DNA of 57,270 bases, filler included, from Basidioascus undulatus (Eukaryota): NCBI GenBank assembly GCA_000826855.1. It is 6 parts of 6 records of this genome, joined end to end, with 100 filler letters (N's around TTAATTAATTAA, not from the genome) between each part and the next. Parts side by side here need not be neighbours in the genome. Positions count along the whole stretch, not along the records: positions 1 to 9,488 come from JTLS01001251.1; 5 more parts are not named here. The stretch is one strand, 5' to 3'. The position numbers and the translations under genes are program-made. A model generated the notes under the pieces. It was not told the DNA's origin, ran no database searches, and worked only from the letters and a program-made list of their open reading frames with translations. Below are positions 1 to 57,270 of this stretch, in pieces; the first letter of the stretch is position 1; each line of letters opens with the position of its first letter.

Positions 1-464
1 GTGAGCTTCTGGGACACAGTCGAAGGTTGTACCACAGGCCGTTTCTCTCTACAGCCCTACAGTCAGTCTTTCTCGTTATCCTTCTCCTTCTTCTTATCAA
101 GAATGTTTTAACGCACATGCGGCGGCGGCGCCTCGACCCACTCATCGTCCTCCTCCTCCTTATCCACCCAGATCTCATGCTCCGCCTCATCATCATCGAC
201 GACCGTCATCCCGTCCGGGCCGGCCTTGCGCTTCCCGCGCTTACGCACCCGCCGCTCGTCCCTGCTCTCGCGGTCGCGGTCCCGGTCGCGCGAACGGTCG
301 CGCTTGCGGTGGTGGTGGCGCTCGCGGTCCCGGTCAGGAGAGCGATCGCGGTCGCGGTGTCGGCGCGAGGAAGAGGAGTCCTTGTCGCTGCGTCGCGGGG
401 GCGAGCGGGAGCGGGAGCGGTGGCGGTACCGGGACGAGGAGGAGGCTGCGGTAGTGTCGCCCAT
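1..464 (-). CDS. 5' part of an RS/RD-rich spliceosomal protein, probably CWF19-like 2 (Cwf19/CWF19L2); runs off the contig start
   Basis: ATG at 464, MGDTTAASSSSRYRHRSRSRSPP...RDRDR...EEEDDEWVEAPPP. The DEWVEA motif after a basic/acidic low-complexity N-terminus recalls CWF19L2. A GTGCGT intron donor lies at ~116. The diagnostic CwfJ domains are outside the window. Confidence 0.5.
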
Positions 465-808
465 CCTGTGTGTGCGTGTGTGCGTGTTGAATCGAGGGAA
501 GTGTGTGAGATGATGGTTGTGTGAAGGAGGAGGATGGGAAGGTGACCTCATTATTCGGCGTTTACTCTTCAGCTTCGCCGGTCACTGCATTTCATCTCAC
601 GGTAGCCTTAGTTAAGAGTCGCGGCCCGCGCACTCGCGATGCTCAGGAGCTGCCTTCCACCGACTGCACGCATACATCCCATCTGGCTCATTTCATCGTA
701 TATCACGCTCTAACCCAATCACAACAACCCAGAAAGCTCACAGTCCCACTCTCTTTCGCGCAGCTCCCTCCTCTCCGCCCTCTCACACGCCCCTCCATCC
801 ACCCCAGC

Positions 809-2024
809 ATGGCCGGAACCGCTTGCGCCCCTGCCTTCGCGCCCTTCTTCGGCTTCGTCCGTCCCTCCTCACCCCCTCCACCCAGCCTATCCACTTCTCT
901 GACCTTCCCCCACCCATCTCCAGGCCGGCGTCGCCTCCGCCATGGTCCTCAGCACCATCGGCGCCGCGTACGGCACGTCCAAAGCGGGCGTCGGTATCGC
1001 TGGTCTGGCCCAGTTCCGGTGCGTCCGGAGAACAGAGGGAGCTGTGGATGGAAAGGAGGTAACTTACGTGATTGGGGTGGGGTTGGGACGGAAGACCGGA
1101 ACTGGTGATGAAGGTGTGCTCAGCCTCCGTCTCCCCCCGCACACTGCGAGAGCTCACGTTTTCCTCCTGGCAGTCTCTCATCCCCGTCGTCATGTCCGGT
1201 ATCATTGCAGTGTACGGTCTAGTCGGTGCGCCTCCCCCTCATTCCCTCTTCCTCCCTCATCCCTTCTCCTCCCTCTCCTCCCCTCCTCTCCCTTTCCCTG
1301 CTCCCCCTAACCTCCTCCCCTCCCGCCTCCCCCTGCCTATCCCCCACAGTATCCGTCCTCATCGCCGGCGGTATGTCACCCGGGAACACCTACTCGCTCT
1401 ACGCGGGGGCAATCCACCTCGCCGCGGGGCTGTCGTGTGGGTTTGCCGGGCTTGCGGCGGGGTACGCGATCGGCGTGGCGGGCGACTCCTTTGTCCGCGC
1501 GTACATGTACGAGAGCAGGATGTGCGTCGCTCCTTCTTCCTTCCTCTTTCCGCTTCTCTCTTCCGTCTTTCCCTTCCCTCTGCCATTCATCTGACGCTGT
1601 GGGCGGATGAACGCAGTTTCGTCACTATGGGTACACATGCGCTCCTCCCGGCAGAGTCGAGCTCGCGTGACTGATTCAAACCCGAATGACAGTCTTGTGT
1701 CTCATCTTTTGCGAAGTCCTCGGTCTGTACGGGCTGATCGGTACGTACTCCGCGTTCCTGGGTCACTCTTGCGTCCTGCGGGGCTCACCCTCCGTCATCT
1801 GCCCTCTCCGCAGTGTACGTGTCCCGCTTTATCGTGATCTTGTATCCCAGCGCGAAACAGCCACGGCCACAGCTCACGCTGACCCCATCTCCCCTATACA
1901 GCGCGCTCATCCTCAACACACGCGTCGAGTCCGTCCACTCCCTCTTCCCCCACTCCCTCTTCTTTCTGAACACGGCCTGACTCGTTCCTCCTCCACCCCA
2001 CGCAGCGGAAGCGAGTGCTCTTAG
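809..2024 (+). CDS. VMA11: V-ATPase V0 proteolipid subunit c' (Vma11), multi-exon
   Basis: Spliced product [89 protein letters not shown]...[40 protein letters not shown]. It matches the Vma11 signatures SLIPVVMSG and IFxEVLGLYG, including the essential TM4 Glu. Confidence 0.95.
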
Positions 2025-2959
2025 TGATGCTGCGTTTGGTGGGAAAGGCCGTGGGAGAGTGCGGGCGGGACTGCGAGGATTGTTGGGGGTGGCGGCGTGT
2101 GCATTTAATATATACCTCGTGTGGGACCGCGGCGGTGCTAGACCGTCCTATATGGATGGGCAATGGTCGATGGTGAGGTAGATGGGTAGAGTGGCTGCGA
2201 GCTGGCCATAGGACGGCTCGAGATCGAGGCTCACAAGCCGGACTGTGCGGGCTGTTCGGCGTGTTCAGGGTATCAGAGTACCTGATATGGCAACGTGATG
2301 AAGGGATCGTCATGCGAGTTCAAGCTTGGAAGATCGAAGTTGCCCGCCGCCAGAAGCGAGAAGAGTTTCGCATACATTGAACATCAATCTTAGGGGTCTA
2401 TGGCCCTGTACGTAGGAGGCACACGGCCGAGATTGGCTTTATATTTTCGCAAGATGGTGCCGTGTAGCCCTCACTTGAAGGGTGTAGAATCTCTTGCACA
2501 TATTTGCTGGCGCACGCTCGTACGCTCAATAGCACTCGATAGTTCCGAATGCTACTCTCGGAGTCACATAGTCTACATTTTCTGGTACAGGCTTGGAAGG
2601 AGCGTGTTGGCCCGGGGGAGTTCGAACCCTGTCTACCCACTATGCCTGGCTAGGGTGTGGCTAGGGCACCGCCATCCGTGCCTTAGTCCTATGCTTGCCC
2701 ATGCATTGCCGCAATGCTTGCGTTAGTCCAGTTGCACTGTGTTCTTTCGCCGCCTCGGCCAAGGTGACCTTTTATTGAGGCTTTGCTTCTCTTTCTTTCA
2801 TTGTCCACCTTTGACGATCTCCAAGCTCTTCCCGCACTGCCGGCGTGCCCCTTTGTCTCTTTGTCATCCTGTCGCCTTCATCGCTATTCCCCAACTTGAC
2901 CTCAAAAAGGCTCCTCCCAAACTCTCAACCCCCCTTCCATCGCCTCACGCATAACCGGC

Positions 2960-5788
2960 ATGGTCGGATTCGGATTCTCTCCATTATTCACAGTGCCGCT
3001 CGGGCTGCTGGCCACCCAAGCACTCGCTTCTCCTTTCTCCACCGGTCAACACTCCGCCCCCGCTGAGCGGGCGGCTGGGGATATCTGCACATTCGCTGAG
3101 TACAATGCATCTATTCCGGGGAGGGTGCAGCCAACTGCTGGTCAGGAATTCGTACGTTTGCGTTTATCGTTCGTCTGGACAGACCACTCACTGGCAACTT
3201 GAACAGATTGGCTACGCTACCAATTGGAAGGTATGCTGCCAAACCATCTAACCAGAATCATTTGGTTGAATGGTCCCCTCATGTCGTATTACGCTCCAGG
3301 GCTACAGCCGACCTGGCGGGTACTCGGACGACCTGCTCAGCAAGCTCACTTCTATTCGTTACGCTTTCGCGTGAGTCTGCCTCCACCAGGCCAACTCGGA
3401 TAAGCAGGGCTTCTTTCAGTTGCTACAAATTTTGCATCAACACTTTCCCGCAGCTCCGTATCTCATTCGACCGAGCTCGACAAATACTACGTTCAACCGA
3501 CGGACTTCTACGCCGACTTTCAACGTGGTGCGTCTCAACTGTTTTGCGTGTCATCTGTTTTATTTATGAACATACGTTAGCTGACCTGAAATTTCTTCGC
3601 CATGATGTTGTCCACAGTCAACGGCCTGAACGCCGGCTGCATCCCAATTGTCTGTCTAGCATCTCCCTCGACGTCTCTCGCACTCGGTTCACCACCAGCA
3701 TACACTCACACTGTGCCTGCTGTCTCGCATATCACAGGATAAGGAGAACCTCTGCGACAACGGAGCCATACTCGCTTTCGCTCCTTACGTCGCCGCCCGC
3801 AAGGCGGATGGCTCTTGCCCCACGACGAAACCCACCGGCTGCGAGAACTCGGGCGGCTCGCAGGCTGCGCCGCGGACGTGCTTCCAGAGTCTCGACGTTT
3901 CGTCGGGCTTGAACACTACGTGTGGAGCCACTGTCCCTGGTGAGTCCAGTATATCCTCAAGCGAACCGTTTTAAGGAGTTGTTGCTGAGCGTGGACTTTG
4001 CGTGGTTCACTTTCCAGCGGCGTGCGGGTGGTACGGCTACTTCCGTAAGTATTCGGTTTTTCATGCTCAAGGCATGGTCTCTTTTTAGGGTTGATGTTGA
4101 ACTTCCACAGTGTCGGACGTCCGCAAGAAGTACTCAAACATCTCGATCATCCTCTCCATCGGCGGTTGGTCAGACAGCCAGTACGTGGCTCTTACTGAGA
4201 CTACATGCTCAGATAGATCAGCTTACTGAACTTCCGGTCTCTTGTAACCTTCTCCAGATACTTCACTGAGGTTGCGAAGGACCAGTATCGGAGCGACTTC
4301 GTCGACTCTGTCGTCCATGTAAGGCAGCGCTTCTGCACCACGACGCATGGGAAAGCTAACGCAGTCAAACCCTTCCTCTCCCATTTTTCTTCCCTTCGGG
4401 CATTCCTCTCAGTACATCAACTTCTTTGGCTTTGACGGGGTCGATATCGACTGGGAGTACCCAGGGCAAGCTCACGATGGCCAGGTGGTGAGTATCGCTG
4501 TTTACGCTTCGTCTAGTTTGGTCAGAATCATCTCATGACCATTGCCCCCTGTTTAGCTTCCAGGAGAAAAGTGGCCGAATGCCACATACGACACGGACGT
4601 GTAAGCATTCTCAGAAGTCTCTCTCCCGCTTTCTTCTGCGTCGCGGGAGAACTGAGCTCCCTCCATTGTTCTTCCTTCTTATACAGTATTCACCCGCTCG
4701 ACTCTCGTAAAGCCGACTTCGCCAACTTTGGCCTCCTGCTCAAGGAGCTGCGGGCGAAGCTGTCGGCAGAGAAGAAGATCACGCTCGCGGTTTCGGCAGC
4801 GCCGGAGCAGGCGGAGCAGTATGGCGACGCGGTCTGCCCATACGTCGACGGTATCGCGATCATGACTTACGGTGTGTAAAAGCAATAGCATGGAACTCGA
4901 GATTGAACAGCACAATGGGTGACTGTCGTCTTCTGTCTGATCATGCAGACTTCCACGGTGCTGCAAATGTCAACACCACCACGGGTGCGCACAACAACCT
5001 GTATGAGCAATACAGCGACGGCTTCGAAGGGACGGATGGCGCTGTCAGGTATGTGGGCAGGAATGCTCAAAAGGCGACCGAGCTAGAGTTGAGGAAGCGC
5101 TGACGACATGCCTTTCGGGGACAGCCTCAACTCGTCGGTCTACGGCTACGACGGTCTTCGCGGCTGGCTGAGAGAAGACGCGGGCTGCACGAAGGACAAG
5201 CTCACGCTTGGCGTTGCCTGGTACCCCAAAGGTCAGCAGCCCTTTCGGCTGGTTTTCACATTGGGAGCACTAATCATCCTTCCCCCGTCAATCGCAGTCT
5301 ACGGCCAAGTGACCGAGGGCAACACGCTCGGTTATGCTCAACCGTTCGCCGCCAACGGGACTGCCCCGGCGAACTATTGCTACGGGGACATCGTGCAAGA
5401 CGGCCAGCAGTTCAAGTTCGGACGGATCGAGAGCAACGGGTTTGTTTGCTTTTGCAACCTCATGTGTCGTCCGATCTTGTCTGACAATGTGTCCCCCCCT
5501 CCCCCTTCCCCCTCTATCCACATTCACCAGCAACATGTCATTCCTGTACCACGAAACCAACAAGACCTTTATGTCCTTCGACGACCCGCTGGCTGCGCAG
5601 ACGAAGGCTCAGTGGATAAAAGATAACGGCTTCAACGGTGTAATGATCTGGTGAAATGACCCTCCGCTCATCTCTTTATTTATTTGAACAAACCCAATTA
5701 ACCATCGACCATCTTGCGCTGTGTCGACAGGTCGCTCGAGCAGGACGACACCAAGCTTCGCCTTTCTCGCACTCTGGACGCCGTGTAA
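2960..5788 (+). CDS. Secreted GH18 chitinase, about 16 exons
   Basis: N-terminal signal peptide; IGYATNW, IRYAFA, LSIGGW, catalytic FDGVDIDWEYP (DxxDxDxE), IMTYDFHG, KLTLGVAWY, SFDD...KAQWIKDNGFNGVMIWSLEQD. GT-AG introns join these into a continuous frame ending at TAA 5786-5788. Confidence 0.9.
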
Positions 5789-6335
5789 GCACATTTTATC
5801 CTATCCACACCGAAAAACGCTTTTTCTTGGATCCGCAAACCAAATTATAGCTTACACCACTTCTTTTACACGGCGTTGGCAGTCTCAAGGGCGACTCTGC
5901 TGCGCTTGCCGCCATTCCTCCGCTCGGTTTCGACTTCCAGCCCATTGCTGCCGGAAGCAATGCCAGCGATACGAGCTCGAGTAATGCATCATCCACGGTG
6001 GGCGCTGCTCTTGCGAAGGCGGTCGGAGCGGTAAGTGCCGTAAAGCTCACCAACTGAAGGGCGACACCGCCCGACGTTGTAACTGGATCCGGCGCTCTCG
6101 GGACTCGTGAGAAGCCTGCGCACAGAGACTTTTGTAATACGATGATACCCTTATTCAAGCATGTAGTTTGTAAACGATAACTTGTCTGGACGGCTCGCCC
6201 AAGAGAGAGAACGCGCTTCTTTCACAGCTGTGGCCGAGACGAGCACTCAGACTGCGTTCGAGAACAGAACCTCATATCGAGTGAGAACACAGTTTACAAG
6301 TATCCCAGATAAACGAAATTGATCCAAAGTCCGTT

Positions 6336-7303
6336 TCAGAGCTTGCTCTTCGCCTCAGGTCCCATAGGTCCGTTCCACTCGTACTTCTGCTTCGCACCCT
6401 TCGCCTGACCAAGCCACCACCCCATGTTCTCCAAGCGGTCCGACCCGAAGAATCGTCCCACTTCACCATCCGAGCGCTCCACAACATAGAAGGGGAATCC
6501 AAACGCGCCTTGCTGGACGACCTCCTCTGCGTCCGCCTTGACGCCAGCCTTGTTCTCCTCGGACGCGGAGAGCTTGACGAGCTCGTCCAGCTCGGACTTA
6601 GAGAAGGGCGTCGGGGAGAGAGCGGAGATTTGCTCGGGGCCGATAAGCTGATCCTGCCACAGAGCTGACTGTGGTGGGGATGTTTGGCAAGGCAGCTTGT
6701 CGTACGGAACTGAAAGGCCAGAACTCACGAAAGCCTTGTCCAACGCATCCTCCAGACGGTCCGGGTACTTGTCGCGTACGACGCGCAGGAGTCGCACGAT
6801 GTTGAGCGTGGAAGGAGGGAACTTCTCCACCGGCTTGATCGTCAAGCCATGCTGTTGCGAAATCCGCTCGAGGTCTTCCCACTATAGACAGCGAGTTGGT
6901 CAGGACGCAGTTTGCACAATGGAAGGACAAAGTTCTCGCCACATACCATCCACTTCCCCTTGCTTAAAAAACAGGTTTCAGCAAGACGCTTGTATACAGG
7001 CTAATTGGTAGCTTACTTCGGAATACTGATAGGTGGCTTGTTACCGGCAGCGTTCATCACGCCGCCCAGGAAGATCGGCTTCACGCGAAGGTCTGTCAAA
7101 ACGCTTGCTCAGATGGACCTCTCAGGTCGTCTACCCCCTTGAATGCTCACTGAGGTTCCAAGCCTGCCTGTAACGCCTAAGCGCAACAAAGGCGATGTAG
7201 CTCCACGGAGCTGTGTAATAACGAGTGAGCCTTGTGGCGATGGCCCATCCCAACAGCTTCGCTCACAGACAGGGTCGACGAAGAGCGTTACGCGGGTAGT
7301 CAT
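6336..7303 (-). CDS. Glutathione S-transferase kappa / HCCA isomerase (DsbA family), peroxisomal
   Basis: Spliced DPVSPWSY (catalytic Ser), PIFLGGVMNAAGNKPP, NKGKWM, GAFGFP, FFGSDR; C-terminal -SKL (PTS1). Confidence 0.9.
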
Positions 7304-7562
7304 CTTTGTTCACAGCAAGGTATCGGTGGGTAAAACGAGTGTTCGGATCGAGGCAGTGGAAAGAGTCAAAGGACAACACAGCGAGCATCGCTCAGCTGGC
7401 TCCCGGCTATTGAAGTGCCGGTGCCGAGCAGCCGAAACGTGCTGTGAGTGCCAAACAAGCAAGCGAGCCAAAGCAGCAAGAAGGACAACCCACACATTCA
7501 CGCCCTTGCAGGTGCACCAACGTCACAGGACGCAGTCACACTGCGCGGCCAAATCAACCGAG

Positions 7563-9488
7563 CTACACTCCTTCCAGCGCAGCTTGCATCTTCCCTGCCG
7601 CCGCAGGGCCCAGCGCGCCCCTCAACCACGCCAGTCTCGCTTCAATGTCCGCCTTCTCGAAGCACCCCGGCATCTCACGAAGCTCGCCCTTGGTCTGGCG
7701 GTACCTCGCAAAGTCGCGCACGAGCTCCTTCGACCCGGCGGATAAGACCGCGCCCGCGAGGTCCTTCCTCTTCTTCTCGTCGCTGTCCTCCCCGTCCTCG
7801 TCCCACACCGAGCTCGCGACGTGGTGCAGGGCGAGCCAGTACACGAACGCGTTGGTCTCGCGGCGGACGGAGGAGCGCACGAGCGCGCGCACGTACGCCG
7901 CGAGTACCTGCCTGTCCTGATCGAGGGGCCAGAGGAAGGGCCCGAGCGGGGCGGGGACGTCTACGGGGGTGAGGCGCACGCCGCGGAGAGCTTGTGGGTA
8001 GTCGGTCCAGACGAGGCGGCGGTAGTCGGTGGGGTAGGTGGACGCGAGGGGGAGGAGGAGCAGCTTCGCGAAGAGCGGGTGCGAGAAGGAGATGGCGTCG
8101 AAGAGGCCGGCAAAATCGGTGTAGAACTGGTAGAACGGCGTACCGCTGGGGAGGTACGGCGCTGCGGCTTGCTCGAGCGTTTGCGGCGAGGAGCGAGAGA
8201 CGAAGAAGTCGAGCAGGGCTGACATGTGCGAGGAAATGACGTCGTCCCGGAAGACTTCGCCCTCGTCCGTCGGGACGTCGCCGAGCCCATGCTCGAGCAT
8301 GAAGACCCGCATGAGCTGGAAGAGGACGTCCGCGCTCGAGGGGAGCTGGGCTGGGGAGGTGTTCGACCACACCGCGCGGGCGAGGACGAGCGACGCACGC
8401 ACGAGCTCGAGCTCGGTCGCGTCCCAGTCCGGAGGGAGCGTCTTGAAGGCGGTGGAGGAGCCGGAGTGGAGGAGCTCGCCGAGCGGCGCGGAGAGCGGCC
8501 AGGAGGGGAGGAGCGGGAGGCCGAGCGGCTTGTCGGAGTGGGCGGAGGTGGGCGGGAGGAGAAGGGTGGTTGTGGAGGGGAGAGAGGAGGGGAGCGGGAC
8601 GTAGGGACCGCAGGACGTGTCCGAGGGAGGCAGGATGGCGTGCAGGATGAAGTGCTCGATGGCAGCCGATACCCCGCTTGCCCCCTCGACCGAGACTGCG
8701 GGGCCATTAAGGCTCGCGGCAGTTGCGAGGCGCTCGGGTTCAAGACCGAGCACGCGCTTGGCGATCTTCTGTGCTAGGGCCTCGTCGCCCCGCTGAAGCA
8801 CCACGAGCGCGTCGAGCGCGAGGCGCAGCCCGTCGGGAGTGCTGAGGTCGGCAGTGGATGCAAGTGCGCCGAGTAGCGCGCTGGCGGGACGGAGAAAGGC
8901 GTACTGCCATGGCCGATCAGAAGGCGATGGCGTGGAGAGCACGGGAAGGAGTGCATTCGCGGCGTGTACGACAGCGGCAGAGACGGGAGCGGTCGAGGGG
9001 TCGGCCGATAGCGAGGTGGTGAGCCGAACGGCGGAAAGGAGGAGAGCCGACGCGCGACCGATCGTCTTGACGCTGTCGAGCGGAAGCGGCGCCGGGGCAG
9101 CCGCGAGCTCGACGATCCGCTTGGCCGCGCGCTGAGAGACCTCCTCCATGCCCTCCCTGCCCGGGCGCAGCGCCTCCTGCAGAAGCGCGCGCTCGCTCTC
9201 TCCCCCCCTGGGCGCGTTGATCCTGCAGCCTTCGGCCCACGCCGCAAAGTAACCCCACACGGCTGCTCTCAGCCCGTCCTTCGCCTCCTCCCCCTCGGCC
9301 CCCATGGCGGGCAAGACGCCGAGCGCGATCTCGTGCCACGCCTCGATCTGGGACCAAACGATCTCGTGCTCCGGCGTGGTGTTGTGCGGGTCGACCGCGC
9401 AAGTCGTCCATGTGCCGAGGAGGGCGAAGAAGGCCTGGCCGAACGCGCGCTCGGGAGCGGACCAGGTCGAGAGGGAAGACAGGTGTTT
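7563..9488 (-). CDS. RNA polymerase II-associated protein 1 (RPAP1/Rba50)-like, C-terminal part; 5' end lost at the gap
   Basis: Long open frame with FYQFYTDFAGLFDAISFSHPLFAKLLLLPL...DYRRLVW, which I recognise from the RPAP1 C-terminal region of fungal orthologs. Confidence 0.72.
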   Translation of the reverse strand, partial: KHLSSLSTWSAPERAFGQAFFALLGTWTTCAVDPHNTTPEHEIVWSQIEAWHEIALGVLPAMGAEGEEAKDGLRAAVWGYFAAWAEGCRINAPRGGESERALLQEALRPGREGMEEVSQRAAKRIVELAAAPAPLPLDSVKTIGRASALLLSAVRLTTSLSADPSTAPVSAAVVHAANALLPVLSTPSPSDRPWQYAFLRPASALLGALASTADLSTPDGLRLALDALVVLQRGDEALAQKIAKRVLGLEPERLATAASLNGPAVSVEGASGVSAAIEHFILHAILPPSDTSCGPYVPLPSSLPSTTTLLLPPTSAHSDKPLGLPLLPSWPLSAPLGELLHSGSSTAFKTLPPDWDATELELVRASLVLARAVWSNTSPAQLPSSADVLFQLMRVFMLEHGLGDVPTDEGEVFRDDVISSHMSALLDFFVSRSSPQTLEQAAAPYLPSGTPFYQFYTDFAGLFDAISFSHPLFAKLLLLPLASTYPTDYRRLVWTDYPQALRGVRLTPVDVPAPLGPFLWPLDQDRQVLAAYVRALVRSSVRRETNAFVYWLALHHVASSVWDEDGEDSDEKKRKDLAGAVLSAGSKELVRDFARYRQTKGELREMPGCFEKADIEARLAWLRGALGPAAAGKMQAALEGV

Positions 9489-9588
9489 NNNNNNNNNNNN
9501 NNNNNNNNNNNNNNNNNNNNNNNNNNNNNNNNTTAATTAATTAANNNNNNNNNNNNNNNNNNNNNNNNNNNNNNNNNNNNNNNNNNNN
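9489..9588. other. Artificial contig spacer (N-run with TTAATTAATTAA six-frame stop linker)
   Basis: 100 nt, same structure as the other four spacers. Confidence 0.98.
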
Positions 9589-9644
9589 TCTCCAACCACC
9601 CATCCTTCGCGGCAGGAAGACTGAATGGAGCATGAGGGCGTTAG

Positions 9645-10403
9645 GCTGCAGGTCAACCGCGATATGCGCGAGTCGGACCATGGGCGGTACACGGAGATCA
9701 TGAACGAGAAGGAGGTGGTCCAAACAACTGCGTGCGTGGGACGTCTCTAGGCCGAGGTCCCTCTCGCGAAGCTGATGAGTGGTGTTCTGGGAGAGCAGCA
9801 AAGAGCCCCTCGCCGTCGTGCACTTCTACCACCGCGACTTCAAGCGGTGCGAGATCATGCACCGGCATCTCGAAGTGCGCCTTGCGTCCTTTCTTCCCCC
9901 ATCTCATCCTACCATCTTCACGCACTGCGCATTCATTCACACATGCATCCCTCGGCAGACCCTCGCCCCACGGCACTTCCGCACGCGCTTCATCAAAGTG
10001 TTTGTGGAGAACGCGCCGTGGCTGGTGGAGAAGCTGGGGATCAAGGTTTTGCCTTGCGTGATCTGCTTCATTGGGGGCTATGCGAAGGATCGGTACGCAC
10101 TCGGCCCGCTCACTGTAAGGACCAAGGCTGACGAGAGCGACGTTGGGCGCAGGATAATCGGGTTTGAGGACCTGGGGAACAGCGATGCGTTCGGGACGGA
10201 GGTGCTCGAATGGCGGTTAATACAGGCTGGCCCGTCCTTCCTCCCTAACTCGTGCGATGCAAGCACTAACGTTACGGTGGGGTACAGGTGCGATCGAGAA
10301 GCCCAACGCTTCAGGACCGAGCTCGATCCTCGGCTTCCCCTCTGCCAAGTCGAGTGGGTCGCGGATACGGGACGGGGACGTGGATTCTGATATGGACGAT
10401 TGA
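9645..10403 (+). CDS. Phosducin-like / thioredoxin-domain protein TXNDC9 (Plp1-type); 5' truncated
   Basis: HGRYTEIMNEKEVV, VVHFYHRDFKRCEIMHRHLE, APWLVEKLGIKVLPCVICF, IIGFEDLGNSDAF, LEWRL; acidic tail ending at TGA 10401-10403. Confidence 0.87.
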
Positions 10404-10766
10404 TCCTTTGCGCATTTGCGCGCGTGTCTTCACCCGTATGCGCCGCTCCGTCAAAGCGAATCAGGCGCGGGAGCAAGCCACTATGAACTGTTTGTCTTTC
10501 GTCGGATGTGCACAGCCAACGACTGCATGACGCGCAGGGCCGCACGAGCATGCGCAAGGCGGTGCTATCGCGCTGATTGAGGCTCTCCTCACGGGCGGCG
10601 CTGGTATGGGCCAACCTCGCCGACATCTATGGACAAAGCCAGCCTAAGCCATCAGACAAGCCAACCAGTCTGCAATTTGTGCTGCGATGCGTATAAATGC
10701 TGGTATGCTGGTGGTGGTACAAGATAGCTAGCCCAATGCAAAACACCTCATGCGCGCGTACACCCT

Positions 10767-12350
10767 TCACGGCTTGAACAAGTCCGCCTTCATGCTCTAC
10801 TCCCGCAGTCGCGGTAAGCCCGGGCGATGAAAGGGTAAAGGGGACGAGGGCGGACGAACCATTTTGCATAGCCTCGCGACGAGCCCGCCAAGCTGTACGA
10901 TAGTCGACACGCCCTCCAGAATGCGCATGTGCGTCCACCCGATCTCCTGTCCTCCTTCCCCTGCATCAGCGCCCGTCAAACTCCACCTCCCACCTCCACG
11001 ACCCCCACGCGCACGTACCCGAATAAACTCAAGCTTCGTATACTCCTGCACGCCCTCCAAGCCCTTCGCGACGCGGAAGATGGTGCTAACGATATCAACG
11101 GCCGAGTACCCGGCGTCCCAGAGCTCGTCAAGCTTCCCGAGCGCACCGTCGACGTCGCCCTTTGCGCACGAGTTCAGGAGCGCGGTGACGGTCACGGGGT
11201 GCGGCTGGTCGCAGACTTTGAAGACCGCGTCGGGCGTGACGAGCCCCAGGCCCGTGTGTACGGATTGCAGATTGTTGATCGCTTGGCGCATGTCGCCTGG
11301 AAGTGGGAAGGGGTGAGAAGGGAAAGGAAAGATGGGGTGGAGAAGGAGGGAGACGCACCTTCGGAAGTGAAGATCAGCGCGGAAAGGCCCTCGTCGGTGA
11401 CCTTAACCTGTCCCAATGACCGGTGTTTAACACCCGTTTAACACCCTCGGTCATAGGGGAGGCGTGTGTTGGGGGAAGGGGTCGGGGGAAGAAGCGCACA
11501 TTCTCAAGCTCGCAAATCTCCTTTATCCGCTTGAGGACCTCCAAGTCGCGGAGCTTGCCGTAGCGGAGGATGGCGCAGCGGGACTGGATGGGCTCAATGA
11601 TCTTGTTGCTCTGGTTGCACGCAAGAGCAAAGCGCGTCGTATTTGCGTAGAGCTCCATCGTCCGTCTCAGCGCCTGCTGCGCGCCCGCCGTCATGCTGTT
11701 CCCCCACCGCGCGGCCCTCCACTCAGTCTCCCTACACCAGCGACACACGAGCAAGTGGGAGGTGATAGAGAAGAATGAGGGGACGCACCTGTCCGCCTCG
11801 TCGAGGATTACGACCTTGTGCCGCCCCTCAGGGAGGGTGACCTTTTTCTGCGCAAACTGTTTGATCTTGTTGCGCACGACGTCGATGCCGCGCTCGTCGG
11901 ACGCGTTGAGCTCGAGCACGCCCTCCTTGTACGACGGCCCGAGCAGCGCGTGCGCGAGCGCAAGGATCGACGTCGTCTTGCCGATACCGGGCATGCCCTG
12001 TCCTCCGCCATGCAGGCAGGTCAGCGGGTAGGGGCAGCGCGGAAGGTTAAGGCGGTGGATGGTGGATGGTGGATGGTGGATGGGACGCACGGAGATGATG
12101 ATGTGCGGCATGTTCCCGTCCTCCGCGATCACCTCCAGCCGCTGGATCGTGTCCTGGTTCCCTACAATGTCGCTCAGGTGCTGGGGTCGGTACTTCTCCA
12201 CCCTGTTCGCTCCGCGTCCGTTCCTCAGTCCACCTGCTCGGAACGGAGAAGGCACGGCTCAGCGCACCAGGGCATCTCATAGTTCGAGGACGAGTCGGGC
12301 GCCTTGCCCTTGTTCAGGGCCAGGTTTGCTGGGGAGGATGTGGACGCCAT
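10767..12350 (-). CDS. RFC4: Replication factor C small subunit (yeast Rfc4 / human RFC2)
   Basis: YEMPWVEKYRP, Walker [49 protein letters not shown] motif [17 protein letters not shown]. Confidence 0.96.
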
Positions 12351-12424
12351 GGTTGATGATAGAGAGGCGATAGCAAGGGGAGAAAGTGGGGAGAGGAACG
12401 ATGAAGGCGAGGAGCAAGGCGCGT

Positions 12425-12436
12425 CCGACGCGTCGG
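12425..12436. promoter_or_regulatory. Palindromic MCB-like element (CCG-ACGCGT-CGG) upstream of RFC4
   Basis: ACGCGT at 12428-12433 inside a perfect 12-bp palindrome, about 80 nt upstream of the RFC4 ATG, with further CGCG cores nearby. Confidence 0.45.
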
Positions 12437-13141
12437 GCGCGAATGAGTTCGATGTCTGAGCGAATGCCACGCGCGTTTGCGTCTTGCCTCAGTAGCCTCT
12501 TTCGTGCGTTTTTCTGGTCCCCGACCCACATCGTTCTCAAAAGACAAGACCATCTAAGGCTTGATTGGATAGAGATTCTCTGTACAGGAATTGCAGAAGG
12601 GGCTGTTGCCTGAGCACTCAGGGTTGAGCCTGCTTACCGCCAGACTCCGGATCCCTTCCCTCTGTCGATGTTGAAGTCGACCGCACTGGGCTGTGATCGA
12701 CTGTCGTTTGCTCATAATATCCGACGACCTTACTATCCTATTCAGACTGGAGTAACCTTTCCTCATCGTACCCGAGCTGCTTGTCTTGTCGTCGATTGAT
12801 GGTCACGACTTCTCCAATCGCTCTCACCGCTCACCTCTGATGTTCTCTCTGTCGCACTCTCACCTCCTTACGATGCCTCACTGTATCAATGACTTCTCTG
12901 TCTGTTAGTTTCAACGCAGTCTGCCTCGGTGCACCGCGCCCTCCACTCGGCGAGTTGGGATGCTCATCCGCCTCGCGATCGCGGCCCGGTCATCCGGACC
13001 GCGTCTAACCGCTGCTGGCTGGCAGCCCGCTTTCATGCTCAGAGCCCGACGTGCGCTCTTCCCTCTTCAACTCCAATCCCAACCTTACCATCTTCTCAAA
13101 TCTCCTTGCCCCTGGGCCCTCACCTCACCCCCCACCTCACC

Positions 13142-14417
13142 ATGACCCTCACCCCTACCCTGACGATCCTCGAGCTCGAGGGCATGTACCCGGACGACAT
13201 CGAGGAGCGCCAGATCTTCGCCGCCCCTCCGGACCACACATACACGATAAACTTCGTCCGCGGCCAGCTCGGAACGAAGGGGAATGGCCCGCTCAGGCCC
13301 ATCTCGGAGCTGCCCGACGAGCTGTGCAGCCAGGTCGACGGGCTCATGGTGTTTAGGCATTACCTCACTGAGGAGGATATCAAGCGGTTCCCTAAGCTGA
13401 AGGTTCATTTTTTGAGCCTTTTACTGCGTTATTCTCGAAATGGAACTGAGGAGAAGAAAGTATAGGTCGTCGTGCGCATGGGAGTTGGGTACGACCGACT
13501 GGACCGCGCAGCGCTTGCGAAGCGGAATGTGACGGTGTGCAATGTGCCGGGTAAGCTAATTTCCTTCTTATTATTTCCCATTTATCTCGTCCCACTAAAG
13601 CCCTATGACCTGTTTCATCAGACTACGGCACAGCCGAAATCGCAGACCACGCGCTCGCGCTCGCGCTCACCCTCCGCCGCGGCGTCCTACTGCACCACGA
13701 GCTGCAGCGATCGACGCCCGCTGCGCCGTGGGCAGTCGTCGACACGCCGCTCGTCTCGCGCATTCAGGGCGCGACGTTTGGCGTCCTCGGCCTTGGGCGG
13801 ATCGGGACTGCCGCCGCACTGCGTGCGAAAGCTTTCGGATGGTACGTCTTCCTTGACTTGACTGTCTGCCCCTCTAACTTGTATCGAGTCTCATTTATCT
13901 GGCCCCGGAAATTCTCAACAGGAACGTGATCTTCTACGACCCCTACCTCCCCAACGGCGTCGACAAGTCGCTCGGGCTCGAGCGCGTGCGGTCGCTCGAG
14001 GACCTCTTCCGGCGCTCCACGACGCTCTCAATCCACTGCCCCCATACACGCGAGACGCGACAGCTGGTCTCCGCGCCTCTCCTCTCGCTCCTCCCGCCGG
14101 GCGCAATCCTGGTGAACACTGCGCGCGGCGAAGTGGTTGACCTGTCCGCGGTCGAGGCCGCGCTGCGGTCTGGCGCGCTGGCTGGAGCGGGGCTCGACGT
14201 CCTCCCGCGGGAGCCGATCCCCGAGCCGGCGCACCCGCTCATCCAGGCGTATCGGAACAAGGAGAAGTGGCTCGAGGGAAGGCTCGTCATCACGCCCCAC
14301 TCGGCGTTTTACAGCCCCGGCAGCTGGGACGACATCAGGACCAACTCGGCGCAGACGATGCGGGACGTGCTCGTCGATGGGCTGAGGAGCAATATCATTA
14401 CGCCGGAGACGGAGTAG
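13142..14417 (+). CDS. D-isomer-specific 2-hydroxyacid dehydrogenase, CtBP-like
   Basis: VRMGVGYDRLD, CNVPDYGTAEIADHA, Rossmann GVLGLGRIG, YDPY, catalytic R/E/H in NTARG, PREP and TPHSAFYS; three GT-AG introns. Confidence 0.92.
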
Positions 14418-14845
14418 AGAGGACGGGTTAGGCCCGATGGTCGGATATATTGGAGTTGAACCGAGAGAGCCTCGCTGTGTGATGACGCCAGGGTGCCATT
14501 CGAGGGAAACAGGGTTTGTGCATTCCGCGTTGGAGATGCTGAAATTAAGAAAGGACCCGTAAGCTCGGAGAGTAATCTTTCGACAGCTATTCAGCTTGGC
14601 GGAGATTCAGCTAGCGACTGTGCTTGAAAGATGGCTGTTGTGCATTACACAGCTGCTCCAGCGGTAGAGGGAGGCTATCTCATGTTTAAGACCATGCATG
14701 GGGAAGTTGGAATATGCGCGAAAGAGAATACGAAACAACAAACGCTCGTGCAACGGTGTTCGAGCGCAAGGCCATTGCAAACAGAAACTCGCAGAAACAT
14801 CTTCTCACCGCGCCGAGTCGTCTTCATGAGCTGTAGAGTGACATT

Positions 14846-15990
14846 TCAAGCTTTGGAGTCATGGAGATGACCCTCACAGTTCTCGCGGTAGGCCAAGGCT
14901 TCCCCGCGAAGGTACACTGCGACCGCAAGCCCGAGACCAAACGGCGTCGCGACGATAGACGCCGTGAGCAAGAGCGTCCTGGCGCTGTCGAACTGGTAAT
15001 AGAGGGCGAGATAGAGCAGCTGCCAGACCGTCAAGATCGCCACAGTGTAGAAGTACGGGAAGCGAAGGGATCGATCGATCGGCAGCCTGGGCGGAATTCA
15101 GACAGCGATGCCGGTGTCGGCCGGCTGGTTCTGCGGCCTCTCCTCGAAACGTGCGAGACGTGGAAGGGGCGTGAGAGCCCATAAGAGATGATTGTCGAGA
15201 CGGTAGGCAAACGCAGCCACGTTCGCCAAACCGCCGAAAAGGAAAGCCGGGGGGAACAGAGCCTGAATAGTCAAGTAGTCAAGTCACTGGAGGCCTGCCG
15301 CACACAGGCGGCGGAGGATAGCCCGAATTTGAGTGCGACAAACTCGAGAGTCCTAGACCGGACGTACGGTATGATCATTTGCGTGCCCTTTGAACGTGCA
15401 GGCCCTGTTTACGTGAGAGGTCAACTTCCATACGGATGGATTACAGCATCGCGAGACGTACCATCCCGGGGAGCAAGCTTACTAGAGCTTCCTTCAAGCT
15501 GGCTACGTGGTAAAAAAAGCTGCCCCGAATTGGAAGTTCAGGCCGACAAACACAATGGATCGAAAGGTGAAGCTGTCGGGCGCTGCTGTTGTCGCCCAGA
15601 CGACCGCGACCGTCCCGAGGCAAGTCACCAAGAAGAGCAGATCGGAAAGGCCGAGGGGAGAAGCGGTCGAGATTTTTTGCATATCGTGCATGAAAAACAG
15701 ACCTTCAAGCAGGGGTCGGTGTGAGGCTACAGCATGAGTACTAAAGAGAAACAGAAAGGACTCACGACCGTTTGCACGGCGGGCAACAGTTCTGTACTGG
15801 CGCCCGGAACCTAAGAGCTCACCGAGAGCGTAGCGTAGTCAGATGAACTGCCGCCTAAAGTCGCACATCAACTCACCGTCAACACTCCCGATACCCAGGC
15901 AGCACAGGCATGAGGCACCAAGTTGTCGAGAACCCAGCACGTCACAAACACAGAAAGAAAGTCCCCGTAACGAACGGTGATGCTGGTCTT
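14846..15990 (-). pseudogene. Fragmented multi-pass membrane protein of unknown family
   Basis: Several hydrophobic helix-like segments (LLFLVTCLGTVAVVW, AILTVWQLLYLALYY, TLLLTASIVATPFGLGLAVAVYL) on the same strand in different frames, with GTGAG donors. I could not build a clean model. Confidence 0.3.
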
Positions 15991-17579
15991 TTTCACCTCG
16001 GAGCACCTGAGGTGGTCAGGGCTGTACGCTTGCTGGACGGCCAGCCAGATGCGCAACGACCAGTGCGCGGTAAGCGCGGCGCCGACTGTGACGCAGAGAA
16101 ACGATCTGAAGAATTAGGCCGAGTTCCGCTTAAACGAACATGACGAGAGTGAGAGCAGTGGTGTGTGTCAGTGCGGGAGGCAGGAGGCAGAGAGGCGATC
16201 AGAAGGGGGGTGACGGTCAAAGGTCAAGGAGGATTTCAGAGGCTTGCGGGTCGAGGATCCGCGGGGCGGCAGGGTAGGGCGGTCACGGTCGCGGTCTGCG
16301 GCCGCGAGAACATATCGTTCGGAGACAATTTGTGTGAATGTTTCTTGGGACTTTGGCTGCAGAAGTCTCTTAACACGACCGGGAAGCAGGTGTCACGCCG
16401 CTCGAGTCAAGACCAGTCCATCTTGCGTTTATGGCCGGGACGAACTCTTGCCAGATGCCATGAATTGATTTAGGAAATTTTAGAAATAAAAGTAGCAACA
16501 TCTGTTCTTTTTGGATAGGTGAGGCAGAAGGAGAAGGGAGAAAGCGGCGCGACGCTTGAGGGGTGAGTTCTGGCTGCGAAAAGCCTGTCGTGGTCGTGTT
16601 CGCATACTGGTAATCAGTCAAGCTGACGTCGAGATTGGTTAATGAACACTACGTTTGGTAGACCTCAGCTCCAGAAGACCAAAGGCTCAACATGATGCTG
16701 AAAGTACGCTTGGCAGACGGTTTGTGTTCAAGCCCACGGCATTCTCCGTCGTTCACAGCTCTCAGGCGGCCTTCCGTATTTCGCGTGGGATAGCTCCAGT
16801 AAATGTATTTCCCATATAATGTGACAGTGGCAAACGGTTCCTGAGCATCTGGGTGGGAAATCCTCACACACACCGAGGAAGCAGGCCTGGGCAACGGAGG
16901 TCATAGAGGTCCGATGTACCCATAAATGGTTCACTCGATATATTCCATTCCACCGGTATGACGCCCATCCCTGGCTTTCGGACTGAGGGAGCGAAAAACT
17001 GCTCATTTGATACAGAGGCAGAAGTCGTCGAGGGAGTGTCCTGCGCTATCAGGGGGCACCGAGGTGGTTGAGGGTGGCTGGGTGAGCTTGGGGGACAACT
17101 CTACTAAAGTATGGAACTCAAATATGAGCTTAAGGAAGAAGATCGGACACGATGGTAGCCGCGACATCGCTGCGCGCAGACCAACACGCAGCACATGTGC
17201 GGCTAGCGAAAATTTTTGGAGCGCTAGCAGATTCACCTCTTGGTTGAAAAGAGATTTCCATTGTATTAAAATACATTGTATTCCCTTCCTACAAAGGTAT
17301 CAATTTCAAACCACAGCAACGGCTGTGTAAAAGAGGAGCTGGCATGCACTGGCAAGGGGCAAGCCCTCGTCGACAGGCTGCCTCGCATTCTCAACAGTCG
17401 TCACGAGCTTTCGCTCCACTTCAGTCTGAAAACATAACCAGGCTCATAACAACGGCCAGGGTATTGCTCCTATTCTCGCGGTCTGAGGAGGACAGATGCT
17501 CTGCCACCACACCTACAACTCGTCCCGGCCTGCCTGCGGTATCCTCCCCTAAGATCTGGATGTAAGTCCCAGACACGCC

Positions 17580-17993
17580 TTGGAAGCTTGGAAGCTCCCT
17601 GTTACTCATTCACTGGAACCGACGCTCCTGCCTAGGAAGCGTCTCAGCAGCGACACCGGTCTCTCGACGACGTCCGCCACCTCTTCCTCAGCCCAAAGCA
17701 GCTTCGAGCGCGAAGTGAAGCTGCACATAGACCTTCTGCGCGAGAAGCTAGCGCACAAGGACCAGCTTCTTCAAGCCAAGGACGAGGCGCTCACTATCCT
17801 GGGGATGACGGTCGCTGCGCACGGGCGGACCATTGCTGCGAGGGACGATCATGTCAACGACTTGAGGAGGACAATTGAGGCGAAGGACGAAGGTGCGCAA
17901 CTCCCGAGAACGAAGGATTGGCGTGCCCCGGCTGACCAGGTTAGCCTTCTAGTTATTGTGCTGCTGAGGGGGATGCTGGTGGTGGGACGATAG
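17580..17993 (+). CDS. Hypothetical small coiled-coil protein
   Basis: Heptad-like LREKLAHKDQLLQAKDEAL...LRRTIEAKDE and a plausible GTGCGC...CTGAC...AG intron. Start not defined. Confidence 0.3.
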   Translation: MEAWKLPVTHSLEPTLLPRKRLSSDTGLSTTSATSSSAQSSFEREVKLHIDLLREKLAHKDQLLQAKDEALTILGMTVAAHGRTIAARDDHVNDLRRTIEAKDEGAQLPRTKDWRAPADQVSLLVIVLLRGMLVVGR

Positions 17994-18579
17994 AGACGAG
18001 CTTGGGCTCGCGAGATCGTGTTGAGTGGTGGGAATTATAGACGTTGATGGAGGCCCTGCTGCACGCCTGAGGGACAGACCGTGCGTGAAAGTGGGGACCG
18101 GTGCTACGCAAGCACTTCCTTGGTGATGCACGAGATATACACCATGAACATGAGAGGGTGAACCGAGAAGTGAGGCCAGTGGTTTCCTCTTGAGGCGAAT
18201 GTGGTGGATAGTAAGCATTTCCAAGCGAATAGGCACAGCGATCGAAAGTCAAAAAGTCACGCAGGCGCGCCGACCCGTTCACTCGAATTGAGCCCTGCAC
18301 ACAGGGAGGAGTGAAAGTGTCGCTAGTTTTGCTTGACTGCTGCATGAAGAAGCGAGAAACTTGACGATGTAAGGTAGGGCCTTGTAGACAGTACAGGGGA
18401 GCATTAAAGATGTTTGATGCGAGACTCTATGCAGGTAAATTATTCGTAGCCGGTTGCAGGGTGCGAGAAAGACGAGTCGGACGGATATTCGCCTTGCTGC
18501 GGGGGAGATCTTGCTCAAAGAACCTGGGCGATACGTCTCCATCAGTCTGAAAATCCAAAGGGTGGTGTAGGATAAGACG

Positions 18580-18920
18580 CACTTCCTCCTGTACTCCAGC
18601 TCCCGCAGCACGTCGGCCATCTCCGCATGCAACTGCGACGGCTCGGTCTTGAGCTTGTGGATGTAGTCGACCGCTGCTCCGACCCTCCCACGGATGAGCC
18701 CCCATCCAGTTGTCCAGTGGCAGAGCTTCCCAGGAAAAGTATCACTCCTGCTCACCTTTATGAAGGACCCGCGCATTCAGGACTCTCCGGTGAGCAGACC
18801 ATTGTCCGGCAGCGTCTCCCGCCCCGCCTGAAACGAGTCCCACAGCTCGTTCCGGCGCGCCTTCTCAGACCCCATACGCAAACGCCGGACATCTTCAGCA
18901 CGTTTATGCACCTCTCTAAA
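18580..18920 (-). pseudogene. Degenerate bHLH-zipper transcription factor
   Basis: AEDVRRLRMGSEKARRNELWDSFQAGRETLP (basic region plus helix 1, ExxRR) and AAVDYIHKLK...LHAEMADVLRELEY (helix 2 plus zipper), with an in-frame TGA at 18777-18779. Confidence 0.5.
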
Positions 18921-19074
18921 TGTGCTATGGATACGTAAACCGATGCCCTCCCAAGTCTTCCGCGAAGCAAAAGAGAAGCGGGCAACAGACTCACCGAGCT
19001 TCGGCCTGCAGTCCGTCAGAAAGCACCGTCGGCGCCCCCGCTTCTTCACCGGGACCTTCAAGCCCACCTTCCCC

Positions 19075-19174
19075 NNNNNNNNNNNNNNNNNNNNNNNNNN
19101 NNNNNNNNNNNNNNNNNNTTAATTAATTAANNNNNNNNNNNNNNNNNNNNNNNNNNNNNNNNNNNNNNNNNNNN
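19075..19174. other. Artificial contig spacer
   Basis: 100-nt N/TTAATTAATTAA linker. Confidence 0.98.
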
Positions 19175-19192
19175 GGGGGGGGGGGGACGCAC

Positions 19193-20082
19193 CGCGCTGT
19201 AGGAAGTTGACGAGGACTGCGACGAAGAGCGCGGCGCAGATGAGGACAGGTCCGAGGATCTGGTCTGTGTGAGGGAAAGGCGAAGGGGAGCGGTCAGCGG
19301 GTGTACGGATCGCCGGGCTGTCTTCGGGCGCCGTCTCGGAGCCTCATCCCAACAGCAGCGGTCTGCTCCGAGCCCCCATATGACCATCCAGCACAGATTC
19401 CCAGCTGGAAATCCAATAATCCCCTACGACGATCTTCATTCCAAACTTGAGCAAGCCCAGCCCCAACCCCCAACCCCACGTCGCTCGCTCGACTCACCGA
19501 AGTGCCCCGGATCCCTTCTACGAATCATGGTCAAGCGCTTCTGGTATACCCACCAGCCGTAGACGAGCGTGATGGCGCTGATCACAGCGTAGACGATGCC
19601 GAACGCGCGGCCGACGGGGTCGTGGGCCGAGTTGTAGAGCGCGAGGGCGAGGGTGCCGAGCAGGATGGAGACGTTGATGTACGAGACCCAGGTGCGCTCG
19701 TTGGCGAACCAGACCTGAACAGTCCCAAATCCTCCTATTAGCCTAGAGTCAAGGAAAGGAGGAAAGAAGGAAGGCGGGTATGGGTGAGCAAGCGCACCTT
19801 CGGCTCGACGCGCACAGGCGTCGCGACCTTCTTGGGGATGCGCACGCGGATGTGGCCCGTCCCGTCCGGGCGCGGGATAGTCGTGTAGCGCGCGTCGGTC
19901 TCCTCATCGGGGTAGTCGTCCGCGCGCTTGGCCTTGGCCCGGCGCGCGGGGTTGGTCGGGAGCAGGGAGAGCGCGGAGGGCGAGAACTTTGCGGGGAGCG
20001 TGTCCTTCAGGCGCGTGTACAGCGACGGGCCGCCCTGCTGCTGCTGGGGCTGCTCAGGGGCGGGCGTCTGGGAGGTCGACAT
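19193..20082 (-). CDS. VTC1: Vacuolar transporter chaperone Vtc1-like (DUF202); last exon lost at the gap
   Basis: PVRVEPK-VWFANERTWVSY...YQKRLTMIRRRDPGHFD-QILGPVLICAALFVAVLVNF; three TM helices. Confidence 0.88.
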
Positions 20083-21484
20083 GGATGGGCTGGATCGGGT
20101 TGGCGATGGACTGGATGAGGGGGTGGATGGGTGAAGAGAGAATACGAAAAGGCAGAGGACAAGGTGACGCAGTGGACGAGAGCCTTAAGCACGGGAGCGA
20201 ATTCAGAGCAGCCGGAAAGCACGTTCCACGACGTCTGACAGATGCCACAGTGTCTTGAAAGTCTTGAAAGCGTCGCTGCATTTTTATGATACAAGACTCT
20301 CTTTTTCACTTGACTTGTTTGTCAGTTTACAGTTCCCTACGCAGAAGAGAGTAGACAGGCATAGTACGAAGGATTTGAAGGAGCCAATAACGAGCGGTGT
20401 GCGCAGCTTGAGCGCGATTTGCAAGGGCTGCAGACTTGAAGTCGCCGACTCTTGCTCTGGTATTGTGCAGAGCTGCTATGCTATGTCTGGTATCGGATAA
20501 CTGCTGGATTCAAGCTTTAAGGTCAAATGAGCTCAAGCGAGTGCGTGCGGCAAGCTCCGCTCAAGTAGACATCATGTGCGGTTGGCTGTAGGCAGCGTGT
20601 GAGCAGCTTGCTCTGAGAACTGCCACATAGGCACTGTGAGAAGAGAAAGGGGGTTCCCAACATAAAAGATAATACTTTCGAAAGGACTAACAACGATCTT
20701 GCCCTTCGAGTGCTCGTTTGGGATCGCCTACCAGCGCTCCGAAACGACACGAAGGGTACACACTGGGATACGCATTGTCTGTTGCTGCCCATCAATAAGA
20801 AGAATTGCACGCCTTGTTCTTTGCCATGCTGAGCAGGGTACCAGAAAAAAGCGGCACTTACGCTGAGCCTTTACGGATGAGCCCCTTCGCCGCACATTGG
20901 TGCTTCCCGCTCTCCACACTTACCCTTGCCGCTCATGATCCGGCTCTATCATTTGAAGGTTATTACGTCCTGATGGAGCCTCATTTTAATTGTTGAAACT
21001 CCTGGGGCTGATGGTTGGTCGCGAATAAGTGCAACGTACGTGCACCGTCGCGATGTCCTTCCTAACCTCCTGATGGCGAGCGGCCTGGCAAAGCTAAGCT
21101 GCCTCCGGCATTGGCCCGAGACTATCATCAGGGTATAAAAACGTATGGTACGTATTCAGGCGGGACGTTCAACGCTGATGAGGAGCGAACTGGGGCGCCT
21201 GCGCAGCGCTTGTGACATTCGCATGATAGTCTCGTCATTGCCGACGCAGTGGAGTTGTTGACCAGCCAGGGAGATACCGAGGGACAGCCAGAGGATTAGA
21301 CTGCTTGCTGAAGAGCTTGGTACCCCTGGATGTTGAGAATGTTCAACACGTGGTTCAGACGAACGACAGAGTACTGCCTGCACTCCCGTCTCGTCTTTAC
21401 TAGCCTTGGCATACTCCCACACCCCGAGAGTCAAACACATCCACCGACAGTCCATAACCTTATCCCCTAGTCAAAAGCAGGCCT

Positions 21485-22410
21485 TTACAATGCAACACCC
21501 AAGCCCGTCGCTAGCGCGGCTCCCACCCAAACCCCCCAGCGCGCGATAGCCGACTGCTCCGACCCCCGAGTCCAGCTCCATCGCTTCTCAAGTAGGCTCC
21601 GGGTAATAAGCAGCCGACGTGGTAGCGAAGGTCTGAGTACCCCCGCGCTGGAACGGTTCTTCCTCAGCGACCTCGAACGTAGCGTTGATGGAGAACGTCT
21701 CCGCTGTGTCCGCTGAAATCAGCCAGCTTCATCCCACGCACTCAACAGGAAAACACGTACTTTTGAAAGGCAGGCAAATGTACCACCTCATCTCCGTGCC
21801 ATTCCTCGCCTCCTCATACCCGTTCGCGCCGTAGAGCACCTCCGTCAGGCTCTCGGCCGTCCACGTCCCCGTCTGGTTTACCGCGCGGTAGAACGACGCC
21901 ACTCCGCCGCCCATGTACTCGCCGCAGAGTGTTCCCGCCAGTCGAACGAAGCGCTCGTCTCGTTTCAGTACACGCCGATGCTGCCCAGTTGGAGCTTGTG
22001 GCGTTGGAGGGGGTGGCGAGGAAGACGGCGGTACCCGCGATGAGGTACACGGGGTCGTCGAAGTTGAGGAAGGGGGTGATGCTGATCGCAACGGTTGTGT
22101 CTGCGGAGACCGGTAGGAGCATGAGCATCTTGTCAACGGGCGGGAAGCTCACGAAAGAAGACGCACTGAACGGGACGGTCGTGTTCGGGGCGCCGAGCGC
22201 TCCGACCGTCGGTACGTGTACCGTCTTAGCGGCAACGCTGCGTGCGAGAAGCTGTGGCGGATTTAGCGAAGGAGAAAGAGAGGTTCAAGGCGAAGTGGGA
22301 AGGTCTTCTTTACGACTGCCGGTAGAGTACGACTCACGCGTCGTCCACGAGGCTCAAGTATTGTGCCGGCGGTACCAGTTCCTGGATTGAAAGTTGAATG
22401 TCTTATCCAA
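21485..22410 (-). pseudogene. Decayed secreted / GPI-anchored protein of unknown family
   Basis: Coding-like S/T-rich peptide with many N-glycosylation sequons (NTT, NAT, NQT, NGT) and a hydrophobic GPI-like tail WVGAALATGLGVAL*. It is broken by TGA at 21588-21590, a probable TGA at 22354-22356, and frameshifts near 21970 and 21530. Confidence 0.5.
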
Positions 22411-22762
22411 CTAATAAGCTTTATCTGATACTGATTCGTTCACATGCATCCATCAAGTAACGCTGCTTCGAAGCGACCATCCCGCAGCCGGCCAGTCCAC
22501 TCTCCTATTGCGCCTCCTTTCCTCACGTTGCATCGGCCGCGCATCTCAACCACCTTCACTGATTCATAGGAGCTGTCGTTTTGTGATATGAGGACGACAT
22601 TTCAGTGGAATTCAGCGGAGCGTGCAAGGGCAGCAATGAGCAATCTGTTCGCCACGTATCCTGGCCAGCGTCGCATCAGCATGCACAATTGTCGCAAGGG
22701 TTTGCTTTGTTTACGCCTGCTCCATAGCTATCCAAAACCTCCTCCATCAAGCTTCTTATGAG

Positions 22763-23861
22763 TCAGTTTCTGACACCCGGTGAAAAGCACGAGATGCATG
22801 TTAACCGTGCCGCAGCGCAGATGAGCAACCCGACCTTGCACGAACGCGCTCCAACGACAAATTCCGAGTGGGCTCGCACGGTGCAAAGCCATTCTTGAAA
22901 CACCCTGAGGTCCGAGGCTGAGGACACCCGGTTCACTTCCATGCCCGTGGCGCAGAGCTTTTGAGCAGTCTGCAATGGACTGACTGCATGGGCGCGACGC
23001 AATCTCCAGGAACCACTCAACGTAGGAAAGTCCCCTTCCTCCTCAAACCTCAACTTCCCCAACCCTCACCCGCAACCGGGGCCACCAATCCAGAGCCACT
23101 CCGCCGGATATGCATTCATCCACTGTCTCGACTGTCCTGCCACCACTTGGTGAGTAACAGTGACGCCACACTGGAGGAGCAGCGCTGCTGCTCCTTGCCC
23201 GCCCCTCGCGACCACTGAAAGGACGGGATCAGACAGATATAAGAGTCTCTGACAACCAGAACTGCTGAATTCTACTGACCGGGTTCGAGCGGACGACGCC
23301 AAATCCTCGCCCGGGTAGTACCCAATCAACTTCTCTGCCTCCTCGAGGCTCAGCAGATCGTATTTGTCGATCTTGAGACCCATTTTCCAATCCGCCCTGC
23401 TGAATCTCGTGAGGAAGGGTGGATCGGCCGCAGCGGCGGCGGGAAGGATAGTAATTCAAAGGGCTTGCCGCGTGCAGTTGGTCGCGTCGTCGAACAGCCT
23501 CAGCGCAGAGAGCGTCGCATCCCCGCAGGAGTCGTCGTGCTTCCCATACCACGCAATGAGTGTTCCATGGAGCGAGAGGTGTGGGACGTTCAGCCGCGAG
23601 GCGCAGAGGGAGATATGGTAGATGGTAAGCTTTTGTGACGAGGACAGCCGGACCGCTGGCAGGACGCGAAGCAGTAGGAAACTGTTCACTCGAATACACT
23701 TTCAGTAGTAGAGAACAGCTTGGTTTGATGCCTACACTCTTACCAGACTTACAGCGTCCGCACACCCGGAGTTTGCGACCACCCGGTGTCGCCGCCTTGC
23801 CGCAGGTGTGGCAGAGTCCATTCGCGCGCGAGACGGTGAACGTTCTTTTGGTGGAAGACAT
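22763..23861 (-). pseudogene. MYND zinc-finger protein pseudogene (copy A)
   Basis: CHTCGK...LRVCGRCK, intron, then YCFASCQR...HK (MYND pattern); in-frame TGA at 23456-23458; frameshift near 23090 (EWL/DWWPRLRV). Confidence 0.65.
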
Positions 23862-24824
23862 GCTGTAGGCTTGAGAGAGCGAGTTGCGATTCGATGCTGT
23901 TTCAGGAATGAGGTGAACGACGCTAATGCTGGTGAGTGAACAACTAAGAGGTGGGAAGTTGGTGAGGAGTTCAGAAGCGTGGAGCAGCGGCGGGAAGACG
24001 GTCCGCGTCGACTGACCCCGTGGAAAGTCAGTTCATTCGATAGAGACACAATACTTTGGGTTCGGGAGAAATGTTACAAGCCAGATTAATATGAATGAAA
24101 ATACCTTGTTTACAGTCCTGTCCTGCTGGCAGCACTGTATATATTGCAGCCTCCATCAAGCGCTAACAGGAGCGCTGGATGGTTATTCGTCAGACTAGTC
24201 AACACTCCTATTATTTTCGCCCTGTCCATGATCTCAACTGAGGGGGTCAACGTTGACCATGAATGAGCGATGGCGCCGAGCCTCTCAACTTGTCTCGAAG
24301 GCTTTCAAGACCTTTGTCCTTCGACTGAAGCAATCAGAAATGTTGTAAGCCTCTTTGATGGCTTTACCCTTATAGAATCGGGCGCGTTGTCATTGATGGC
24401 TTTGGTTGAGCACGGAGACGACTGTCCGCCCATCGCCAGTGTCAGTCCCGTAGGTTACCCTTGTCTGCCACGGGGCCCTCAGGTCTGCAGTGAGTTGGAC
24501 AAGAAGATGTTCGAAGGGCTTTGATCCCAGTCGGAAAGGTTGGAGAAGTACAGCTTATTGAAGGGCACTGTCCAGAGACAGAAAATCTTCGGAGGTGCCC
24601 GCCCGCACACCCCTTCCTGGGAAAAGTATGGGGAGACTTTCAAACGCATGGATTCTTTCTGGTGAAAGGGAACACTCGCACTTTAGCTTGACGTCCTTAT
24701 CACTGAGCAGCACCTTTGTCTTGCTGTACCGGCTTTGAAGCTTTGAACTTTTGGAATCCAACATTCCACCCGCTCGCTCCCCAGGCCCGGTTTTCATCCA
24801 TTGGGAGCTTGATGTCCCGGTAGG

Positions 24825-25700
24825 TTAAGTTTCAGGCTGATGAAAAGCCTGGTGAGAGGCAGGCGTGCCAGGTCGAAAACGGGCGAGCGTGCAACCTGAA
24901 CTTGCACGCTTCAAGGACAAAGTTGAAGTGTGGTGCGCTTTCTGAAGATCTCTTCTTCGAATAAGTCGAGTTTTTGAGGCTGACGACGGCTGGTTGACTT
25001 CCATGTGTGCGGCAGAGATCTTTCGAGTTGTCCGCGCGGGCGCGCACGCACGCGGAGCGATCCAAGCAACAAGTCGATGTGCAGCTTTACGCAGTCCATG
25101 CACCGCAGATATAAGCGTCCCCATCTTTACGCGCAACAGGTGCCACCAGTCCTTATACCACTCCGTGGGGTACCCACTCAGCTGCTGCCTGCGCAGCACT
25201 GGCACAGTCGCGCTGATCAAAGCGTGGGCGCATGCGACGAACAGCAGCGCTGCGCCTTGTCCGCCTATTGAGAACTCTGCGATAGCGAGAAAAACAAAGG
25301 ATTATTGCATACGAAACCCTGTCAAAATTGATTATTGATTGTTCCCACCCACGGTACTGAGCAGATACCTCGAACGCCCTCACCCGGTCAGGCCCAAACC
25401 GCTTCTCCGCATCCTCAAAGCTCAACAGCTCGTAAGCATGGAGTTTTAGCCCCCCTTCCAAGTCGGTCTCGCTAAAGACGGTGAGGGCGTGTGGATCACA
25501 CAGTGGCTGTGCGCGGAAAGAGGGTAAGGAGGAGCACCCGCTTCGTGCTGTTGGCGGGGTTGTCGATGAGCCTCAGCGCGGAGACGGTCACATCATGCAG
25601 GACCCGTGGTTCTCCTTCTGCGAGGAAGTCAGGTCTGCATCTGTTTCTACATAAGACAGAGGTGTGTGGCCTTCCTTACAGACTTTGAGACGGTGGTCTG
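24825..25700 (-). pseudogene. Paralog of the MYND-family gene (copy B), MYND finger eroded
   Basis: Colinear similarity to copy A: SALRLIDNPANST/SALRLFDDATNCT, GLKLHAYELLSFEDAEK/GLKIDKYDLLSLEEAEK, GGQGAAL/GGQGAAA, YPTEWYKDWW/YPAEWLxDWW, MEVNQPSSAS/MEVNRVSSAS; frameshifts present. Confidence 0.6.
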
Positions 25701-26460
25701 AGATTGTTTGCGGTGAAGCGCGAGCAGCAGCGGGGTGAGAATCGTGAGTTGAGAGTGGTTCATTGATAGTCAGTGTCCGAATCAAGAGGGCTAGAAGAAT
25801 GATGTGATATGCAAGCGGGCGAGGAGTGAAAGAAAGCGAGCGAGCAGCGCAGGGTGAGCGGGTGCGTAGCAAAGCAAAGCAAAGCCAGCGTTTCATTACA
25901 CGCGACAGGTTCGGCTTGGATGCGGCTGGGGAAAGTGCTGGATTAATCGTCACGGAGAAGATTGAGGCACACTGGGGAGTGGAGAAGAGGGAAGGAAGGA
26001 CATGGACCATAGACCATGCATGAGCGATCTGAACGTAGGACGACCCGAACTGTCCCCGAGTTCCCCTCCCTTACACGCACCCCGCGCTCTCCCAGCCCAC
26101 AGAACATGCACGTCCCAACCCCAAGGCGGAGATGGCGCAGCGTTGCCGCCGCGCTGGGCGAATGCCGCTCGGCGGAGGGGGAGGGGGAGGGAGGGCGCCT
26201 GTAGGATAACTGTAGAGTTATGAAGTTATGCTAGCTATGCTATGCTGCTGTGAAGATTCGACAATCGGGTGGGTTGAGGAAAGGAAAGAGCACAGCAAGA
26301 GCGATCGCGATAGCCTCTTCCGAGTGCCTGTCTGACGCACACTCTCCCACGCGGACCTGAACTCCGTGCCCGGTGCCTGCTTGGCCTCCTTACCCTGTCT
26401 TCCAACCCACCGTCTTCTTCCCATCGTACATCTCCTCCCCCGCTAATCACGCCTCCCCTC

Positions 26461-28546
26461 ATGGACGACGCGCACCGCAAAAAAGTCGTCCTCCTCGGCC
26501 TGCGGCGGTGCGATTCAAACCCACGTTCTCCCATCTGTCTAGCTCGAGCAAGGCACTGATAAGTGCGGTGTGGTGGTGCCATGCAGGTCCGGCAAGACCT
26601 CCATCCAGCGCGTAGTGTTCCACGGCCTCCAGCCCAAAGAGACGCTCTACCTCGACAACAATGTTCGCACGTCCGTGGAGAATATCGAGTGCGTCCCGGT
26701 CCTTCCCCCTCCTTTCCTGGCTCCGGGTGCTGAGGGTGGGGACGCGAGCAGCGCGTTCGGTGGACTGCAGCTGTGGGACACGCCCGGGCAGGTGGATATT
26801 GAGCGGGTGGATGTGGATTTGGCGGAGGTGTCGACGATTGTGTTCGTGATCGACGCGCAGGTGCGTCTTCCTTTCCCCCTCGCCTTCTTCCTCCCCTTTC
26901 CGGCTTCTCCCTTTCCTCCGTATCCTCTTAGAGCTCGCCGGGACTGGGATGACTGAGGGATGGTGGGAACAGGACGAGTACTCCCGCGCCCTGACTCTCC
27001 TGCACCACACCGTCGTCAAGGTGTACGAGGCGAACCCGGCCGTCCACTTTGAGGTGTTTGTCCATAAGGTGGACGGGCTCAGCGACGAGTACAAGCTCGG
27101 TACGTCCTCTTCCTCTCCCCCTCCCACTCGTTTCCCCTGCCCTTCCCTTCCCCTACCTTCGACCTTCGACCTCCGATCTACCCCCCCTCAACCCACCCAC
27201 TTCCCGATCTTCCCATCTCCCCCCTCTGTCCCCCTCCCGCACCCCTTCCCCCCCCCTCTCCCTGCCGCAAACATACACCCGCATCCCACCCTTTTGTCCC
27301 AGAATCTGCCGAACGCTCGCTGACCCCCGCCCACCCCCAAGACACACTCCGCGACATCCAAACCCGCATCCTAGACGAGCTCTCCGACGCGTCGCTCGAC
27401 ACGGCGATTCACATCTCGTACCACCTCACAAGCATCTACGACCACAGCATCTTTGAGGCGCTGTCCAAGGTCACCCAGAAGCTGATTAGACAGCTGCCGA
27501 CGCTGGAGAATCTGTTGAATGTTCTTTGCGCGGTGCGTCTTCCCTCCTTCTCACCTATCCTTATCCCATCCCCTTCGATGTTCAGTGCGATCTTACTGGG
27601 AGAACCGCGCGGAGCTGATGAAGGGGCGGCGTCCAGAACTCGGGTATCTCCAAAGCCTTCCTCTTCGACGTCCGCTCGCGCCTCTACATCGCGACCGACT
27701 CGAGCCCCGTCGACACCGCCACGTACGAGGTGTGCTCTGACGCGCTCGACGTGTTTATCAGGTTCTCGCAGCTGTATCGGTGCGCTCTTCGTTTTTTCCT
27801 TCCCTTCTCACCCGACTTCCCATCCGCACCTGCCTATCCCTCCCCCCCCCACCGTCCTCTTCCTCTCTTCCACACCCCCGGAGCCCCGACCCGCCTTCTC
27901 TCTTGCCTCTTCTCCTTCCCGCTTCCCCTTCACTCCTTCCCCGCTCTTCCCTTCCTCATCCTTCCCTTCCCACCTTCCTCTGCCTCTTCCCCTGCCCCCT
28001 GCCCTCCCTCTTCCCATCCCACTCCTTCCCTTCTTCTCGTTCTTTCCGTTACCCCCTCCCTTACCCCTCCCCTCCTCCGTCCTCCTCTTCTCGATCTCCC
28101 TTTGGCCACTGACGCCCGGATGCGATTACACAGTGCCTCGCCCCTCCCCTCCTCTTCACCACCCTCCTCTTCACCACCCTCCTCCGACCACGATCCCGCC
28201 TCCGATCCCCACACCCAAAACGGCCACGCCCCACTTTCCTCTTCTTCCTTCTCTTCCGTTCCCGCCCCGCAGGCGTCCCGCTACGCCTCCGGCGCCGTGA
28301 GGCTCGCGCACGATACGACTATTGCAAGGTGGCAGATCTACGGGTGCGTCTTCCTCGGCTCTTTCACTCGGGTGCGCAGAGAGCGGGGGAAGTACGGGAG
28401 CGTAGGAGGGGGAAATGGGGAAATGTGGGAGAGAGGGAAAATGAGGGCTGATGCGGGATTGGGGATCGGGGGGGAAAAGGGATTTCATGCTCATCGCGCT
28501 TCTAAGAAGCGAGACGTGGGATAAGTACAAGGGGAGCATTGATTAT
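26461..28546 (+). CDS. GTR2: Rag GTPase RagC/D (Gtr2); 3' end lost at the gap
   Basis: [18 protein letters not shown] (G1), WDTPGQ (G3), [24 protein letters not shown] (G4), [17 protein letters not shown] (G5), roadblock domain [19 protein letters not shown]. Confidence 0.95.
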
Positions 28547-28636
28547 GTACGTCTTCTGCATGCTTCCCCTTCCCCGTCCCATCCCTTCTTCTCGCCTTCC
28601 CCGGCCTTCCCCGCTTCTCACTTCCCCCAGCCCCAT

Positions 28637-28649
28637 AGATCGGAAGAGC
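28637..28649 (+). other. Illumina adapter remnant AGATCGGAAGAGC at the contig end
   Basis: Exact 13-mer adapter stem forms the last bases before the N-run. Confidence 0.9.
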
Positions 28650-28749
28650 NNNNNNNNNNNNNNNNNNNNNNNNNNNNNNNNNNNNNNNNNNNNTTAATTA
28701 ATTAANNNNNNNNNNNNNNNNNNNNNNNNNNNNNNNNNNNNNNNNNNNN
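28650..28749. other. Artificial contig spacer
   Basis: 100-nt N/TTAATTAATTAA linker. Confidence 0.98.
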
Positions 28750-28796
28750 GTGTGAGGAACGCAGAGTGGGGGGGAGGGGCGGGGGGATAGGCTTAC

Positions 28797-28966
28797 CTGC
28801 GGAGATGCGGCACTCCAGATGTTTGAGCCGAGGAAGAGGAAGTAGGTCACGACGTTGACGATCTGCTCACCCGCCCACCTCAAAGCTCAGCATTCCATCT
28901 CACCATCCTTCTGACACACCGCAACGAAATGCGCACCTTAAGCAGCAATCCCTCCGTCCGAACCAT
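28797..28966 (-). CDS. First two exons of a conserved fungal membrane protein of unknown function; truncated by the gap
   Basis: MVRTEGLLLK, intron, IVNVVTYFLFLGSNIWSAASPQ, then a GTAAGC donor. LKIVNV..YFLFLGSNI resembles the N-terminus of a conserved basidiomycete membrane protein. Confidence 0.55.
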
Positions 28967-29951
28967 GTTGGGCAATTCGATTCAAGTGTCTTACGTCGGG
29001 GTGTCTCCGGTCGTTCAGTCGTCCGTTCGTCGATCGTCCGGTGTGAGGAGGAGGATGAGCAGAGGGAGAGAGGTGCGGAACTGGATGGCTGCGCGAATAT
29101 AAGAGCGTAAGTGCGGGGCAGCGGGGCGGGCGGAGCAAGGGACTTGGAGCGCGGCGTCGTCATCGAAAACCATGCGACCGTCTGCTGCTCCCGTCACGCG
29201 ACTCGAGACGGAGCTCGCGAATGCAGCGGATGGCGCGTTTGTCGAGGAAGGAAGTCGCTTGATGGGAGAAAGAGGTATTGGGTGAAACGGGGTTGCTGGT
29301 GTAGAGGAACGGTGGAGAAAGGCAGACGAGATGGATTGCAGCGCTGCGCGAGGAAGGAGGAGGGGAGGGCGAAAGCAAAATACGCAGCCTGAGTGCAACG
29401 ATCGCAGTGCTGTTGCGTTTGTCGTCGTCTACCTTCAACAGCCCAGGGCAGAATCACTGGAAAGCTTTACAGCCTAATCACATCAATCAAAGTACAAGCT
29501 CATATTGTTGGACGCCCGGATGAGCCAAACAGCCTCACACGACGGCAGACAGCCTGCGCTGCCCGATGCCGCCTGACTATCACTCGGAACCCACATCAAT
29601 CCAAATTGAAGTTCATACAGTCAGATACAAAATACAAGTCCAGTCATCGGGCGGAGGCGAGGCAAGAAAACAAACAATGGAAAGAGACCAAGACTTGATG
29701 CCGTCAGCGAACATCCTTAGTAGCTGTAGCGGAAATGCAGGAACTACTGCCGATCTGCCGCTGAAGATGAAACAGTTTCATCGGCACAAGTTCGAAGAAA
29801 GAGTCCCAGAAAGTTCGAAGGAAGAGGCCAGAAAGCACATTTGGAAGCCATGCGATGGGAATGTTATCCTGCTGTGTCCCTGACGGGTCCCAATCGTCCG
29901 CTGCCACCTCTCCCACGGAGCGGCGGCCCTCGCGTCCTCTAATCCAATCGC

Positions 29952-31218
29952 CTAAGCGTGCACCTCCCTCCCCCAGCTGATCCCGCCACCGCCGCTACCG
30001 CCGCCCTCCCCATCCCACGGCAGGCGTCCCGGATACCGCTCGCCATTCTCGGGGCACCATTCGAGGAGGCCCGCGAGCTCGGGCGCAGTGAGGTGGTACG
30101 AATGCGCGCGCCAGAAGGGGTTCCGGTTGAGGCGCTTGGTCGATAGAGGCGGGTGGCAGCCGTACGGGTCGCGCGTGTAGGGGACGTACCCAAACTGGCG
30201 CTGGAGGAGAAAGCAAGCATGCAAGCATGTGTCAGCTCCACGTCAGACGTGACAGCAAGCCGAGCGCACCTCGCCATCCCAGCTCTGCGTCTTGCCCGTC
30301 TCGTCATCCACACCGACGTACTCCCACTGGCCCGCCCACCCAATCGCTGTCCGGTGCAGCTCCTCGAACCGCGGCTGCTTCATCCCGTACCCCACGACGG
30401 TCACCCGGGCCGGGTAGCGCCCCGCGACCTCGCGGAAGCGCGCGAGCGAGAATAGCAGGTTCTGGAACGAGTCGAGCGCGTGATTCTCGGACGTCGCGCG
30501 CGGGAAGGGGAACGGGGAGGGAGGGAAGAGCGAGAGGGAGGAGGCGAGGAGGTGATAGGACGTTCCTTCGTTGAGGAGCGACGAGGGGCGGGTCTGGCCG
30601 CTGTGAAGGGAGGAGGGAGTTTAGAACGCGTGGGCGCTAGGAGGAGGGAGTGGTACGCACCCACTGAAAACCAACAAGCTCTTCTCATCCGCCAAGTTGA
30701 GCTCCACCCTGTCCTCGCACCGCCATCAGCACCGCTCTCCCACCGCCTAGCCACAGCAGACTCACCCCCTCCTGATATGCTGCACGAAAGTCTTCACCGC
30801 CCCGCCCCGCTGCATATCCTCCAGCACCCACTGCTCGTCGTCCTCCTCCGCCTTGGCGGCGTCCCCGCCCTTCCAGATCGCGTGCCCCGCAACGACGATG
30901 AGGTGGTCGAGCTCCGCCTGGGCCTTGGGCAGCGTGGCGACGATGGAGGGAGGGGTGGTGCGGGTATCGAAGAGGGTATTTTGGAAGGATGAGATCCAGT
31001 ACTTTAGGTTTAGAAGGAAGGAGAGCGAGAGGAGCGCGAGGAGGAGGAGGACCGCAGCGTTGGTGAGGCGAGATCGGGCTGTGGGTCCACCTCAAGTCAG
31101 CGGCCTGCTGCAAGAGGGTGAGGGGAATGGAGCGCCGCTTGCCCTGCCAGAAGTTGTGGTTGATTCTGGACTTGGATACTGATGGCCGACGCGGGCCGCC
31201 AGCGTACGTGGGCAGCAT
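29952..31218 (-). CDS. Conserved YOR238W / SPAC57A10.07-like (DUF218-related) protein with an N-terminal TM anchor
   Basis: RSRLTNAAVLLLL.., HLIVVAGHAIW, LLVFSGGQTR, ENHALDSFQNLLFSLARFRE..YPARVTVVG..KQPRFEELH, DPYGCH..L..KR..RNPF. Confidence 0.8.
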
Positions 31219-32220
31219 GAGATGCGGGGGGGTCAAGGGAGAAGGCAACCCGCCAAGAGGCTCCCTTCGGCTCATCGACGCGCCGGCAGCGCGCCGCCAA
31301 CTGAGCGCGCCTCGGACATGCGATTGAGGTATGGTTTCGAATATGGTTTCAAAAATGCGCCGCATTCTGATGAAATTTTGCCAAAATATCTTTTCTTATG
31401 TCTACTTTTTAACGAGAGAGTGGTCCCCATTCTGAACAGCCCATTGCCTGACTGCTTTGAACCACGGCAGCGCCGCACAGCGAACTTAGAACGACTGACC
31501 TGCTGATGCTGCAACCGGGAGTTAAAAGTGGCTCTTTTTAACGGTCCTTCTATGTTGGTGTTCGGACTTTGAAGCGAGCGATTGGGACTGTCAAGACTCC
31601 GGAAACACATACTCCTTGCCTGCGGTGCCATCTCCGCCTAGGACTGCGCTCCTGCAGTTGGCAGTGTGCGCGTTCGTTAATATTGTCTGATACCATGTAC
31701 GTTCCCCAGGGTCAAGCACCAGAGCCCTCCAGAATTTCAAGTGCTTGCAAGAAGGCTGGGGGCCCGCTGCATACACGCACTGGGTACATGGCACTCGGAC
31801 TGAAGAAGCGACCTGCTTCTTCACAGTACGCCCAGCAATCCTTCACGCTGCTGCACACTGGCCAGTCCGCACCCATAGACAAACGGGTGCTGCTGAACAT
31901 AAACCAAGCGGAGATCTTGAGTGTCTCATCCAGCGAGGAACAGTTTCTTTCCTGAAGTAAGGCCGCTTCAGCTTTGTTGCAATGTCAACTTTGTCAAACG
32001 GATCTGCCGCTCGCAATACCAATAGCATCATGCTTACGGGGTAGAGTAATGGGTACTGAAAAGTAAGAGTTGCTAGTAAATGAAGCTCTGCAGCCTGTGC
32101 AAGGGGATGATGTAAGCGCGAGACAAAGCCCGTGTCGATGACCTTTGTTGTTCCGTTGTTCGCAACCGCCATCTTCTCGCACCCTGCAGCCTCCCTTCGT
32201 CTAACCACCTTCGAACGGCC

Positions 32221-33450
32221 ATGTCCTTAGCATCTATCACAACTTCACCCTCAAACGAACGTCGTGTCCGTATCCTCGAGGTTCTCAGAGCCCTCCAGGC
32301 CCACCGGCCGCCGGTTATCATCCGCACGCCGCATCTCAACATCGAGAAATCGATGGAGCCCCTCAAGCTCGTTGTTGCACTGCTCGAGCGTGTTGGACCA
32401 GATTCGCCCGCCGCGGACGAGCTTTTGCAGCAGATGAAGACCCGGGTCGAGCATCATCGCGGACGCCGCGCTTTTCAGCACGCCTGTCTCCTCGATCGTC
32501 GAGATGATCGCTGCAGACGAGCGAGCTTGTGGGGCGGTTGGGGAGTGGGCGGAGCTGTGGTTGATGAATATGCTCCTTCCTGGTGAGGTACTCTGATACC
32601 TGAGTTAGGCGATGCGTGCCCAACAGTAGCTACCTTCGCGTAGTGGGGGCGGAGAAGTGCTGCCGCTCCTAGACTCCGCAACGGCAGCTTGTCCTTAGCT
32701 TCAGGGCGCTCTTCGCCGGTGCCGAAGGAAACCTTTTTCCATCGAGCTCGACCGGGATGGCCAGCGGCGTATTTTGACTGGGACCTATGACCTCAAGGCC
32801 TCATGGCCAGACTTGGACGACTCGACGGATACGAATATTGACAAGCTCGAGGTCGCTCGCATTTTGCTTTCTAGTCTTCACAATATGGCGAGTATACCCT
32901 TTGTCTCTCTGGGATTGATAATTGCTGAACCCGACCCCTTGCAGGATGGCACACTCGACTATCTCGTTCGATTCACCCGGCGATGAGAGCCTTCGCGACG
33001 TGTTTGAGGAGCCAGGCATCGACACTGTTCGCAACGCCCTCACCGTCACCATCGGCGTTTGCAGTCACTTTCGTGACTTTTCTTGGAGCATTTGTACACG
33101 CGTAGAGCCCGCTGGCCTCGGCGGCCACACTTACCACCTAGCCAAGGTCCTCCTCCCCTTCCCTCATTCGCTAGTCATGATAGAATGTTCTTCAGATTGT
33201 ACCCAGAGCTCGGTTATCTACTGAATTCAGGCGGCTAAAAGACAGACAGCCCTTCCTCTTCCCAAACCCGTCCGCCTCTCTCGCTCCGCCCGACATCCGC
33301 CTCTGCGACCTCCATTACGCTTTTGCCAAGGTCTTCTGTGAAACCGGGGCGGGGAAAGTCGCGGACGGGATGTTGGAGGACGAAGAGTACGGCGGCCTGG
33401 ACCTGCTCTCGAGCACTCGCTGCGCTGGCGGCTTCTGCAGCTGGAGGGGA
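32221..33450 (+). pseudogene. Fungal HNH_2 endonuclease-like pseudogene
   Basis: Ordered motifs LDRDGQR[C>R]ILTGTYD, LEVA[H>R]IL, GIDTVRNALTV..GV[H>C]SHF and PPDIRLCDLHYAFAKVFCETGAG fit the fungal HNH_2 architecture. Stops near 32583 and 32641; frameshift near 32977. Confidence 0.62.
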
Positions 33451-34145
33451 GGGAGGGCGACAGCCGCCCGATGTGGCGTAGCGCGACGCGGACGCTTTTC
33501 CTTGACTCCTCGCCATTGTTTACTCCCTCTCGAATGCATTCTTTCTGATCGGTTCACAGACCGACCGCCCCCTTCTCTCGACCTTCCCCGCATGGAACCT
33601 CCCAGATCCTCGAGTTGCCGTACGAGCGGACCTCGTTCAGCGCGGTACAAGCCCCCATGGCCTGCTCGAACGCGGACACTGCCCCCCCTGCAGCCCGAGC
33701 CATTTGAAATACTTGCTTGTGCCTGCTCCCCTCACCCGTTTTCATCCTCCTCATTACCGTTCCTCTTCAATTCGATAAAACCTGTTTTCACTATGTATCC
33801 GATCTGCTAGCGATATGGCGATTCGACGGTGCTTAAATCACGCGCTCAGCGAACTTTTGGCTTGACCATCGTGAACGCCGAACGCTGCCTTCTTCTGCGC
33901 ATTAAAGACCTTTCTTTAGAAGTTCTTTCCAAAGGTTCCAAGGTTGAAGTATCCACAACTATTTTTGGGGCGAGTGCGGACAATACTGCCTCTGGAATGC
34001 TATGCTGGCACCGCCTCAAGCAGCGCTGCCGTTTGGTCCCCGTTCGTGATGTATTTTCATACGTTTGAGTTGGACTCATCTCTCCCTTTAATCAATATTC
34101 TCCAAGCACAAACCCAGGAGCATCTTTACTTCCTACGCTCCCATC

Positions 34146-34817
34146 ATGGCGAAATTTTACGACCTACCCGACGAAACGGGTCGAGCACATTGCAGCTCTT
34201 TCAGTCTCTGATGCCAATGTTGCGCTGTCTTCTCGGAGGCTTCACCGCCTGGTCAAACCCTTTCTTACGAATATGTCTCAACCGACGGCAAAGGTATAAC
34301 CTTGCTCGCTCGTACTTTCAAGGCGCGCCCAGAACTCGGGGCGGACATCCGCTCGCTCGACGTCGACACGTCGCCAGACTTTGAGGCCCTCGACTTCGGT
34401 TCGGAGGACTCTGATGGTTCAGATGACGAGGACCTCACTGAACACCTTGTGGAAATACTTCAGCACACTTCAAATCTTCGAGCATTCATCGCGGCACCGC
34501 TGCACGGGACGGACGTCTTGGACTCCTTTGCGGTCCCGCCGGCCAAGCTCCTGCCGGGCCTTCGATCGCTGCGGGAGATGACGCTTTCTCACCAGGACAC
34601 CGAGGGAGGATATTGGACCGGGGTGGTGTTCGCTTTTCTGGCGCTCCCGAACCTTCGCAAGCTCTCTTCCGCCGTGGTTGACGAAGTAGAGGGCCTGCTC
34701 GGCACCAGAGCTGTCCTTCCGGTTGCTACAATGACGGGCAAAGTCAAGTGTGTCAGTTCCATAAAATCTGGATTGCATAAGCCGAAGCTCACGCAAAGTG
34801 GTATGAGCCGCGGATGA
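34146..34817 (+). pseudogene. F-box (LRR-like) protein pseudogene
   Basis: MAKFYDLPDE/VEHIA...VALSSRRLHRLVKPFL/YEYV...LLARTFKARPELGADIRSL, then LRR-like LPGLRSLREMTL and LPNLRKL; two frameshifts inside the F-box. Confidence 0.6.
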
Positions 34818-34989
34818 GGCCAGTATTGTCTATGTCGTATGAGAACCAAAGTCAGCGAACCGCTGCGTGCGCTGGCCAACTGTTCGGTATCCGACTTACA
34901 CCCCACTGGTGTACCCAAAATGTATTATTGTCAGTCTCGTTTTCAGATAGGTTAATCGGATCCCGTTGCAGGCCTTCAGAAAACAGAAG

Positions 34990-35196
34990 TCAATGCAGGA
35001 CGTACAAGTACCCTCGGTCGCCTTGACGTACGCTCACATGGCGCCCTGAGAATTGACGGTGCTCCAGTGGGAGAGTTGTTACTTGACACGTCGACGCGGA
35101 GCTGGCCAGAGGGGACTGCGCGGGCTCGACGGGCGAAGTTGTCGCGAAACCGGCACTGAAAGCGGGTACGGCGAGGGCGGCGGTGATGGTGCGCAT
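34990..35196 (-). CDS. Possible first exon of a small secreted protein
   Basis: Signal-peptide-like MRTITAALAVPAFSAGFATTSP followed by a GTAAC donor. The remainder is not resolved. Confidence 0.28.
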   Translation of the reverse strand: MRTITAALAVPAFSAGFATTSPVEPAQSPLASSASTCQVTTLPLEHRQFSGRHVSVRQGDRGYLYVLH

Positions 35197-35869
35197 GATT
35201 GTTTACTTTATTATTTCTCGAGCGTATCAGTGAGTTAACGGGCGAAACGAGCTGAGGACAAAGACGAGGGATCCCCCCAACGCCGGCGGGGCTTTAGATA
35301 TTATTTGTCCACCGCGGAGACAGGTCGCAGCTGTGTATGCGTACGTAGGCGAGGGCCAGGGTCCCGTACGAGCTACAGTCACTCTGTCGCAGAACGTGCA
35401 TGGTTTGCGGATGGTAAAAACGCATGCAGTCCTCGGTGATCGCGGTGAGTGGCCGACTGCACGTATGGCAAGGGATAGAGATGTGGCACCGCCATGGTCA
35501 CCCTTTCGCGCCTCTGCATCTTCCCACTTCCACTGCTAAACTACTAACAATGAAAACCATTGCCCGGGTGATCTATTGGCCTCAAGTCACACGTTGTTCA
35601 GTTTATGAGAAGTACCAGCCAACACTCGCTCACACATAATTTTGCAAGTTCCGTGGTAGGATTATGGATGGATCTTGAGTAGTTGACGTACAGTTGTGTT
35701 AAGATCCAGCTCAGGAAAAGGGGGGACTTCAAACTGCCTCTTCTTGCAGGCGGAGCAGACGCGGCAGATCTTGGGATGGGCACGACAAAGACACGATAAA
35801 GATGTATCGAAGTTGCAAGAAAGAAAGACAACGCGTTGCATACATTGAGAAGATTTGCAGTGCTTTTGT

Positions 35870-37448
35870 TCAAAAAGTGTCCAGCGTGACATCATCGTAC
35901 AAAGGGGAAGGGCCTTGGGGCGGACCCAAGTAGCGCTCGAACTGGAAGCGAAGACGCTCGACTCTGGCCCTGTCGCCCATGAACTGTGTTGTTGAACGCG
36001 TCTCAGTCACAGGTCACATGCAAGGTTGAGAGTCTTGCCATACCTTGTGGAAATCGTGTGGGTGTGTCGGGTACTGCTCGTAGGCTGTAATACGACAAAG
36101 CGATTCAGTTGCAAGGTCTGGCCCAGTAAGCCGGTGGAACACATACGTCCAAAACCCGCAGGCGGGGGGATGTCCGTTCTTGTACTCCAGGTCGACAGTA
36201 GCCGCTGATATGTCTCGCCAGTAGCGAACGCAACGAAGAGCTTCGCGGCCTCGGGGTGCTCAGCAGTCTTGAAGATCGCGCCGGTCTGGGGCCACGAGAC
36301 GAATTGATCCGTCCTCGGCGGGGTTGTGCACAGCGCGGGACCGCATGTGAGGCCGACACCGCCGCTCGTGAAGCTCACACCGCGTTCGAAGGTCGGGAGC
36401 CAGAGGCGAGGGGATTGAGCGCCCCGCACCCACTTTGGCTCGTTCGCGAGGAGCGCCTCGAACCAGGACCAGCCGTGCGCGGCGACTGCCGTCGTGAACT
36501 GAAAGAGCATTGCATCGTCGTCGTTGGGATACCTGGCGGGGAAGGAGTTGTGGGTGGGTAAGCATATGAATTATGAAGGAAGAAGCAGAAGTTGTGGAGA
36601 AACACAACTCACGTCAGGACGATCTGGCCTTTCCACTTGGGGTCGACGTAGTCGGTGTACTCCCTCGGGGCTTCCTCCTCGGATACCGTCGTGAAGTTGC
36701 GGACGTTTCTGTCCAGGGTAAACTTTCAGAACTCTTCGCTATACTTACAACAGGCCATAGAAGAACGTGAATGCTGTAATCCAGTAGCCGGCAAAATAGC
36801 CGTCGGGGTCCTTCATGCCCGGGCGTATCAGGTCCCAAGCGGCAGGCTTGTAGGGAAGCAAGTCGCCCTGGTCGCGCCACCTTTCGAAGTCTTGAAGTGT
36901 TTGGAGACTATACAGGTGTTAAAGAACATACTCAGCTCAAGTCCAAGCAGCTGTTGGAAGGAGGCCACTCACACGGCGACGTCAACACCGGCAGAACCCG
37001 TCGTTTGCAGCTGCACGTCGATCCAGCTGTCGTGGTACTTGGATACGTCCGTGATGATAGTAATATCGATCAGGGGAAACTCCTTCACAACATAGGGAAG
37101 GCATTCAGCCACAGCCACCTGAAAGGATAAGTGTGAACGTATCGCACCTGAAGGAAAGCATTCTGCATAAGAGCTGCGTCAGTCACAGAGACCTTTCAAC
37201 TTTGGACCTTGAGAGAGCATTCCGGTTCTCACCTTGAAAGAATCCGCCACATACAACTCATCACCTCCCCAGCGTACGACGAGCTTTCCGCCTTCTTGTA
37301 CAGCAGCATCGTAGAGCTCCTCCATGGGCCGGATGTCAGGTGTGATGGACGGTTCCGGTGTAGCGTGAGTCAAAGTGGGCAAGGTGAGCAGGGCGGTGAG
37401 AAAGTTGGCAGCAATGCCGACGGCGGTGGCAGCAGATCGGTAGACCAT
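35870..37448 (-). CDS. Secreted periplasmic-binding-protein type II homolog (bacterial ABC Fe3+/thiamine/polyamine SBP-like)
   Basis: Signal peptide; LYDAAVQEGGKLVV, DVSKYHD, LQTLQDFERW, KDPDGYF, DPKWKGQIVLTYPNDDDA, FVSWPQTGAIFK..HPEAAKLF, FMGDRARVERLRFQFE; intron-spliced frame ends at TGA 35870-35872. Confidence 0.85.
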
Positions 37449-37950
37449 GTTACTTTTAGCAGCAATGAGATGTTGGATGGGTGCGGGCGGGTCATTTTTA
37501 CGCGATCGAGGATTTTATAAGGAGAGCTTGTTTACGCCAAGAATCGCGCCCAGGAGGAAGACATCGTTATACCTTGTTACCCTTCAGGAGAAGACAAACC
37601 ACAAACAACGTGTGCGACGATTTCTCGGTAGAGCGAGAAGCAGCATGCCATATTTCGCGCGAGCTTCGGGCCAGGGGGCGGACGAAGTGGCTGATTGTTG
37701 GCCTGCCGCGAGCAAGCAACTCAAAAGATGTTTTAAATCACACCGTCAATGCAGTTCTGAGACTTTGAGCATACGCAGCGTGCACTTTTGAGTGCGAGCG
37801 AGCCAGCATGCAGACTCGCATCCGCTTTGCCTTGGCTCAAATATTTGACGCCACAACGCTCACAGACTTCACGAGGAACAATCAATAATCAGCATACTTT
37901 CCGCGCTCATACAACAACACTCTCCTCCTCCTCTTCGACCTTCCCCATCG

Positions 37951-38213
37951 ACCTTCGTCAAGCGCTCGCTAAGGCCTGAAGAGTGGATGACTAACAGGGC
38001 TGGAAGGGTGGTGGTTCCCGACATCTGTGTCCAGCGCTTGCGCAACGAGGCGACGGCCATCCAATACATCAAGGAGAACACAGACATCCCGGTGCCTACG
38101 GTGAGGTGCGCTTTCGAGGACGATAGGGCCTTCTACCTCATCACCGACTTCGTGGAAGGTGTTTCCCTTTCGGACCTTCCAGAGGAACAGAAGCCTTCCG
38201 TCATAGCAGAGGT
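37951..38213 (+). CDS. Aminoglycoside-phosphotransferase / choline kinase-like protein, N-lobe; truncated by the gap
   Basis: KRSLRPEEW...RLRNEATAIQYIKENTDIPVPTVRCAFEDDRAFYLITDFVEG is typical of fungal APH-like kinases. Confidence 0.75.
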
Positions 38214-38313
38214 NNNNNNNNNNNNNNNNNNNNNNNNNNNNNNNNNNNNNNNNNNNNTTAATTAATTAANNNNNNNNNNNNNNNNNNNNNNNNNNNNNNN
38301 NNNNNNNNNNNNN
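38214..38313. other. Artificial contig spacer
   Basis: 100-nt N/TTAATTAATTAA linker. Confidence 0.98.
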
Positions 38314-40267
38314 GGGGGGGGGGGGGGGGGGGGGGGGCGGGGGAGGGGCGTGGGCGACGGCTAATGCGCTGGGCATTGGCCCGGACGGGATGATGGGGGG
38401 TGGGCAGGGCAACGGGCGCGGCACGCAGATGTCCGCGACGAGGACCCATAGGCTCCGCGTTCTCGCGGTCACCAAACTTGCCAACGCGTACAAGCTCGAC
38501 GAGATCGCTGCGAGCGTGATGGTCATGCAGGGCGCCAGTGCGCTGGACGATTTGGCGATTCGGGTTCTGAAGCAGGGTGGGTCGGTCGTGTGATCAACCG
38601 GTCCATTGTTGGTTGCTGACGTCTCTGAAACACGCAGAGCCGAACAACCTCGACGCTCAATACGTTCAGTTCTTCCACGAGAAGATCCCCTCTCGGTTCG
38701 TTCATCTCTTAGTCTCTTCGGCGGACATGCGCTCACCGCCTCGCTACCGCTCCAGCATGCTCGCCGAGTCGACGACAACCGAAGTGCTCGACTCGCTCAT
38801 CGCCGCGCAGCCGCAGCACCTGGAGTACTACCGGACGCGCGGAATCGTGCGCTGCTTCAAGGACGAGTACCCCGCGGCGATCCGGGACTTCACGTTCGCG
38901 CTCAACCAGGCCAAGGCGGAACGCAAGGCGAAGCAGGCGCACGACGAGCAGCGGCGCGAGGCCGCGTCCCACGGACCACGCAAGAAAGGCGGCAAGGTTG
39001 GCGCGGGTAAGAAGCAGCGCTCGCTGCCTGCTGCGACCGCGGCGAACTTGGATGCCGTGCCTACGTCCGCGAACGATTACCTCGACCCGATCGAGCCGCA
39101 ACTGCTGGTGAGTTCTTCGCCTCTTCTTTCGCATCACATCGCGTAGCTCACGCTCAACTTTTCACACAGTTCCTTCGTGGTGCGGCGTACATCCAGCATG
39201 CGGTCTACCAGATTGAAGAGGCGATCATCAAGCTCGAGGGCATCCGGCGGCTGCGCGAGGGCGAGGGCGCCGAGCTGCGGCTGTGCTACCTGGACGACGG
39301 GCGGTACGGCGGCACGGAAGCCGGAAACCCCGCTGGTCCTCTGGGCGCTCGCGGCCGGCCGAAGCTGCAGGCATACCGCGCGGCGCTGGCGGGGCCCTCG
39401 TTCCGGGAGCACATCTTCACGCTGCTGCGCAAGTGCATCCGGGACCACGAGCGCTTCCTGTCGCACTTTAACGTGTGGGACGCGACGGGGAGCGAGCTCG
39501 AGGAGCGCCTCAACGCCCGCTCCGAGACGGCACACGCGCTCCGCGAGCTCCGGGCGCGCCAGGCCAAGGCCGGCGTCGAGGGCTCGCTCCTGTACACGAC
39601 TTACCACCCCCTGCTTGTTGAGAGCCATTACTCCATTCTCCTCTGCAGCCTCATGCTCGGCGACTTTGCTACGCTCCTCCCCGCGCACCACAAGGTCCTC
39701 CGCCTCGTCGACTCGTACGACGGCTACCCAGCATTCCTCCCCGCGAGGTTCGTTGAGTCCGCTTCTCTGTGCCATGGCCCCTCCTACTGACTACGTCTCC
39801 TGTTCTCGATTTGCAGGAGCATGGCTCAAGCCGAGTACACCGAAGTTCTCGAGCGCCTCGTCGGGGGCTGGGACTTCGGCCTCCCGCCCAGCCGCGCGCC
39901 AGGCAAGCCGCTCGCGATTGACTCAGCCGCGTACATCCCGCCTCCGCCGCTGCTCACCCCTCCGCCTACGCCGTCCGGCACCGGTCCCTCAACCGGGCGA
40001 AACGGCAAGTCCCCCGCCGGCCCGCTGCAGTCGACGCCTGAGGAGTGCCTCGACGCGCTCCGGACGCTGCTCGGCCTCGCGCAGCGCAAGATGCGCGAGC
40101 GCGAGCAGGCCAAGCAGGCGCGCGAGGCGGAGAAGCGCGCACAGGGCCAGGCGGGCAATGGGCTGAGCTCCATTAACATCCCCCTCCACGGTCCGCGCGT
40201 CGAGGTCGTCCTCGCCTGGCTCGCGGCGGTGCATCTCGTCGAGGTGGAAGAGGCCGCCGAGCGGTGA
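38314..40267 (+). CDS. Conserved uncharacterised fungal TPR-like protein; 5' truncated
   Basis: Spliced frame AYKLDEIAASVMVMQGASALDDLA..VL, YVQFFHEKIPSR, TPR-like YYRTRGIVRCFKDEYPAAIRDFT, TYHPLLVE, DGYPAFLPARSMAQAEYTEVL. Confidence 0.75.
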
Positions 40268-40416
40268 ACGGCGCCCTGAGCGCTTCTTTTCTTGTCCGTC
40301 CCAATGGGACACCGCCTGCCTTTGCTTTGCCTTGTCCACCACAGGAATCGGATCCATCTGTTTGCCCACACCTTGTGCTGTGTTCAACTGTTTGGATCGA
40401 TGCGCGCGGTCTATTT

Positions 40417-41264
40417 CTACTCGAACAGCTTCGCAAGTCTCTGCGCCTCAGCCTCCATCTGGACAAATAAAGCCGTCAGCATGCATCGGGACAAAATGAT
40501 CGTCGCGACATGCGACCTACATCTTCCTTCGTGCGCGGCGTGCGGTCCTCGTCCATGTGCAGCGGCTCTGCACGCTCCGCGGCCTCGTGCGCTTTCTCCA
40601 CGTTCGCCTTGTCCAGCGCATCGTACACGGCATCGAGCGGCTTGAAGTCCGCGGGCTTGCGGGGCAGCATGTGGACGTGGACGTGGGGAACCGTTTGGCC
40701 AGCCGCGGGACCGTCCTACAACGTTCATAATAGAGTGTTAGCATGTAATGATGGCCTTATCAGGAAACGACGAGAGGGCGTCGATGGCCGGGAGAAGACT
40801 GACCTGCACCGCGAGCGTGAGGGACGTGGCGCCGTACTCCTTCTCAACGACCTGCTCATCGGGGTTAAGCCTGCATTCTGACAGCTCAGGTATGAGATGC
40901 CCTACATTTCCGACCTTCTGGGCAGTCTGGAAAAGATCGGCCACCTCGTCCGGCCGAAGGTCACACAAACGGGGCACGACGCGTTGAGGAATGATCAAGA
41001 CGTCTGCAGGCCCACGAACCGTGAGCAAGCTTTGGGGCAGCACATGGCAGTTGTATCGGATTGGAGCGCTCACGGCCAGGCACGACAGGCATGAGGTTCA
41101 CGATTGCGGCGGACAGGGGAGACCGGTAGAAGGCCTGGCTGCGAGCGGTGACCCGCGAAGACGATCGAGAGAGGTCAGTTTGGGTAACTTCGAGGATGCG
41201 GTGAGAAGTAATCGTGGTACGTTGTGACGTCAAAGACATTAAAAATGAGTTTCTGCGCCGACAT
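40417..41264 (-). CDS. HNT2: Diadenosine triphosphate hydrolase, FHIT/Hnt2 (HIT family)
   Basis: [35 protein letters not shown] (histidine triad), C-terminal [18 protein letters not shown]. Confidence 0.93.
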
Positions 41265-43616
41265 GAGCAGTAACTCTATTGGGTATCGAGCGGAGACGTG
41301 AGGATGCTGATGGATGGAGGTCAAGACGCGCGTGCCTGGACGCGGCTGGCTAAGAACCGCGACGGCAGTCTGGTCGAGCGGCTTCGAATGACTCGCAACG
41401 GGCGTTTCCAAGCGTTTCACTTGGGCACTTTTAGGGGACTAAAAGTAGGGCAAATAAAACATAAAACAACAAATTCGTTTACAACTCCTTTAGCCACTCC
41501 CAGTCCGACCAGTCATCATCACTCCCCGTTGCCGAAGCATTTCCGAAGGGCGGTCGCAAGACAGTTGGTAGCGAGTGGAAAGCGCCGTTGCGTCCGACTC
41601 CATCGACATGTAACGCCACCACGTTATTTGCCTGTAGAAATCTGTTCAGAATCTAGACTGCCTCTGTGCATACGGGAGGCACGCACCCTCAGTGAATACG
41701 TCAATGGCAAGCCAGGAATCGGAAGATTCCCCTTCGCCAGATCGAGTGTAACGGTCCCGTTTGGGAGTAGCTATTAACAAATGCTACTTGAGGGATTTCT
41801 ATCCTAGGAAATATATCTGGATAGTGGACATACAGTTTGGGCGGTAATTCGTTTCCTGAAGCTAGGTTGGTCTGCCTTTCCCGAGCAAGCGGCGTTGTTA
41901 CACTCGGTCGCATTGTGTTGCCAGTCGAGGAAGATTGCATGCTTGGGCAGGATGTGGTACCTTTGTGCCGAGAAATTCAGTATGGAATAGATAGTGCCTT
42001 TGGATGTGTAAGCTGCTCACGATAGGAGGTAATTCAACGCGTGTCGGCCGCGTGGACTAAACAGGTAATGGCGCAGGGCAGATGGCAGCGCGTTGAACGC
42101 GGCATTCGTGGGTGCAAGGACCTGCTGCCTGGGATTAAGACGTATCTTGACTAGATTCATGACTTGAGCTGTACCCACAGTAACTTCCGGAGTCGATTTT
42201 CCGATCTCGTCATGCAGCCGTGCTAGCCAGAGTCCACTGGTGCTGCGAGATTCGTTGCGTTAGTATTCTTCCTCTCGCGAGATTCACTTTCAGAAAGTAC
42301 TCACAAGGTGCTGAAATCTGAAGGGTTGCCATACAGCTCAAGCAAGAGGCTCGCCGGGGGTTCGAGCGGCGAATCGATCGCGTGAAGTACGCCTTCACCC
42401 TTGCGAGTGGTAGTCAGATACTGTCTCGAACCGACCATCAGCTGAGAAAGAAGCTCACCGTTCTCCGCATCCAAATCTGGGTGGACTATGGTCGAATACC
42501 CGTTGAGTGCTACTTTCGGGGGGATCGCTACATGCGGGGAAGCTGTAAGTGAACTTCAGCCTAGCCTTTTCACCGTTACCAACAGAGCAAGTGGCGCACT
42601 GAATCGGCGCTCGACGCGCAGCCGTTGATTCTCCCCACAAATACCGCGCTTAACTTTGAGTACCGTGGGCACGGTCAGGTTGGAGGTGAGGCTTTTCACA
42701 TCCCATGCGCCGAGAAGAGTGTGGTACCGCAACGCGGCTTGTCTGTTGCGTGCGTGCCAGAGGGTGCCCATACATGAGATGTCTTGAGTATTTTAGTCAT
42801 TCATGCGATATTAAGGATGGAGAGTCCTCACACGTAGTGCTTGTAGTCCGGTTTATCGGGGTCAGGAACCGGGGGCTGCGAGTAGGAGCTCCAGCTACCC
42901 GCGAATTGTTCGAGCATGTCTTCTTCGCGGTCAACAGGCGCAAAAAAACTGCAGGGTGTCACAGCATTAAAAAGATCCTGATACTTTACTTTCCACATTG
43001 GGCGCACGCACGTAATATCCTGGCCCTCGTGCAGCAATCTTGCCGTGTCCGGGGACCACATCCTGATGATTACGACCAGCTACTCTTTGCTTTTGGTCAG
43101 ATTCCTTCCCGCGACGTGAATTACCGTCGTACCTTGGAGAACTGTGGATCAGCAACCAGACGCTCCCAAATCGTCTCATTCCCACCCGGTCTATCTGGCG
43201 GTGACGCTGGCAAGGCCAGCGATTGCCCCCAGAGCCACCCGAGGAGGCTCACGGTCGTATGCTGGAGCCCAAGCCCTGCATCGGAGCGGAATGTGGAGAG
43301 AAAGCGGAGGGCCGCGCCCTTGTCCGAAAGAAGGAGAATGCCTATGAGCAGTAGCGCGGTAATTGCGGTCATTGAGGAGCTGAGTCGAACGGCGGAAGGC
43401 GCGGAAGCGGCGCTCTTGCAAGTTGGAAGGGCAGCTGCATCCGTGAACTCTGCTGATCTGATGGACATCAGGCGCTTCCTGGAAAAAAAGGATTTCGAAG
43501 CTGTGATGGCATACTTGGATGCGCACTCGGTGTACTGGAACTGACTTTGGAATGACACTTCCAGACAGGCTGTCACTATTCAGAGTTTTCCCATTGCATG
43601 AGATACAATGGCGGTT

Positions 43617-45158
43617 TTACAGTCCCGCTTGCGTCCTCTTCCACTCTAGCCACCGCTCCTCCTCCTCGCGCCCGCCCGAGAAACGCCTCGCCATCCTGGT
43701 GAAGCTCGAATCCCGCGTGCGCAAGGTGGTCGGGTCGAGCGTGTTCAGATGCGCCTTGGCCAAGCTCTCCCATGCGTGGTACCTGTGCCGTACCGCATGA
43801 GTTCCATAAGATCCACATGTGACACTCAAAGCATTGACGGAACGCGCACCCAAGCTGTCCGGTAGCTTCGAAGTCGTACGACGTGTCCTCGTGCACTAGA
43901 CGGATCGATGCCTTGTCCCACAGCGGATAGAACATCGCAGTGGGACCGAGTACAGTGATCTCCTCCGGGTTTTGGCGCGCAAGCCTCTGCAGTACGGTCG
44001 AACTCAGCGAATCAGAGAGGTACAATGCAGTGGACAAGACCAGCTGGAAGGCTCGCCCAAGGCAGCAGGATGCTGTGGGCAGGCGTCGGTGCGTAAGGAC
44101 TGTGTATACTTCGAATCTAGGACGTCATATCGGCGCACCTGTGATTGTCCCAGTTGCTGTCGTCAAAATTTGTGTACTATACCTCTGGGATTGAGCTACG
44201 CCTGTGCGGTGGCAACGTGAAGTCTCGACCTACCAATTGCAGCCAATCCCTGACAAAGCGCGCATTCGGCTCGGCCACGATGATGGCGTTGCACAGTCCC
44301 TTCGGCTCGAGCCCTTTTGCGCCAGAATCGGTCGATCCCTCCAGACCCATCACCTGGTGACAGGTGGGGTTAAGGGGCGAACGCAGGAGATGGGGACTGA
44401 GACGACGAACCACTTTCTGCTGCAGTAGGCCCGCGACAACGAAGTCGCGCAGCGCAAAGACATCAATCTGTAGCAGGGAAGTTTCTCTCCGTCAGCGCAG
44501 AGCGATTATACGGCGCTTGACAGAGACACACATCCATATAGATCCCGCCGTACTTGAGCAGAACCTCGAGGCGCAGGACATCGGCCTTGTGCGCGTAATG
44601 CTCGATAGGCTGGCCAAAAATGTTGTTGACTTCTCTCGCTCGGACGAGCGTGAGGTGTGGCCGGATCTGCTCAAACCAGTAGCCCTGCGGCAAAGTCGGA
44701 CCGTGGTGGAAGTAGATCTTGGACGGGCGGAGGGTGAGAAGCGCCGAGCGCATGGCGAGGTACTATGGTAGAGAGGCCAAATCCTCATATCAGCCAGCTT
44801 TACAAAGGTTTGTAGATCTGGAAAACCAAACATAGCCGACCTGGAAGTACTTGAGCTCCAGTCCCCGGTCGCCAGCAAGACCAAAGACGTAGTGCACGAC
44901 GTTCGGTATACGAGCGGGAGGCGTATCCAGCGTGGGATCCACCGGTTCATCTTCTGGCTGGAGTGCTTCTCGAAGAGGCGGTATGGAATGCGAGGGTAAC
45001 AGAAACGGGATCGGCGCGCAGGTGACTGCCGATGGTTGAAAAGGCGCGGTGGACCGTCCGAGAAGAAACGAGGCAATCAGCAGAAACAGCGAAAGAGCAG
45101 CGAAGAACAGCGAGCGGGTTGTTTGCTGTCGACGAGAGATTATGAGCGAGAAGTACAG
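43617..45158 (-). CDS. Glycosyltransferase family 32 (DxD), type II membrane protein; start codon unresolved
   Basis: TM anchor, IPNVVHYVFGL, AHKADVLRLEVLLKYGGIYMDIDV, GLCNAIIVA, WDNHSILLPW, YHAWES. Confidence 0.9.
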
Positions 45159-46751
45159 CTGTTACTAAAGGGAAGCAAACGAACGGGATGGAATGGTATG
45201 GACGATCGACTCGGAAGCGGTAGTCCCGTCTTCCCAAGAGATGCCCAGCGCGGCAGGAAGGCCGCGGTTTCCTCCGAGAGTCTTTGCATCGACAACCGAT
45301 CGAAGCTGAAGGTTAGGTGGAGTCGGTGAGAGGGTGGTAAGAAGGCAAGAAGATGAGCTGTCCGAAGTGCACTATCTCAATGAAGCCGAACAAGCTTGTT
45401 GCAACTAGGTAGACAGCGGTCCGTGTCCGGCGAACCCATGAGCTAGCTCAGCGAGGTGCATGCCTTTTTAGCACGCAAGCACCATATGAGCTTCAGTGAA
45501 TTCTTGAATCATACATTTATTCCAACAAGTTCAATTGTGAAGAGGTTGTACGTTACTTTGTCTGGTGGGTATATACGGTTTAGTTTTGCTACAGTGGCTG
45601 CGGAGTGCCACAACGACTAATTGCTCCCCATAGACTCCTCTCTTCCGTGTTCCTTTGATCGAGTCAGCTCCGACCTACGGGATACAGAACCCCAAAAGAG
45701 TTTATAGTATTTCAGAGGACTGAAAAGCAGCTGCAGGCTCGGTGCACGACTCTGACAAGTCCTTCCGCTTTGGTGACATGCTGCCCATGTGTGCAGCCGC
45801 TGACGCACTGCAAACCCGTCGCCGCGCTCGGTCTGCGTAAGTATCCACAAAGAAACCCTGTTTCAATATGAGATTGAGCCTTCCAGCACTTTGATGGCAG
45901 GTCCAGGAAGCTGAGGTGAGCGTTCAAGGGCTGCTCCAACTCAGCAGCTGCCAGACTTCCCTGCGTTGGTTCTGGTTGCGTGAATCCGAGAAGCACGGAT
46001 TCGCGCGATATTGGAAAACGGTGGGACTCTTTGTGTGTGACTCTCTTTGGCGCTGGGAACGTGAATGTGACTCTTGGAGTTCTGGTACCCAAGCAGAGCC
46101 TGAGCGTGAGGACGGTAGACCATAGACTGCCAGCTCGAGTAGGAGCTTTCGAAGAATATGTGCCCAATCAGACATGGTTGATTTCATGTAAAGTAGGAAC
46201 TAGGCCGTACTCCTCTCTATCCAGAAGCGAATAATGTCCAGTTAGTTGCAGCGACGCCTGTCTGCTTCGAGACCACCGATTCGGGATGTGAGATTGGTTA
46301 CGACCGCGCCAATCACGATTTGGTACGTATCCGTACAAGTCCAATTAAATCCAATGGGGCTACCACTGTTCAGCTCCAATGCGTCCGTGACTTCGATAAG
46401 TGACGGGGGAGAGGGTTGAGTGGCTAAAGATCGGACATCTCCATGCGGGACGTCGACAGCGTGTCTTGTCCGGCTGCCGCTCCTCGTATGCTGCCGCTCT
46501 TCGCGTTTTGTCGATCACGCATGAAACGTGTACTGGATGTAGTACAACGAAGCAGTAGATTTGTGCTGTTTGAGAGCAGTGCGAACCACTCTCATAAAAT
46601 GACTGTGTTGGCGGCGTATCGCACCTGCCAGCAAGCGCCTCTCGACTGCGAACCGCACTCCCCAAACCAGCGTAATACAACAGCATATCATATCTCAAAT
46701 CACTGCCATCCACCCACTCAAGAACGCATGCACTCCACCCGCCTCCCCATC

Positions 46752-47750
46752 TCACCGCCCTCTCCTCCCCCCGCCCCCACCAAGCACAAGCCTCTTCTTG
46801 CTCTTCTTCGGTGCCTTCCCACTAGTCCCGCCCATCCTGCCGCCCCCCTCGCCGACCATACTATCCTCCAGCGCATCCCACGCGCGCTCATACTCCTCAT
46901 CCAGCGCCGCCTCCTCATCCCTCCTCCCCCGGCCCCCACTGCTGCTGCCCCCGCCGGCGGCAGAGGCGAACGTCGGCCCGCTCCCCCAGCTGGGCGCCGC
47001 CGGGCGCGCAGCGTATTCCGCTGCGGAGAGCGCGAGGGCGGCGGCGAGCTCGTCGTCGTCCGGAGGCGGGGCGGAGAAGGACGCGCGCCGTGCGGAAGCG
47101 GAGGCGGATGCGGAGGGCGTGAAGGTGGACGTGAACCCCTCCGAAGCGTACCGCTCGCGCTCGAGCTCGCGCTCGCGGGCTTCGTGTCGGGCTAGGGCGC
47201 GGTCTTCCTTCTTAGTCTGTTTCCCCAATCCTCCCACCAAATCAGCCACTGCGCCGACGCAAGGACAGAACATCTCGCATGCACCTTCTCCTTCCTCTTC
47301 GCCCTCCTCTGCTTCAGCGGGCCCTCAAACGCCCTCCTCGTCTCCTCCCCCACGACCTCCTCCAGATCCGCCTCCACAAACACCACATCCGCGCCGCTAG
47401 GCACATGCGCGAGATACTTGCACCTCTTCCTGAGGTCCTCGTCCATGGTCCCCTCGTCCGCGCGCTCGACGCGGAGGGCGAGGCGCGCGGGGAAGGAGGC
47501 GTAGGATTTGAAATGGTGCAGGAGGAGGCGGATGTCGAGTGGGTGGAGGAAGATGAGGTGCCCCGAGGCGGACTGGTAGAAATAGAAGTCCTTGGCGTCC
47601 GGGGGCGGGGGGTTCACGTTCCGCCGCGGCTTGGAGGACCGCGGGACGGTCGGCGGCGCCGGGGGAGCGGGGGCGGAGGTGAGCCACGGAGTGATCGAGG
47701 TAGGTTGTATGATTTGCTCAGTAACGGAAGGTCGTGAGAGTGTGTTTTTC
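46752..47750 (-). CDS. RNF10/Mag2-like E3 ligase, C-terminal part; RING domain outside the contig
   Basis: FYFYQSASGHLIFLHPLDIRLL...LRKRCKYLAHVP..ADVVFVEADL; tail KKSKKRLVLGGGGGRR. Confidence 0.85.
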
Positions 47751-47850
47751 NNNNNNNNNNNNNNNNNNNNNNNNNNNNNNNNNNNNNNNNNNNNTTAATT
47801 AATTAANNNNNNNNNNNNNNNNNNNNNNNNNNNNNNNNNNNNNNNNNNNN
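47751..47850. other. Artificial contig spacer
   Basis: 100-nt N/TTAATTAATTAA linker. Confidence 0.98.
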
Positions 47851-48782
47851 AGGAAAGGAGGGCGCGGTGGTGAAGGACGGGGTTGTGGACGAGGAGGCGG
47901 CGGAGGGACTCATGGGCGAGATACGCCGGTGGGAGTACCCGAAGGAGGGTCGGGAGCGGCCGGCATCAGGCTGCGTAGTTCAGAAAAATTGATCAAGGTA
48001 AGGTTGAGTACGCCAAGGGGATTGAGAGGGCTGCAGAAACGCACATCGTTAAGGATCGGCACAGACGGAGCGCGTCGCAGCGGCCCACTGTGGGTGGACT
48101 GCGACCTCGCTAAGGGCGTCCTTCTAGGCGGGACTGGACCCTTCGGTGTGCGCAGGAAGGCCTCCTCATGCTCCTTCGCTCGAAGGACCTCCATCTCGTT
48201 CTCCTGATCAAGCCTCCTACGCTCCCGCTCCCGTTCCCACTCGAGCTCCGCCGTCTCCTCCTCGTCCATCCGCTTCAGCGTTTCCACCTCGCTGCTCCAG
48301 CGGCCTTGTACCTCGCCGAGATCGATTCGTCGCCACGACTTCGCGGCCACGGCCCGTCGACGAAGCCAAGACCGCTCTGCGTCTTCGCCGAGCAGTCGCG
48401 CGACCTTAGACGTCTGCGCCCGCCGTTCGCGTTCGGCTGCGCGGTAGCGGCTTATCGGCGAGGCGGGGGCGGAGGGCGAGAAGGTTGTCCGCCGATGGAA
48501 GCGACGCTTGAGGGCGATCGGGGGGATTGAGGGGCGGGAACCCCTGTTGCCAAGGAAGGGAAGACAGGAGGAGAGGAAAGCGAAGCAGGAGCGGGAACGT
48601 GAGGATGAAGAGGGCGAGGACTGCCGTGGACATCTGGACCGCGCCAGTCCGCGACGATGTCGGCGGAAAGTCAAGCGGCGGCGTGAGGACGGCGACGAGC
48701 TCGCCTTCTCAGTCGACGAGCGCGGTGTCCGTGGTGACGAGGGTGGAGTCTTGAACGGCGCATGCGAGCAACACTGCCCCAT
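47851..48782 (-). CDS. Hypothetical low-complexity / coiled-coil protein; 3' truncated, start uncertain
   Basis: GC-rich coding-like frame with a charged coil (EEETAELEWERERERRRLDQE), a P/S-rich tail and a GTGCGT...CAG intron near 48043-47972. Confidence 0.4.
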
Positions 48783-51700
48783 CGCGGAGGACGGTGTCGA
48801 GGAAAGGAAGAGGATGGAGGAACGGGGAGGTCTGTTCGGACACCTGCTAGCGGTCTCGCCTGGGCATAACGGACCGTGAAGGTCATATACAGGCCTGTTG
48901 CCGCAGCGGTGATGGGAGGTAACAGAAGGGAAACAAGCGCAAGGTCAAAGATGAAGTCGAGGCGCAAAGCCACATGAAATAAATGAAAAGGTGTGGGGTG
49001 CATGCAGGGACAGCCGCGGAGTTGATCCTTAGTGGTTTCAGAGGAGGTCCCTTCTGAACCTAGAGCTTGTTTGATAAGTAGGCATACGTACGATGAGTCG
49101 CGTTTTGGGAGGAGGAGGCCCGAGCGAGGTTGACGCTCGACAGCATCAGCACTTGATGAAGGCAGAAAACTGCAGGCCTGGCTTCTTTCAGCAACACCTT
49201 CACTGTTTATATTCTGATTTTTCGACCTTGTAAAAGAAAGCGTATCGGGTAAAAATGGTCACGGAGAAGGCAAGCATAAGTGACCGAAGGAGGAGGCCAG
49301 CCCAGGCACATCGCTTTAGTGAGCTGAAACGCCGTGGAGCGCAATGATGCCCAGCAGGCTGATCGGACACCTTCGCGAGACGCGACCCAGAGCGTGATGG
49401 GATCAAGATGACGGCCTTTCGGGCACCGCAACGAGACTAAGGCAAGTACACCTGCCCTTCAGTGAGATGGCAAGCGCACGGTGGCGGTAATTGAAGGTCT
49501 GGTCTTTAGTGATTGGGTGGTATCCATTGAAGCAGTGTCTTTTATGTGTAACAATGTGTGCAGGCTAGTCGACCTCGCATCCGGGTAACAACTGATACCG
49601 ATGAAAGATCGGAAGAGCAGAAAAAGGTAGCTTCAAGAACAATCCCTGTCACACTGCGTGCATTCAGACTTCATCCGATACACTGGTGCCTCCTCTTCTG
49701 AGGAATGTCCAACCAATGAGGCCGCATGTGGCCTGACCAATGCATTATAAGTCTACAAACTCGTTGTGGAAAAGTCATGCGCAACGGAACGGCCTGCTAC
49801 GTTTGCGGCACAGCGCCGGCGCTCCCCAGTGAGGCGGGAATGCGGTGAGGAGCGGAGACGAAGACTGGGAAGTAGATGAGAACGATGATGAAGGGAACGT
49901 AGTTACTATTGGAGTGTGAAGCCTCCTGGTTGTAATTTTTGGGCGAGTTAAAAAAATTTAAAAAAAAAAAAACCTGCCACAGAAGATTTATTGCTGGTTC
50001 CAGGGGAGCTCTGAGAGCTCGAAAGATTGCAGGTCAGGCGCACGAGAGCACCGAAGGCCGACCTGAGGCTTAGACTGCTCTTCAGGGAGTACATAGCTGA
50101 GACTAATGCTGAAGTGGAAGTTCGGTTGATGGAAGTTGCAAATTGTCGACCCCGCGGTCCGCCGTGACTTTGATACTGTGAAAAGGTCGCATGCGTGAGC
50201 TGAGCACCTGGAAGGTCCGGCAAGTGACTGTACGAGATATGCGAAGAAGGGAGGGGGACACGTAGGTTACCTGCTTTGGCCTCCGAGGCCGACAGAGACG
50301 GCGCTGGAGTCGTTGGTTGAAGAAAGTTGGCGATGGTGGGCACCACAGCCAGGGCCGCTGTGGGCTGCAGTGCCAGTGAGAACAGCAGCGCATGCGATCC
50401 TGAGAACGCATGGACATTAGAGGCGGGAAGTGATAGACTGTGATGACACCTTTTGAAGCTCCGAAGAGCGTCCTGAGGGCGTTGCCGGGCAGGCTTGCGT
50501 GACCTTGAGGGATCGTCAGCCTGGGGAACGGGACGGCGACTCCGTAGAGTGTGATAGTAGAGCTGTAGGCGAGCAAAGCCTGGGGTTGACGAAGCTTTAG
50601 GAGATGGTAGATGAAGAAGGTGGCACTACACACATCATAGGGCTATCGTAGTGCGCGGTGGCACGGGTCAGTGGCGGCGAGTGCTCTGTAGAGATGGAAA
50701 CTTGGGTGATTTGGAGAGAGGTGAAAGCCAGGAGGGGGAGGAGGGCATGGGAGTTGAGGGAAAGGGACAGAGTGGCGAGCAGCAGCGGGTCGACGAGGGA
50801 GGGGGTACGGATGCGGGTGCGGAATGTGCCAACGACATGGACTGAGATTGAGCCTAACGCGTGCGACCCGATTTCGGCGCCGGACTTGGCTTTATGAAAG
50901 ATTGACACACTCACACTATGGTGTATTGCTGACGTGAATGTCCGCGACAATGATTAGAGTCACGATGCCGCTGTTTACTCTGGACTGCGACGACGGAGCT
51001 GTTCATGTTTCTTCCTTTTTACCTCTTCCACATAGGATCTCTATCAGAACACTTTTTAAACATCCACACTGGATATGGGCAGGCTAACAAACGGCGTCCT
51101 GGCCGAGTTCTTGCGTTGTATCAGCTGAGGTGAATGGAGGCAAAATACGGCGCTCATAGAGGGGTGCGTTGATAGTCGCCTTCGTGTATGAGTGCATAGC
51201 TTGTGCACAGCTCAAACGTTTGGAGCTTCATCATGAGCTAGACCGCGGCGATTGAGCGCCCCGTGACGGTGGCTGCCCCGGATACGTGGACCGCAAAGCG
51301 ACAATTAGTACCGGGGAGTGCGTTGCAGCCGGCGAGATTGGAAAGTCTGCCTTCTCAGAGCCTGAAACTTTTTCAAGCAATCAAAGGTTGCATCAATGTT
51401 GTATACGCCGGCCCATGATCTCGGTGAGCGTTGGGCAACATGCTACCCTGGCTGGCCTGCGGCCGACCGTCTTGCCGTACACAACAAGCAAAGTACTTCC
51501 ATACGTAGCGGCAACAGTGAGTGTATTTCAATGAGCGCTTTATGATTGAGCTAACACTTAACACTCGAGGATCATACGCTGCGTCCGTCCACGCGTCCAG
51601 CCCGAGGAGCCAATGCGATCCTACAAGGTGGAAGACCATCAACTCAATGCCTCCGGCCAGCATTATCGGAACAAGCTGCTTGCCCTAGGCTCTATATTCT

Positions 51701-51998
51701 TCAGGTAGTTGGAAAGGCACACAGTTACATGCCGGATCGGTCCCCAGCAATCGAGCACGCACTGGACACAGTCACGAATAAGCCGACGCGCTGGGCCATG
51801 TGGAATCGCTTCAAGTCGCGTCACGTCAAGAAATTACAACGGGATTTTGTCGAGTCGAGTTGTGTCAAGTCAGGTCAGGTATGATTTGGGGTATTATGAG
51901 GGAGAGCAAAGCAAGCATGACCGGCGCCGCTTTGAGCAGAATGAGAGATCGAACCAAGCAAACGAGAGAAGAGAAGGAAAACGAAGAGAAGGTAAGGA

Positions 51999-54274
51999 TC
52001 ATGCCGGCGCGGGCTGGGGGTGGTACTGCTGTGCGACGGCGGCAACCGCGGCGCGGGCGACCTCGGTCCCACTGCGCTGGCGCGAGTGGACGGGCTTGGG
52101 CGACGCGGGTGCATCGGGGGCGGCGGCCTTGGGCATGTGCTCGCCGTCGTCGTCCTCATCCTCCTCCGCGAGCGCGGCTTCGATCGAGCGGTTCACCGCG
52201 TGCGGGGAGGAGATGCTCGGCGTCGGGGGCTGGGTGGCGATCTGTGGTGCCTCGCCTTCCAAGTCAGCTACACTCAACCTTTCCAGATCTCAAATTACAC
52301 TGGTGGAAGTAAAGACCCACAGTCGGGATGGCATGTGTCGACGACGCGCCCGCCTGCTGCTGCTGCTGTGCAGCGAGTGGGTCTCCGCGCCTGCGTGCAA
52401 GGAGCGCCTGCACGGCGGCGAGCCAGCTGACCTCCTCCTCCTCGTTCGGCGCGGCGAGGATGAACGTCCGCTTGGCGGTGATGATCTTGAATCGGTGCTC
52501 GGACGAGGCGGCCTGCGTCGGGCTCGACGACGACGCGAGCGGCGCGTCGTTGAGGTTCGGCGACATCGCCGCCGCGTCGATCTCGAGCGCGTCGAGGATC
52601 CGCGAGAGCGGGATTTGCCGATGCGGCTTAGCGGCGTCCTGAGAGATAGGCGTTAGCAGGGATCACTCAGCGCGGTGTGCAGGACAAGGCGAGAGTGGTG
52701 AGAAAGGTGGGACAGGAAGACGCACCATGTGGCTCCGCGCGTACATGAGCTTCCCGCTCGTGAGGGTGAAGAAGCGTTTCCTCCAGTTCTTGCGCTTCCC
52801 CATCTTCATGAGGTATCCACTGAGGATGACCTTGTTGGGATCAGGGGGCGGGGGCGGGCCGTCCTCGCCCTCGTCCTCGCTGCTGCTTGCGCCGCCCCCG
52901 GCGCTGGGACTAACAGGGGGCTCGGCCGCCGCATACTCGCTCGAGAGGCTCGTCCCGCTCGGCTCGCGGTGCGAGCTCGGGCTGCGCGAGAGGCTGAGCG
53001 TCCCCGCGGATGGTCTGCGCGGCTCGGCCGAGGGCATCGGCCGCGGGCTGGACGGCGGCGGGACGGGGTTGGGCGTGTTCGCTGCGGGCGGGGGTACGCC
53101 CTCCTCGGCCTCTTTCAGCCGCCGACGGGCCTGGTTGATCGCGTCTACCCAGCCGTCCATCTCCCCGCGCGTGCGGCCTTTGACGTAGAAGGTTCGGTCG
53201 GGGGTGACGATGCCGAAGACGTTGTCGTGCTTCTTGCCGACGTCGACTTCGGCGCAGGTGTGGATGGAGGGGAGGTCGATCAGGCGGAGAAGGCGGTACT
53301 CCTACAGACTTCCTGGTTAGCGCGAGCGCTTCCCGGCTGTGCCGAACGAAGTACGAAGACGTACCTTGTCGTTCTTGTAGAATGCCAGCTTCGTTGGCCG
53401 CAGCACGAACCAGCGCTTCTTCCAGTTCTGCAAGTCGCGGACGGGTCATCCCTGCGTCAGCAGATAGCTATTGGACCAAATAAGAGGATGAGACGCACCT
53501 TCCTCCGTCCACCGCCCTTCTTCTCAAGATACCCGCTCCTGAGCACATTCTCCTCGTCCACGAGCTGCCTGTTCTGCTCGATGACCTCCTCCTCCTCCTC
53601 GTCGCTGTCCTCCCCCTCGCCTTCACCCTCGCCCTCGCCCTCGTCATCGTCTTCGTTCCCGCTGACGTACTGCTGCCGCGTGCTGCGTTCGACGATCGCA
53701 GACAGCGGGACGGGGGAAGAAGGGCCTGCGATCGGGGAGCGCGAGGGCGACGAGGAGAGGCGGACGTTCGTCAAGAGGGGAGGGAGAGGTGCGGCGTCCG
53801 AGTCGGAGACGGGGTCGCAGGATGGGCGCTGGATGGACGAGCGGCGAGAGGGGTCAGTCATGATGGTGACCGTGACCGTCCAACCGCTTCTGCGAGCCCG
53901 CGCTCTTGAACGCAACCCCGATCCGCACGCGGCTCTTTAAACACAACTTCTCCAAGCGACCCTTCGAGCCTACATCCGCTGCGCTGGCAGGGTGGCAAAC
54001 GCGGGCTTGCCCCGCCCCGATCCCCTGCGCGGCGAGGCAGCACTCGGGGACTCACCCTAGCGGTCTTGCGGATTGCCTCGACGCCCGGGGGCAGATCGCC
54101 CTGCTTGGTCGGCGCCGAGTGCATCGACAGCTTGCGCTGGATCTCCTGCGGCGTGGGCGGCGCAGCAGGCGCGGGTGCTGGCGGGTTCCCTCCTGTGCTG
54201 CTGCCGGCTGCTGGACGGGACGAGGACAAGGCCAACGTCATCGCCGGACGCAGGGAGGGTGTCAGATTGGCCAT
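51999..54274 (-). CDS. Tandem PH-domain protein (Opy1-like)
   Basis: PH1 RSGYLEKKG..RKNWKKRWFVLRPTKLAFYK...WVDAIN; PH2 LSGYLMKMGKRKNWRKRFFTL...FKIITAKRTF...WLAAVQ. Confidence 0.85.
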
Positions 54275-54684
54275 CGCCCCCGTGCGCAACGACGAGCTGC
54301 GTACCTGACATGACGCCGGCAGTGGTTTCTCGCTGTGGGGATGGATGTGTGTGTGTAGGTGTGGTTGTGAGTGTATTGAGGGAGAAGGGTGGATAGTGAT
54401 GTTGGGGGTTGAACTCCCAAATAGCCCTGATCGCTCCGCTTGTCAGTCGGCCCGACGGCTTTAGGGGAGGTTTCGTTGCCGGCGCAGCCGGCCCTAGCTT
54501 CACATTCCCATTCTCTTTTGATTTCAATATTTTCTCTTGTCAAGAATAAGTTTATTTGAAAGCACTCGGGAGCATCTGAAGTACGTGGCCTCCCGGAAGA
54601 GAGAGAGGCGTCAAACGGCAGCTTCGCGAATGTGGGTGGGTGCACCCTCCAGTGCCCTGTGTTTCCAGTGCGTTTCAAGCTGCG

Positions 54685-55014
54685 ACCTCCAACTTTCAGA
54701 CTTCCAGACTGAGCAAGCAGTGTAAAAATTGGTCAGAAGGGCCTGAAGACTACTTTCAGACTCCCAGGCTCACACCAATTACCACAGCTTGCCAATACTG
54801 AGCCTTGATCTAGACACTGTGAAAGAGGAAGGTTACTCATGGGTGTCCTACTCAATCATAAATGCTTGTTATCTAGCCGGCCATCTACCATACTGGCACA
54901 GAAACCTGTCTAAAACCAGCCTGACCTCCGCAACCAACAGTCCAGTCTGACTAGTAGAGGATTCACTGAGAACAAACAGAGAAAATCATATTTTATCAGT
55001 TAAAATTAGAGGAT
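54685..55014. repeat. CpG-depleted island with an imperfect direct repeat; probable old transposon/repeat relic
   Basis: Only 2 CpG in 330 nt within otherwise CpG-rich DNA; ACTTTCAGACT(T/C)CCAG(A/G)CT at 54692 and 54752. Confidence 0.4.
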
Positions 55015-55988
55015 CGCTTACAAAATCCAAGAGACCATGCGTCGTTGTTCCAAAATAGTGAAATGCCATGCCCCTTCTGCAATGCGCGCCTTCCTGCAGT
55101 CAACTCTTATCTTCATAGAGTCTCCGTTTGACCACGTACAGAACCTGTAACTGAGTTTCACCGGCAAGGTAGACTGCGCGGGCCACTGCGGCAACGGCGC
55201 CGACGGTTCGGCTCCTCGGTTCCTTCCCTGTGGACGTTGAACGGTCGCAGCGCCCTTGACATTGAGGAGTGGGTGTTGACGGGTTTCATTTGTGTATGCG
55301 CACCAAGCTAGACCATCAATAAGATCTGGTAGAACGCTTCATATAAGATGCTCCAGCAATACATGGATGCTTTCTATTCACGAGCGAGTCTGGTGTCGAA
55401 ACCGTGCAAGCTCCGAGTTGCCTCATCTGCCCTGCTGCTTTCCCTCGATTATCGTGCCGAAGGCTGAACAAAAAACCTTCCAAACTTCCTTTTTATGTCT
55501 TCGTCCTCATTGCCTTCATGAACCACAGCTATAGCAACGCCCCAGTACCTGCACTTGCACTTGCATCGCAAGCAGTATCACGTGCGTGCGCACCCGACGA
55601 GCTCATGGACGTCGAGAGCTCGCGTTCGTGGTTGGCGTCTTACCACGTCCTACCACCTCTCACTCGCGCTTTTCAGGTGTTTCAGCACACCATATCCAAC
55701 GTCTGAAAGCGTTAGGGGGGATCTTTCGTAGCTGCTGTCCAGGAGGAGTCGGATAGCTTGGGAAAGGCACGCAGGGACCAGGGTCTTCTGGTGAGTGAGT
55801 CGAGGAGCGGAGGCGGGATGGCTGCGCCTGATGCCGGGCATGGGCGAGAGATGGGCGAAATTGGGGATCTATAGCAATATAATTCTTTCTTGCGTCGAGC
55901 TGGAGACTGTCCGCGAGAGCACTCACTTCGCGATCTCCCAGCGCACTGACTCGTCTTCCCCCTTCGAACCCAGAACCGCGCCTCCGCC

Positions 55989-57270
55989 ATGGCTTCCTCC
56001 TCCGTCGCGGAAGTCTCCAAAGACTTCACCTTCGCGCGCTTGACCGATCTGCACAAGATCAACCTGACCTTCAAGGTGTCCGTCTTCGCCCCTCTCCCCT
56101 GCCATGCTTCACTTTCCTCACACCTGACCCTCGCTCGCTCGGACGGACACGGCAGCACGACGCTAGTGGGCAAGCGCCCGAAGCGGAGGCTCACTGAGCT
56201 GCTGGAAAAGCCAGAGCTGCGGCATGCGGGGGCGGAGGCGAGGTGAGCTCTGCTTCTGTATGGGGGAGCGGGAGAAGGAGCTGATGAGCTTGCGAGGACC
56301 CCAGCCGACCTGCGGACCTCTTCCTCACGGCCCAGCTCTGGGCGTCCAACAAGCCCCTCACGCCCGTCTTCCGGACCTCCCACAAAGCCTGCCCCTCATC
56401 CCCATCCCCATCCAGCACGCTCTTCTCGTCCGTCCCGTCACGACGCTCTCCAAACCGCGAGCCAGCATACGCTGACAGGGCTGCTCGCGCACAGGTTCCA
56501 AGAACACATCACCCTCCCCATCCCGCTCTCAAACCTCCCGCTCGACGCCCAGGTCGTCTTCACCATCTACGAGATTGGCGGCCCGCCCCGCGCAAGGCCG
56601 GCCGTGTTGGGCGGGACGACGTTCAGGCTGTTTAGCAAGAAATGGTGGGCGGCTCTGGTGATTCGGCGGGTGGAGCGACAGGCGCTTACGTGAGGTGGAT
56701 ATTACAGTACTTTGAAGAAGGCGCAGCATCGCCTGCTTGTCCACCCCGGCGTCGAGGGCGACGGTTCGGACGATAGCGCCACGCCGAGCAAGCTCCCGCG
56801 CGGGCCTGATGTGACGGAGGAGGACGAGATGGGGCGGCTGGAGAAAGTGATGGAGTCCCTCTTACGGCGTCAATTTTCGAAAAACGCCACTGACAATTCT
56901 TTTGCTTGCAGCTCATGAAACGCCAGCAGCGCGGAGATCTTCCGCAGCTGGACTGGTTGGATAAGATGGCGTACCGGGCGATCGAGCGGGTGCATGCGGT
57001 GTGTCCTACCTCATTCTTGTTGTCCTGCTCGGTGTCTGAACCGTTCGTGTACCAGACCGAGACGGAGAAATCCGACAAGCTGTACCTCTACATCGACCTA
57101 CCCCGCTTCGACTTCCCCGTCGTCTTCTGCGAACCTGTCCGTCACCCTCACCCAGCCCCGCCCACCCAGCTCCTCGGCTCGAAAGCTGACGAATCTTCCG
57201 GCCTGCTAGGAATCCCTCCTCCCCCTCCCGAATCCTCCGCCCGCGCCCGTCCCCCACCCACCAAGCACCG
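55989..57270 (+). CDS. VPS34: Class III PI 3-kinase Vps34, N-terminal C2 region; runs off the window
   Basis: KDFTFARLTDL, DLFLTAQLWASNKPLT, LPLDAQVVFTIY, GGTTFRLFSKK, DEMGRLEKLMK..GDLPQLDWLD, LYIDLPRFDFPVVF. Confidence 0.95.

Follow-up and report, generated by a model that had tools for sequence, protein, structure and literature searches.

Can a single nucleotide serve as an exon in a gene for a V-ATPase subunit? The Vma11-type gene of Basidioascus undulatus raises this question at the end of TM4, where the codon for a conserved valine seems to be assembled from three exons, the middle one of which would consist of nothing but T1814. We analysed this locus within a stretch of 57,270 nucleotides (six joined parts of assembly GCA_000826855.1), which is referred to as the window as a whole. 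In our view, T1814 is likely a constitutive one-nucleotide exon between two complete introns, which would be recognised by intron definition and probably be removed sequentially. That the transcript is spliced in this way, that the base is included constitutively and that the two introns leave in sequence is what we infer from the splice signals, from the uniqueness of the splicing path and from the fit to homologous proteins.

The gene model and its introns

The gene for the proteolipid subunit c' (Vma11-like) extends over 809..2024 on the plus strand, where all of its exons and introns lie. The predicted coding sequence of 495 nt is distributed over ten exons and comprises 164 codons, i.e. 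164 residues, plus a TAG stop. Exons 1 (809-856), 2 (924-1018), 4 (1174-1225) and 5 (1350-1521) are accompanied by two micro-exons: exon 3 (19 nt, 1095-1113) encodes (R)PELVMK, residues that are conserved in homologues, and exon 6 (14 nt, 1617-1630) encodes (I)FVTM, comparable to ESRIFVTMVL in the homologues P0001 and P0003. Both micro-exons are required for conserved residues, and therefore very short exons are, according to the model, spliced in the same transcript. Exon 7 (48 nt, 1693-1740) starts TM4 with the conserved Glu and ends ...CTG ATC G, where G1740 opens the Val codon. The proposed one-nucleotide exon T (1814..1814) would supply the middle base of this GTC codon, and exon 9 (27 nt, 1902-1928) begins with its third base, C1902, and continues with ALILNTRV…. 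The last intron (77 nt, 1929..2005) reads GTCCGT … CTGAC … CAG and is followed by the last exon (2006..2024), whose 19 nt contain the TAG stop.

When exon 5 was compared with solved yeast chains, subunit c' scored 52.7 bits (E 2.5e-13) and subunit c 38.2 bits. Exon 5 alone matched PF00137 (ATP-synt_C), and the top named database matches of the gene were annotated as 'V-type proton ATPase proteolipid subunit 2' from Cryptococcus and Kwoniella (73-77% identity). Thus the label VMA11 holds, and a predicted Vma11-type proteolipid that is nearer to c' than to c is supported. Environmental proteins without names reach up to 80% identity to exon 5. The 164-residue model aligns over its full length with homologues of 160-167 residues, to which it is ~79% identical, and the Glu in its E-V-L-G-L-Y-G motif is preserved. 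Against P0003, P0004, P0006 and P0008 no internal gap was necessary, with 129 identical positions in the case of P0003.

Between exons 7 and 9 two complete introns can be read. Intron A (73 nt, phase 1, 1741-1813, plus strand) has the donor GTACGT at 1741-1746, the branch-like motif CTCAC at 1784-1788 and the acceptor CAG at 1811-1813; its branch A lies 26 nt before the 3' end and its final 22 nt are 82% pyrimidine. Intron B (87 nt, phase 2, 1815-1901, plus strand) starts with the same donor hexamer at 1815-1820 and ends with CAG at 1899-1901, and its branch-like CTGAC (1879-1883) is located 19 nt before the end, with CTCAC at 1873-1877 as a second candidate. An earlier note on this DNA had placed two complete introns at just these positions around T1814, and all of its coordinates proved correct. 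The seven uncontested introns of VMA11 are 60-124 nt long, contain CTNAY 17-39 nt before the acceptor in all cases and carry G at donor position +5 in six of seven; the introns of the gene are GC-rich (57-67% GC). Since introns A and B share the full set of signals with the seven uncontested ones, they resemble ordinary VMA11 introns. The donor at 1741 matches the generic donor consensus at 6 of 9 positions, where donor strength was judged on seven introns of one gene and on a generic consensus. A filter for introns with coding flanks, applied across the window, delivered 17 candidates without a donor consensus.

A common origin of introns A and B by duplication was considered and rejected: the two show no clear sister-intron likeness (a score as high as theirs was reached in 31 of 500 shuffles), and neither of them has a second copy within the window. 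The predicted RNA structure over 1731-1911 is not unusual (z = -1.05). Another peculiarity of the gene concerns intron 2 (1019-1094, plus strand), which ends with AAG instead of YAG. Its branch-like CTTAC is found 28 nt upstream of the 3' end, and its tail is purine-rich: 27% of the last 22 nt are pyrimidines, which sets it apart from the other VMA11 introns.

Upstream of VMA11, on the minus strand, an open frame rich in Arg, Ser and Asp (108-581) contains RSRS… and RDRDR… repeats and gave no Pfam match. A tRNA search of positions 1-6000 found none. Further genes were called by Pfam on raw open reading frames of both strands between 6339 and 57087. On the minus strand these are a weak DSBA-like thioredoxin (6339-6881, 26.1 bits at a cut-off of 25.6 bits), RPAP1 (7566-9536), an RFC small subunit (10800-12258), DUF202 (19439-19903) and a PH-domain protein (52666-53301), while 2-hydroxyacid dehydrogenase (13878-14414), Gtr1/RagA (26543-28297) and PI3K C2 (56247-56690) are encoded on the plus strand. 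The window also contains 440 N in several runs, the first five of which begin at 9489, 9545, 19075, 19131 and 28650.

Splicing paths and the protein they predict

If G1740, T1814 and C1902 are joined, the resulting GTC (Val) leads to …LYGLIVALILN… at the end of TM4, nine residues past the conserved Glu. The identity of the base matters as well: at position 1814 T alone gives Val, while A, C and G would give Asp, Ala and Gly. We enumerated the in-frame, stop-free paths from exon 7 to exon 9 that use GT-AG or GC-AG introns, with an internal exon of 1-30 nt where two introns are involved. None of the 28 one-intron paths preserves the conserved spacing; the nearest ones employ donor 1745, which yields I-G-T-A and thereby one additional residue, or the GC donor 1733, which is two residues short. 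Exactly one residue between LYGLI and ALILN results from only two of the 67 two-intron paths, and the second of these combines C1851 with the GC donor GCGAAA and encodes Ala. Among all 28 and 67 paths, the one with T1814 as an exon is the sole canonical GT-AG path with conserved spacing. Of 70 homologues, 58 cover the site (the remaining 12 are truncated or mispredicted and stand outside this count), and all 58 read LYG[LM]I-[VI]-[AS]-[LI] without a single indel, with Val in 48 and Ile in 10 of them.

Scoring the alternative splice models with a profile of 42 full-length homologues gave a comparable picture. The one-base-exon model obtained 276.7 bits and beats its best rival, the donor 1745 model (268.4 bits), by 8.3 bits. 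Lower scores resulted from the GC donor 1733 (261.2 bits), from skipping of T1814 (258.4 bits), from retention of intron B (258.0 bits) and from no splicing after 1693 (253.6 bits). The claim that a codon split over three exons restores the TM4 consensus is thus borne out by the unique canonical path, the top profile score and the spacing in 58 of 58 homologues. That skipping of T1814 shifts the frame at the end of TM4, as had been noted as well, was confirmed: without this base, an aberrant protein of 216 residues is predicted. On the sequence level the one-base-exon reading as such is supported by the uniqueness of its path, by the gap-free alignment and by the best profile score.

The frame of exon 7 stays open through intron A, intron B, exon 9 and the last intron up to the same TAG (1671-2024, plus strand, 117 codons). 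Consequently, unspliced or partly spliced RNAs would escape premature-stop surveillance, and this open frame could mislead gene predictors. In the protein collection, no close relative of the read-through frame (1671-2021) was found.

Chance, relatives and rival explanations

The short motif by itself is not above chance in the window: AGNGTACGT occurs three times (0.9 expected) and YAGNGTRNGT eight times (4.5 expected). The two other matches of AGNGTACGT are located at 31201-31209 (plus strand) and 35026-35034 (minus strand), and inspection by eye of ~320-350 nt around each revealed no sign of a one-base exon. Likewise, plain AG-N-GT is found in 12,004-16,136 of 100,000 simulated introns of 161 nt. 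For the full internal set, we demanded YAG-N-GTRNGT, a CTNAY branch located 10-48 nt further upstream and a length of 45 nt or more for each half. Among 100,000 simulated introns this set arose 12 times when their composition followed the other seven VMA11 introns and 122 times when it followed the whole stretch, or 6 and 59 times, respectively, if N is T. Since this was a first-order simulation with little training sequence, the figures are orders of magnitude. As hexamers, GTACGT (35 occurrences vs 22 expected) and GTACTC (34 vs 28) are weakly enriched in the window. Near sites with a branch motif and YAG, GTACGT is found six times upstream and once downstream, and GTACTC three times upstream and four times downstream.

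Among the collections searched there was no close relative; the best values were 80% identity for exon 5 and 37% for the neighbouring RPAP1-like gene, for which Agaricomycetes provided the best named matches. A metagenome scan delivered two distant loci, and the CAG-N-GT arrangement is present in neither. In one of them, the fungal genomic contig L001, an intron lies three codons further upstream, within the Gly codon of LYG, and the other, an AT-rich protist contig (L002), has no intron at the site. Further hints came from a library of representatives at 50% identity, which contains many open reading frames that read through in-frame introns. The E-x-x-G-x-Y-G motif is present in 31 of the 148 representative frames listed, and most read-through frames with this motif carry an insert directly after LYG, as in L001. 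In P0207, the insert is in phase 2 of the Ala codon next after Val. P0164 has an in-frame insert of 17 residues between LYGLI and VSLVMN that begins with G-T and ends with V, and it appears to contain a single GT…AG intron of 51 nt that interrupts the same Val codon in phase 1. This suggests that intron A shares its position with an intron of a second fungus, intron B being the addition.

Taken together, the read-through frames (P0164, P0207 and ~15 others) point to three or more other intron positions no further than five codons from the site (phase 2 of Gly, phase 1 of Val and phase 2 of Ala), which suggests that the end of TM4 is a local hot spot of intron positions. Two Vanrija proteins deserve mention at this point. 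The C-termini …VCTALSSRSS of P0039 (Vanrija pseudolonga) and …VCTASSSRSL of P0046 (V. albida) resemble the +1 frame of DNA that encodes GLYGLIVALI, and these models are probably mis-spliced just upstream. Judged by back-translation, Vanrija probably lacks an intron at the Val codon.

How do other explanations compare? A single intron of 157 nt from donor 1745 to acceptor 1901 would replace Val by Gly-Thr and turn the internal CAG-T-GTACGT into a coincidence. Its donor GTACTC (1745..1750, plus strand) lies within the overlapping GTACGTAC, and the earlier note had already named it as the alternative that gives I-G-T-A; with acceptor 1901 it does so in frame, with one residue too many. The path is free of stops, represents the top one-intron model and is the likely choice of most gene predictors. 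Furthermore, weak donors are in use in VMA11, since an uncontested donor without G at +5 (GTACAC) is found once elsewhere in the gene. However, besides its deficit of 8.3 bits, this path requires a gap that is seen in 0 of the 58 homologues covering the site, and its donor, which has T at +5, agrees with the consensus at only 4 of 9 positions, whereas the overlapping donor 1741 does so at 6. The resulting intron would also exceed all others of the gene (60-124 nt) and would leave an internal signal set unexplained that simulation delivers in 12-122 of 100,000 introns. We thus regard this explanation as improbable. Small, too, is the probability we give to a mixture of products, in which inclusion of T1814, its skipping (1740 joined to 1902), use of donor 1745 and retention of intron B occur side by side and an inefficient or regulated step sets the yield of c'. 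Plant VPS55 forms isoforms with and without its one-base exon, as passages of PMC8831610 describe, and when a one-base exon was created artificially in potato invertase, 33% of the transcripts lacked it (cited in PMC4674806). In VMA11 itself, intron B (87 nt) has no in-frame stop, so that its retention preserves the frame, and the frame that follows skipping of T1814 is open for the 216-residue product; as the three terminal introns have a total length of 237 nt, several aberrant products would remain in frame. Against a mixture stand the strong GTACGT at both donors and the fact that every product without inclusion of T1814 disrupts TM4. In addition, yeast Vma11 is a single-copy, essential ring subunit, and wasteful splicing would therefore be costly.

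Least probable of all, and in our opinion very improbable, is a decaying duplicate or a local assembly error with a functionless apparent double intron. Unusual Cys substitutions in TM4 (LCLIFCEV instead of LILIFAEV) might point to decay. However, ten intact exons, canonical signals in nine introns, the conserved Glu and the gap-free identity to homologues argue against it, and a random error in the assembly would not make two complete introns. A [D1,2] stwintron, in which G1740 and T1814 would become part of a donor GTGTAC, was rejected because the frame shifts: two coding bases would be removed and the coding sequence would shrink to 493 nt (1 mod 3).

A proposed mechanism and known one-base exons

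Returning to the one-base exon as preferred reading, we propose that one Val codon is interrupted by two independent short spliceosomal introns of 73 and 87 nt, with a single base between them. Intron definition is usual for short fungal introns, and A and B would each be recognised across itself. Recognition of the intron B donor involves ~1812-1820, a stretch that takes in the AG at which intron A ends (1812-1813). If this overlap prevents both sites from being engaged simultaneously, the introns would have to be removed in succession. Such sequential removal is plausible, while neither order is favoured by our observations, and the same mRNA would arise whichever intron goes first. In the mature mRNA the codon would read G1740-T1814-C1902, i.e. 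GTC.

One might go further and speculate that constitutive inclusion of the single base takes place in a housekeeping gene that is both essential and highly expressed, that an older intron in phase 1, at the position which P0164 appears to share, was joined by intron B one base further downstream and that strictly sequential, recursive-like removal is thereby forced. We consider this extended scenario rather doubtful. If true, it would offer a natural, frame-critical substrate and a snapshot of intron positions that move by one nucleotide. Even without such a history, a real one-base exon at this site would mean that each c' ring subunit, the product of a core housekeeping gene, depends on its inclusion. 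With acceptor and donor one base apart, it would represent a demanding natural test of the intron-defining spliceosome. From a practical perspective, the locus would be a clear example of how gene predictors can mis-model micro-exon-rich basidiomycete genes, in this case by giving TM4 either an extra residue or a C-terminus that is out of frame.

The earlier note had called such exons very rarely described. They are indeed a rare kind, but RNA data have revealed cases elsewhere: plants have them in APC11 and VPS55, Fusarium has one in CYP621A, and 13 are annotated in Coprinopsis cinerea. Since one-base exons are thus known from both plants and fungi, the gain from a further one is incremental. 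In our literature search, no paper turned up that describes such an exon for a V-ATPase proteolipid gene.

According to passages of Guo and Liu (2015, PMC4674806), the single-nucleotide exon of Arabidopsis APC11 was shown by cDNA and GFP reporters. Like the VMA11 site, it comprises one base between two complete U2-type GT-AG introns, is critical for the frame and was missed by annotation, and its authors proposed the same model of intron definition and successive removal. In contrast to plant APC11, the present case concerns a fungal host and a V-ATPase subunit gene and is predicted from sequence. The 1-nt micro-exon of plant VPS55, which is sometimes alternative (Yu et al., 2022, PMC8831610), shares with VMA11 a strong donor (the well-conserved GTRAGT in VPS55) and a location in a gene for a membrane protein, and as reported in parts of this article, its omission changes predicted transmembrane helices. 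However, this exon is found near the N-terminus and gives rise to isoforms with and without it, whereas the VMA11 exon would be constitutive. [D1,2] stwintrons of filamentous fungi are another related system: passages of PMC5587772 describe adjacent or nested U2 introns that are spliced consecutively, and orthologue intron positions that are one nucleotide apart. Yet a stwintron keeps no internal base in the mRNA.

Among fungi, a long-read annotation of C. cinerea lists 13 one-base exons in 13 genes (PMC12230235), whose names do not occur in those text passages and supplement files of this source that were searched. C. cinerea is, like B. undulatus, a basidiomycete with short introns and many micro-exons, and omitted one-base exons break gene models there, as the same passages state. 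In Fusarium, a one-nucleotide exon of the P450 gene CYP621A is conserved in 20 orthologues and covered by 18 SRA reads, according to sections of Nelson and Syed (2026, PMC12940212). This example resembles VMA11 in several aspects, as both are fungal, both concern the middle codon base of a conserved residue, both show an over-long apparent intron and both rely on an argument from homologue spacing. In contrast to the VMA11 case, CYP621A belongs to an ascomycete, is rarely expressed and has been confirmed by reads (PMC12940212). Thus the VMA11 site would be a well-supported, albeit unproven, further case of the exon kind that is known from APC11, VPS55, CYP621A and C. cinerea.
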